DNA from: Octopus vulgaris
Lineage: Eukaryota
Length of the DNA: 64,000 nucleotides
NCBI GenBank assembly: GCA_951406725.2
Contig: OX597816.1
Span: 107,136,001 to 107,200,000 of the forward strand
Reading direction: 5' to 3'
In this document: positions 1 through 64,000 of the stretch, one piece after another
Layout of the letters: each line of letters opens with the position of its first letter
Position numbering within the stretch: the first letter of the stretch is position 1
Notes under the pieces: generated by a model
Database searches by the model: none
What the model saw: only the letters and a program-made list of their open reading frames with translations
What the model was told of the DNA's origin: nothing
Program-made: the position numbers and the translations under genes

Positions 1-15
1 AGAAGCCTGTCGTAA

Positions 16-61
<46 letters not shown>

Positions 62-1470
62 ATATGTGTGCCTGTGTTTGTCCCCCCAACATCGCTTGAC
101 AATCGATGGTGGTGTGTTTACATCACCGTAACTTAGCGGTTTGGCAAACGAGACCGATAGAATAAGTACTAGTTTATTCAGATTCAGTTTTTCTTAGGCA
201 AGTGTCTCCTGTTATAGCTCTGAGCAGACAAAACTTTTATGAGTGGATTTGGTGGATGGAAACTAAAAGAAGCCCATTTTATGTACATATGTGTATGTGT
301 GTGTTTCTATCGTTTTATACTGACATCATGTGATAGTTGTGTCACAGCCACACAAGCAGAACCATTTGTTTCTAGACTTTTATGAAAACATGTATGGCCC
401 CTGGGGAAACACTACCTTCTTGGAAACAGATGAGAATTAGTGACAAGAAGGGTATCTGGCCATATAAATTCTGTTTGACCCATGCAAGCATGGAAAAGGG
501 GATATTAAAATGATGAAGATGGTGATGACCACCACTCCATGGAGGCCAATCATATTTATGTGGACCAATTGGAATGCTTTCAGCTTTGTCACGAGATTTG
601 AAGAACTCATCTGGTTCATTAATTTGTATGGGAAGTGAAAATACTGTTGAATAATTCATTCAATACTTCACTAACATTTTAAGCATCTGCTCTTGATGTA
701 AACAATGCCCAACATTCATAATGAATGAAAGCTGTTACTTTTGATAACTTAGAGAAAACTCAAGGAGTGCTTTTGTGATTTTTAAAAACCCAATTTTCCT
801 TTAGTGCACTTTCATAACTCATGAAGCATTTTATTTCATTTACACTTTCTGTAAGTGACATTCATAAATGCAGTTTTCATTATAAATTCACTCTTCATAT
901 CAGGGGAATAGCTTTCTTTGTAAATTTCAACTTATCCATTTTGAGATTTATAATACTATAGCAGACAGTGATCCCACACACAATATGTAATATATGCAAT
1001 ATTATTAAGAAATAACTGGAAAGGATGTAAAGGTATTTGTGTATATCTGTCCACCTGTCTGTCTGTCTGTCTGCCTGTTTGTCTATTATTGGTTTGTCTC
1101 TCTCTATCTGTAAATGTGTTCTACACTATTTTGTGTGTGTTAAAGCATCTTGTTTACTCGAAACGAAGTTGGAAAGCTGCTGTGATGATGATGTCTATTG
1201 AAGTAGATACAAATGCTTACAGCTGTTGTTTTGTCTTCTAACAATTAGACTGTTTTTATTTCCTTGATAATCTTCTTCAGATTATCTCCACGGAGTGATT
1301 ATTTTATGTTCTCCAAAAGTGGAGATAATTTCAATAAATGAAGAATTTATGTTGTATCGCATATAATATAACTTTACTAACAACCTTCAGTTATTTCTCT
1401 CACCTGTTTTCATCTTTATGTATGTATGTGTGCATGTGTGTATAATAATAATAATAATAATAATAATAAT

Positions 1471-1950
1471 TGGTATGACCACAAATCTGATGGCATCATT
1501 GAAAATAAAAATGCAAAGATCCTATGGAATTTTATGATTCAGTGCAACCATGAGATAGAAATAGGAAGCCAGACATAGTCTTAATTGAGAAAGAAATCAA
1601 ACTATGCTGGATCATAGATATAGCATGCCCAGCTGACAACAAGGTATGCAATAAGGAAGAAAGAAAAGTCGAGAGATATGACAAGTTAACTTGGGAAGTT
1701 AAGCAAATGTGGTCAATGAAAAAGGTAGCAGTAGTACCAATAATTGTTGGAGCCCTGGGAACAGTGAGCAAAAATCTCGAGAAGTACGTGGGCTGCAATA
1801 AGAGTGGAGCACTTGTAGAAAATAGCACTGCTTGGAACCACTCGAATACTCCGGAAGGTGCTCCAAAAATAAGTGGTATTACCTTAGTTCACTTGTAGTG
1901 AACAGCTGACACTGTAGTACATCACCAGTATTAGAAGGTTTGCAAAGGCA
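1471..1950 (+). mobile_element. 3' fragment of an R4/Dong-clade non-LTR retrotransposon (restriction-like endonuclease), inserted in (TAA)n
   Basis: Frameshifted translation gives WYDHK..IENKNAKILW, RKPDIV, IDIACP, K..RY and VVPIIVGALGTV, typical of RLE C-termini. (TAA)n lies on both sides, the known Dong target. Confidence 0.8.
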
Positions 1951-1953
1951 ATG

Positions 1954-1984
<31 letters not shown>

Positions 1985-2058
1985 TAATAATATAATAATA
2001 ATAATTATTATTATTATTATTATTATTAGCCTCATTATCATTATTATCATCCTCATCA

Positions 2059-2111
<53 letters not shown>

Positions 2112-2824
2112 GTTATTATTCAAAGCAGTTTGATTCAGATTCCATGCGACTTCAAGTTTCACCTGTCATCTCAGGCTCGATAAATATCCAATTGAATGGA
2201 GATGTACAGGAAGTCCAAAATATATACATATTTATACTGTTCTTATTATCATGATCAACATCATTGTTTTAACATCCTCTTTTTTATGATTGCATGGGTT
2301 AGACAATGTTTATTGAGGCAGATTTTTATAGTTGGTTGTCTTTCTTGTCACTAGCCCTCACCTATTTACAAGTAAGGAAGTCCCCTGCCCCCTGCCTTAA
2401 AGCCAGACATGTTTTTGCAGAATATTGGAAATGAATAATACTGCTTGTATGACAGTGATACTTACTTACAACAAACACATGTTCTCAATGCAAGTAGACA
2501 CACACGCACACATACACACACACACACAGATACACACACACAGATACACACACACACATATACATGTGTGTGTATTGTAAGAAGTTTACTTCCGAACCAC
2601 ATGGTTCTGGGTTCAGTTTCACAGCATGGCACCTTGGGCAAGTGTCTTCTACTATAGCCCGGGGCCAACCAAAGCCTTGTGAGCTGATTTGGTAGATGGA
2701 AAGAAACCTGTTGTATATATACACAGAATCATCATCACCAAATGATGGAGATCCACCACTACCGCTCTACATATACATACATATATATATATATATATAA
2801 TACACACACACACACACACACACA

Positions 2825-2863
<39 letters not shown>

Positions 2864-3043
2864 CACACACACACACACACACACACATGTGTGTGTATAT
2901 ATATATATATATTAACTTACTGTTAACAAAAGTCTGGACGAGTAGCATTGAATACAAAAAAATGTTCACATACAACAGACACAGAAGGACCCTAATTCTT
3001 CATCGATTATCAACCAAAATGTTAATGCTCAGTTTTATGCTTT

Positions 3044-5270
3044 TGAAGGTTACGGAGAGGGTCATAGACCTACTAATTAGAGAGAGAGTTAGTTTAGATG
3101 AGATGCAGTTTGGGTTCGTGCCAGGGAAAAGTACCACTGATGCTATATTCCTGGTAAGGCAGCTGCAGGAGAAATACCTAGCCAAAGATAAGTCCCTGTA
3201 CCTGGCTTTCGTTGACATGGAGAAAGCTTTTGATAGGGTCCCCCGATCCCTTATCTGGTGGTCAATGAAGAAACTAGGGATAGATGAATGGCTGGTGAGG
3301 ACTGTGCAAGCCATGTACAGAGATGCCGTAAGTAAGGTTAGGGTTGGCAACATGTACACAGAAGAATTCAAAGTAGAGGTTGGGGTCCACCAGGGTTCAG
3401 TACTCAGCCCCCTCCTATTTATCATAGTACTCCAGGCAATTACGGAGGAATTCAAGACAGGCTGTCCCTGGGAGCTCCTCTACGCTGACGACCTTGCTCT
3501 TATTGCTGAGTCACTATCAGAACTGGAGGAGAAGTTCCAGGTGTGGAAGGAGGGTTTAGAATCGAGGGGCCTTAGAGTCAACCTAGCTAAAACCAAAGTA
3601 CTAATAAGTAGGAAGGTAGACAATCCACAAATGTCTTCAGGAAGATGGCCCTGCTCGATCTGTAGAAAAGGTGTAGGTAGAAACTCTATAAGATGTACCC
3701 AGTGTAAGCTATGGACACATAAGAGGTGCAGCAATGTCAAAGGTAGGCTAACTGGGAAGATAGTTTTTGTATGTGGCAGATGCTCGGGAGCATTAACCTC
3801 CGAAAATCTGCAGAAAACAACTTCCGTCACTTTCCAGGGGGAAAAACTAGAAGTAGTTGATAGCTTCCGTTATCTAGGTGACCAAGTCAGTAGTGGGGGT
3901 GGGTGCGCTGAAAGTGTAACTGCTAGAATAAGAATAGCCTGGGCAAAGTTTAGGGAGCTCTTACCTCTGCTGGTGACTAAAGGCCTCTCGCTCAGAGTAA
4001 AAGGCAGACTGTATGATGCGTGTGTACGAACAGCCATGCTACATGGCAGCGAAACATGGGCCGTGACTGCTGAGGACATGCGTAAGCTCGTGAGGAATGA
4101 AGCCAGTATGCTCCGATGGATGTGTAATGTCAGTGTACACACTCGACAGAGCGTTAGCACCTTGAGAGAAATGTTGTACCTAAGAAGCATCAGTTGTGGT
4201 GTGCAAGAGAGACGATTGCGCTGGTATGGTCATGTGGCGAGAATGGATGAAGATAGGTGTGTGAGAAAGTGCCAATCCCTAGCAGTTGAGGGAACCCGTG
4301 GAAGAGGTAGACCCAGGAAAACCTGGGACGAGGTGGTGAAGCACGACCTTCGAACTTTAGGCCTCACTGAGGAAATGACCAGCGACCGAGACCTTTGGAA
4401 ATATTCTGTACGTGAGAAGACCAGGCAGGACAAGTGAGCCCAGCCCACTTATGAATGCCTTTCCTCCCTTGGACACAAAGACCTGTTGAGGCAAGCGAAG
4501 TCGATATAGAACCTCATCCGACGACAGACACCCATGCCAACCCCCCATGCTTGCGAAGACATGTTGGGGCAAGCGAAATCAAAATCGAAATCGAAACCGA
4601 ATTGAACCAGCCAGGATCCCTGGCCTGGTGGTACGTAAAAAGCACTATCCGACTCGTGGCCGTGGCACGTAAAATACTCCAATGCGACCGTACGACAGGC
4701 ACCCATGCCAACCCCCTTTGCTTGTGTAGACATGTTGGGGCAAGCGAAATCGAAATCGAATTGAACCAGCCAGGATCCCTGGTCTGGTGGTACGTAAAAA
4801 GCACTATCCGACTCGTGGCCGTGGCATGTAAAATATTCCAATGCGACCGTACGACAGGCACCCATGCCAACCCCTTTGCTTGTGAAGACATGTTGGGGCA
4901 AGCGAAATCGAAATCGAATTGAACCAGCCAGGATCCCTGGTCTGGTGGTACGTAAAAAGCACTATCCGACTCGTGGCCGATGCCAGCACTGCCTCGACTG
5001 GCTTCCGTGCCGGTGGCACATAAAATACACCAATCTGACCGTGGCCGTTGGCCAGCCTCGCCTGGCACCTGTGCCAGGTGGCATGTAAAAAGCACCCACT
5101 ACACTCACGGAGTGGTTGGCGTTAGGAAGGGCATCCAGCTGTAGAAACATTGCCAGATTAGACTGGAGCCTGGTGCAGCCTTCTGGCTTCCCAGAACCCC
5201 AGTCGAACCGTCCAACCCATGCTAGCATGGAGAACGGACGTTAAACGATGATGAGGATGATGATGATGAT
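3044..5270 (+). mobile_element. 5'-truncated RTE-clade LINE (copy A): RT with internal PHD-like finger, modular 3' UTR, (GAT)n tail
   Basis: Open frame to the stop at 4437 with QFGF, AFVDMEKAFD, GVHQGSVLSP, LLYADD, FRYLG, RRLRWYGHV and RGRGRPRKTW. Ends in gatgat repeats. The predicted ORF start at 2824 is microsatellite read-through. Confidence 0.95.
4521..4979 (+). repeat. Tandem repeat of ~159 bp x ~2.8 in the copy A 3' UTR
   Basis: Units start with acgacagRcacccatgcc at 4521, 4692 and 4851. They are near identical; the first has extra gaaatc hexamers. Confidence 0.95.
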
Positions 5271-5277
5271 ACATATA

Positions 5278-5490
5278 TACAGGGTATGGTGAATATATTG
5301 TTGTCTGAGTTATACAAAAATGAAAATAACACTAACATCTCATTTTAACAGATATAATTACCAAAATTGCATAAAAATAACTTGAAATACTAAAGAGTAA
5401 ATTTATTCAATAAAATTACCATTGGCTTCAACCATGGCCTCCATACAACTTCAGAATCTCCTGCAACTCTTCTGGACGGTCATCGTACAG
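5278..5490 (-). mobile_element. Probable Tc1/mariner terminal fragment
   Basis: Begins ta|cagggt. The minus strand resembles a transposase C-terminus (VQKSCRRF..MEAMVEANG). Confidence 0.4.
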
Positions 5491-5509
5491 TTTACTTTTC
5501 ACTATAAGC

Positions 5510-6130
5510 GAGAGGCCATTGTCGCCAGCAGAGGCAGGAGCTTTCTGAACTTTGCCCAGGCTATTCTTATTCTTTTCTACTCTAGGCACAAGGCATGAAA
5601 TTTTGGGGGAGGGGGCCAGTGGATTAGATCAACTCAAGTATGCAACTGGTACTTAATTTATTGACTCCGAAAGGATGAAAGGCATAGTTAACCTCAGTGG
5701 AATTTGAACTCAGAACATAAAGACAGATGAAATACCGCTAAGCATTTTGCTTGGCGTGCTAACGTTTCTGCCAGCTCACCGCCTTCCAGGTTACTCTTAT
5801 TCTAGCAGCTATGCCCTCTGAGGATCTACTCCCACCACAAACTTGGTCACCTAGGTAGTGGAAGCTATCAACTACTTCTAGTTTTTCCCCCTGGCATGTG
5901 ATGGAATATGTTTTCTGTAAATCTGTGCCTTATTGCCCCCTGTGCATCTGCCACATACAAAAACTATCTTCCCAATTAACCTTCCTTTGATATTAGTGCA
6001 CCTCTTATGTGTCCATAGCTTACTCTGGGTACATTTTACAGAGTTTCTACCTACGCCTCTTCTACAGATCGAGCAGGGTCATTTACCTGAAGGGCATTCT
6101 GATTTGTCTGCCTTCCTACTTACTAGGACT
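5510..6130 (-). mobile_element. Decayed third copy of the PHD-containing RTE LINE, interrupted by a SINE
   Basis: The minus strand matches the SGKWPCSICR..WTHKRC..VCGRC..LEVVDSF region. The SINE at ~5575-5785 is flanked by an imperfect duplication ccaggYtaYtcttattct. Confidence 0.85.
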
Positions 6131-6684
6131 TTAAATAATATAAATGTAAAATAAGTAAATAACAGAAGTAAAATATCCAATTATGAGATATATAAAAAAA
6201 ATCTAAATACATATACATTCATAGTCATTTACGTATAATTAAAAATAAAACCATACAAAACCTAAATTAATCAGTTAATGCCCAATTCTATATGTTTACT
6301 TGTATTTAATTAGAAATATAGTGAAAATAAAATTAAAATAAATTTTTGAATATTCTAATTTATTTACATTTATCCTAGCTGGTTTCACAACATCTTAATA
6401 ATGATGAATATTACCAAAATAATTGCATTCATAGTAACTCAATTTACGAGTTATATAAAGATAACTACATTAAGTAAACAAAGGTGGATAGTCTCAATTT
6501 AAATAACAGTTAACTTACAACTGTTACCAGTGAATGCATTATGTATTTTTAGTCACTTGATCTTTACTAAGCTACTCTCTGCTGTTTCTGCATACTGGGT
6601 TAATATAGAAAAATATTCTTGAAACCTTTTAATCCATTTGCACTTTCTTTTTATATCACATTGACTTACATTATGAATAGTTAT

Positions 6685-7088
6685 AGGCACAGGAGTGGCT
6701 GTGTGGTCAGTAGCTTGCTTACCAACCACATGGTTCCGGGTTCAGTCCCACTGCATGGCACCTTGGGCAAGTGTCTTCTGCTATAGCCTTGGGCTGACCA
6801 AAGCCTTGTGAGTGGATTTGGTAGACGGAAACTGAAAGAAGCCTGTCGTATATATGTATATGTATAGATATGTGTGTGGGTGTTTGTGTGTCTGTGCTTG
6901 TCTCCCCAACATCGCTTGACAACTGATGCTGGTGTGTTTATGTACCCATAACTTAGTGGTTCGGCAAAAGAGACCAATAGAATAAGTACTAGGCTTACAA
7001 AGAATAAGTCCTGGAGTTGATTTGCTTGACTAAAGGCGGTGCTCCAGCATGACTGCAGTGAAATGACTGAAAGAAGTAAAAGAGTAAA
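6685..7088 (+). mobile_element. tRNA-derived SINE, family 1 (representative copy)
   Basis: A box tggctgtgtgg, B box ggttcagtcc, internal TA/TG microsatellite, gtaaaaga tail. Related copies at ~1-170, 2575-2715, 7215-7498, 15872-16240, 28985-29550, 32625-33047(-), 50590-50770(-), 53865-54225, 55165-55583(-), 61199-61630 and 61815-62018. Confidence 0.9.
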
Positions 7089-7530
7089 TAGGTCATCATC
7101 TATTTAGACATGGGTTATGTATGTTAATATACATATTTATTTATTCATCTTGTTTGCCTGGTAGTATCACTAACACATTAGTACAGTGAAAAAAAGTTGG
7201 TATTTTGGATTTTGCTTTCCAACCTCATGGTTCCAGGTTCAGTCCTATTGTGTGAAACCTTGGATTATAAATATATGTATATATGTATCTTTCTATCTGT
7301 GTTTGTTCCCCACCACTGATTGACAACTGGTATTGGTTTGTTTACATCCCTGTAGCTTAGCAGTTTGGCAAAAGATATTGATTAAATAAGTAGCAGACTT
7401 AGAAAAAAGTACTGGGGTTGATTCATTTGACTAAAAGTTCTTCAAGGTGGTGCCCCAGCATGGCCACAGTCTAATGATTAAAACAAGTAAAAGATAAAAT
7501 ATATTCATCATCATCATCATCATGATTGAG

Positions 7531-7889
7531 TGTGGAGGTGCAATGGTCCAATGGTCGTAGGATCGTGGTTTTGATTCCCAGATTGGGCATTGTGAGTGTT
7601 TATTGAGTGAAAACACCTAAAGCTCCATGAGGCTCTGGTGGGGGGTGGTGGCAAATCCTGCTGTACTCTTTCACCACAACTTTCTCTCACTCTTTTTTCC
7701 TGTTTCTGTTGTACCTGTATTTCAAAGGGCCAGCCTTGTCACACTCTGTGTCATGCAGAATCTCCTTGAAAACTACATTAAGGGCACACGTGTCTGTGGA
7801 GTGCTCAACAACTTGTACATTAATTTCACGAACAGGCCGTTCCATTGATCGGATCAGCTGGAACCCTTGTCGCAACCGATGGAGTGCCA
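7531..7889 (+). mobile_element. tRNA-derived SINE, family 2 (representative copy)
   Basis: tRNA-like head and a shared body ending gtcgtaaccgatggagtgcca. Related copies at 37041-37394, 48048-48345, 50225-50552 and 17890-17955(-). Confidence 0.85.
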
Positions 7890-8889
7890 TCATTAAGTTC
7901 CACCATGGTCAACTTGGCCTTTCATCCTTTCGGGGTTGATAAATTAAGTACTAACGAAACAATGGAGTTGATGAAATCAACAAGTCCCCTCCCTTAAAAT
8001 TTCTGGCCTTGTGCCTTCAGTAAAAAGGGTTATCATTATTATTATTATTGTTGTTGTCCTTCTTCTTCTTATTATTATTATTATTGTTATTTTCAAATTG
8101 ATTTGCATTTTATTTCATCAACTGGAACCCTTATTGTTGTAAGTGACATAATGCCAATATCTCACAAGTAACATTTGCATACGATCTGGTAATATATATG
8201 AAATCTTGGCCACAGTTTTGTTGTTTAAACCTAGGTCAGCCCTGATTGTATTGATCTATGATCAAAGGTATTCCAACCTTGGTCATTTCCCCATTTTTCA
8301 AAGTGTGTTGTCCAATATTTCCTTCCTTACTATTAAGACACCAAGACTATGACTTGGGGAAGATTTTTATGCTATATCCAGCCTATCAAATGATAAAATT
8401 CAAGCTCTTTTGATCTTTTAAATGGTTAAGTGAATTGTGATGATATGATATGCCATAAAATATTCAGTTCAGAAATAAAGCAAAATGCCAACAGCATATT
8501 TGAAACAAAAGCCTATAAGGAGATAGTCCAATATGTTATCTACTCCAACATTTTGTTTCTACTTGACAGAACTGATCAGACGTAAAAGTAATATTATAAA
8601 ATCATGAATTAATAACTGTGTATTAAAGATATCTGTGACACATCTTTAATACTATGTTTTCTCCATCAAATTTCAATTAATGTTTCAATGATATGTCAGA
8701 AGTATACACTATATCTTTAATATCACCAACACACTCCAATCTTTAACAACAGACAAGATGTCTCCTTCCCCTTTAGTAGCAGTATAAAAGGCCAATAAGA
8801 CTGTGTGAAGAAATTGCAGATTGTGTCAATGGTATTAGATATTCTAAGGAATACATTATATTTTAGAAATATACTGTATTTATTAGAAT

Positions 8890-9290
8890 ACCCAGTATAT
8901 GACCAAAACTTTCCAGCCTCTTTGTCTCTTTCTAATGCCTTTTCTACTAATGTGTCCTCTTCTCCCAGAATGTCTGGTCTATGTCACCTCTGTCCGAGTT
9001 CAGCCAGCCCGTGTGTCTTCCCTCTTCCAGTTACCCATACAGCACACACTCTCACTTATTTTTCAGGCTCCTGCGCATTTTATGTGGAAGAAAGACAGGA
9101 TAAATATCTGGTTTCTTCCACTTCAAAAAATCACACCTTGCCTATGTTTTCCCTGTAGCTGTCAATGTGCAGCTGTTCTTGAGGAACATCAGCCATGTTT
9201 ATCTCATTGGTCTTGGAGGGCCTGCAAAAGCCACAGGTATAGACCTTCCCACAAAACAAACCATTACAAAAACATATAAAAAACAGACTT
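8890..9290 (+). mobile_element. Decayed 3' end of a CR1/Jockey/I-like LINE
   Basis: Fragmentary translation LCLF..., TLP..FP..VNVQLFLRNI resembles the WNxLP..FP..NL..FK C-terminus of these RTs. A-rich end. Confidence 0.45.
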
Positions 9291-9351
9291 CCACTACATT
9301 CAACAAGTAAATACACACTCTCACACACACACACACACACATACACACACA

Positions 9352-9806
9352 TGTGGCTGTTTGGTTAAAAAGCTTGCTTTCAAACCATGTGCTCTCAGGT
9401 TCAGTCCTACGGCATGGCATCTTGGGCAAGTGTCTTCTAATATAGTCTCCCAAAGTCTTGTGAGTGAATTTAGGAGAAGGAAACTGAAAGAAGCTCATTA
9501 CGTATGTATTCAAATACATGTGTGTATGTGTGTGTGTGTGTGCATGTGTGCCTGTGTGTTTGTGTGTACCTTTGCCTTGACATCATATTATGGTTGTAAA
9601 TGAGCATCCCCATCATACAAGCAATGTTGTTCATCTGCAGTCTTCCATGAAAAATGTGTCTCGCAATGAGGAAATATTACCTTGCTTGGAAACAGATGGT
9701 GATAGGAAAGGCATCTGAACATAAAAAAATCAACAAATTTCACCTGGCCCTTATAAACATGGAAAAGTAGACTTCAAAATGACAATGATGATGATGATGA
9801 TGATGA
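9352..9806 (+). mobile_element. SINE with family-1 head and RTE-like 3' tail
   Basis: Family-1 head, then gataggaaaggcatc...catggaaaagtagac...(gat)n, matching the 3' end of the RTE copies. A similar copy lies at ~180-530. Confidence 0.75.
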
Positions 9807-10244
9807 CTTTATATATAAACCTCATTATATTTAAACAGTATTTTATTATTCTTGAAAAATTTGGTTTTACTAATGAAGTGGAAACAGCTTTAATTTATGA
9901 CATGTTTCATTTGTTTGAATAAAATAATAAAATTGAATTGAATTTATCATTTAATCATCATCGTTTAACGTCCGTTTTCCGCGCTATAATGAATAAAATA
10001 ATTTAATTGTTCAATTTATTATTGAAATATGAGAGTAGAAAAACAGCCAACAACTGATAAAGGGTCATTCTTTGTGTTGTTTGTCTTGTTTTACATTTGT
10101 ATCTTTCGTTGTTCAAAAAAATAGTTCCTATTCTATGTACTCGTACTTTGTAATTTTTTGTTGTACACATTTTGTGATGTCCAGTGCCCATATATGCATG
10201 TATACACACATAAATGTAAGTATGTACATATACGTATGTATATA

Positions 10245-10291
<47 letters not shown>

Positions 10292-11892
10292 CCATCCCCT
10301 TTTAGTACCCTCCCGCCTCGTAATATCCTACGTTTTTATTTCTTACGAACCTACACCAACCCTTCCTGCCATCGTTCCTCCTTACCCCAACCTTCCCCAC
10401 TGGTTGCTCCCCTATATTACCCGCCTCAACTGGACCCCCCCTCCCCAACTCAACTCTAGAATATCTGTATTTCTTTCCTCTACCTAATTACGTTACTCAG
10501 TGACGATAACGAATGTCCACTGCTAACACCAGCTCCTGCCCACGGCGTGGTCAAGTTGGAAGAGAGATCAAAAGAAAAATACCACGAAAACTATCACCAC
10601 CACAACAACCCTCCTCTTCTCAGGCGCCGAATCCCCCCGTCCCCCCCACATCTCCTTCCCAGTTTTCAGAGTTGGCACTATCAATGTTGGTACATTGACA
10701 GGCAAGTCTAGTGAGATTGTAGAGATGCTAGAGAGAAGACAGGTTGATGTATGCTGCATACAAGAGGTAAGATGGAGAGATGCTTCGGCTAGGGTCCTCA
10801 CGGGCAAGGCACTTAGGTACAAACTCTACTGGCAAGGTAACGCGGAAGGTGTAGGGGGTGTAGGCATTCTCCTTGCGGAGGAATGGGTGGATAAGGTCAT
10901 AGAGGTTGTCAGGGTTTGTGATAGAGTGCTTAAGCTCAGGTTGGTCCTACAGAGTGGCACAGCTATGATTATCTCAGCCTATGCCCCACAAGCGGGACTA
11001 CCAAATGATCAGGACAGGACAACTTTTATGATACCCTTCTGCAGGCTACTTCAAAGACTAGTAACAAGGACCTCATCTTTGTAGGTGGAGATTTTAATGG
11101 GCATGTTGGGCGGGAATCGGGTATCTTCACTGGGGTACATGGTGGCTATGGTATTGGCACCAGAAATGATGAGGGAACTAGACTGCTGGAATTCTGTGAT
11201 GCATGTAACCTTTCAATCTGCAACACTAACTTCAAGAAGCCAGTCTGCCACCTTATAACTTATCAGTCAGGAGACTCCGCTAGCCAAATAGACTTCATCC
11301 TCACCAGACAACGGGATGCAGGGTTGCTCTTGAATACAAAGACCCTCCCGGGTGAAGAATGTATCCCTCAGCATAGACTAATCATCAGTGACTTTAAGCT
11401 TGAGGCCAGAAGGACTCCAAGAAACAAACCAATCCAGAAAAGAAGGATTTAGAGGCTAAAGAACCCTTCGCATGGTCAGAAATTTAGGGACATACTCATC
11501 AAGAAATTTGATGAGAGGGAGGAGGAGCTTCAGACGTCAGACATAGAAGGTAGCTGGGAATTCCTACGGGACAGCTTGTTGAGTGCCACAGACCAAGTCT
11601 GTGGATTGTGCAAAGTCCCTTCCAGACCTAGAATTACGTGGTGGTGGAATAGTGCAGTAGATAAAGCCATCTGTGAAAAGAGACGGGCCTGGAAAGCCTG
11701 GAAGGAATGGGGGCAGCAGGGAACTGTACCAGATAGCCAAAAGGGAGGCTGGGCGGCAGGTATACATTGCCAAAGATGTAGCAGAAAAGAAGAAGTTTGC
11801 CAATGTCCAGCGTCGCGAGGATCAAAGAGCTGAAGTATTTCGGATTGCCAGACAGTGTGTCAGAGAAAATAGCGATGTTATAGGAGAGAAAT

Positions 11893-13818
11893 GTGTCCGC
11901 ATGGATGATGGGGCACTTGCTTTTTACTACTAGTGAAAAGAAAGAGGCTTGGAGAAGCCATTATGAAAGACTGCTGAATGAGGAGAATGAATGGGAGGAG
12001 GAGAGCCTGCCAAATGTTGACCCAGTAGAGGGACCAGCTACCCGAATAGACAGCTCCCTTGTAGATAAGGCAATTAAGGATATGAAACCAGGCAAAGCCC
12101 CTGGCCTATCAGGAATCACTGCTGAGATGCTTAAAACAGCTGGCTATGTGGGCTATGCCATAGTCACCCGCATTGTAAACCAGGTGGTTCACAATGGAGT
12201 CATACCCAATGACTGGTGCAGCAGCACCATAGTCAACTGCTACAAGGGTAAGGGTGATGCTCTAGATAGAAATAACTACAGAGGTATCAAACTGTTGGAC
12301 CAGGTGATGAAGGTCTCAGAGAAGGTCATAACCAATCTCATTAGGGAGAGAATTTGTTTAGATGAAATGCAGTTCGGTTTTGTACCAGGTAGAAGCACCA
12401 CTGATGCTATATTCCTGGTCCGACAACTGCAGGAGAAGTACCTAGCTAAAGATAAACCCCTCTACATAGCTTTTGTAGACTTGGAGAAAGCCTTTGACAG
12501 GGTTCCCCGTTCCCTTATCTGGTGGTCGATGCGGAAACTGGAGATTGAAGAATGGCTAATAAGGGCTGTACAGGCTCTATACAGAGAGGCTGTCAGCAAG
12601 GTTAGGATTGGCAACGAATATAGTGAAGAATTCCGGGTAGAAGTAGGTGTGCACCAGGGCTCAGCCCTCAGTCCCCTTTTATTCATCATAGTCCTTCAGG
12701 CAATAACAGAGGAATTCAAAACGGGATGCCCCTGGGAGCTCCTCTATGCCGATGACCTAGCTCTCATAGCAGAATCACTACCGGAACTAGAAGAGAAATT
12801 TCGGGTGTGGAAGCAAGGGTTGGAATCAAAGGGCCTTAGAATAAATGTAGCAAAGACCAAAGTATTAGTAAGCAGCAAGAGGTACTCAGCACACATCCCC
12901 TCGGGTAGGTGGCCCTGCTCAACCTGTAGGAAAGGTACAGGTAGAAACTCCATAAGATGCACCCAATGTAAGTTATGGACACATAAGAGGTGCAGCAACA
13001 TTAAAGGGAAATTAACAGATAAGATAGCTTTCATGTGCGGCAGATGCACAGGGACAATAGACACAACAGACACTCAGAAAACAGATTCCATCACACTCCA
13101 GGGAGAGAAACTAGAAGTAGTTGATAGTTTCCGCTACCTGGGTGACCAAGTTAGTAGCGGAGGTGGATGCACAGAGAGTATCACCACTAGAATACGAATA
13201 GCCTGGGCAAAGTTCAGAAAGCTCCTACCCCTACTGGCAACAAAAGGTCTCTCCCTCAGAGCAAAAGGTAGATTGTATGATGCATGTGTGCGAACTGCCA
13301 TGCTTCACGGTAATGAAACATGGGCTGTGACTGCAGAAGACATGCGTAGACTTGAAAGAAATGAAGCTAGCATGATCCGCTGGATGTGTAGTGTCAGTGT
13401 GCACGCAAAACAGAGTGTAAGTATCCTGAGAGAAATGCTGGATATAAGAAGCATCAGATGTGGTGTGCAAGAGCGACGCTTGCGATGGTATGGTCATGTG
13501 CTGCGGATGGATGAAGAGAGATGTGTGAAGAAGTGCCACTCCCAAACAGTTGAAGGTATCAGGGGGAGAGGTAGACCCAGGAAGACATGGGATGAGGTGG
13601 TCAAGCATGACCTCAGAGCATTGGGCCTCACTGAGGCAATGGCGAAGGACCGAGATCTCTGGAGATATGCTGTGACTACAAAGACCCGGGCTGCTTTCTG
13701 CAGCAATTCCACATACCCCCTACCCATTCTAAGTACCCCGGATCCCCAAAGTACCCTGGATCCCCAAAGTACTCCGATCCCCAAAGTACCCCGGACCTCG
13801 TTGCCCCCGTGCCGCTGA
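11893..13818 (+). CDS. Reverse transcriptase portion of RTE ORF (641 aa open segment) with C4HC3 finger
   Basis: GKAPG, NYRGIKLL, QFGF, DLEKAFD, GVHQGSALSP, YADD, then CSTC-CTQC-HKRC-CGRC, then FRYLG and the RTE C-terminal RRLRWYGHV. Confidence 0.9.
   Translation: MSAWMMGHLLFTTSEKKEAWRSHYERLLNEENEWEEESLPNVDPVEGPATRIDSSLVDKAIKDMKPGKAPGLSGITAEMLKTAGYVGYAIVTRIVNQVVHNGVIPNDWCSSTIVNCYKGKGDALDRNNYRGIKLLDQVMKVSEKVITNLIRERICLDEMQFGFVPGRSTTDAIFLVRQLQEKYLAKDKPLYIAFVDLEKAFDRVPRSLIWWSMRKLEIEEWLIRAVQALYREAVSKVRIGNEYSEEFRVEVGVHQGSALSPLLFIIVLQAITEEFKTGCPWELLYADDLALIAESLPELEEKFRVWKQGLESKGLRINVAKTKVLVSSKRYSAHIPSGRWPCSTCRKGTGRNSIRCTQCKLWTHKRCSNIKGKLTDKIAFMCGRCTGTIDTTDTQKTDSITLQGEKLEVVDSFRYLGDQVSSGGGCTESITTRIRIAWAKFRKLLPLLATKGLSLRAKGRLYDACVRTAMLHGNETWAVTAEDMRRLERNEASMIRWMCSVSVHAKQSVSILREMLDIRSIRCGVQERRLRWYGHVLRMDEERCVKKCHSQTVEGIRGRGRPRKTWDEVVKHDLRALGLTEAMAKDRDLWRYAVTTKTRAAFCSNSTYPLPILSTPDPQSTLDPQSTPIPKVPRTSLPPCR
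13731..13797 (+). repeat. 17-18 bp minisatellite x ~4 (aagtaccccggatcccca) extending the copy B ORF
   Basis: Directly visible. Translates as STPDPQ STLDPQ STPIPK. Confidence 0.85.
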
Positions 13819-14068
13819 CACGTTAAAATGCTCGAACCGATCGTGACGATGCTGGACCCTCCGGCCCCTGTGCAGGTGGCACGTAAAAAGCACCCAATCC
13901 ACTCACGGAGTGGTTGGCGTTAGGAAGGGCATCCAGCCGTAGAAACTCTGCCAGATTCAGACTGGAGCCTGGAGCGGCCCCTGGCTTCCCAGACCCGGTC
14001 GAACCGTCCAACCCGTGCTAGCGCGGAAAGCGGACGTTAAATGATGATGATGATGATGATGATATATA

Positions 14069-14260
14069 TCTTTATATATATAAAACTGAGAATGTGTGTC
14101 TGTCTGTCTGTGTGTTTCCCTAAAACTTGAGAACTGCACAACCAATTTCATTCAAATTTTACACATGCCTTACTTAGGGTCCATGTAGTTTCATGGGCAA
14201 AAAAAAAATGTTCAACTTCTTGCCTAGAGCAAGCCCATAGCAATATCATATCTTCTCCAC
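14069..14260 (+). mobile_element. Possible Helitron-type 5' end
   Basis: tctttatatatataaaactgagaatgtgtgtctgtctgtc...caaccaatttcattcaaatttt resembles non-autonomous Helitron 5' ends. No 3' CTAG end identified. Confidence 0.4.
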
Positions 14261-17175
14261 TATTTCAGTATTATGTGTTAAAAGTGAAACAAAAACGTTT
14301 CTCTATTTTATGTCAGATACTTTCACTTTAACAATAAAAATAATAATAACAATTGAATTATATGTAGTAAGTAATAATTAAAATCAAACTAAAGTATAAT
14401 ATAATCGTAACATAACAAAAGTAAAAATAGCAATTGGTATAAAATTGCATCAATGACTTGAACTTGAATAAGTGGTTTCACATGAATGGGAATAAATTAA
14501 AAATAAAATTAGTATGCAGAAATAGAATAGTCCAGATGGATAATAAAAAATTAAATTAAAGAAAAGACTATTGTCTATAAAGTATACAATGTAGAGAAAA
14601 AAGAAGATTTGAACGCATGGAGGAAAGCACCTTCGAAAAGTATCTTGGTGTGACTATGAAAGATATCTAATCAGAGGCGGTAAGTTCGCCACAATAGAAG
14701 CAAGGTTCGAGTCAACGGAGCGTGCAAGGGAGTACTTGACTCAAACTTGCAAAGTGGAAATATTTTATTTTTACCTTTATATCTGGGACATAGGATGTCC
14801 CGGAAAAAAATTTTAAATGCCCCCCACCCCCCACCCCAGAAGTAGAGGTAGGCTGGATTGTACCAACACTTCTATACAAGAGGGAGGACAAGATACAATT
14901 GATTGAAATTACAAGAGACGGGCTAACAATTCCAGTCTGTTATATATTTTGAGTATTGTTATCACTAGCGATATCAAGATATAACTTTGTATTTTGTATT
15001 TTATGTGTAGATGTATATATATAGATGTACATGTGATATGTACACATATATATACATGCACTAGCACTATGACTCGGCCACGACGGGTCTTTAATGCTAG
15101 TATACATATATGTATATATATATATATCATCGTCGTCATCATCATCATCTTTTAATGTCCATTTTCCGTGCAGGCAAGGGATGGATGGTTTTACTAGAGC
15201 TGGCAAGCTGGAGAGTTGTACCAGGTTCCAGTTTGATTTAGCCTGGTTTCTACAGGTTGATGCCCTTCTAATGCCAACCACTTTACAGTGTGTACTGAGT
15301 GCTTTTATGTGGCACAGGCACAAGAGCTTTTTACATGGCACTAGCACAGGACTCTTGTAGGCCAGTCCTCTTCCCCGGGGGAGTGGCCTTAACACTTCTA
15401 CTGTGGCGGACTTGTCTTCTTGTGTGCATTTATTTGTATTTACATATATGTATAGAAGGAGGAGGGCCCCTTTGGTCATAAATGATCATGGGATTGTATG
15501 TGAAAGTTCCTCTCCGAGGTACAAGTCCGGGAAAGGTTGTTTATGGAGAGCCAGCAGTTGCCCATGCATAGCAGCCTCTCCTCTCCATGCTCCATGCCAC
15601 CAATGTCATTCAGGAGAAAGGCAAAGGCTGATACAGTTTGGCTCTTGTGACATCGCAACTCATTTCTACAGCTGAGTGAACTGGAGCAATGTGATATAAA
15701 GCGACTTGCTCAAGAACACAACAGAGAGCTCTGTTCAGGAATCAAACTCAATACCTCATGATTGTGAGTCCAATGCTCTAACCACTGATGTATGTATGTA
15801 TACATCTAACCAGAAGAGAGAAAGAAAAAATACTAATTTTATGTCTCAAGATATTCATAGTTATGTATGCATAGGCACAGGTGTGGCTGTGTGGTAAAAA
15901 GCTTGCTTCCCAACCACATAGTTCTGGGTTCAGTCCCACTGTGTGGCACCTTTGGCAAGTGTCTTCTAGTATAGCCTCGGGCTGACCAAAGCCTTGTGAG
16001 TGGATTTGTTAAACTGAAAGAATCCTGTTGTGCATGTGTGTGTGTATATATATATATATGTATGTATTTATGTGTGTCTTTGTCCCCGTAACCTAGCAGT
16101 TCAGCAAAAGAGACTGGTAGAATAAATACTAGGCTTACAAAGATTAAGTCCTAGCGTCGATTTCTTTGACTAAAGGTAGTGCTCCAGTATGGCTGGTTTC
16201 AAATGACTGAAATGTGTAAAAAAGCATATATATGTGTAAGAGTAAATACCTTATCATCATCATTGTCATCACTTTCTTTTTACATCAATAGGTTTTCTTG
16301 CTCAGTCTAGTAATAGCATTTCTTGTATTTATTACCTTTCTATTGCAAATTTTTCTGTTGTTGTTCACATGTTAGCATAAACTGGAATCACATCCCAAAT
16401 CAATTATCTCCTTGGTTACTGCATAAGTTAGTAAGGTCAAGTTTATCTTGGTCAACTTTGATTCACCTGATATTTCCTGGCCTCTTATCTTTTATATGGC
16501 ATTTAATATTATCATTACTTTTTCTTTTGATTATCAAGGTTTTATTGTCTAATCTCAGAATGGCTGAATAATTAAGTAATTCACTTTGAAACCACAAGAT
16601 CTTGGGTTCAATCTCAATGTGTGATATTTTGAGCATAAGCCATTTTCTCAAACTTGAGTCAATTAATACCTTGTGAGTGAAATTAGGAAGACACAAATTA
16701 CATAGTAGACTTTCAGGTAGCTTGCACCTGAATTTCAAAATATACAACCTTGTCACATCTGTGGCATACTGATTTGTTTGGAGAACTATGTTTACCTTTT
16801 TATTGGAGGAAGCAGATATATCTGCTCAAAATTTCATTACCCTTAGCTGTGGAAAGCAGTTTTATATTCCAATATACTTTTTGTTGCAGAATGTCATATT
16901 TGAAATTGTTTTCTGTTGAAATATGTCCAACCCTTTCATTACCATATTTTTCTACTTTCGTACACTACTTTAGTTTCAATAAATTTTGAAAATAATGAAG
17001 AATTATAGGTGCAGGCATTGCTGTGCGGTTTCCTAACCACATAGTTCCAGGTTCAGTTCCACTACATGACACTTTGGACAAGTGTCTTCTGTTATAGCCT
17101 CAGGCTAACCAAAGCTTTGTGTATAAAGCAATAACAGCAGCAGCAATGAAATGGCGTGTGCACACACACACACAG

Positions 17176-17505
17176 AAATATGTTGCAGCAATAGACACCA
17201 CCTTTAAGGTCAGGCTAAATAACCACAGGTCGTCCTCTTTTAGTATCCCTGTGTAGTGAAATGTTACAACATTAGCCAGCTATGTATGGCAATTAAAAGA
17301 AAAGGGAATGCCATACAAAATTAACTAGAAGCTGTTAGAACAGCCTGAGCCATATTTCAACAGAAGCAGATGGTGCAAACTTTGCTTGGCCAAGAGGAAA
17401 ATGACGCTAAAACATTCACACAATATGGATACTTTCTTGAATTAAAAAAAGAAATTTTTAGCTGATGCCTTCATGAAAGAAAATTTATTTTCGAAATGTG
17501 GTCTT
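17176..17505 (+). mobile_element. Penelope-like GIY-YIG endonuclease 3' fragment
   Basis: KYVAAIDTTFKVRLNNHRSS..LASYVWQLKEKGMPYKIN*KLL..PY..RWCKLCL matches the Penelope GIY-YIG C-terminal pattern. Confidence 0.75.
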
Positions 17506-18317
17506 CTATGTTTTCAGACTAGAGAATAGAAAAAATATATCCTGACTAACCCATTTTAGCCACAGCTGGAATCGTTCAAGGGAAGGTAACTCTTCTTAAC
17601 ATCTCAGAAAGGTTTGTTTTTGTTTTGGATTTTTTCACCACTAAACTGGCCAAGACTGTATATTTACCTCCTTTAGTAAGGAAACTATGTACTTTTGGCC
17701 AGGAGGTCTGATAAGCTGCTTGTATTGCTAAGTGTAATAGTATATGGGAAACCAATGATATCTTTCTCATCAGTTATGTTCCATAACCAAGGATATACTA
17801 CCTAAGTACATAACATTTATATATATATGTATAGTTTAGGACAATCGGTAAGTTGTCTTCATAGTACTTGGAGTTTCAAATGCTCTGGGAATCGAAACCG
17901 CGATCCTCCTACTGCGAGTTTGCTGCCCTAACCACTGGGCTATTGCGCCCTCACACATAGCTGAGTACCCCTGTTTAAGTAATTATTACATCAAAGGATC
18001 TGCTACGTAGGAAACGTGTGTAACCTGGATTTTACCTGTTCCACTCTCTCATTTTGGACTTTTATTTGCATTCATAGCAACTCTAGTTGCTTACTATGAG
18101 CTATACAAACATTTATTTCAGCTTATTGAACTTCAATATGAGAAAAGCCAATAACCTTTGATGCCAGTAAATTATTGTTCCTGAATGTTTCTTTTTTTAC
18201 ATACCACAGACTGCTTGAAGCCTACAAACTTCCTACACTTAGATCATTTCATCTTACGATCACTCCCCACACACATACATGCATGCATGGAAAAAGGCCT
18301 ATCTGTCTATCTATCTG

Positions 18318-18412
<95 letters not shown>

Positions 18413-19167
18413 GCCTACCTACTTATCTGTCTGTCTAGCTGTCTGTATGCTGTCTATCTATCTGTCTGTCTGTCTTTCTATCTTTCTATATATAATGGGG
18501 TATGCATCTGAGTACATGTGTGATTTCATACATTTCTAAGAGTTTTGCTATATCTCTATATCCACCTCTTTTATTTATTCTACTATTTAGATTGTAATTT
18601 TTACTTTGTTCTACTTTTATCTATGATATTTTATGACTCTGTAAATACTATCTAATTCTGTTTCCAATACTGTGATAGATTAATGGTACGATCTTTTCAA
18701 TATAAGTAGTTTTATAGCGCTTTTTATGTGACCCTTTAAACTGAAACGAGACTATGTATCTGCCATTTATCATGATATCTCTCTTTCAAACTACTGGACA
18801 ACTATAAATATATATCATTATACACAGCTTCTCACTTTCCATAACACTTGTAATGAAATGAGGTGCAATGGAAAATTACATAAAAGTAATTTTATGCACT
18901 CATTATTTAATTGTCATTGAAACACATGTAAAGATGTCATAAATAAATAATTTCATTTTGTATTATTCTGTTTGTACTATTATAGGATAAACACTTGTGT
19001 GCTGAGGGTGTTGCTGTACTCCATCTCCGACTGAAGGACTTGATGTCTCATAAGTCAGTGAAGCAGCTCTGTAGCTGTTTTGGCCTCTTCCATCAAAAAA
19101 CTCACCCACTGGTGTAGGTAACAGTTAGATATTGTGATTCTTGGCCAGATGTTTCTACCATCCTCAC

Positions 19168-19335
19168 TGTTCAGTTCTATATTTAAGAGATGAGGAATTA
19201 TATACATTATTTACATTTGATGGATATTTGTCCTCATCTTGTTTGTTTCAGCTGATATACTCTCCAGCCTTCATCAGGGAAATGTCTTGGGGAAATTTCA
19301 AACCTGGGTTCTCATCCTTAAGGTATTTTTCGATG
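19168..19335 (-). mobile_element. Short repeat carrying a degenerate hammerhead-like motif
   Basis: Minus strand reads CTGATGA-aggctg-gagagtatat-cagct-GAAAC. The stem III and 3' stem I portion is missing. Confidence 0.5.
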
Positions 19336-19857
19336 TTATTATTATTACTATTATTAAGGTCACTGCCAGGAATCGGACTCAGAATCTTGGGGTTAGTAGC
19401 TTGCGCTCTTAACCACTATGCCATATGCCTTTCTTGCTGCACCTCTTGTCTTTTCTCTTTTGAGTCAAATATAATGGCTAGCTTTCTCATTCATTCGTTC
19501 ATCCATCCATCCACACACACACACACACACACACATACATACATACATACATACATACATACATAGAAAATGGTGTGGATTCCCCAAATCCAATCTATTA
19601 GTGGTACAGTGAAGAATTATAAGACATTCCAAAAATTCTCCATCTGAGATTCTTATATGAATAGATGCATACACTTGGATGTATACATCAACGCTTCAAC
19701 CAACATGCTAACTCAATCACATATTTACAAACACCGAGAGCTCTCTGAACTCAAAAAGTCTTATTGCTTTGTCAGCAACTGGCTTGAACTCTTTCAAGAA
19801 CTTAAATTAAACTCAACAAGAAATCATACACATATACAGACATATGTACATATGTAC

Positions 19858-20125
19858 ATCATCATCATCATCATCATCATCATTTAACGTCTGTTTTCCA
19901 TGCTAGCATGGATTGGACAGTTTGACCGGCGTCTGGTAAGCCAGGAGGCTGCGCCAGGCTCCAATCTGATCTGATAGTGTTTCTACAGCTGGATGCCCTT
20001 CCTAACGCCAACCACTCCATGAGTGTAGTGGGTGCTTTTTATGTGCCACCGGCACAGGAGCCAGAGGAGGCTGGCAAACGGCCACAGTCGGTTGGTGCTT
20101 TTTATGTGTCACTGACAATCAGGCA
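19858..20125 (-). mobile_element. RTE 3'-tail fragment (very short 5'-truncated copy)
   Basis: Reverse complement of the 5040-5270 tail. Related pieces at 15127-15350(-), 52030-52500(+), 52565-52660(-) and 56590-56925(+). Confidence 0.85.
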
Positions 20126-20858
20126 GCGATATATATGTACATATATGTAGATACATACATATATACATATAAACATATGTAGATACATATATGTGTGTGT
20201 GTATGTGTGTAATAGTTAATTTTCTATTTACTTATAAATTAACTAGTGAAAAAATATCAATAAAACTAAATAATAAAATATTGTGCGGATGTGTGATAAA
20301 ACTATATGTACATGGTCACAGTCTAATCACTGAAGCAAGTAAATGAATAGAGGAATAGCAGAATGCATGTGAATATATATGTTAAAACACATACTGTAAT
20401 GATCAGAAACAGAATAACAGCTGGAACCAGAATGAATTAACAGCATTAGCAGATCAGTTGGAGCAATGGAATTAATTGGATTTAGAATCAACTCAGTTAC
20501 AAAATATGCTTGAGTTTCATATTTTTCCATCATAAAATTATGTAAGCTTATAATGACATTTTAAATATTTCTTTGTTTGTTTGTAAGCTGTGCACATGCT
20601 CTCTCTCTCTCTCTCTCTCTGTCTTTGACTCTTTAACACACTCAGATATTTGCAGACATACACATGTGCACACACACACATACACACACACAGACATTAC
20701 ATGTGTCGATCACATGAAATGGAAGATATTTGAAGGTTAGAGACCTTCTTGTTACATAGACTATTAATGTAGGTAGAGAAGAAATTATGCTAGACATTTG
20801 AAAAGTAAAAGAAAATAGATTAGAGCAAGATCCATTGATACACACTCTTCTCTACATG

Positions 20859-20904
<46 letters not shown>

Positions 20905-21229
20905 GCATGTATGTATGTAAAGCATGTATGTATGTATGCATGTAAAGCATGTATGTATGTATGTGTGTATGTATGCATGTATGTATTTATGTATATATGG
21001 TTGCTCTTCAGTGCTACTGGTACCATGTAGTCCAGTACAACCTGTTCCATGGTCGGGTCATTGGCAACTAAACTGGCAACCCCACCAAGCTTGCTTGGTG
21101 AGGTGGGTGTTTATTGAACACCCTGCAGGACAAAAAATAAGACCTGTCAAAGGGCAGAGGAACTACAAAGTAGTCAACAGCCATTCAGCTACTGAGGTGA
21201 GTAGCCGATTGTTTTGAATTGCTCTCGAT

Positions 21230-22009
21230 AGAGTTTGTTTTTTTACAGTAGCAACCTTGAATGGTGGCAATCAGATAACTGACTGAAGGATAGAAAGCCT
21301 TTATTTTTAGAGCACAGTTAGTGCAGTAGTTTGGAGAAGCAGGTTACATGGAAGAGCTTAGGGTACATAACTTGCAATGTTTTTCCAGCAGTTACCATAT
21401 ACCTACCAGCATCAGACAATAAGAGGAGAAAATTTTCTCTTGGAACTGTCACTTTCTGGCGAATCATTGATGATCTGAGCAGTGACTGTGGCAGTTAGAG
21501 CTGATTTAAGTGTCAAACATTCTAGTAAGAGCATTGTCTGCTGATTTTTAGCTGAATCAGTAAGTACATTAACAATTTTTTTGTCATCAGTCTCACTTTC
21601 ATCAACAATTAAAAATACATTTTGATCATCCAGGCAGCTCCTGCAATTTTCAACCATGGTTGCACTAAGCATGTAGATTGAACTGGTAATGGCTTATTGA
21701 CTGAATCAAAGAGACTTCTCATTCTTGGATTAGTGTGCTTGTGCAAAACCTTAAGAAATGCTTTGGTCACCATTGCACCCCAAGATTTATTGCTTTCAAT
21801 AAATTTAAACGATTTGATTGGTGGCTGTTCAATTTTTGTAGTCTTTTAAAGATAGTTTTAATGTTTTTGCTCATTGTATGTGACTCAACAAAATGCCTTT
21901 GACATCGTTTTTGACATCAATGAGGCACAGTCTGCAGTATAATTGATTATTGTGACTCAATACAAATTTTCAAGAGCTTTGTCTTCTGACTTGTTTTTGG
22001 TTTTGGCAT
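21230..22009 (-). pseudogene. Decayed hAT/CGGBP1-like transposase
   Basis: MPKPKTS..., NQLYCRLC (BED-like finger), MVTKAFL, VFLIVDESETD (first catalytic D region). Many stops and frameshifts. Confidence 0.6.
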
Positions 22010-22899
22010 CTGAGTTAAGAACAAGAAAATCATAATAATCAAAATTAAAATTACTTGGAACAGGAAAAAGAAGTGCAATAAGAGAACTCTACACTTAACT
22101 TCAAAAAGACCTAGCAATGCAACAGTTAAAGAAAATGATTCAATTCAATTAACCTTAGATAAAAATTTGCATAATTGTTAATAACAAAATTAAATGATAC
22201 ATAAAAAATATACATCGAAATATTATTGAGAAACAACTAGTATACTGTATATTTAATGAAAAGAATAACAAGGAAAAGAACTTACTTTCGATGGTAAATT
22301 TAAAATTCCAAAATAACAGGCACAAAGAATTAAAACTTAAATTCACTTACAACTGGATGGTGATAAATAATTCTATTCTTAAAAAGGCCTGTCTCATGAA
22401 TCGGAAAAAAAAGATGCAGATAATCAATATTCTTTTCTACTCTAGGCACAAGGCCTGAAATTTGGAGGGCGGGGGATAGTCGATTAGACCAACCCCTCTC
22501 TTATATAATTCTAGTTGCATATTTTTTTTGTTAATCTCAGAATGTGACACCGAGCTTTACATCACAAACCAACCTGCCAGTTCTAACTCACATATAAAAT
22601 CCGCAGAAGAAATCCACTACCTTGAAATACATACAATCAGAAATATCACCAAACCCTCACACGTAAACCACTTTCCCACACTCTTCAAGATTTCTGAATA
22701 AAATAAATACAACCTCCATTTTAAAAGGATCTCACAGACGAGTGTGATTGATATTACAAGTAACTGTGAACCATCGACCTTTTCAATATCTTTTTTTTTT
22801 TTTTTACTGAGGTTACATTCCGTGAATATTATACTTTTAAATAGCACTTTCACGTCATGCATTCTGATTTAACAGGAAGGAAAAAAGCTAGGAAAATGA

Positions 22900-24932
22900 A
22901 AGTATAAAAACAGAAAAAAATTACAGGTAGAATTTTCTCTTAAAATTATAGCCATACTCTCCAGAGCACATTGCCAAAAGCTGTTTCTCCCCAAGACTGA
23001 GAACTTTATTAAGAGACTCAGTTGAAAGCCTGTTATTTTGGAAATAGTGACAGGAAAATTATATCGAAATTCAAAGATAAATTCAGATCAACAAAATATT
23101 CTCTCTTTAACATACTTTTCGCTAAATTCAACAAATTATCTTCCAAGCATTTAGAAACATACCTACACAAACAATTTCCAGATGAGAAAAAAAAAAAAAA
23201 AAAAAAACTTCAATTAAGAACAGACCATCATCACATTCTAGAATCAAGGAAAAAAAGTATTGTACAAAACAAATCTGGTAATTTGTCACAAATCACCGAC
23301 TCTATTTCCAACTCATAAACGGAAACTCGTCGCAAAACTCTTATTGGTATTAACACGGAAGTCGTAGAAATAATCACAAAGCTCTCTATGGATGGTAGAG
23401 TAGGAATTCGTGTACAAAAGAACCCAATCATTACATTTAAAGGCCGCAAACCTAACATCCATACTAACTGATTAACATTACTAATCGATCCGACTAATTT
23501 CTCCAACTAGATAAAGAAAGAAAACCTTAGACTGTATATCTAATAGGAAAAAAATCACACCTCATAGTTTATATACAAAAAACACCCTCCCCAAAAAAAC
23601 CAAATGTGGTATTAAAATTGTTCAAGATCATACAAAAGAAAGACAACTATACATTCACATTGCAAGTCTAGCAACTACTACACTTCTATTATCAAGAACC
23701 TTTTAGAAACGCTTTCCTACACTAACCAATTCTCTCTCATCTGCAATAAAACTGAAAACAACATCCTACACTCAATGGAAATATTACTCTTATTCAACAG
23801 CAACAATTTCAATAAAAAATAACTCTAACGAACTCTTTAACATCAGCAGGAGAACGTTCGATTCCACTATAGTAAGGGATCTGGTCGGCTTAATTCTTTC
23901 CTACAAAATACACTCTAAATGAACCCCAATCAACGGAGGCCTCTGCAGTAATGATGGCCTTTTGATCCTAAATACTAAAGAATTGCACAGGTTAAAGAAA
24001 GATATTTCCTTCCAAACATTTCTGCTGTATCGTTATAGCAAACATTAATATTAAAACAGTAGAGTCTCAGGAACGTCGATCTCAACACAAGCAACACATC
24101 ATACTATACACACGTACTTAACTGAATCACTCACCCTTAATAATTACAAACCTTCCTCCAAATATTTCACTTAGACTCTCTGAACTCTCGTTCAGCGAAG
24201 CATCCTTCAACAACAACGCTCACTTATCACAGCGCTCTAAAATTAAGTGACTTAAAAGAGAAGATAACAAATACCTCCAATTGCGACTAGATAAAAACTA
24301 AAATTGAGAAAGAAAATTCATTTAGTACCATCCTCCTGTTAACCTCCAAGTAATCATGCCCATCGCCAGGTTCTTCCTTAAATTTGCCTGCAAACGCTGA
24401 CAGCCCCCACAAAGGATCACTAGTGCTTCAACACAAGCATGCTAAAAGTCTCTCGTTTCCTCGACTCAGATCGCACCCAAGCCCTCTCAAACAACAATCA
24501 TAGAAACTTAATACGCATCAAACTTGATCATAAGACCTTGCAACTGCGAAATTTATACAACTGTCCCCTTAGTAATAAATGCGAAAGCAAAGACAATCAA
24601 TTCAACAAATATAACTGCATATTCTTCATAGCAAAAATACCACATTGGTCTTACTCCAAGCGAGTTCAAACTTCGTTATCTAGCAACTATATTCATTCAG
24701 GTATATCGAAAAACTATCGCTCATCAAGCTAACTAAATATGGAACCTCGGTTAACTGGAGTACGCTGGATAGTGCAATGGTATACAATTCAGCATCAAAA
24801 TCCCGATCCTTATGTATTTCCGAAAAGAGAAATCCTCTTTAGCTTTCACAACATAAACAATCTCAAAACCAGACTAATTTCTTTATACAGCTAAAGAATC
24901 TCTTCTCCTTTTCGTTAAAAACTTCAAACATC

Positions 24933-24935
<3 letters not shown>
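22900..24935 (+). mobile_element. Highly decayed Penelope-like element (RT + GIY-YIG)
   Basis: Relics in the expected order: VQNKSGN (ADKSGN-like), IITFKGRKPN (FITLKDHKPN-like), NGGLCSNDGL (GLYRDDGL-like), NCPLSNKC, IGLTPSEFKLRY, LCISEK. Confidence 0.7.
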
Positions 24936-24996
<61 letters not shown>

Positions 24997-24997
<1 letters not shown>

Positions 24998-26240
24998 GAG
25001 GGGCGTTCAATAAGTAATGCCCCTGACCCACTTCCCATAGCAGTAGAGCAACGACACTTGGCACAGTTATTAGTCTTTTCCTACATAGGAACCACCCAGA
25101 GTTATGCATTTCTCCCATCGTTTGATACAGCTCTGGAGACCGTTTTTGTAGAAGACCCCAGCTTGGTCCTCCAACCACGACGTGACTTCAGAAATCAAGG
25201 CTGCATCATTTGGGAAACGCTTTCCTTTCAAAATCAACTTCATGGCTGGGAAGAGGTGAAAATCAGAGGGTGCAAGGGGAGGAGCTCATAGCTGCACGCC
25301 TGTGCTTCTGATCTGGCGACACGCGAGTTGTGGACCGGAGCGTTGTCCTGCAGGGGGAGGATGCCTTTGCTGATCTTGCCCCGCCTCTTGATTTTGATAG
25401 CTTCTCTTAATTTCCTCAAAAGTGAAGCATAATAGGCTCCTGTAATTGTGGTACCCTTTGCCAGGAAATCTGTCATCACTACTCCGTCCTGGTCCCAGAA
25501 GACTGTGAGCATAACCTTGTCAGCGGAGGGCTGCACCCTTGCCTTCTTTGGAGGAGGTGAGTCACGGTGCTTTCACTGCATTGACTGGGCTTTGGTCTAT
25601 GGTCTGTGTGATCAGTCTTTTGAAAAATTTTGACTCATCTTCTTGGCACATCTCCAAATTCATCCTCGAGCACTCAACGCGTTCTTGCTTCTAGAAAGGT
25701 GTGAGCAACCTGGAAATCCATCTGGCAGACACCTTTTGCATATGCAAATGGTCATGAATGATAGTTTCCACAGACCCGGTACTAATCTTGACCTTATGGG
25801 CTATTTGGCGAATAGTTATGCGTTGACCTTCCAAAATGGCAGCCTCAACTTGACGGACAGACATCTCATCAACGGCAGAAGGGGGCGACCAGATCTGGGA
25901 GCTGTTTCCACAGAGTTCCGACTATGTTTGAATTCACAATGCCAGCGTTTTACAAGGTCATATGATGGGGCATCATCACCATAAGTTACTTTCATTTCAT
26001 CAAAAGTCTCCCGTGGTGTGCGTCCTTTCAAATACAAAAACCAGATCACTGCTCGACACTCAACAGGCTCCATTTCACACTTGACTCAGTTCAAACACCT
26101 GTAAATCAGAAACCACAATTAGTTCAGAGCTGTAATTCGCCACTTAATCTATAGAGGTATAAATAAGTGCACATGCAAAATTTCAGCTAGATCAAACAAC
26201 TGCAAGTGGGTCAGGGGCATTACTTATTGAACGCCCCTCG
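24997..26240 (-). mobile_element. Mariner transposon, TIR to TIR, transposase disrupted
   Basis: 37-bp perfect TIRs (cgaggggcgttcaataagtaatgcccctgacccactt) with TA flanks inside (TA)n. Transposase fragments MEPVECRAVI..PRSGRP, KVMLTVFWD and QDNAPVH. Confidence 0.95.
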
Positions 26241-27917
26241 TATATATATATGCATATACATACATGCAATACATATGCACGTGCGCACACACACATACAC
26301 ACAAGCACACGCACGCACACAGCCACTCACATGCACACACACACATATCAAACACTCATAATTTTCTTTGGATAAAGTAACCTTCGTGGATGCGGTATAA
26401 GATTTTCATTCGAACCATGCCACAACCTGTAGTTCCTAACATTGTTGTGAAGAATCCATTTCCCATCTCAAAGTCATGATCAGTTTTGAAGATGGTGTTC
26501 TGCGGTTATTGTGCATGCGACGATTCTCAACAGTCAAACGTTTGTTGATCATTTACTGCTGGAAAAAAAAAAAGCATGGGAAATCCCTTTCAATCATTTT
26601 GAAACCTATCCTAGCTTCTTCATACGATTATCAAAGACTACAAATGCTAGCATTAAATTCAGTGGAAATCTATCTCCCCAGTACAGCAAGATTTCTTTGC
26701 AACTATTGCATTATCGAATTCGGAAGGAAGTACTGATCTAAATTCCTCAAGTAAGTTGAAATTGTCACACCTGAATTTTCCTTCTGTTAGTTCTTTCATT
26801 CACTGTATCTTGATCATAAGTCTTTTGAACATTTTTGTATGATTCGCTTGGATTAGATATTCGATGAAACTCATAAAGCATAATGGGACAAATATTATCT
26901 TTGCTTGGTTCCATGGTGAGTTCTTCATATAGAAAATTATATTAAAATACGGTTGTTGCTCTGCGGAAGCTCTTCATGAAATGATTATGCATCAGCGAAT
27001 GCTACCAATATTTACTGTGTTGAGAAATAAAGACAGACAAACAACACGCCCCCCCCCCCAAAAAAAAAACAACAACAAATAAATAAATAAATAAACAGGT
27101 TTGAATAGGCTCAACTTCGTAATCTATACAGCCTGATATATACATACATACACACACACACACACATATATATATGTATATATATATATATATGCATATT
27201 TGGGTACATGGACGTCACCAACAGTAAACAACATGAAATACGAAAACAAATGAGTTAAATACACAAACAACGAGAGAAAAAATGGAAATCAACACACACA
27301 CACACACACATAAACATATATACATATATATACATACATACATACACACATATATATACACACACATACAAGAACAGATGCATCTCACGCATACGCACAC
27401 ACATATGCAAGCACATATAGACACATACACACACACACACACGCATACACATACTATTTATTATAAACTTTGTGCCTATATACACAAGTTTGTTGGCATT
27501 CATATAGCTTCTGTAATAAACTTCTTTGTGTGTGCGTATGCGCGTGTATTAGTGGGTGGATGTTTATTCTATCATTCCAGTTCGCCATTGCAGTGCCAAT
27601 AATCAGTTGCTAGAATTCAATATATTTTCTCTCTCTCATTCTGTACATATCTATCTATCAGTCTGTCTGTCTGTCTGTCTGTCTATCCACCCATCCACAT
27701 ATTTATCTACGTATATGCAGATGTATGCATATATATATTTTTAATTCTATGCCGGTGACATTCCTGCTTGTGCATATATCCGTATACTTACCTGTATATT
27801 TGTTATATATTTGTATATATCTATACATATCCATAAGTGCCTATGCATCTATGTGTGTACATGTATATGTGCACTCGGTTATCCATACCTAAACTTATGT
27901 CCAGATCAACCCATATA

Positions 27918-28883
27918 TGAGGGGGTACTCAAAAGAAACCGGAAATTTGCAATGTTATTTTATTCACTTAGCTTTACATGTTTACACTTTTATCGTCTTC
28001 AAAGTACATTTGAAGCAATGCAACGGTCCAGACGCGTTGGCCACTGTTCGTAGCAGCGATGGAACTCTTGCGAAGTGATGCCTTTTAACGCCTCCGTAGT
28101 TTTTTTTCTTCACCGGCTTCCGTTGCACCAGCTTTCATTACCAGTGATGACCTTCGAAAACGGGTCCCAATCAATTTCCTACTGTTCTTTCAGTTCACGA
28201 CACGCATTCAGTCGCAACTGCTTTTGATCTTCTGTGAGCAAGCGAGGCACAAATTTTGCTGTAACTCTTTTCATTCGCAATTCCTCGCTCAAAATTCATT
28301 GGCAGGGGCTCCAAGATACATCAGTCATATCAACAAGTTCGTCAATTGAACACATTTAGGATACTCAGCCAAACACAGAAATATTATATGTACCCTGAAT
28401 ACAAAAAAGCAGGAGCCATCTGAAAGAAAATTGTTATAAATTGTGATCAGTTCATGAATTTCCATAATGTTTTCATTCGTTGGGGAGGTCGACGGTCGTC
28501 CTGAACGAGGCTGGTCTTCAAGCGACAAATGACCTATCCTAAAGCGTGAAAATCACTCGTAAACATGTGTTTTGCTCATGGCAGCGTCCTTGTAAGCCGC
28601 TTGAAGCATGACAACTATTTTGGCCGCCGTTTCCCCAGCAGAAGACAGAATTTCAAGGAGGCCTGCTGTTCCTTCGTTTCAGCCATTGCAAAAATCAATG
28701 AACAGGGGAGAAGCATTGCAAAACAAAGACGAACCACGTGGCAGTACGACTCCGCTCAGTGACGCCGGTTGGCAGACTGAATGCCTGAGGGTTCGCATCA
28801 AGTGGCTTCTAGCGGCAGAAGCCCGAAGAACAACGGGCTTGTCCCACAGAGAACGTTTCCGGTTACTTTTGGGTACATCCTCG
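27918..28883 (-). mobile_element. Internally deleted mariner of a second family
   Basis: Imperfect TIRs (tgagggggtactcaaaagaaaccggaaa / tttccggttacttttgggtacatcctcg), TA flanks, SLEDQPRSGRPSTS and AKFVPRLL..VITGNESW relics. Confidence 0.85.
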
Positions 28884-29169
28884 TACATCTGAAAGGTGTC
28901 AACATTTCTATATACCAATTATACATGCTTATCCCTTTATTTGTGTGTACCTAAATATGTTCACAACTCTATGCACATACAAATAGGCGCAGGAGTGGCT
29001 GTGTGGTAAGAAGTTTGCTTCCGAATCACATGCTACCCGGTGCAGTCCCACTGCTTGAAACCTTGAGCAGATATCTTTTCCTGCTATAGCCTCAGGCTGA
29101 TCACAGGCTTGTGAGTGGATTTGTTTGACTTTAGCGGAAAGCCTGTCGTGTGTGCCTGTGTGTGCATGC

Positions 29170-29217
<48 letters not shown>

Positions 29218-29832
29218 AGTAACACATGATAACAGACAACAAAGTAACACACGGAAAAAGGTCACACAGAAGACGTGGACATGCTCATCCTTCATCAGTT
29301 ATCGACCAAAAATCATCACAGTTTCACACCATGTATGAGTATGTGTGTGTTAGTGTTGTCCCCCACCACTTCTTCACAACCAGTGTTGGCGTGTTTACGG
29401 CCCCATAACTTAGCGGTTCAAAAAAAGAGACTGATAAAATAAGTACCAGGTTTAAAAAATAAAACAAAAATTAAGCATTAGAGTTGACTAAGATTTTTCA
29501 AGGCGGTGCCCCAACATGGCCGCAGTCTCATGACTGAATCAAGTAAAAAGTAACAGAAAGATGGTCTGAGCATGAGCCTGTGTGTATGTCTGTGCCAACA
29601 TGTCTATATGGGTATGGATGTATGTATATATCCATCTTCTTGTACGCGCGCGCGTAATGTATATTTCCACTCATTCAAATATATTTATAAGCATATCTGT
29701 ATGTACTACTACATATTCCTGAATGTACTACTTTATCTTACATATTTATGTATCTAGCTATGTATGTATGTATGTATGTATGTATGTATGTATGTATGTA
29801 TGTATGTATGTATGTATGTATGTATGTATGTT

Positions 29833-29915
<83 letters not shown>

Positions 29916-30122
29916 GTTCGTGTGTGTGTGTTAGAATACATATACACAAATATTCATAGACATAAGATATTTATAGACACAGGTATCTAAACATTCTACA
30001 TTCATCCATAAGATATTTATAGATACAGATTGTCCATCCATCCATCCATCCATCCATCCATCCATCCATCCATCCATCCATCCATCCATCCATCCATCCA
30101 TCCAAACATCTCAACATACATA

Positions 30123-31080
30123 CGAGGGGTGTTCATTGAAGATTTTCTCCTGACCCAGTTCTCAAGGACTGGGATAAACGAAACTTGGCATAATTATTAG
30201 TTCTCCTCTACATAGCCACTACCAATAGTGATACACTTCTGTCACTTTATGCAGCTGTGAAGACTTCGTCTTCATCATCATCATCACCCGAAAAGTGCTT
30301 CTACTTAAAAAAAAGACTTCATTGTTGGAAAGAGGTGGAGTAAGGGGGATGAGGAAGGATTTCTTAGCCGCAGAAGTGTGCTGTCATCTGGGCAACATGC
30401 GCATAGTGAACTGGGGCGTTGTCTTAGAGGAGGCGGACTCCTTTGGTCAGCATGCTACGCCTCTCTACTTTGATGGCGTCCCGCAATTTCTGAAACAAAG
30501 AAGCATAATATGTCCCGTGTATTGTGGTGCCCGTTGCCAGAAAATTCATCATCACTACTCCACGCTGGTCCCAAAAGATTGAGCATCACCTTGCCTGCTG
30601 AGGGTTGGACACAAGCCTTCTTTGGAGGTGGTGAGTTATCATGCTTCCATTTACTTCGTCTGAACTTTAGTCTCAGGATCATAGTGATGGACCCATGTTT
30701 CATCCTGTGTGATGAATCAGCCGAAATAGTCCTCCTCGTTTTCTTAGCTCATTGCCAAAAGAGCCTGGGTGTAATTGACTCGTTCCTGCTCGAGCATCTG
30801 GAAAATCCATCGTGCAGACAACTTCCGCATGTGAAAATAGTCGTGAATGATTTTTTCCCACGGACCCTACATTTTTCTTCATTTCTTGGGCTAGTTACCG
30901 AATATTTATGCAGCGACCTTCAAAAATAGCGGCTTTCACTTTATGGATGGTGTCGTCATCAATGGCGGAATGTGGTCGTCCAGTTTCCACCGATGTCTGA
31001 CCACATTTGAACTGGCGATACCAGTGCTTGACTACGTCGTATCATGTTGCATCGTCACCATAAACTTCTTTCATCTGATC
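30123..31080 (-). mobile_element. Third mariner relic, truncated at its 5' end
   Basis: TIR ta|cgagggggtgttca. Relics EVYGDDA, ITQDETWVHHYDPE and PPPKKACVQPSAGKVM. Confidence 0.85.
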
Positions 31081-31330
31081 GATGAAAGCCGAGAAGGGCA
31101 AATTGTCGAAGTATAGGCCACTCCCTGACAAATTTGTAGGCGAGCCTGTGACAGTAGAGACGTCCAGCGTTCTTGACCTACAGGCTAAAGCCCTGCTCAC
31201 TGCTATCGGGGCAGAGATGGCTATTTGCAAGAGCGAGCTCCGTGAGTCGGAGTGGCTGTTGCAGCACGTCTCTCTCGCCATCCTCCTGGGCAACGCCGTT
31301 TCTATTTTGTCCACCGGGACCCTGAGACGG
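31081..31330 (+). mobile_element. CRE-like non-LTR retrotransposon 3' fragment (RLE C-terminus)
   Basis: AEKGKLSKY..FVGEPVTVETS..WLLQHVSLAILLGNAVSI matches the AE..K..KY..P..ET.G..QR.S.AI.RGNA pattern. Confidence 0.7.
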
Positions 31331-31468
31331 ACAGACAAATCTCTTTATACTCATACGTACATATACCTTAAGTAGCTCTGTTTATGTATCTGTATCTACA
31401 TCTATGCATATGATAGTTTGTGCATATGTATTCACACACATAGACGCACACATACTCGTACGCACTCG

Positions 31469-31547
<79 letters not shown>

Positions 31548-32112
31548 CTTTTCCATGTTTGATCTCTCAGCTACTCTGTTGCAGCCGAGCCATGCTCCCT
31601 GCCAACCGTTTTCCTCTTCCTTGCCCCGCAGTCTAAAGTTATCTGCTTAAAAAACATTTAAAATCCAAATTACAATTTGCCTTTACAAAACAACTAAATA
31701 TTATTCTTCTATACATAAAAAAACAGTTGTTCATGCATCAATGCTTATCTATCACTTTCACCGTAATTCAAAGCCAGTTCAATTAACATTCCGTTACATC
31801 CATTCAAAAAGAAATAGAAAAAAATCCCGACATTTTAACTTCTCCCACACATTCTATTTATATGCTTTTTAAAAATTAATTACAAAACCAAACGCCCAAT
31901 TTTAGAATACCACACCCACCTGCCAGGTCACACCTACACACGTCCATGCGGAAATCACCACTTTCGAATATTTACAAATATAAAATAAAAATGAGTTGTG
32001 CAGCGTATTGATGCACATTTCACACCCATCAATACTTTTCAACCAAATAAAGACACCCATATTTTGAGGATTTCCGCCGATGGGATGAAACTACTAGACA
32101 ATGCAAGGATAT

Positions 32113-32446
32113 TCAACTGTTATCGTATAAATTGAGTTCTCTTTCGTTAGGAAGCCGAATATGTAACCTTCTATGTATCATATTTAACTTATATACGTCG
32201 CTTTCAACCGGCAAGGTACTTCGTCTTTTTCGCTCGAGATTAAATGTCTTATGTGTTGTGTTAAAAGTATTGGAGGAAGACGAAAAATCATGCCGACAGC
32301 GGCTTGCAAGAACGTTAGATGTATTTCGGCGTTGTTGAGCCTTGTCAGTAATTGCAGCTACATACCTAGACGAACGCCTCCGATATGTAGGAAATCGAAT
32401 AATACCTTCACTGATATTGTGAATAGCCGCCGGGCTTGATAAAATC
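32113..32446 (-). CDS. Candidate terminal exon of an unidentified gene (ILSSPAAIHNISEG...LNLYDNS*)
   Basis: About 120 stop-free codons in unique, CpG-rich sequence, missed by the ORF track because there is no early start. cag acceptor in phase 2; three RRxS/T motifs; U-rich downstream. A competing + strand exon reading exists at 32151-32215. Confidence 0.35.
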
Positions 32447-33046
32447 CTGGTGTACGCAATTAAATCAGTATTAAATCAATTGAAGTAGTATTAAATCAAA
32501 TAGTCGTCTATATATATCATGCACCGTCGACAGGCAAGATACTGCGGATTTCGTCCGAGAGGCGACTAATTTCCTAATTTCGTCAAGGCATGTGACTGCG
32601 AATATACATCATTGTGATATATTCTTTTATTCTTTGTTTCAGTCATTTGACTACGGCCATGCTGGAACACCGCCTTAAAAGTTTTTGTTTTTTAGTCGAA
32701 CAAATGGACCCCAGGACTTATTCTATGTAAGCCTAGTACTTATTCTATCGGTCCATTTTGCCGAACCGCTAAGTTACGGGGGCGTAAACACACCAACATC
32801 GGTTATCAAGCAATGGTGGGAGGACAAACATAGACACACTTATACACACACACTTATACACACACACACACACACACATCTGTACACGACGGGTTTCTTT
32901 CAGTTTCCGCCTACCAAATCCACTCGCAAGGCTTTGATCGGCCTGAGGCTATAGGAGAATACAGTTGCCCATGGTGCCACGCAGTGGGACTGAACCCGAA
33001 GCGTTGTAGTTGGGAAGCAAGCTTCTTACCACGCAGCGACGCCTGC

Positions 33047-33110
<64 letters not shown>

Positions 33111-33112
<2 letters not shown>

Positions 33113-33700
33113 AAACATTTTTTTAAAACTGCAGAATGCTCAAATGAAAGAAAATTTTAATAAAATGAGAAATTGATAAAATATATAAATATATATTTAT
33201 TCAACCGGTTTTCGTCATTGTATGACTTGTCAAGAATATTTATGTTTTAAAAAAGTTTTTTTAAAAATTAGAAAGGGGAAAAAAAGAAAATTGCATTGTT
33301 TTTTGTAAAAGAATAATGATAAAAATGTACAAAAATTAAAAAATAAGTTCTCCGATACATTGTGAGTTCGTTGTGTATCTTGAGTTTTATGGTTGTTCAC
33401 GAAAAAATTACCTTGAGGTGTTAAGATCCAAAGGGATTAAGAGCATGTGTTGTGTTGTTTAATTCAGCATGTTTTTATCATTATTCTTTTACAAAAAACA
33501 ATGCAATTTTCTTTTTTTCCCCTTTCTAATTTTAAAAAAAACTTTTTAAAACATAAATATTCTTGACAAGTCATACAATGACGAAAACCGGTTGAATAAA
33601 TATATATTTATATATTTTATCAATTTCTCATTTTATTAAAATTTTCTTTCATTTGAGCATTCTGCATTTAAAAAATTTTGCAGTTTTAAAAAATGTTTCC
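33111..33700. mobile_element. Penelope-like remnant: ~215 bp inverted arms, each with a hammerhead-like motif, inside (TA)n
   Basis: 33111-33325 is the reverse complement of 33472-33700 (15-nt indel). The 146-nt spacer reads ..LNPFG.. on the minus strand, like GIY-YIG ends. Confidence 0.75.
33558..33598 (+). ncRNA. Minimal type-I hammerhead-like motif, U3-A8 variant (mirror copy 33198-33238 on -)
   Basis: tattc-TTGACAA-gtcat aca atgac-GAAA-accggtt-gaata: 5-bp stem I, 5-bp stem II, palindromic stem III. Confidence 0.6.
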
Positions 33701-33718
33701 ACGTGCGGTCAATATATA

Positions 33719-33790
<72 letters not shown>

Positions 33791-34170
33791 ATGTGTGTGT
33801 GCGCGCGCGTGTGTGTACATATATTACATTAATGTTTACATTGTGATATGGACACCTGTCACGTTTATACAAGCTCACAGTCGACAGTAAGAAAAGGACC
33901 GCCTGGTTGACGCTGTTTTAGCTATTGCTAAGGTTTCATGAATTTAATCGATCATTCTACATTTTACTTCTTCAGCAAAATCGTACTTATGACTATTGTT
34001 GTTACGTTTACAACTAAATCAGTGAGAGTAATTTCTAGATTCTACATTCTCGGCTGTTCTGCTTCGCAAGTTAGGACGTGCCAGTAGTGATTCTTTTCCA
34101 TAACAAATTGTAGGCCTGTCGCCAGACTTTGGTACCTGGGGTCCTTCAGAATATTCTGGGTAGACACTAA

Positions 34171-34560
34171 TCTCTCTATATATAAAGCTGAAGTTGTCTG
34201 TGTTTGGAAGGTTTGGTAGCCTTCAACTAACACTATCTCCTCCGAGACCCTGCGGCACAAGTTGACCAAAATTGAGAGTATGATAGAAGAAGGCTTGCTC
34301 TTCCAGAAGAAAAAATTCAAATCGGACCACGTTAACATAAAAAATTATTTACATCAAAAAGGTGCTTTTTTTTTTTTCTATGAAAGTCCTATTTTTTACG
34401 ATTTTTTGACTGCTGTGTCACCATTTTTCGGTTTATTTCAACCAGAAAAATGTTCACTTAAAGAGAATAACAAGCTACATAATGCAAAATTTTTACTTTT
34501 CAAAAATTCCAATTCTAAAGGGTCGAAACAAACCCGAGCAACGCCGGGTAGTTCTGCTAG
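34171..34560 (+). mobile_element. Non-autonomous Helitron
   Basis: 5' a|TC, 3' hairpin cccgagcaacgccggg then CTAG|t. Inserted between A and T with no TSD. Confidence 0.85.
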
Positions 34561-34734
34561 TTTGTAATAATGCTAAAGTGGAGTTTCGAAATAAGTGTAT
34601 CACTGTAAATCCGAGGGTGCACCACTGAAAAGTGAGTGGGTAGTGCCGTTCAGTGCACCCGGTTAGCGACTGGTATGCTAAATAGTAAACATTTGGTACG
34701 AAAACTAAACTCTGCTAGCACGTCAGTAATTCAA

Positions 34735-34794
<60 letters not shown>

Positions 34795-34896
34795 ACACAT
34801 ACACACACACACAAACACACGCGCACATACACACACGCACGCACATACGCACACGGGTCATCACACACAGACACTCACGCACGAGTTTGCTCTTAG

Positions 34897-34968
34897 GTTA
34901 TCCTTTGCATTCTCTGATGATTGAACAACATAATTTCTGGTGTGAAGCTTCGATTGCTGACGGGATAC
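34897..34968 (+). CDS. Candidate 72-nt phase1-phase1 exon (YPLHSLMIEQHNFWCEASIADGI)
   Basis: tcttag acceptor, gtgagt donor, length divisible by 3, only one open frame, unique sequence between microsatellites. Confidence 0.5.
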
Positions 34969-35607
34969 GTGAGTATTTGATTAGAAAGGGTTAGGTATTG
35001 CTTATTTGAGTGTATGTGGCTTTCCACACTTCTGGTTGTACTGAGTCCTTTTTGTTTCTCAGTTTCTTCCATCTCTCTCCAACAATAGTAGTAGTAGTAG
35101 TGGTGATGGTGATGTTGTTGGTAGTGGTAGTGATGGTGGTGATGGCGGCGGCGGTGGTGGTGTTGGTGGTGATGATAATAGTAGTAGTCGTGTTGGTGGT
35201 AGTAGTAGTAGTGGTGGTGGTGTTGATGGCGGTAGGAGTGGTGGTGATGATGGTAGTGGTAGTAGTATGAGGGGGATGCGCTATGACAGTGTGTCACTGC
35301 GTCCAATATTTGTTGGTGATTCCCTACTCCTGGGATAGATGACATCTTTGCACCACTCAGGCGACAACCCTCCAACTCATAGATCTGTTTAGGTAGTTAT
35401 GGCTGCTGAGGGTTTTACGAGATCGGAGAGCAAAATCCTACCCCAACCTCTTTTAGTCGCCTTTTACGATACATAGAGGAAACGCTAGGGCTATTCTTTT
35501 GTCATGCTGGTTCCCACACAGCAGGAAAAACCAAATGATAAAATAACATGAACTCTTATACTTTTGAAGAATTGGCGTTACTCTTCTTCCAAATGGTTTT
35601 TTTTAAA

Positions 35608-35833
35608 TTTCTTTACTGCCCACAAGGGGCTAAACATAGAGGCGACAAACAAGGACAGACAAAGGGATTAAGTCGATTACATCGACCCCGGTACGTAACT
35701 GGTACTTAATTTATCGGCCCCGAAAGGATAAAAGGCAAAGTCGACCTCGGCAGAATTTGAATTCAGAACGCAGCGGCGGACGAAATACGGCTACGCATTT
35801 CGTCCGGCGTGCTAACGTTTCTGCCAGCTCGGC
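35608..35833 (-). mobile_element. SINE family 3 (representative copy)
   Basis: Reverse complement of 58703-58937 (gagctggcagaaacgttagc...gttcaaatt...tttatcctttcggggc). Others at 5575-5785(-), 49500-49660(-), 54420-54603(-), 58937-59135, 59320-59480 and 61640-61812(-). Confidence 0.85.
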
Positions 35834-36052
35834 CAACAGAAAACCATTCTTCGAAATGGTTTTCTGTTGGTCTTTGAACATATACAATACATTAGCGAGG
35901 TGATGAACATGATGTAGCTGATCGTTGAAGACCCTACAAGAGAAGTACAAGTCAGACGCGTATTTCATGCCTATTATTTCTCTGCCAAGATAGTGAAAAT
36001 GGACATTTCATAAAGTTCCTCTATGACTATAAGATCCACAGGTATTTATATA

Positions 36053-36130
<78 letters not shown>

Positions 36131-37649
36131 TAGAAAAAGAAGAAGAGAGAGAGAGAGAGGGGGGAGAGGGAGGGAAGAAAAAGTGGATTAATTCCACACA
36201 AGCAGAAAACAAGAAAATTGGTTTTGAAATTGAAAATGCACTTGTGTCTTAAAACGAATTATAATTAATTTTAAAAATATATATCAAAATACCATACCGG
36301 TTTCTTTGATTTATACTTGTTTTTCAATAGTAAATAAAAATAACATAAAAAATATAAAGAAAGTGAAAGCACAAGAGAAAAACATTCACTTAAAGCCAAA
36401 TGTTTAATAAGTTTGACAGTTATAAGAAATTATGAAAGTTCAAATGGTCGATATATCTCATAGCTATAATACGTTAGAAATTTGAAAGTTGAATGTTTCA
36501 TAGCGATAGATCATGTTAGCTGTTAGACATAAATTTCTTTTTTGTGTATTGGTGGAATCGACAGGATTCCATAAAGTTTCCGTCTTCCCGATTTCATTCG
36601 GAAGGCTTGGATAGACCCAGGGCTATGGTGCAAGACACTTGCCCAAAATTCCACGGGAAATCGTGATTGCAAAGCTAACTTCCACAACCTTTGGGCATAT
36701 AGTATTTATCAGTGCATAAATTTATGTGTGTGTGGGTGTGTGTGCGTGTGCGTACATATATGCATACACACACACCTACATAGATATACATACATACGGT
36801 TATGCGGATATGCACGCTCATACACATATGCCTATGTGCGCACTCTTTTTACTCGTCTACTTACCCACCTATCTGCTTCCCTCCCTCCTTTCCTATCTAT
36901 CTATTTATCTATCTGTCTGTCTGTCTGTCTCCTTCACACACGGAAACATGCATATATCTATAAATCACGCACATAATACAGCTCTGGATGCATGCTTAGC
37001 CTATATCGAAGAAAGTATCAATGTATATGTTATTTGTTTATGTGGATGCGCAATGGCCCAGCGGTTAGAGCAGCGGACTCGTGGTCGTAGGATCGCAGTT
37101 TCGATTCCCAGACCGGGCGTTGTGAGTGTTTATTGAACGAAAACACCTAAAGCTATACACCTAAAGCAGGGGGTGGTGGCGAACTCCGCTGTACTCTCTC
37201 ACCACAACTTTCTCTCACTCTTTCTTTCTCTTGTACCTGTGTTTCGAAGGGCCAGCCATGTCACACTCTGTGTCACGCTGAATCACCTCAAGAACTACGT
37301 TAAGGGTACACGTGTCTCTGGAGTGCTTAGCTACGGGCACGTTCCGTCGATTGATTCAACTGGAACCCTCGTCGTCGTAACCGATGAAGTGCCACGATGT
37401 GATATAATGATATGGTTAAGTGTTTTAATACAAAAGGCAATGTCAGTGATGCGTTATGTCAATATTTGTGTGAATTCTTTTGTTCTAATACTTGTACTGT
37501 ACCCCTGTGTCTGTGTATGTGGGTGCGCGCTTATGTGTAAATGTTTTTATTTGTGTCTGATATATTGACTATACCTGTATCTTCAGAAATGCTACGGACG
37601 AAGCCAAGCACATCTATAGTAGTCGGAAACAAAGCCTGTTTACATTTTT

Positions 37650-39130
37650 AAGCAGGATAGTGTATTAAACATAAACAAGCTTTAGAAGAAAGATTGATAT
37701 AGAAACACGAACGAGGAATATCTGAAGAGAAATGTGTGAGGTGACAATACTAGAAAACAAATGAAAAGAAACATAAGAGAGCGTGAGAACCAAAATATAG
37801 GTAGATAGATGGAGAGACACACAGATGAATAGAAAGATATTCAGACAGATTGATAAATAGATAGACATACATATATATACAGATAAATAGATAGATAGAT
37901 AGATAGATATATAGAGAGAAACGGATAGAAGTAAGAAAATGGTAGAGGGACATTATACAGAGGGAGAGAAATATATTGAAAAGAGGGACGAAACAAGAGC
38001 TAGTGAAAGATATGGAAATCGGGATACAGAAAGAAGAATTAAAGAGATGATGCAAGGTATAAGGCAGAGAATGAGGGTAGCACAAATACAAAAGAAAGAA
38101 ATTAAGTGAAATAGTAGAATTGAGGGTAGAGAAATGAAACAGAGAGCGAGAGGTAATTTAAAGAAGGGATCCTAAAGAAGAAATAAGAAATGGATATTTT
38201 ATAAAGTCAAAATATTCTTTTTCTTGCTTTCTCCAACTGTTAAGCAAAAAGTAATGTGTGTAAGAAGTGATAGAATAAGCGCAATATAGAAGACAAAGAA
38301 GTAGAAAAGCTAGAGATAGAGAAAGAGAGAGAGGAGAGAGGCAGATATAGACAGAGAACGAGAGAGAAAGAAAGGAAGAGAGGATGGAAGAGATGGTAGA
38401 TGGATACATACATTAGTGCGAATAGAAATGTTTGGGAAAGGTAGAGAATACGAAGCTGAATGAGTGAGAGAGAAAGAGAGAATAAACTGAAAGAGAAAAA
38501 AAAAAAAAAAGAAGGAAAGCGTGATGGGGATGAGAGAAAGATAAATGCTAGCGAGGAAGCGAGAAAACACCTCTTAGTTGTCTGTCGCTCAATGAGAACG
38601 AGGCAAGAAATGAGGGGAAAAGAGTTAGACGTTGTGGAGAAGGGCCCTTGAGAACTGCTTAAGTGCGTGTTTGTGTGTAAGGGAGAGGAATTAGAGCGGG
38701 AATATTAAGCATGGTGCCAGAAAAAAATCAGAACAAAAAAACTTAGAAATTAAAAGTATATATATGTGTGTGTGTGTTGAGAGAGAGAAAGAGAGTGAGA
38801 CCGTGAAAAAGAGGAGATCATTGATACTTATGAGAAAACGAGGAAAAGGTAAATAAAATATTGCGTGCACGTATGTGAGAAGGAAAGAGAAAGGGTGTAT
38901 GTGTGAGTGAGAGTAAGACGGCGGAAGAAATAAAGAGGAGTTGAATACACAAGCAGCGGTCGGTTTCATATGTGAGAGAGAGAGAGAGAGAATGTAAGGC
39001 ATAGGAAGCTCGGAGTGAGAAATAAAACGAGAGGGGTGAAGTTGAAGTAAGAGAGAGAGAGAGAGAGGGGGGAGAGAGAAAGAGAGATAGAGATCGAAAG
39101 TGAGTGAGAGAGAGAGAGAGAGAGGTTGTT
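37650..39130 (+). promoter_or_regulatory. 1.5-kb purine-skewed GA-rich tract; candidate promoter/5' region
   Basis: Strong A/G skew with (GA)n runs, free of SINEs, directly upstream of a Kozak ATG and splice donor. Confidence 0.4.
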
Positions 39131-39284
39131 AAGGTAAGTGAATGAGTGAGAGTATGCGGTAGAAGCAAGCCAAAAGTGTTTTTGGTCGTTGAGAAAATCA
39201 CATCTCGAACGGCAAGTTGAGAAAAAGAGAGCCAAGCTTGGATGGTTGTATGTTGATGGCTTAGTCTCACCAAAATTCAACACA

Positions 39285-39288
39285 ATGG
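39285..39288 (+). CDS. Candidate first coding exon end: ATG G | gtaagt
   Basis: caacacaATGG has -3 A and +4 G, immediately followed by a perfect gtaagt donor (phase 1). Confidence 0.55.
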
Positions 39289-40659
39289 GTAAGTTAAATA
39301 AATATTATTAATAATTATTATTTTTATTTGCAATATCAACATCATCGACATCTTTATATTGCATAATCGCGGGGTTTATCTTTGAGGTTATTGATGTTCC
39401 TTAGTAGTAACTGCTAGCACTGCTGTTGATGAACGATGTTATTATTTAGTCATCGAGTTTTGTTATTGACGATTTTGTGGACCTCGTGTTTCTGTGCTCA
39501 GATCCCGTTCGGTATCGACTTGACCATAACATCCGTCCACAGTTCGATAAAACAAGAAGTACCAGTGGTATGTTCATGTCGATTCGATCATCTGAAGGAA
39601 ATTGCTCTACATTTCGTCAAATGAAATAATTTCTGTTCATATTTTATAGAAATGGTGTTATTCGGTCGTTCGTGAAAGATGGGGGAAAATATTTGTAGGT
39701 AGCCAAAACTATCTGGAAAGATGAGCCGGGCAGACAAAACTGTTTGGGAAGATGTGACGAGTAGAACGGTTTTGGAAGGTGTAGTAGGCAGATAAAATTG
39801 AAGCTGTTATTGCTGTTTACCCCCTAGTAAACCCCGATCAAACAAACCAATAATCTATGTTAATCCAGTGATGATCATCCCGTGTTTTGCAAATTATATT
39901 AGGATTACCTTAACATATCCTTTAAGTCTCCTTCGTTGACTCGTTCGTAAGAGAACTGTTTGGGAATGCGGTGTGTAGACAAACCAGCGGACGAAGATGT
40001 ACTATATAGACTAAAAAGTCTGTAAGTGGACAAAGCTGTACAGAGAGGTGTAATGGGTTGACGATATGGCCTGACAGAGTTATTTACGGGTACTCTGCTT
40101 CCATCGAACCTAGTTAATTATGGTTGGGATGAAGAAGAGATAGATAGATAGGTATGGAGGGAGGGGGAGAGAGAGGATTCTATTTTAAAAACATGACAAA
40201 AGATCTTAAGTTTAGCAGCGTACGATGAGTCAATCGCCTCCAACTAATTCTTTCTCGCTTTTCTTCCCACTTTCCAAGAGTTTATTTGCGTTTGTTTACC
40301 TTGATAATGTAATAACTTGATTCTCACTCTATGAATTACTTCATAGTTTAATACTTTTAAACTGTTCTGTTACCTTGTTTTATTTTCTCTCTTTTCCGTT
40401 TTGTGATTCCCTTGCCGTTCTTGTCGCTTGGTGGTGACACGTTTTGGCGCAAGTACACCAGGACCGAGTACAACAATTAACAGATGTTCTACCCTATCCA
40501 TGTTTTATTTCCATTAAATTGAGGTGTTATCCTGTATCATGTGTAATTGGGCGTAATTATTTTGATTGCATAATCATATCTTGATTCCAAGAAGGCCCTC
40601 GAAGGTCGTAAACACTGCACTTCTTTGACTTAAAAAAATGTGAAGGTTTATGCATAATC

Positions 40660-41160
40660 ATGTGCTTGTGCATGCTTGTACGTATGCATGCATGCATGTA
40701 TAAACACTCACATATACATACTTATGTGTGTTTGTGTATGTATGAGTGTTTACATACGTTCGTTCGTATGTATGTATGTATGTATGTATGTATGTATGTA
40801 TGTATGTATGTATGTATGTATGTATGTATGTATGTATGTATGTGTATGCATGCATGCATGTATAAACACATACATACATGCTTATATGCATGTATGAGCG
40901 TTTGTATGTATGAATGCTTCTGTACGTTCGTATGTGTATATCCTTGTACATACGTATGTATGTATGTATGTATGTATGTATGTATGTATACATAAACACA
41001 CATACATGCTCATACGTATGTTTATGTATGTATGAGTGTTTATGTACGTACTTATGTATGCATGCATGCATGTATATTTGTATGTATGTATGCATGTATA
41101 TATGTATGTATGCATGCATGTATGTATGTATGTATGTATGTATGTATGCATGCATGCATG

Positions 41161-41194
<34 letters not shown>

Positions 41195-41230
41195 TGTATG
41201 TATGTATGTATGTATGTATGTATGTATGTG
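40660..41230. repeat. Compound (TATG)n/(CATG) microsatellite with higher-order duplication
   Basis: Recurrent tgcatgcatgtataaacac and tatgagtgttta blocks. Other long microsatellites at 18300-18420, 29760-29915, 45635-45920, 49720-49935 and 63860-64000. Confidence 0.9.
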
Positions 41231-43216
41231 CACATATCATTCTCATGGGCACCTTGTCACTTTAACGCTAGACTTGTTACCATGAATTAATTGCTTACCC
41301 ACGAGAGGATACTCATGATTTCTTGTCGGGATATCAGGCTTGCTTTTAATCTTTCTCTTCCACCTCACATCTTATTCTGAATAGCCTCAACTTCTATTAT
41401 TTAAAAGAAAAATGTGCATCGTGGACTGACAGAATTGGTAGGGCGTGGGACAGAATATGTTGCAATATTTAGTTACCTTATTTTGCATTCTAAGTGCTAA
41501 CCTTATTTTACATTCTAAGTTCCAATCCTGCCGCATTCAATTTCACCCTTTTTTCAGGGGCAATATTATAGGCACCAATCAAATATCATAGTCGATGTGA
41601 CCTTGTACTTGAGTTAAAATAATTTGTTAACGCTCCAAACGGGGGAGTCTCAACAGGGTTATACAATATGCTAGAAATAGCAGCCAAATCTTCATCAAAT
41701 CATACCCTACTTTTTTCTTTTTATTAAGGAAAGGACGCTTTAGATTTTATAGTCCAAGACACTAAATTCCTGGAAAAACAAAAGAAAAAGAAAAATCAAG
41801 AATTTTGTGTATGTTAGATCTACTTGATCATACTAAACCATAAATATATAATGTAATAATTAGAAGAGTGTCAGTTGCCCTTCTTGTTTGGGCTCAAATC
41901 TCGCGAGGATAGAATGATACACTTTGCATTTCTCCAGAGTTGATAAGATATTAATAATATATTATTGTCAATTCGTCTATCGTCGATTATAATTATTACA
42001 GCACCAAAAATTTGGTTAAATTTCTTGTGAAAAAGATTAACAAAATAGTAACTAAATCAAACCGATGTTAAGAAGGGAACACAGTATTAACTCTGATAGA
42101 TAAAAAGAATTAATATAAGTAAATAAATAAGGCATACTTTAATCGCATGCTTTGAAAGGGAACCTAAACAGCACAGCAACACACAACCAATCGCTAAATA
42201 AAGTCAGTATGTCACTAGACTAACCGCTGACCCATGGTATACGACCTCTTCAATCAAGATCCTGGCAACCAAGCAGTCCAGCTTACGGCCCACACTAAAG
42301 GATAACAAATGTATTACAGAGCATCCAAGATGCGAATAGAGCCATAACAGAAGACAAAAATATTCTCGTGACAGGCTGGTTGCGGGTGAAAAATGAATAT
42401 ATAGCATATAAATTGTGCGCGTGCCTATCCACACACACACACACACACACACACACGTAGTTGTCGATAAATATGTAAATTCGTCGGTGTATTTGAATAT
42501 ATGCATATGTGAGGCATGTATATCTGAACACGCATACACCCATACTCTCTCTCCTTTGCTCTTTCTTTCTCTCTCTCTCACACACATTCACAGACTGGTA
42601 CAATATTGAGTTAAAACAATACAGATGTACAGCAGGATAAAATGTAGTTACTTCAATATGCTCCGGAACGACAATGGTTTAGTCTACGCCAACGGGGAGA
42701 CCCCACATGGTTGTTAAACTTGCTAGAAATAACAGCCAGATGTTTCCTTCTCAAACTACACTGCTGACTTAGCAAAGAAAGAATATGTTGGATGATGTTG
42801 TCCTGCGTGCTTCCGAAAGGACGGGATGGTCATGGCTGGAATATCCTTGATCATACGTCTGTTCGTTCAGGGAGGGACAGCAAAAGAAGAATACCTGAAG
42901 AATTATATCGTATTAATTATGTATTTTCATATTAAGAAACAGTGACACGGTGTGTTACTGTATGTTGTGGTTTGCCCAGCCCTAATCAAGCAGAACTTTG
43001 ATCAAAGACATGACCACTCCTTGTTTTAGAGTATTTAGGACAACATTATCGATTTTTTTAAAGATGGTAGGTATGATTTGAGGCAGAGTTGACTTATTTC
43101 TAGCAGACTGCGACTACGTAGAAACTCCAAACGGCTCAGTTTTACTTAAATTTCAAATGCTATGGTTTCGACTTTTTGATTGAAAAATAAATTACAAGTG
43201 CAGATGGGATATATAT

Positions 43217-43375
43217 ATATATATATATATATACTCACAAGCGTAGCTGGGGGGGGGGTCGGTTCGCCCCGGGCGGCACTTTTGGGCCTGCTTTAGGCAA
43301 TATGTTTTTTGTGGGGTCCGGGGGCGGCAAACAGAAGGGCCGCCCCGGCCGTCACACACTCTAGCTACGCTAGTG
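43217..43375. mobile_element. GC-rich MITE
   Basis: TIRs cacaagcgtagct / agctacgctagtg. A decayed inverted relative lies at ~59608-59757. Confidence 0.7.
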
Positions 43376-44320
43376 TATACACTTAATATTTTTATTCTTG
43401 GTCGTCAGTGGAGTTGAAAACATTGAGAAAACTTAGTGACTTCAATGATACGAAACATTAAAATAATGTTTCTCTAAAATTTGAAATAGTATTCTGCATG
43501 CAAAAAACCATAATTTATACTTATATACCTTGTCAAAATTTTAATAGAAAACATTGTGATTGTGAGAAAACGTAACAGTAGGACATTAACTTTCACTACT
43601 CACATTGTATAATTATTATTCAATATATATTCCTTTCAATATTTTGCTCGGATATTCTGCAATACCCAAATCAATTATGTTTAACTCGGTTTTGTATGAT
43701 CAAAAATATTCAAGGCGTATGCATCCCGAATCACGATGGAAATACTGTACACAAACACATGCCCCTATATGTGTGTGTGTATATATATATATACACACAC
43801 ATGCATATATGTGTACAGAACATCACCAACGGTGCAAATAACAAGAAATACGTAAACAAACGAGGGAAAACGAGTGAAATACGGAAGCAACAAGAAAAAA
43901 ATGGAAAACAGGACAAGTTAACACAGGGAAGGGACCCTTCATCAGTTGTTGGCTGTCTATCTACTCTTCATTTCGAGCATTCAATAACAATATGAGTCTT
44001 CAAAGACAGTTGCTCCCATAAATTCTAAAATAAAAGTTTGGATTTATGGAGGGTCAATGTTGGGAAAAGAAAACGACAGTGGAGACATACAAGGACAAAG
44101 AAACCGTTATATATATATATATATATATATAACCGTTGGTACTTTTCTGACATTGACAGTCAGGAACCTGTAATGCACTGGTACTTGTATCATTCAAGTA
44201 AATTTAACATTTAAGTTAGTGTGTTGACCGAGGCGACTATACCTGGTTCGGAAAAATCCGTAATCCCAAAAGACCGGGGAACCAAGGTTCCGGAAAATCG
44301 ATTTTGTACTTGTATATATA

Positions 44321-44381
<61 letters not shown>

Positions 44382-44933
44382 GAAGATTAACTTAGTGCGT
44401 AATTGAAGGGCGATTTGGCTACTAATTCTCGTTGGCTGAATGTTTTTCGTAGAGGTCCCTCCTTCTTACAACCGTATATGTTTGCTGGGGTGTATAGGTC
44501 TATATGCATATATACATACTTTTATCATTACAACTTGGTACTGCGTGACTAGAAGTTCCTCACAAGAATTCCATTGATTAGAAGCCTAATCAATTACATG
44601 CCAAATGTTGGGATTGGATTAGAGTTGACTAAGATATGAACTACCAAATGCCACCTGTATAAACCGATACGATGTATGTATGTATGTATGTATGTATGTA
44701 TGTATGTATGTATGTATGTATGTATGTATGTATGTATGTATGTATGTATTCATTCATTCATTCATTCATTCATTCATCCATTCATCCGTTCAAAAGGAAA
44801 AGATCCCAAATATCTTCCTTGCACCATATATTGTGTTACATCGTTTTTTGACATTACAGTATTGAGTACACTGTGTCATTGAGAAATATATAGACAATTG
44901 TACGTATGTATATGAATACACGTGTGTACGCGC

Positions 44934-44965
<32 letters not shown>

Positions 44966-45084
44966 ATATACATATACATATAAAAATAAACTTACTTGGA
45001 AATGGATGCGTGACATTCAATCAAATAATATATATAATATAAAACTTAGATATGTTTCGACCAAAGATTGGTCCAGGCCATATA

Positions 45085-45119
<35 letters not shown>

Positions 45120-45236
45120 CAATATATATACCTATTATATTTATATTCATCTGTATACTGAGTATAGTTGCATCCAGGTTTTCAGCTGAAAAGAGAACCG
45201 TCTGCATTTTAGATAAAAACGATGTTTGGGACATTT

Positions 45237-45302
<66 letters not shown>

Positions 45303-45632
45303 GCACGCACATGCACGCACACATAGACGCACGTACACGCCACAGATAAACAATGACATCGATGCAACTACATGTGCACGGCGAATTCGTTGAATGGTCT
45401 TCTGTTGTTTATCGCGTGAAGAATAATTTTGACGACCTGTGAGATTGAATGTCATTGCAGTTTGCTGTTGGTGTTCTGCGAATAAGAGACAGCCCACACA
45501 TTCAATGCATTTCCGTACGTATATTAATGCACGTAAATATTTTCATATACATTGTATATGTACGAACATCTACGTATACATACACACAGATACACACACA
45601 AGTACAAAGATGTAAAAGAAAACCGTTCTACC

Positions 45633-45691
<59 letters not shown>

Positions 45692-45755
45692 CACAGACCC
45701 CCCCCACACACACATATATATATGTATATATATATGATATATGTATGTATGTATA

Positions 45756-45789
<34 letters not shown>

Positions 45790-45807
45790 CGTATATATAT
45801 ATATATG

Positions 45808-45907
<100 letters not shown>

Positions 45908-47322
45908 GTATATATATATGTCTGTGTTTGTTTGTGTCTATATATATATGTATGTATGTAAGTATGCATGTATGTATATGCGTAATACCTATACAGACAC
46001 GATCACAACAAATATACTTCTTGTGAATGCTTATGGATTTGTGTGAATTCAATTTATCATACCTATGCTAAATTTTATCGTTTGTAATTAGTGGTATCTT
46101 CGCATGTTCTTATGTGTGTTTGCTATATAGTCTCAAATTATATAAACCTTAATAGCAACGCCTTTGCTTCTATGTTATATTTAGGTTTTACGACTGGATC
46201 TTTAGCATTGATTTCGACCAACGACTCTTCCAGTGGTTATATCGACGGAACTACCTATTCATTATAATAAGTGGTGTTTCTATTCTGCCGACACGCCGTA
46301 CCCTTTCTTGTAATCTCTTTTGGTAGATCAGGATCAGACCATAGTTTGTGGAAAGCGTGGACTCTCGAGATTGTTTCCGTCTAACGAATTTTATTCACAA
46401 GTGTTTGTTGGGTCGTCTCGAGTCTTATGATATAGGTTTTATGCACCTTGTCTATGTTTCCTGGAAGTGATCCGGCCCGAAGTAGCGATGTCGTTTTGCT
46501 TATAGTCTCTACACAGTCACCCTCGTCCATAAAAAGATAAAATAAAATCGAAAATTTATTGCTATCTGCATTAACTTCTCCCGTTCTAATCTGGTTTGGT
46601 TTAAGGAAGTCGACCCAATGTGTTCTCTCCTTCTCAAACTAATCTGTTTGTTTGTATGTGCAGGGCGTGTGTGGTGTGTATGTGTGTAAGGCGTGTATGT
46701 GTTTGTTGTGTATGTGAGTGCATGCGTGTGTGTGTGCGCGCGTGCGTGCATGCCTGCGTGTGTGTGTGTATATGGAAGAAGTGGCGGGGACAAGTACTGA
46801 CTGAACTTATTTCCATTAGTGGCGAGAAAAATTATGAACGGTTACATACGTACACTCTATGGTTTAACTGTGACCCAAGTCAACACCGACTAAAAGGCTT
46901 CACGACGAATAAATAAATAAATAAACAAACAACATTTCACACTACAACACTTGCGCAAAATCAATTTTTACTCCTTTCTACTTTCACTTTCTCTCTGTCT
47001 CTTTAATTCTATGCCTGTTTCCCTACATCACTGGCTCCAAAAACACACAACCTTGGACTTTTAATTAATTGTTTATATAATTATGAAGGGGAGACTGCAG
47101 GCGCATAGCATAAGCGCGGGGGCGGAGACAAAGTGGTAGAGGAAAGCAAGAGACCATCATTATTTAATTATAATTTAAATACTTCAGCTACTAAATTATA
47201 TCACCAGATATTATTGTACATAGGTACTCATGCACGCACACATACTACATATATTACGATCGTTACTCCTAGTTTCTCGCCACCGGACTTACACGCCACC
47301 GGACTTACATAACCGTTTGAAG

Positions 47323-47371
47323 ATGAGCAACGAGGAACTCCGAGTAACGATGTGTGGAAATTCAGCTTCCA
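47323..47371 (+). CDS. Weak candidate alternative first exon (MSNEELRVTMCGNSAS, phase 1)
   Basis: aagATG, open to ca|gtaaat donor. GC box ggggcggag ~200 bp upstream. Confidence 0.25.
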
Positions 47372-47616
47372 GTAAATTATTTCGCTATTTTTAGTATCGA
47401 GTACTCTTTTTATATTCACATGTGTATACACACTCATTCACACTCACACGCGCGCGCGCGCATACACACACAGGCACACAAACGCGCGTATGCACACACT
47501 CACACATGTGTGTAGCATTCTCTTGTTTATCTTTGCACATATATTACATCATATTTGTTTACTTTATATAGTCTGTTAAGAATGTATAAACAGGCGTTTA
47601 TACATACATACATACA

Positions 47617-47650
<34 letters not shown>

Positions 47651-47706
47651 CATACATACATACATACATACATACATACATACATACATACATACATACA
47701 TACCTG

Positions 47707-47767
<61 letters not shown>

Positions 47768-47768
<1 letters not shown>

Positions 47769-47960
47769 CGGATAAGTTTACGAAAATAAACAAAAGACGA
47801 AGGCAGGTGGAGTACAAACAAACAAATGTATTAGTATAGCACTCAGGAATAGAAATAGAAAAAGTCTTACGTTTCGAGCCTACGCTCTTCGACAGAAAGA
47901 TACACAGAAAAAAAAACAAGGAGAGAAAAAAATGCGTGTAGGAGCTAACGATCTATCATG
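47768..47960 (-). mobile_element. ~190 bp element in (TA)n with hammerhead-like motif
   Basis: Minus strand reads tcttt-CTGTCGA-a gagc gtag gctc-GAAA-cgta-aga (47865-47900). (TA)n on both sides. Confidence 0.55.
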
Positions 47961-48613
47961 ATATATATATATATATATACTCAGAAACTACACATCTGTA
48001 TATAATGTATCTATCCATATATATGTACACCCACACAAATATAAATCGTGAGGTGTGTTTCTTAGTGGTTCGGGTTTCGGCTGACGATCGTAAGGTGGCG
48101 GCGTGTTGTCCTTGAGCAAGACACTTTATTTCATGTTGCTCCTGTCTAGTCAGCTGTCAAAAATGAGTTGTACCTGTAATTCAAAGGGCCAGCCTTGACA
48201 CGTTCTGTGTTACATTGAAATCTCACCGAGAACTAATGTGAACGGTACGCGTGTCTGTGGAGTACTCAGCACGTTAGTTTCACCAATCGGCGGTTCCGGT
48301 TGAACAGATCGACTGGAACACACGTTGTCGTAACCGACGGAATGCTGATTGTTATATAAACCTTAAGCATTATATGTATGTAAGTTTGTATGCATAAACA
48401 TCTATACGATGCTTGCGACACAGTGTAAAATATACATACATCAAAGAAACAAACTATGTATCATGTTATTCAAACGGGGAAATAAATGTTATGCTGGGAG
48501 GGTTATTTGCGGACGTTGAACATTACTTGTTTCCTCAAATCCCTGTTTTACTATATATTGCCTTTTTTTTAAAATCCAGGTCATCATTATTCGAACAAAC
48601 GGTTCGTCTGAGG

Positions 48614-48847
48614 CAGTAGTTTTCAACTGGGGACCATATAAGATTTTGTTGCTAAAATTTATATCCAATGAATTGGTTTTACTTCTTCAATGGACTAAAT
48701 ATGTTAACATTTTTAATGCAGTTCTCAATAATATTTAATAATAAAAATATAGTATGATTTTTTAAACATTGAATAATCTATGAGGGTCCACCCGAATAAA
48801 ATAGGAACGAAAATGGTCCACAGGCAAAAAATGCTTGAGAACAACTG
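48614..48847. mobile_element. hAT-type MITE
   Basis: TIRs cagtagttttcaa / ttgagaacaactg with an 8-bp TSD gtctgagg / gtctaagg. Confidence 0.8.
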
Positions 48848-49805
48848 GTCTAAGGCATTCTAGCCCCAACCACATTGTTTTGTTTTCTTCTGTTGTTGTA
48901 ATTGTAGGATTACGTTGCCCTATGTGTATTTCTTTTATTAAAACTATGATATGATTTAAGAGAATTTGGTTGTTATTTTTAGAATATCAGGTGACCTGCG
49001 TATAGGATCTCTCTCGTTGGTTCAATAATGTAGCAGATAAAGTACCGGGAAATTCGTTCACTACTTTCGCTGTCTCCGTCGTCTAGCTACGTCAGTTACA
49101 CATGCGGTGATGGTGCTATTTGTCTTAAGGAAAACTTAACGAGAATTATTCGTGATGTAAAGTGTTAAAATTCGATATGCACTAATAATAGACAATCGGT
49201 GGTAATGGTGGTGGTGGTAGTAATTGTAGTGATGGTGGTGGTGGTAGTTTAGTCGGTAGAAGTGAAGTGGAATTGCGAATACACCCACACTCATAGATAC
49301 ACACGTATGTAATGTATGCATGGATGGAGGGTTAGGTGCAATGTATGTAAATAATGTGAGTGTATGGAGGGACGGATGTGTAGGCGGGTGGACAGATGGC
49401 TGGATAGGTGGATTGCAATTAAAGTTAGAGTATGACTGGATGAATAGATGGAGGGATTGATGGATAGAAGTAAAAGCTACGTAAATAATTCTTTCTAATG
49501 TTGGCACAAGAGAAGTAGATAGTTGATTACATTGACCCCCAGAGCTTAACGGGTACTGATTTTATTGACCCTGAAATGATGAAATGCAAAGTTGATTTTG
49601 GTAAAATTTGAACCCAGAATGTAAAAGCTCAAATGTCACCAAGCTTTTACTCGCCACCGGTATATGTAAATAACAAGCATTTCTATACGTATGTGTGTAC
49701 ATATATATTTACATACTTCCATGTATGTATGTATGTATGTATGTATGTATGTATGTATGTATGTATGTATGTATGTATGTATGTATGTATGTATGTATGT
49801 ATGTA

Positions 49806-49901
<96 letters not shown>

Positions 49902-51464
49902 CGTGCGCGTGCGTGTGCGTGCGTGCGTGTGTGTGTACGTAGGCATAAATGTATCTATGCATTGCATTTTAAATAAACAACAACTTAACCATTCACAAGC
50001 ATGGGTCTGTGTGTGTGAGTTCCAGTATTGCTGAGGTCAACTTTGTCTTTCAGCCTATTGAAGTCAATAGAAAAATACCAATCTGAAATATTAGATTGAC
50101 TGAACTGTAGGGAATTGGAATGGATGCCTTGCAGTATTTGCTCTGGCTCTTAGCATTCTGAGTTTCAATTCTACCAAGTGTTCTCTGGCCATTACTCTTG
50201 ATAGTGCTTTATTGTCTGTATCATGGTGAAGGTGTGTGGCTTAGTGGTTAGGGGTATTTGGCTCACAATCATAAGGACGTGAGTTCAATTCCTGGCAACA
50301 CATTGTGTCCTTGAGCAAGACACTTTATTTCACATTGCTCTAGTTCACTCAGCTGGCAAAAAATGAGTTGTACCTGTATTTCAAAGGGCCGCCCTTGTCA
50401 CATTCTGTGTCATGCTGAATCTTCCTGAGAACTACTATAAGGGTACATGTGTCTGTAGAGTGCTCAGCTACTTTACACATTAATTTCACGAGCAGGCTGT
50501 TCCATTGATGGCATCAACTGGAACCCTCGTTGTCGTAACCGATGAAGTGCCAGTTTAGATTTATATCATGGTTTATGTTGGGTTTATTCTTTTATTTGTT
50601 TCAGTTATTTGACTGCGGCCATACTGGAGCAATGCCTTTAGTTGAACAAATCCACCCCAGGACTTATTCTTTGTAAGCCTAGTACTTATTCTATCGGTCT
50701 CTTTTTGTCGAAACGCTAAGTTACTGGGACGTAAACACACCAACATCAGTAGTCAAGGAATGATGGGGGGGGGAGGGCAGCTGGGTCTACCTCAAGTTAC
50801 AGCCTACTGTCTTGAGAAACTAAAGAACATCATACATCGGAGGAAAAAAAGAAAATGGATGATCATAGCTGGAATGGTTCTTAAGCATTTTTTTACGCCC
50901 CACTGTTGTTATTCTTAGCACCCGCCTATGTAGTGAGTGAGGTATCACAACTGAACTAACATACCATGGATAATGATTTATAAATTTTACTCTAAAAATG
51001 GATTGTATTGTATCAGCTTTTAACAGTGAAATGATTAAAAAATGAATAAAGACAAAAGTTGTAAATTCACTTTTTGAAAGCTAATGACTTCTCTGCACCT
51101 GATGAGATATCTCATTTTATTTTAATAACCATTACTGTTTTTAAATATAATTATTACTACAGATAAAATTTAGCATGTTAATTATGTCACCTCACCCCAC
51201 ACCCCCACCAGTGCACCCTAAAGCCTAACACCTCCTTTGACATGCCCAGCACCCCCCTGGGAGTGGAACCTCTGGTCTAAACAATGACAGCTGCTATTAT
51301 CTATTACTCCTGCCACAGCTACAGCTGATACCACTGCTACTACCACTACTACTATGCCAGTTCAAGGAAACTGCACTTTCGTAGTTGCTTGACCTACATG
51401 AAACAGCAGCAAGACAAAAAGAAAATCAAATTAGTTTTGTGTATTGTTTTCCTTACACTTTCAG

Positions 51465-51467
51465 AGC
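51465..51467 (+). CDS. Candidate 3-nt microexon (AGC)
   Basis: ttgttttccttacactttcag|AGC|gtaaga: strong acceptor directly followed by a good donor. Confidence 0.3.
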
Positions 51468-53289
51468 GTAAGATATGAATGAAAACAAGTTCTTTATGAT
51501 ATTTTTTTCATGTCATTTGTATTAAAATTTTTCTTGTCAGTTTTGCTCTAGGTCAACCATGCTTGTGTAGATGTTGTTGCTGTTGTTTTATCCTAGCTCA
51601 ACTTTCATTGAAAGAGATTTATATCCGAAGTTTTTCCTGCTGTAACACTCCCAATCTTTTTTTTTAACTTTTTACCCATAGTATATTTAGGATCACTGAG
51701 GTGTGGCAGTGGTTGTGTGTGTGTGTGTGTGTGGATTTTTCTTTATAAGTACATGATTTTGAGTTCTACCTCACTGCATGATACTCTGAATAAATGTTTT
51801 TTACTAGACTCTTTGGATCAACTAAACCGTAGTAAAGAAATACATACATTGGAGAATGTCATTGAAGATATGTAATACTTAGAAAAAAAAAAAATGGATG
51901 ATCATAGCTGGAATGTGTAAACCAGTGGTTCTTAAGCATTTTTTTGCAGCCCCACTGTTGTTATTCTTAGCACCCACCTATGTGGTGAGTGAGGTATCAC
52001 AACTGAACTAACATACCTGTACAGAAGCTTGTTGTGGTGAGAAAGGATCTTCAGACATTGGGCTTCACAGACGGAATGACAAGAGACCATGACTCTGGCA
52101 GTTTGCTTTGCTTGAGAAGACATGTCAGGCTAAGTAAAATCATGGTTGTCCTGGCATACAAGCATGTCCCTGCATCCCTCTTCAACTGAGTGATCCTAAT
52201 CTTGTGGGTTCTTGGCTGCTGGCGCCACATAAAAGTCACCAGTACCAGTACCATGTAAAAGCACTCATGCTGGTGCTGTATAAAGGCATCCTGTACATGC
52301 TGTAGAGTGGTTGGCATTAGGAAGGGCATCCAGCCATAGAAACCATGCTAAAACAGACATGGAAACCAGGCAGCACTTCAGCTGGCCAGCTTCTGTCAAA
52401 CAGTCCCACCCATGCCAGCATGGAAAATGAACATCAAATGATGATGATGATAATGATTATGATGATGATAATTATTATTATTATTATGATGATGATGATG
52501 ATATATATATATATTATATATTCTTTTTTGGAATGATGAATCTTGAAGCTAATAAAGCTATAAATCATCATCATCATCATCATCTAATATTCGCTTTCCA
52601 TGCTGACATGGGTTGGACAGTTTGAACAGGAGCTAGTGAGGCTGGGAGCTGTACCAGGTCATTTTATGACCAACATCTGGTCATAAAATGATGCCTCTGA
52701 ATAAGTCTCTATCCAACCCATGCCTGCAAATAAAAAAATGACTGAGTGAATAAACAAATGTTTAGGAATACATTATTTAGTCTGTCCTCTCTATTTATGT
52801 TGGGAATGTATAGTTTCAGGGAAATTTAACTGGCATTTCTAGCTGGTGAAGTGACTGCATATAGTTTCCATTGTTCACTTGTTGCTAGAGCAGATGTAAG
52901 TGTGCTGATGTATAAGCTAATAACTTGGTTGTTGTTCTGGCAAAACCACTTATATTTATTGGTTGCTGTTGATCCTTGGAACATTCAGCTTTCAGGTGTC
53001 AATAAGTGTGTGCTGGTTGAGCAATGAGGTTAATATAATTGATAAATCTACTCCCTCAAAATTCTTATTCTGGTAACTAATTAATGGTGACTAGCAGAAT
53101 TGTCAAGGCAAAAGGAAAAAGCTTTGTTCTACATTTTCAAGTGAAATCCTGTTGAGGTTAACTTTGTCTTTCATCCACCTGTCAAGTGGCTGATAAAATA
53201 AATAAGTCAAATACAGGATTTTATTAATAGGCTGTTCCCTAATGCCTACATTTATAGCTTTATGTTACAAGGCTTTATTATTACATATC

Positions 53290-53460
53290 TATCTATCTAT
53301 CTATGGAAGCTCCTCGTGTTTGAAGATCATGAGAAAGAGCAGGAAGTTCTTAAATGATAATGTAAACCAATCCTTGAATAAAAGGCTTTAGTGCATTTCT
53401 GGCATGTTAAGTTAGGAATTGTGACAATAGCTTTTCTTTCTTTTGGCATCAAAAAAGTAA
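53290..53460 (-). mobile_element. 3' end of a different RTE-type LINE with terminal C2H2 finger
   Basis: LTCQKCTKAFYSRIGLHYHLR, stop, short UTR, (atag)n tail. Confidence 0.7.
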
Positions 53461-53737
53461 TCTACACACACACACACACATGCTTGCATGCACACGTGCA
53501 TGCGCACACATAAGATGAAGTTTGTCTATTTGCTATAGAAAATCAATGAGTTGAATTTATATATTAAAAAATAAACTTCATAATAACCAGTTCTTTACAA
53601 TGAAATTAACAAAACTATTTAGTTATTTGCACAGTATTTAATTATGATATTTAATTTTGAAATTGAAATTAATGATTAATGTTTACAGTGTACATTACAA
53701 AATGTAAATATCTGATATAGGAAGAGATTAAACTTAC

Positions 53738-53759
53738 CTCTCTTGGAGTTCATAACTAC
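53738..53759 (-). CDS. Candidate 22-nt exon (GSYELQER or VVMNSKR)
   Basis: tgttctttttaaag acceptor and gag|gtaagt donor in AT-rich unique sequence. Confidence 0.45.
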
Positions 53760-55776
53760 CTTTAAAAAGAACATAAACATGATGGTGTGATTTTGGCAGT
53801 TTTAGACAGACAATTTAGTTAGAAATTAATTTTAAAAAAATTATTTAATTTAAACAATATTGTTGAGTGGCTGTGTGGTGAGTAGCTTGCTAACCAACCA
53901 CACGGTTGCGGGTTCAGTCCCACTGCGTGGCATCTTGGGCAAGTGTCTTCTGCTATAGCCCCGGGCCGACCAATGCCTTGTGAGTGGATTTGGTAGACGG
54001 AAACTGAAAGAAGCCTGTCGTATATATGTATATATATATATGTATGCGTGTGTTTGTGTGTCTGTGTTTGTCCCTCTAGCATTGCTTGACAACCGATGCT
54101 GGTGTGTTTAGGTCCCCGTCACTTAGCAGTTCGGCAAAAAGAGACCGATAGAATAAGTACTAAAAGGTGGTGCTCCAGCATGGCCGCAGTCAAATGACTG
54201 AAACAAGTAAAAGAGTAAAAGAGTATACCTTTTTGAAAAAAAATGTTCTTTTTATGCTTTCTAAGTGACAATATACTGCCCCCCACCCCACGATACAGTT
54301 TATTGATCAAAATGAAGTTGCTACTTATCCCATGGAGTTTCTAAATTCTTTGGAATTTTCAGGATTGTTTGCTCTTGGAGCTTCTATAATACTTTACTGA
54401 AATTTATTTCAGCCTAATTTTGAGGGAAGGAGTAAGTCAATTACATCAACCCTAGTACTTGACTGGTACTTATTTTACTGATCTTGAAAGGATGACAGGC
54501 AAAGTTGTTGATCTTGGTGGAATTTGAACCTGGAATGTAAATTCAGACAAAACGCCACTAAGCATTTTGTCTGGTGTGCTAATGATTCTGCCAGCTTGCT
54601 GCCTCCATGATAACTAAAATGATAATAAAGGCATTATAGCTTCTTGTCATTGAAACTCAAATTCAAACTGGTTGTAACCACAAAGATAATTTTATTACTT
54701 ATGATAAAACAGCGATACCATTTCAGTTTAAGTGCTTACAATTTCCAGTAAAATTATATTTTGCTCTAGTTCTATAGCATTCAAATTACATTGTCAAATG
54801 TAATAAGCATTACATTCGACAATATAATGTTGAACGTAATGCTTCTTAATTAGTGATTCACATTGTTTTGAATAAATCATGCATTATCTTGTAGCTTCGT
54901 GATTTCAATGATTATTTGTTTATTATTAAAATAACATAGTGTGGGAGGCCAAATCTGACCACCAATTTTAATATTAAAACAAGTAGAGTATTTGAGCCAG
55001 ATATGGTTGGTTTATATGTTAAAAGGTCAGAGTTGGAATGGCTAAAAATCTTTACATCTATTCCTCTTAGAGAAACCATGCAGTGTTACAATTTCAAATG
55101 AATTTTTGTTTAAATGTTTGTTGGTTTCTCCCTTCCTAACTTTGGTTTAGTTGCTGAATAATGTACTCTTTTACTCTTTTACTTGTTTCAGTCATTTGAC
55201 TGTGGCCATGCTGGAGCACCGCCTTTAGTTGAGCAAATCAACCCCAGGACTTATTCTTTGTAAGCCTAGTACTTACTCTATCAGTCTCTTTTGCCGAACC
55301 GCTAAGTTACGGGAACATAAACACACCAGCATCGGTTGTCAAGCGATGTTGGGGAGATAAACACAAACGCAGAAACATATACACACACACGTACACATAT
55401 ATATACATATACATATATACGATGGGCTTCTTTCTGTTTCCATCTACCAAATCCACTCACAAAGCTTTGGTTGGCCCGTGGCTATAGTAGAAGACACTTG
55501 TCCAAGGTGCCACGCAGTGGGACTGAACCCTGAACCATGTTGTTCGTAAGCAAGCTACTTACCACACAGCCATTCCTACACCTAAAAAGTATTATAAGAT
55601 TTCAATTTTGCTGATCTACTTTTTCACCTGTGCAATGTGCGGTTACTCAGCATTCACATGCACAGACATGTATGTATGTATGTATTTATGTATGCATGTA
55701 TGTATGTGGTGTGTGTATGGGTGTATGTATGTGTGTGTATGTATGTATATATGTATACATATATACATATATATAA

Positions 55777-55813
<37 letters not shown>

Positions 55814-56547
55814 TACACACATATATATATATATTAATAATTAAGGGTACTAACAGGCAGTATTAGCATGCTGACATAGCAGTCAAAATGATCAAACCAC
55901 AAGTTTTCATTTAAACACAAAGGTGAAAGTGGGCAAATGAATAGAAAAAATCCTAAGACCGCCATACCAATGATGAAAATAATTGAAAATTGAAGTCAGA
56001 CATAAACTCCACTCACTCCTCCATTCCATCACACCCGATGCCACTACCCCAAATCCTTCCCTTACCCCTCTCCCTCCCTGATACGCTCCTCCCACCCTCA
56101 TTATATAAAGTGAGTTACCATCAACATTTACTTTTAAAAATCATGAAATTGTGAAACCAGTTAAGTTAGTAGAAATAAATCTTTTAAAAGACTCCAAGTG
56201 CATTTTCAACTTCATTTATTTATGTGTGTATGTGTGTGCGTGTGTATGAATGTTCCCTGATGAAGGACACATGTACATCATATGCACATTTGAGTAAGGA
56301 AGAGATGCACCAGCTGGTGCATCCCTCTGTCATAATATGCCTTGCATTTTTTCTAGCTCTCAACACTGTGAGTTCAAATTCCATTGAGACTATCTTTAGC
56401 TTTCATTCGTCTAAATATCAATAAAGTACCAGTTAAATACTGGGATTGATAGTATCAGCTAATTCCTCCCCCTCAAAATTAGAGACATTGTTCCTAAATT
56501 AGAAACAGTTATTATTTCATCTCATATATGTTTGGTTATTTTCTTAC

Positions 56548-56582
56548 CGGATGAAAGTTCCTAATACTTTTGCAACCCATCT
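56548..56582 (-). CDS. Weak candidate exon (RWVAKVLGTFIR or EMGCKSIRNFHP)
   Basis: Good cg|gtaaga donor. The ttacag acceptor has a poor pyrimidine tract. Confidence 0.2.
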
Positions 56583-56934
56583 CTGTAATGTCTTCAAATC
56601 ATTGCTCTTGTGCCAAATGAAACTGAACTTTAAGGAGATGACAGAGGACTGAGATATATGGCACCTTGCTGTATTCAAGAAGACCTGCCCACCTCTTTGA
56701 GATCCTAAAACCAACATTGGGATCCTAAAACCAAGGTACCTCATAAAAAGCATTGATATGGGTGCTGGTGCCTCACAAAAAGCACTGGGTCTAGTGCCAC
56801 ATAAAAAGCACTGTGATGGTGCCACATAAAATGCACTGGTGATGGTTCCACATGAAAAGCGTCTTGTACACTCTGTAAAATGGTTGGCATTAGGAAGGAC
56901 ATCCAGGTGTAGAAACCAAGTCAAAACAACTTTT

Positions 56935-57127
56935 CTTTTTTCTAGGCAGGGGTGTTTGCCCTAAGCAAACCCATTTTCACCTCTGGAAAGAGATGGCCCT
57001 TATTCATCTGGCCACTATCCTTTGATCCATCCAGTGTGGAATCCCCACCTGCTACCTGGAGCTTGTGCTCCACTGGCATAGCTCGCAAGGTCACTGAGAT
57101 ATGCAAGTCATCACACCATAATGAGGA
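56935..57127 (-). mobile_element. RTE/BovB-like 5' UTR fragment
   Basis: Minus strand cttgcatatctcagtgaccttgcgagctatgccagtgg...aaaggatagtggccagatgaa resembles RTE 5' ends as recalled; not database-checked. Confidence 0.5.
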
Positions 57128-58113
57128 CTGGATCTTGTGGATTTGCTCCTCTTACTAACTGTAGCATTTTAAAGTGTTTGGTCCTTATTTCTAGTTTCAT
57201 GGCTGCCTGATAGAGGAATGGACAATAAACTATCTTCAATGACTTTCCCAGATTACATTGCTGAGGCATGTTGAATTTAATATACTGTCAAGTGAATTTG
57301 AACTCAAGACCTTTCTGTTGGTAGCTGAATATCATACCAAATAAGTTTACTTTCTATCGTCCTTGAAAACTGTTCTCAGTTACTGACCTTGGAAACATGG
57401 CTGAATTCATCAATATATTTATGTACAGGCTCTACAGGGCAGCATGGACTTCAATCAGAAAGCCTTTTTGATCAGTACATCCAAGACTTGAGTCCTGCAA
57501 GATTGCTAATGGCACTAAATTCACTGCTACTACTACTGTCAACATCACAGCTTCCACTACAGCCACCACCCCTACCATTGACTGGCACAATGACAACGAT
57601 GATGATGACAACAATCACCACCACCATCACTACCACTAATACCACCATTGCCACCAGTACCACCACAACCAATGCTGCTACCATCACTGCTATCACCACC
57701 ACCAGCACAACCTCCATCACCATTATCATCACCACTACCATTACCATTATTACTACAGCAGCACCACTACTATTACCACAACCATCATTAACAAAGCTAC
57801 CATTGTCACCACAATTATAACCACCACCACCATCACCACCAACATCACTATTGTCTCCATCACCTACACACTATAACCATAAGTATTGCTACTGCTTTAG
57901 TTATTTGGCAACATATAAGTACCAATATCTATTTTACAATTTTATTTCACAAACATAGATATAGAACAAGAAACTATTTTCTTCATTGATCTCTTAACTC
58001 TGTTTCATTTTGAGTTTTTTTTTCTAAGGGTAATCAATGGAAGTATATTGATTGATAGAAGTTAGATGACATTTGTTATGATTCAGTGTATGCTGCTATT
58101 ATTATTGTTGTTG

Positions 58114-58156
<43 letters not shown>

Positions 58157-58650
58157 GAGAGAGCAGTGCATGCCATCAAAGTGATACTGGGGTAAAATAT
58201 TCGAAGCCCAGTATAGCCATCATGACTACCCGTATGTGTGCAACATGGTGATCTCATATCAAGATAAACAGCAAATGACCTTGCAGGTGGGGCCCGGTTA
58301 GAATTTTCTTCAGGTCGAGTAACCTATCCTGCTCAAAAGGCCCCTGAATAAAGGTTGTTTAAGGATGTTGAATGAAACACCCATGCTTCCAGAGGTGAAT
58401 TATTCAACTCCCAAAGAATTCCTCTGATCATATTGCTATGATGCTCCCCCACTATTTCTGCTTGTGATCAGAGATGCACATATCGTCAGTCACAAAAGGA
58501 CATGTTCTACTGGTTATGGTCAAACAACTGTGGTATTGAGCAGAATATTTGCTGTAGCCCATCTTTTATACCAAGACAAAACAATTTAAATGATAACACT
58601 TCCAATCAGTTAAGATGAGAAGCCATGAAAGCCACTTCATCAGGGCATTT
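58157..58650. mobile_element. ~490 bp element embedded in (TTA)n, possibly Dong-related
   Basis: Sharp boundaries with TTA repeats on both sides; no ORF. Confidence 0.5.
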
Positions 58651-60031
58651 ATCATTATTATTATTATTATTATTATTGTTATTATTATTATTGTTATTAT
58701 TTTGGTGGCGAGCTGGCAGAAACGTTAGCATGCCGGGCAAAATGTGTAGCCATATTTCGCCTGCCGTTGCGTTCTAAGTTCAGATTCCGCCGAGGTTGAC
58801 TTTGCCTTTCATCCTTTCGGGGTTGATAAATTAAGTACCAGTTACGCACTGGGGTCGATATAATTGATTCAATCCATTTGTCTGTCCTTGTTTGTCCTCT
58901 CTGTGTTTAGCCCCTTGTGGGCAATAAAGAAATAAGAATCATTAACACATTGAGTATAATGCTTAGTGGCATTTCATCGGTCTTTACATTCTGAGTTCCA
59001 ATTCTGCTAAGGTTGATTTTGCTTTTTATCTTTTTGAGGTTGATAAGATAAGTACCAGTCAAGTACTGGAGTCGATGAAAATGACTAGCCTCCTCCCCTA
59101 ACATTTTAGGCCTTGTGCCTATAGTAGAAAGGATTATTATTATTATTATTAAGAGAGCAAGTTGGCAGAATTGTTAGTACACTGAGAAAATGCTTAGCAG
59201 CATAAAATAAGCAAGAATTGAACACTGGGCTTGATGTAATCTATTAGCCCCATCCCTGCAAATTTTGTGCCTTGTGCCTATAGTAGAAAGGATCATTTTT
59301 TTTTTTTTATTAAGACAGTGGGCTGGCAGAATCATTAGCACACTGGAGAAAATGCTGCCCATCTTTGTGCTCTGAGTTCAAATTCCACCAAAGTCAGCTT
59401 TGTCTTTCGTCCTTTTATGGTTGATAAAATAAGTACCAGTTGAATACTGGGGTTGATGCAATCAACTAAAGCTTTCCCCGCTAATTCTTGATCTTATTAG
59501 AATTATTACTTTGGCCTAGTAGTAGAAAGAATTATTACTTTGGCCTACTGGTTAGGATGTTGCACTCACAATTGTGAGATCATGGTTTCAATCCGTTGAT
59601 CAGATGGTACTAGCATAGTTAGAGTGTGTGTTACCAAGAGCGGCCCTTCTGTTTGCTGCCCCCTCACAAAAAGCACATATTGCCTACAGTAGACCTAAAA
59701 GTGCTGCCAAGAGTGGACTGCCCCTATAGTCGCCCCCCCCCACTAGCTATGCTAGTGCCGATTTGTTTGTTGTTCTTGAGCAAAACACTTCATCTCACAT
59801 TGCTCTGAGATCACTTCTACACCTGATATGTGACACACAGTGCACCTGTTCAACCAGCGTCGATTTGATGGAAGGAGTGAGCTAATGTACAGCACATACA
59901 TTTGATCACTATGAACAAATCATTTGTGCAGGTCATTCAGCAAAAAAAGCTGAACACTCATATGTTGTCTTCAATGGGAAAGTCCATCATTATTATTAGC
60001 ATCATCATTTTGATGTAACCATTTCACTTAC

Positions 60032-60109
60032 CTGAGTGGCTTTATGCTTACCAATGTCTCTCATCCATTGAGGGAAACCATAATTGTTGATGTTATTATA
60101 TTTGTGTTT
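60032..60109 (-). CDS. Candidate exon KHKYNNINNYGFPQWMRDIG(KHKATQ) with two alternative donors
   Basis: tgcag acceptor and a single open frame. Donors tg|gtaagc (exon ends 60052, phase 1) and ag|gtaagt (ends 60032, phase 0). Confidence 0.5.
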
Positions 60110-62421
60110 CTGCATGCAGGGATATTTTGAAATAAAAAAATTTGTCATTTTGGGATTATTTTGGTGAACTTAAAAATGTTTGGACATCTATACTAATTCC
60201 TGGAGTAGACAAAATATGTATATTTTAGATATTATGTTATATTTTTCCTACAAACTTGTATTTACAATCTATTCAGTGTGGTTTCCTCTACTGGAGCAGT
60301 AAGAGGTATTAAGAAAGGAAGTAGGACTGCATAAACCTCCTCTGAAGATAATGAAATAATATAATTTATGAATACTCAAAACTGAATTTAAAAAAAAAAA
60401 AGCTGGACATGACTCAAATATAAAGGGGAAAATGACAAATAAACGGGCAAATGCATTTATGAATACAGTTACAATTTGACACCCAGAAAAACGAATGTAC
60501 ATGTGATAAACAAGAATAACAAGAACAAAGCACACTTATTTAATATTAACTCTTTTGTAAACATATTTCTGTTGAAATAATCTCCTTTATTTCTATAAAT
60601 TTTGAAGTTAATGAAGAATTTATTCAAATAGTCGTTATTAAGCAGGTGTTTGCAACACAAATTAAAATGGATTTATGATGGAAAGTTTTAATTTAGAACA
60701 CCTTAAAACATGATGTTTGTTTCATAGAACCTAGAGAGGTCAGGCAGATTAGTTTCACAAGGGTTCATAAAAATACTAGCAATAGCTAGCATCACAAGTC
60801 AAAGGGAACATTTAGACATGTGTAAGCCTTGAAGAAACAGATATGTAAGTGGTATGATACAAATGTGTATACTGCTTTGCCTAAGAGATTCATACTAGAG
60901 TGAGCAAGAAGGATGGCATTCAACAACAACTGTTTATGACTTAGGTACACAGCTAGGAAATTTGGTGGGTAGGGGTTAATTGATATCATTGATCCCAGTG
61001 CTATTCTGATACCTCATTTTATCCCTAGAAAGATGAAAGGCAAAGTTGACCGTGGCAGGATTTGAAACCAGAATGTAAAAGAACTGGAATCATTTAACCA
61101 AAACTGTGTTGCTTTGTAGTTGTTTAACAACATCATTCCACTGATCATTGTTTCATTTTGTATCCATCATTAATTATTGTTTCACATTTTGACACAAGTA
61201 GGTGCAGGAGTGGCTGTGTGGTAAGTAGCTTGCTTACGAACCACATGGTTCCGGGTTCAGTCCCACTGCGTGGCACCTTGGGCAAGTGTCTTCTACTATA
61301 GCCTCGGGCCAACCAAAGCCTTGTGAGTGGATTTGATAGACGGAAATTGAAGGAAGCCTGTCGTATGTATGTATATATATATATGTATATGTGTGTATAT
61401 GTTTGAGTGTCTGTGTTTGTCCCCCCCCCCCCAACATTGCTTGACAACTGATGGTGGTGTGTTTACATCTCCATTACTTAGCGGTTCTGCAAAAAAGACC
61501 AATAGAATAAATACAAGGCTTACAAAGAATAAGTCCTGGGGTCGATTTGCTCAACTAAAGGTGGTGCTCCAACATGGCCACAGTCAAAATAACTGAAACA
61601 AGTAAAAGAGTAAAAGAGAGTAAAGAGTAAGGCCAGTAAGTCTGGGGAGGGGAAAGTCATTAGATCAACACCAGTACTCAACTGGCACTTATTTTATCAA
61701 CCCCAAAATGATGAAAGGCAAAGTTAGTCTTGGTGGAATTTGAACTCAGAATGTAAAGATGAGTGAAATGCCACTAAGCATTTTGCCTGGTCTGCTACCA
61801 ATTCTGCCAGCTTCTACAATAGCCTCAAGCCGACCAAAGCTTTTTGAGTGGATTTGGTAGACGGAAACTGAAAGAAACCCATCGTATATATGTATATATA
61901 TATATGTATGTGTGTGTGTATATGTTTGAGTGTCTGTGTTTCTCCCCCCAACATCACTTGACAACTGATTGTGGTGTGTTTACATCCCTGTAACTTAGCG
62001 GTTTGGCAAAAGAGACCATTAATTATTGCAACAGAAGTTTCAGAAATTTTATATGTTTACACTTTGTTTTCTATATTGTTGTTGCTTATCTTTAGATTAG
62101 CCCTAACTGAGCAGACATAGGATTAAAAATGACTCTGGCCTGACCATTTTGTCTTTTTGTATATCATGGATGACATTGTTTATTGTATTTTAAGGTAGTA
62201 GGGTATTTGGTTTCCATTTCTCGCAGGTGGAGTGGTTGTGTGTCATTGTGACAATTTGTCAAAGACCTGTTGAGGTAATGAACTCTCAGAAATGCCAGGC
62301 TTCAACATCTCTATGATTATTGGAATATTGCCCTTATCACTGAAATAAAAACTTTTATAACCTTGGTAGCCTTTATATAATTGCAGGTTACAATCAGATT
62401 ATTATTATTATTATCATTAAT

Positions 62422-62770
62422 GGTTTCCTTTCATTATAACTTTATTTCAGCTGTCTTAGTACTAGGCATCCTCTGGAGTAGCAAGGGCACTTTTGTTTTG
62501 CTATGCATGCTAAAATTATCACCACATTTATTCCATTTTAGATGGAGAGTGCTTTCAATAATATATGGCTTTTACTCATCAAGGTTATCTTTTGTAGTTC
62601 ACAGAAACTGGAGTTACCAGGGAGTTGCTTAATATACTTTTCAGGTCCCTTCTTTATCATTCCCAACACACCAATTATTATTATTATTATTATGTTTTTT
62701 CCTTCTTTCTTCAAATTTTCTTCTGTTTCTCGCCGAGTGTTTTCCATACACCTAGGGCAGAGAAGCTCAT
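62422..62770 (-). mobile_element. Second R4/Dong-like RLE 3' fragment
   Basis: IIIGVLGMIKKGPEKYIKQLPG..ELQKITL..HILLKAL, followed by (TAA)n. Confidence 0.7.
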
Positions 62771-63094
62771 TGTATGCATCTTTTCAGAGCCATTAAAAAT
62801 AAAGTACTGGTTACAAACTGTGGTTGACATGTTAAACCAGGTTAAAAACCTGTGTGTAAAATCTTGTGGAAACTTTCCACAGTGTTAAACCAAACCTAAA
62901 CCAGCCCAAATTTGTAACTTATTGTCATGGAATATTATCAGATAGGCTAATATAGTAAATGTAGCTCAAAAACTTAGATTTTAAATGGAAATTATGGTGG
63001 TGATGGTGGTGGTCTTGTCTTATGAGCCCAATTGCTTTATACAGCCGTGTATACTACATGTTAGAAAATTATTATGCTGTTGTGATAATGATCA

Positions 63095-63505
63095 CACAGT
63101 CTATTGTGATCATCATCATCATCATTATCATCATCGTCAGCATTGACATCACTGCCAAAGCCATCACCACCACGGCCACCACCACCACCACCACCACCAC
63201 GGCCGCCACCACCACCACCACCACCACTACCGTTATTGTTGTCATCATTATTTCCTTCTCCTCTTCCTGATCATCATCATTATCACCACTACCACTGCTG
63301 CTGCTGCCACCACCACCACCACCACCACCACCATTATCACCACTGCCAAATCCACCACCACTTGCCACCAACAATGCCACCACTACCACTGCCGCCGCCG
63401 CCACCACCCCACCACCACCACCACCAACAACAACAACGAGAACACCATCGTCGTTGTTGTCATTATTTCCTCCTCTTCCTCCTCCTCCTCCTCCTCATCA
63501 TCATC
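63095..63505. repeat. Compound trinucleotide repeat (CAT/CAC/CCT)
   Basis: Directly visible. Similar tracts at 35087-35270 and 57525-57860. Confidence 0.9.
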
Positions 63506-64000
63506 TTCACTGTTATCAATACCCCAAAATAATCTTTTAAAAAATCACAACCCTTTCCTCCCAACAACAAAGAGAACAAAAATAAAAATCTTCCATTGAT
63601 GTTATTTTCAAGTAAAATTTTTGCATCTCTTAAGATGGAGTTGCCTGCAGTCGTCTGTTGAAGTTGTCCCGTTCACTTCCCACCTTTCCTGCACTTTCCT
63701 GTTCCTTTTCCTTTTTCCTCTTTCATTGTGTAACTACCATTCCTTCCTCTTGCAGCTGACTCACATCACTGCTTTGTTCTTTAAGTTAGAATTAGGCTGC
63801 TTGCGTAATGCATCTCATCAGATGTTGTGTTGTGAGTGCTGTTGATGTTTGTGTTGAGGGGTGGCTGTGGATAGATGGAAGGATGGATGGATGGATGGGT
63901 GGATGGAATGATGGATAGATGGATGGGTGGATGGATGGATGGATTGATGAGTGTATTGATGGATGGGTTGAGTGGATGGATGGGTGGGTGGAATGATGAT

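Follow-up and report, generated by a model that had tools for sequence, protein, structure and literature searches.

Why does the tail of a LINE in the octopus genome carry seven copies of one short motif that can be drawn as a pseudoknot, and where did this motif come from? The window analysed here is the whole stretch of 64,000 nucleotides of Octopus vulgaris DNA (contig OX597816.1, positions 107,136,001 to 107,200,000, forward strand), which is animal DNA rich in repeats. It holds two LINEs, designated A and B, and the tails of a further family, C, together with shorter copies:

3044 to 4437, plus strand: 5'-truncated, RTE-type ORF of LINE A, with an RT domain, a PHD-like insert and the stop codon at 4435–4437
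5247 to 5270, plus strand: (GAT)n tail of A
10290 to 14051, plus strand: near full-length element B, with APE and RT domains (Exo_endo_phos, RVT_1) and a broken frame
19866 to 20122, minus strand: copy of an A-type tail alone, with two modules of which the terminal one is intact
56717 to 56916, plus strand: family C tail made of head-to-tail 26-nt units, one module each, in a 4 + 5 bp register
52212 to 52300, plus strand, and 15294 to 15351, minus strand: further family C-like 26-nt arrays
52305 to 52455 (plus), 52566 to 52625 (minus), 9955 to 9986 (minus) and 478 to 524 (plus): very short tail-only copies, one of them tail-to-tail with another

The ORF of A matches the Pfam domain RVT_1 with an E value of 2.9e-28, and its PHD-like match is weak. 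A and B share 79% DNA identity across 3044–4409. Element B, about 3.76 kb long, has the RTE-clade traits of a short element and a (GAT)n microsatellite tail, and relatives of A and B encode one protein each (about 1040–1100 amino acids, APE and RT) on contigs of 3.4–4 kb. Because single APE and RT proteins and a (GAT)n tail are found together, A and B fit the RTE clade; the assignment also draws on an indirect link to a published 5'UTR domain. The clade label is in part our own presumption, and the tree held no named reference. In this quick tree, which was built from the first 60 of 120 proteins, the ORFs of A and B fall inside a clade of 25 rows with an SH-aLRT support of 100. The family C array has a period of 26 and 3.9 copies according to TRF. 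The tail-only copies at 19866–20122 and 15136–15351 may be truncated LINE copies.

Other repeats surround these elements. A fragment of a different LINE lies between (TAA)n tracts at 1480–1900 and presumably represents a restriction-like endonuclease end of the R4/Dong type. Further RTE ORF fragments (5481–5573 and 5786–6132, minus strand) face A and are split by a SINE-like insert, and SINE copies, which we take to be tRNA/CORE-like, are located at 2560–2720, 6685–7000 and 1–230. A scan of the window for bacterial promoters and terminators found nothing and is not relevant to animal DNA.

In the tail of A, we confirmed the seven motif copies of the preliminary description, at about 4628, 4662, 4787, 4821, 4945, 5013 and 5078; 1000 dinucleotide shuffles of 4438–5110 gave a mean of 0.009 copies and a maximum of one. 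The 159-bp repeat is also present (4586–4979, 2.5 copies, 97% matches by TRF). The repeat units, the module around each motif and the modules of element B are as follows:

4521 to 4979, plus strand: repeat units of 171, 159 and 129 nt, every unit containing a hairpin and at most two broken modules
4621 to 4646, plus strand: module copy 1, stem 1 without its 5' strand
4655 to 4680, plus strand: module copy 2, stem 2 lost
4780 to 4805, plus strand: module copy 3, stem 1 without its 5' strand
4814 to 4839, plus strand: module copy 4, stem 2 lost
4938 to 4963, plus strand: module copy 5, stem 1 without its 5' strand
5006 to 5031, plus strand: module copy 6 (motif 5013), both stems possible with 4 + 4 bp
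5070 to 5096, plus strand: module copy 7 (motif 5078), both stems possible, at the same position as in relatives
13869 to 13894 and 13808 to 13833, plus strand: modules of element B, the latter (within the copy at 13805 to 13836) without stem 2

The region had been described as an array of pseudoknot-capable units. For the array as a whole this description was not confirmed, and it applies to only two of the seven copies (5013 and 5078). The other five are broken: in those at 4628, 4787 and 4945, stem 1 has lost its 5' strand, and in those at 4662 and 4821 stem 2 is gone. Because the same broken forms recur in every 159-bp unit, the stem losses predate the 159-bp multiplication. At 5013, stem 1 has 4 bp and an outer C-A mismatch; at 5078 it has 5 bp, two of them G-U, and the loop is 2 nt long. 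The variants at 13869 (plus) and 20056 (minus) do keep their pairing, as had been proposed (stem 1, 5/5; stem 2, 4/4), and the module number indeed varies by subfamily, with seven in A and two in B. All module copies are on the sense strand, either 3' of the RT ORF or within tail-only copies. A covariance model of stem 1 only gave 15 window matches below E 0.05, ten of which were training rows, and all of them lie in LINE tails on the sense strand; six of its 11 matches outside the window below E 0.1 were also training sequences, and the model missed the locus L378 and two window training rows.

One explanation for the multiplication is that the modules form a selected, dose-dependent array, in which RT binding, nuclease blocking or translation control would rise with the number of knots. 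The module has been multiplied in three families whose units differ (about 66 and 159 nt in A, about 61 nt in B and 26 nt in C), and the family C unit is exactly one module. Relatives outside the window carry a single module copy per locus, and read joints that skip 66 and 558 nt indicate that the unit number varies and that subfamilies with fewer units exist. On the other hand, a stem is missing in five of the seven A copies and one of the two B copies, and the broken forms were themselves triplicated. Summed contig depth in run X3, a rough measure rather than a copy number, was 31–33 million over the segment that we call the anchor (described below), 1.6–4.7 million at the ORF end and 0.11–1.7 million over the 159-bp region, far below both; with a depth this low, the long array would seem to be a minority form. 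The same UTR region also expands unrelated tandem repeats (18 bp × 3.7 in B and 20 bp × 1.9 in C), which points to a general duplication hot spot. We regard a dose-dependent array as quite unlikely, and most of the seven-copy array probably reflects decay.

Sequence variation was read from four of the 24 listed runs, one as raw reads and three as contig sets. The change 5084 T>C, found in 62–74% of the contig depth and in 10 of 12 raw reads, yields a Watson-Crick pair in copy 7, and 5020 A>G (34–42% of the contig depth) completes the fifth pair of copy 6. The extra loop base 5076 is lost in 9–17%. Thus, the common variants among those listed complete the pairing of the module. Base 5195, downstream of the modules, is missing in some copies, as the reads suggest.

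The same preliminary description assigned an H-type geometry to the module. This geometry stands for the intact copies, in which stem 1 shows compensatory changes across lineages, and falls for the five broken copies of A. Two crossing stems are possible in the two A copies named above, at 13869, 20056 and 56812, and in 6 of the 11 module loci outside the window. Stem 1 reads CGAGA/TCTCG in L035, GTGA/TCAC in L132 and YGTGC/GCACR in the window. In an alignment of 18 rows, 78% of the cells were paired with 14 both-side changes, and in seven representatives 92% were paired with six both-side cells; none of 500 shuffles reached either result, and these pair counts are inflated by kinship and score a structure on the same sequences from which it was derived. 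The representatives are what remained of the 18 rows once near-duplicates, more decayed copies and rows containing indels had been removed, and the five broken A copies and four further L026-family copies are absent from both alignments. The both-side changes fall in three of the five stem 1 pairs and represent few independent events. Two further measures, the number of pairs changed on both sides and the number of further pair types, were no better than shuffles, which equalled them in 165 and 224 of 500 cases for the 18 rows and in 33 and 66 of 500 for the seven representatives. From these sequence comparisons, stem 1 is probably real.

Stem 2 is 96% paired in the seven representatives, with two of its four pairs invariant and the others mostly toggling between G-C and G-U, with one A-U cell. 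This near-invariance may mean that stem 2 is kept as sequence, and the knot is therefore likely rather than proven. The module might instead be a simple hairpin formed by stem 1, or a conserved sequence motif that serves as a site for a protein or promoter factor, with the pseudoknot being coincidental. The robust both-side changes are all in stem 1, and conserved RTE 5'UTR sequence has been speculated to bind regulators (Kojima 2018, PMC5786205, in the accessible part). The strict form of a generic pseudoknot pattern also picks up many AT-rich chance rows; of its 23 rows in the window, 17 fall outside modules and tails, and chance rows account for 6 of 12 in the anchored loci. However, stem 2 shows the pairing and toggling given above even though no search pattern included its 3' strand. 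In family C (56812), stem 2 gains the pair that stem 1 loses and the total stays at nine, and only 3 of 240 control loci with GGTG..AAAA, which were chance bacterial and phage matches from two loose pattern scans, fit the module geometry. We consider the hairpin or motif explanation unlikely, and it is probable from the aligned sequences that the module is an H-type pseudoknot.

In nested-only folding with ViennaRNA, which cannot score pseudoknots, and with flanks of 35 and 30 nt, the upstream hairpin beats stem 1 at 5013 and 5078 (pair probabilities of 0.05 and 0.00), and stem 1 wins at 13876 (0.89) and 20049 (0.72). A search of Rfam with the window region and seven loci gave a best E value of 0.09, with only snoRNA and miRNA noise. 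Rfam gave no support for resemblances to pistol ribozyme P1, preQ1-I or the HCV IRES, which are impressions of our own.

Between the last module and the (GAT)n repeat, the tail of A continues as follows:

5097 to 5116, plus strand: stem-loop (predicted fold) in the spacer from module to anchor
5117 to 5154, plus strand: anchor, homologous to the RTE 5'UTR segment that precedes the start codon; candidate second pseudoknot
5163 to 5165, plus strand: CTG at the start-codon spacing of relatives
5209 to 5244, plus strand: terminal stem-loop (predicted fold), which translates to RPTHASMENGR and a stop

Relatives were searched with the anchor plus TAAAA, with no stem base fixed, and 120 loci of about 140 estimated were obtained from metagenomes. 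The module is found at equal spacing in 11 of the 120: nine near-identical loci (the L026 family), L035 and L132. Copy 7 of A (5070–5096) is colinear with L026, L035 and L132, and a separate scan added L378, a truncated copy that starts within the module. Three lineages outside the window thus carry the module, and in one of them it belongs to the 5'UTR of an autonomous RTE (L035), where it lies directly upstream of the anchor with an APE ORF downstream (tblastn E 2e-40). In all four RTE 5'UTRs recovered outside the window (L056, L001, L035 and L390), the in-frame ATG of the ORF with the APE domain is located at +28, +29, +32 and +38 from the anchor. Such a fixed spacing between anchor and start codon is IRES-like; nearer out-of-frame ATGs occur in L035 (+27) and L390 (+9). 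Only L035 of these four has the module, and L001, L056 and L390 have the anchor with a different upstream sequence. The anchor is absent from all four RTE 3' ends outside the window (L389, L392, L393 and L394). Seven loci (L006, L009, L079, L112, L378, L382 and L384) combine the anchor with the same terminal tail and have no ORF. The first 420 nt of element B, a single and possibly incomplete copy, contain neither module nor anchor.

Several features of these loci are recorded here in their own right. By eye, about two thirds or more of the 120 loci belong to one SINE-like family without the module. This abundant family (L017 and most of L016–L135) starts just 5' of the anchor and also lacks the partner strand of the second knot. 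In L006, L056 and L020, which are other RTE lineages, the site ahead of the anchor where the module would lie is occupied by a simple hairpin with a 7-nt A-rich loop. Two RTE starts occur in L390, with anchors at 199 and 4006. The loci L001–L011 and L376–L394 are animal retrotransposon or SINE DNA in prokaryote genome bins (GTDB set), likely as contamination. A locus search with a single C-terminal query returned no relative among 116 stretches, and anchor scans of viral contigs gave four matches that look unrelated in one scan and none in the other. The published Ceph-type motif is absent from the window and the loci.

The anchor itself may fold into a second H-type pseudoknot, which in RTE 5'UTRs would lie 11–20 nt upstream of the in-frame ATG. 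In this candidate knot, the loop of a GGA/TCC stem can pair with TGCC at 5151–5154 after an A-rich linker. The second-knot strand pairs at least four bases in 21 of 26 representatives, compared with 10.9 in shuffles and 12.2 in random windows. The 26 were picked by hand, three are window copies and their families are not independent; the loop side was set by the search, and the partner strand was in no pattern. At the position of the start codon, family C has an ATG (+27; copy at 52310), and A and B have CTG. The former start-codon position is about 26 codons upstream of the stop of the terminal segment (5163–5244; 52359–52440), which could be a relic mini-ORF. The terminal 36 nt before the repeat encode the same 11 residues that end the protein P0001. 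A loose pattern for this C-terminal ending was matched by 19 of the 120 relatives, and the motif ends 12 of the 25 rows in the clade that holds A and B in the quick tree. The terminal stem-loop is also found in bipartite elements outside the window.

How, then, did a start-codon domain come to lie behind an ORF? By sequence comparison, the order and homology of hairpin, module, spacer, anchor, start-codon position, last ORF codons and GAT tail are established, and the window tails join a segment homologous to an RTE 5'UTR to the extreme RTE 3' end. Bipartite RTE derivatives and the exchange of tails between elements have been documented (available portions of PMC5786205 and PMC7245038). Because the module stands just before the start codon in a related element, it probably began as a front-end signal and was later relocated to the back end, where it was duplicated. 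The tail was likely captured from an internally deleted, bipartite derivative, presumably by a template switch or by recombination, and would have replaced the LINE's own end; the 5'UTR-matching segment now lies past the stop codon and ahead of the former 3' end. The upstream module copies would then have been duplicated by template slippage in a region prone to repeat expansion. The earlier idea of a native, multimerised 3' element was not borne out, since the evidence favours the relocation of a single-copy RTE 5'UTR element and most copies in A are broken. Against the relocation, the module is found in just one of four RTE 5'UTRs, and its support outside the window comes from three lineages, with 9 of 11 loci belonging to one family, plus the truncated L378. 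Taking these points together, we consider it fairly probable that the LINE lineage took over a bipartite tail, composed of a 5'UTR piece and a 3' end, part of which was later duplicated, likely by slippage.

Several functions had been suggested for the module. A luteoviral-type −1 frameshift signal does not agree with the data: no slippery heptamer precedes any of the 15 modules, and the modules lie outside the ORF, the nearest being 184 nt past the stop codon (criteria from the accessible part of bioRxiv 10.1101/2024.12.07.627321). Translation control in general is plausible, mainly as an ancestral role. Recognition of the module by the RT found no support; the non-autonomous L006, L009 and L384 keep the terminal stem-loop without the module, and the stem-loop is more likely than the module to be recognised by the RT. 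Nuclease blocking by the module is also unsupported; Rfam gave no match to a known Xrn1-resistant class (none better than E 0.09).

A related explanation is that the module blocks an exonuclease or stalls the RT, which would leave short 3' RNAs or truncated copies that start at the module. Copies starting at or in the module do exist (20122 on the minus strand of the window, L132 and L378), and the contig depth rises about tenfold at 5088. However, this rise is partly due to other subfamilies that have only the anchor in common and leave loose ends, and known frameshifting pseudoknots failed to stall Xrn1 (PMC10321173, in excerpt). The ends of the raw reads do not pile up at modules, with 26 reads, too few for a strong test. 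Blocking or stalling appears very unlikely.

A mechanism that accords with the relocated bipartite tail can be outlined. In the 5'UTR, the tandem knots would dock the ribosome, which would be set at the AUG 11–20 nt past the second knot. Beside the tail, one intact terminal module and the anchor could be kept because they help to load the RNA onto the ribosome or onto newly made RT. The same loading role is conceivable in bipartite elements and SINEs, and extra module copies would add little. Taken on its own, this mechanism is tentative, and we hold it to be somewhat improbable. A variant appears unlikely: a tandem double-pseudoknot RTE element would place the ribosome on the start codon and, moved 3' here, would act as a translation enhancer or a loading site for ribosome or RT, with independent amplification of the first knot tuning its strength. 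What merits testing is the start-codon domain, which is conserved and probably knotted, together with its shift to the 3' end; the array amounts to less than first thought.

The module resembles the frameshift knots of luteoviruses (BWYV and ScYLV) in being a compact H-type fold with a short loop 1 and an A-rich loop crossing stem 1. Stem 2 has four pairs in the module and three in the BWYV pseudoknot. Loop 1 varies between C, A and T in the modules, whereas ScYLV is described, in the part of the literature available, with a protonated cytosine triple. At the other end of the tail, the stem-loop at 5209–5244 before the repeat fits the 3'-terminal stem-loop of zebrafish ZfL2, which is recognised by ORF2 (PMC4176376, in excerpt); ZfL2 belongs to the L2 clade, and the modules sit 110–590 nt 5' of the window stem-loop.

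RTE elements are also known to carry self-cleaving ribozymes at their 5' ends, HDV-like ones and, in Perere-3, twister variants (PMC8501958 and PMC6765202, in part). These are likewise pseudoknotted 5'UTR RNAs with a proposed role in cap-independent translation, and they differ from the module domain in lying at the 5' end rather than next to the start codon. No HDV-like ribozyme was found here: our own pattern for the nested double pseudoknot with conserved L3, used with no positive control, had no match in six loci or the window UTRs, and Rfam gave none either. The octopus RTE in the accessible part of PMC9115989 has a 3'UTR consisting mostly of microsatellite, unlike the window tails.

The closest parallels are the bipartite RTE derivatives and RTE-tailed SINEs (PMC5786205 and PMC7245038, as far as available), which likewise combine an RTE 5'UTR piece, an RTE 3' end and a microsatellite tail. 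Those SINEs have a tRNA, 5S or 7SL head, whereas the window tail follows a LINE RT ORF and has one part multiplied. By eye, the L026 family matches the published RTE 5'UTR domain in the PMC5786205 supplement both in its upstream AGCC-loop-GGC hairpin and in its spacing; the window units align to L026, and their link to the published domain is indirect, through that family. In the published domain the loop is longer and the A-rich part differs, and the anchor string is absent from the accessible supplement. Separately, A/G and T/C columns of the published domain co-vary by eye at the place of stem 1 in several families. The available parts of both papers propose no RNA structure for the 5'UTR piece, and we found no description of the module structure or its 3' placement in the mostly open full-text literature that was covered (Repbase, patents and most supplements lie outside this scope).

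Why RTE-derived SINEs and deleted elements keep a 5'UTR piece was left open in the accessible part of PMC5786205. A double knot relocated to the 3' end would, if true, explain this retention in bipartite elements and SINEs, and the two-knot model at a fixed distance from the start codon makes it testable. RTE UTRs are under optimisation for RNA-based gene insertion (PMC13708176, in excerpt), and a defined structural element could matter there. A LINE that carries the piece at its 3' end offers a natural experiment on position versus loading.

Follow-up and report, generated by a model that had tools for sequence, protein, structure and literature searches.

Octopus vulgaris carries an RTE-clade LINE lineage with a PHD-like zinc finger embedded in the reverse transcriptase (RT), and this finger likely helps to choose where copies land. 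The finger-bearing lineage itself is real, old, conserved, and widespread. In the window that we analyzed (64,000 nucleotides of assembly GCA_951406725.2, contig OX597816.1, positions 107,136,001 to 107,200,000), it is represented by copies A and B, a decayed third copy, and short repeats sharing its tail (Table 1). We credit the finger with a part in landing-site choice because copies of the family pile up in CpG-poor DNA and those of two finger-less LINE families do not; these control LINEs also differ in endonuclease, tail, and age, so the link between finger and bias is correlational. In its broadest form, our reading is that an ancient pan-animal LINE lineage steers target-primed reverse transcription (TPRT), and partner short repeats with it, into the bodies of methylated housekeeping genes through a reader grafted into the target-facing loop of its RT, a synthesis that we hold tentatively and at slightly below even chances.

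Table 1 Features of the LINE family and of a control element in the window.
Feature	Position	Strand	Remarks
RTE LINE copy B	10290..14063	+	5'-truncated, young subfamily; 97-99.6% identical to other genomic copies
APE endonuclease domain of copy B	10677..11344	+	Pfam PF03372 and PF14529; split across two frames
RT core of copy B to motif 6	12268..12864	+	Pfam PF00078, E 4.5e-30
YADD of copy B RT	near 12745-12756	+	
NVAKTKV (motif 6), copy B	12844-12864	+	
Motif 6-7 loop, copy B	12865..13101	+	~64-residue insert, in which a variable linker flanks the finger on either side
C4HC3 finger (predicted PHD), copy B	12916..13047	+	Pocket: W (12910-12912), T, S, W (12976-12978)
FRYLG (motif 7), copy B	13129..13143	+	Thumb and C-terminal region follow
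AT-hook-like GRGRPRK near C-terminus, copy B	13561..13587	+	Weak: Pfam PF02178 E 0.07, below cut-off
3' UTR and (GAT)7 tail, copy B	13819..14063	+	ATATAT after tail
(AT)n run at copy B 5' junction (target microsatellite)	10248..10289	.	
RTE copy A, second young subfamily	3044..5264	+	5'-truncated; 79% nucleotide identity with copy B
Finger of copy A (predicted PHD)	3652..3783	+	All eight ligands present
Decayed third copy	5481..6132	-	Finger at 5944-6075: stop and one ligand lost
Short repeat with the LINE family's 3' tail	19864..20067	-	Likewise 15133-15322 and 52305-52457; all in CpG-poor window segments
C-terminal endonuclease of an element that we take to be R4/Dong-type	1554-1898	+	Abundant, used as control; without Pfam match

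A zinc finger within the reverse transcriptase

The architecture of the element (APE endonuclease and RT, 5' truncations, a repeat tail, and no integrase), together with its motifs, places it in the RTE clade. The reading frame of copy B is broken upstream of 11884, with 3 gaps relative to an intact copy. Elsewhere in the genome, the single-ORF organization proposed in the initial annotation was borne out: of 20 copies selected because their frames are long, all 20 encode endonuclease, RT, and finger in one frame of 1050–1130 codons from stop to stop. No ORF1 was evident by eye in the DNA upstream of the LINE ORF, which consists of tandem monomers. In longer copies this 5' region comprises ~300-bp monomers and shorter 20–40-bp repeats in variable number, and in several the true 5' end was not reached; the monomers are reminiscent of the monomer promoters of rodent L1. 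At the other end, 44 of 46 distinct loci have a ~220-bp UTR and then (GAT)n, and the final ~200 bp of copy B are common to short dispersed repeats, which we infer to be moved by this LINE's protein. The genome holds two young subfamilies, A and B, with about 23,000 candidates in an initial survey and 52 places identical to copy B across 103 aa. Tandem repeats have expanded the 3' UTR of copy A (4455-5100), and subfamily A copies differ in the length of their UTR. Where the ORF ends, a minisatellite (13700-13800, also in intact copies) yields a variable Pro/Ser/Thr-rich protein tail. Other parts of the window include fragments that we take to be from a mariner transposase (25240-25572 and 30455-30748 (-)), and Rfam gave no match within positions 1-21000.

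The finger follows the pattern C-x2-C-x10-C-x2-C-x4-H-x2-C-x14-C-x2-C, with a Trp two residues before the His, and is in frame with the RT. Only two matches to this pattern emerged from a six-frame scan of the window, one being the C4HC3 finger first proposed in copy B and the other its counterpart in copy A, where all eight ligands are kept as had been claimed. The third copy was also said to span this region, and it does so in decayed form, with a stop immediately ahead of the first Cys and the fourth Cys changed to Ser. Against Pfam PF00628 (PHD), the isolated insert scored 27.6 bits, above the cut-off of 24, and the same domain scored within the 585-aa protein reached 21.2 bits, below it. 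Among 119 non-redundant finger-bearing relatives, drawn from 191 with the insert and chosen for having it, 118 keep all eight ligands. The score of the isolated insert and this retention argue that the finger is not a chance pattern.

Structure prediction agrees with the fold that had been proposed from the letters alone. A model of the finger by itself (pLDDT 77) retrieved PHDs as top Foldseek matches, with probabilities of 0.9–0.99 but E values of 0.05 or worse, and in VIA its best match had Z 4.8 and rmsd 2.2 across 48 residues, nearly all listed rows being PHDs; these scores are modest, and the domain is small. A model of RT, finger, and thumb (mean pLDDT 86; 78–93 over the finger) matched R2 and L1 RTs at Z 19–20 and rmsd of about 4 across about 400 residues. 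In these models the finger is predicted to fold as a cross-brace, two-zinc PHD that leaves the RT intact. An Atlas search returned PHD clusters only, some with RVT_1. We rejected a C1-domain reading, for which the Pfam matches were weaker and spanned half of the finger.

The finger lies between NVAKTKV and FRYLG, which we take to be RT motifs 6 and 7, a placement checked against R2Bm; the initial annotation had the finger between the right landmarks but wrongly placed NVAKTKV in the motif 7 region. The span from motif 6 to motif 7 is about 100 aa with the finger versus 35–40 aa in finger-less relatives, in keeping with the short linker that had been presumed normal at this site. Aligned to R2Bm, the profile of the finger family extends as far as residue 668, the start of the insert, and the finger-less profile continues through to 715. 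The 6a loop of R2Bm (residues 672–677, between motifs 6 and 7) is described as reading upstream target bases and as needed for nicking (PMC10499050), and vertebrate R2s are described as using theirs likewise (PMC11601368). By alignment, then, the finger appears to occupy the 6a site of R2, and its mapping onto that loop suggests that it faces the incoming target duplex.

Age and constraint

A query comprising RT and finger gave 2327 matches; among the 120 listed, taken together with copies A and B, 114 of 122 fit the finger pattern, and the other 8 include 2 with a long linker failing the pattern and 6 that could not be parsed. Named carriers are Hydractinia, Branchiostoma, Mercenaria, Octopus (including an O. 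vulgaris protein, 73% identical), and one nematode record. With cnidarian, bivalve, and amphioxus relatives carrying the finger, the insert is pan-animal and not octopus-specific. When long proteins were searched with the RT core only, the 120 matches listed included 70 with the finger and 40 with a short linker (mostly catfish, with 36 aa), along with 7 irregular gene models and 3 unparsed rows. The same kind of query against cluster representatives (150 listed, 133 reaching motif 6, counted where motif 7 was readable) found 10 with the finger and 4 without at an identity of at least 47%, versus 4 with and 80 without below 47%.

A quick tree of 57 RT cores from relatives that are unnamed or automatically named, without Repbase references (insert excluded, one short row dropped), needed 2 finger gain or loss changes versus 17.7 in shuffles. 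All 35 finger-bearers fell in one group (SH-aLRT 91) that also includes 4 finger-less rows, consistent with a single ancient gain and a single loss. The four RTs lacking the finger inside this group (P0259, P0263, P0266, and P0369) are probable cases of loss, suggesting that the finger is dispensable in some lineages. Another relative, P0267, has lost most of the finger in frame. Three family proteins (P0005, P0042, and P0240) are labelled as bacterial MAG genes (Herbaspirillum, Thiodiazotropha, and Terriglobia) and are probably animal DNA in bins. A search of this genome for a finger-less sister family found none, returning apparent finger-family copies, several at known coordinates.

Between subfamilies A and B, the finger has a dN/dS of 0.071 (95% bootstrap interval 0.018–0.217), its non-ligand residues 0.094, and the RT core 0.059, versus 0.45 and 0.83 (wide intervals) for the two short flanking linkers. 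The ligands are thus constrained, as the initial annotation had anticipated, and the finger is a conserved module on loose tethers, under purifying selection.

Its surface suggests what it might bind. The best PDB matches were Pygo PHDs (E 3.6e-7), and the top single-sequence match was PHF13. In Pygo, the methyl-lysine pocket is described as comprising Y341, W366, D352, V350, and A356, with E360 required for binding (PMC2726290); PHF13 is reported to require F241, M246, W255, and E248 (PMC4915813). Equivalents of Pygo Y341, V350, A356, and W366 (an aromatic residue, Val/Thr, Ser/Ala, and Trp) occur together in 95 of 119 relatives, and the pocket Trp is kept in 98% of finger-bearing relatives. 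The Met of the PHF13/ING-type cage is Ser/Ala in this family, and the acid beside the third Cys (Pygo E360, PHF13 E248) occurs in 5/119 and 4/119 relatives at two positions, hence in at most 9/119; loop 1 carries an acid in 10/119. The pocket is therefore conserved, whereas the canonical grammar for H3K4 is not kept. A complex prediction pairing the finger with the unmodified H3 tail scored 0.13 (mark 0.34) and is not counted here for or against binding.

The finger is also strongly basic, with a mean net charge of +7 among relatives (+11 in copy B) and conserved HKK/HKR and further basic residues. This raises the possibility, which we consider unlikely though the most serious competitor, that it is a nucleic-acid grip steadying target DNA or template RNA, with any compartment bias due to a different part of the protein or to transcribed chromatin being passively accessible. 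The charge, the loss of the acids for H3 binding, and an insertion site that contacts DNA in R2 all suit such a grip, and DNA-binding PHDs are known (BAZ1A, PMC5636791; Hop1, PMC10907721). A near-invariant Trp and an aromatic/Val/small-residue pocket nevertheless exceed what a charge patch needs, and PHF13, a true H3K4me2/3 reader, is likewise basic in the aligned stretch.

Where copies insert

Octopus DNA falls into two CpG classes: among 40 arbitrary 10-kb loci, CpG o/e was bimodal (14 at 0.21–0.45 and 26 at 0.67–1.0) at the same GC. We classed 4-kb 3' flanks of young copies in this one genome as low when their CpG o/e was under 0.55, a measure that is a proxy for past methylation and not a chromatin map. 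Low flanks made up 30/40 for subfamily B (27/37 with a parsed tail) and 13/20 for subfamily A, compared with 12/40 arbitrary sites and, for finger-less LINEs, 13/40 for RTE-2_OV and 11/40 for Dong/R4-type elements (B vs arbitrary, p = 1e-4; B vs Dong, 4e-5; A vs arbitrary, 0.013). The neutral Dong result came from 4-kb flanks and a different query than our first Dong control, which used 1.1-kb flanks of elements chosen by likeness to the window copy and was intermediate (13/28 low vs 22/37 for B, p = 0.33). By this proxy, insertions are not chromatin-neutral. Of the four outcomes that the initial annotation had named as refuting its idea, three were examined and none of them occurred: neutral insertion, a fold other than PHD (by prediction), and unconstrained ligands. 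The subfamily B bias held at cut-offs of 0.5 and 0.6, and a quarter to a third of young A and B copies lie in CpG-rich DNA. Selecting the most identical copies should, if anything, favor unmethylated sites. We dropped the element's own low CpG o/e (0.32–0.46 vs 0.63–0.67 in RTE-2_OV) as support, since a piece of the neutral Dong element had 0.31.

Counts of family tails give a similar picture. In the 40 arbitrary loci, 20 of 23 tails (3 in high loci) and 7/7 ORF pieces were in low loci; of two further locus sets not chosen for the family, one had 6 tails in low versus 0 in high loci, and the other, the Dong flanks, showed a weak excess (2 in 11 low loci vs 3 in 29 high). Summed, about 28 tails lay in 232 kb of low DNA and 6 in 504 kb of high DNA. 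Overall, the excess of family copies in CpG-depleted DNA is roughly 7- to 10-fold. Three other short repeats were neutral (16/53, 19/68, and 15/59 low; 25–30%). Flanks of deubiquitinase exons (after removal of one overlapping locus; some loci are from a shared gene) were low in 25/29 cases and held 12 family tails in 82 kb, versus 1/30 low and 0 tails in 85 kb for homeobox flanks, which are also poor in two of the three control short repeats. The window itself has sharp CpG o/e domains (~0.3–0.5 over 1-24000, ~0.7–1.1 over 24000-48000, and ~0.2–0.3 over 52000-64000), and every family copy and tail is within the low ones. The low class holds exons of housekeeping genes and not homeobox genes, in line with a description of octopus 5mC as lying within the bodies of genes with broad expression and, for the most part, outside transposons (PMC9476566).

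A preference for low-CpG DNA could also arise after insertion, if copies landed neutrally and were later kept in methylated introns, or brought methylation and CpG loss to their flanks. Our data consist of fixed genomic copies only, and intergenic repeats are described as slightly more methylated than other intergenic DNA (PMC9476566), both of which would suit this explanation. It is improbable, in our judgment: the signal survives masking of family DNA (27/39) and persists in repeat-free DNA (rho -0.52), retention should have skewed the other LINEs and short repeats too, yet these are neutral, and copies with about 1% divergence have not had time to deplete CpG across 4 kb. Neutrality of RTE-2_OV and Dong likewise argues against passive access to transcribed chromatin, the source of bias invoked with a basic grip, which should have affected both.

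The flanks also bear on the kind of mark that might be read. Because the closest solved structures (Pygo, PHF13, ING, and TAF3) are H3K4me2/3 readers and the pocket Trp is kept, the finger could be taken for a canonical H3K4me3 reader that sends insertions to active promoters. We find this very improbable, given a cage Met replaced by Ser/Ala, the missing acid, and flanks that are the opposite of unmethylated promoters (subfamily B median CpG o/e 0.44, 0/37 above 0.88, GC at background). Of the initial proposal of targeting guided by a chromatin mark, the non-neutral insertion stands, and reading of H3K4me3 at promoters is disfavored by the CpG-poor location of copies and by the rarity of the Pygo E360/PHF13 E248 acid.

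Within their compartment, copies favor (AT)n. At least two further AT units followed the (GAT)n tail in 32/44 copies (2 loci had no parsed tail) and in 21/37 of an independent set (3 unparsed), relative to an arbitrary-DNA background of 1.8% for AT units after GAT; about 10/18 truncated 5' junctions, read by eye, adjoined AT runs. The junction signal was weaker in subfamily A, and slippage may lengthen some (AT)n runs. Since matching of tail to target is known in RTEs without this finger (PMC6007223), RTE-2_OV itself has AT units after the tail in 4/22 cases, and the AT-hook-like motif is another candidate, we do not credit the (AT)n preference to the finger. Nor can this local preference cause the compartment bias, as (AT)n runs are rarer in low-CpG DNA (24 vs 40 per 10 kb).

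A model for target choice

We propose that the finger anchors the enzyme to chromatin in gene bodies that are constitutively transcribed and DNA-methylated, a correlational reading to which we assign about an even chance. The loop between motifs 6 and 7 would face the incoming target duplex, as R2 6a does, and the pocket (aromatic/Val/Ser-Ala/Trp) would engage a methylated lysine on the nucleosomes of gene bodies. Both H3K36me and H3K4me1/2 are associated with gene bodies, and our guess at the ligand is one of these and not canonical promoter H3K4me3. The basic face of the finger would hold DNA while the endonuclease nicks a nearby (AT)n run, and pairing of the (GAT)n RNA tail with the nicked (AT)n would prime reverse transcription. 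Targeting would then be two-tiered, the compartment being set by the finger and the site by endonuclease and tail.

This model touches on how LINEs without site specificity choose a compartment and on the role of PHD fingers encoded by retrotransposons. Here the putative reader sits in the catalytic protein itself, at a loop that touches target DNA in R2, in a family that is young, abundant, and skewed relative to controls from the same genome. If correct, the model would explain how tens of thousands of copies came to fill octopus housekeeping introns, and would provide a LINE counterpart of chromovirus targeting that is built into the polymerase. It would further imply that the motif 6–7 loop tolerates a folded targeting domain, a property relevant to the engineering of LINE-based gene-insertion tools. 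The compartment bias measured against same-genome controls turns an earlier speculation into a testable claim and shifts it from promoters to gene bodies.

Comparison with known systems

In the literature that we searched, which did not extend to Repbase Reports and most subscription papers, we found no prior report of an RTE RT with an internal PHD or zinc finger, and no report on gene-body preference of LINEs that points to a finger-guided case; the accessible portions of PMC9004415, PMC3597677, and PMC7617806 do not mention the insert. As the RVT_1 and PHD architecture is visible in automatic annotations, the insert may nevertheless be catalogued. The initial annotation had supposed that zinc-finger RTEs of octopus might already be so; RTE-2_OV, the zinc-finger octopus element in the literature, is a separate family that lacks this finger. 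Identity with RTE-2_OV (PMC9115989) was rejected, as one of the primers given there has no match in the window even with 3 mismatches allowed. Another primer, published for O. vulgaris, is exact at 89 places belonging to a separate family whose linker is short and whose tail is (ATT)n. Four RTE-2_OV fragments lie head to tail, about 1.4 kb apart, at G000:C1:94322633-94326800. Additional file 10 of PMC9115989 includes a row in which RTE8BF6, a polymorphic element of O. bimaculoides, shows an (AT)n target duplication; this element may belong to the present lineage.

Other RTE LINEs (from the catfish Hemibagrus, ~42% identical; plant-type; and RTE-2_OV) have the same single ORF with APE and RT and a microsatellite 3' tail, and RTE-clade tails are described as matching target bases (PMC6007223), as here. 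They differ in having a 35–40-residue motif 6–7 linker in place of the finger, and RTE-2_OV is compartment-neutral whereas the finger family is biased to CpG-poor DNA. The R2 6a loop (R2Bm, 8gh6; R2Tg; R2Pm) is likewise an insertion between motifs 6 and 7 used in target recognition. It is, however, a six-residue loop reading rDNA bases in an RLE element, in contrast to a ~45-residue two-zinc domain with variable linkers in an APE element with dispersed targets.

As fingers, the nearest counterparts are the PHDs of Pygopus and PHF13, which share with it the C4HC3 fold (predicted here) and the hydrophobic portion of the methyl-lysine pocket. The octopus finger has no equivalents of Pygo D352/E360 or PHF13 M246/E248, its loop 1 is shorter, and it is basic rather than acidic (PHF13 being basic in the aligned stretch). 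The PHDs of CR1/L2 LINEs are similarly LINE-encoded but are placed in ORF1 or N-terminally in either ORF2 or a single ORF, and the available part of PMC4120745 describes none inside the RT. Chromoviruses and CopiaMBD elements, in which a reader guides insertion (spider CopiaMBDs are described as accumulating in methylated gene bodies; PMC6673714), offer an analogy, that of a retrotransposon-borne epigenome reader associated with biased insertion. The element described here is not a member of either group: theirs are LTR elements in which the reader adjoins the integrase, and ours is a non-LTR element that inserts by TPRT.
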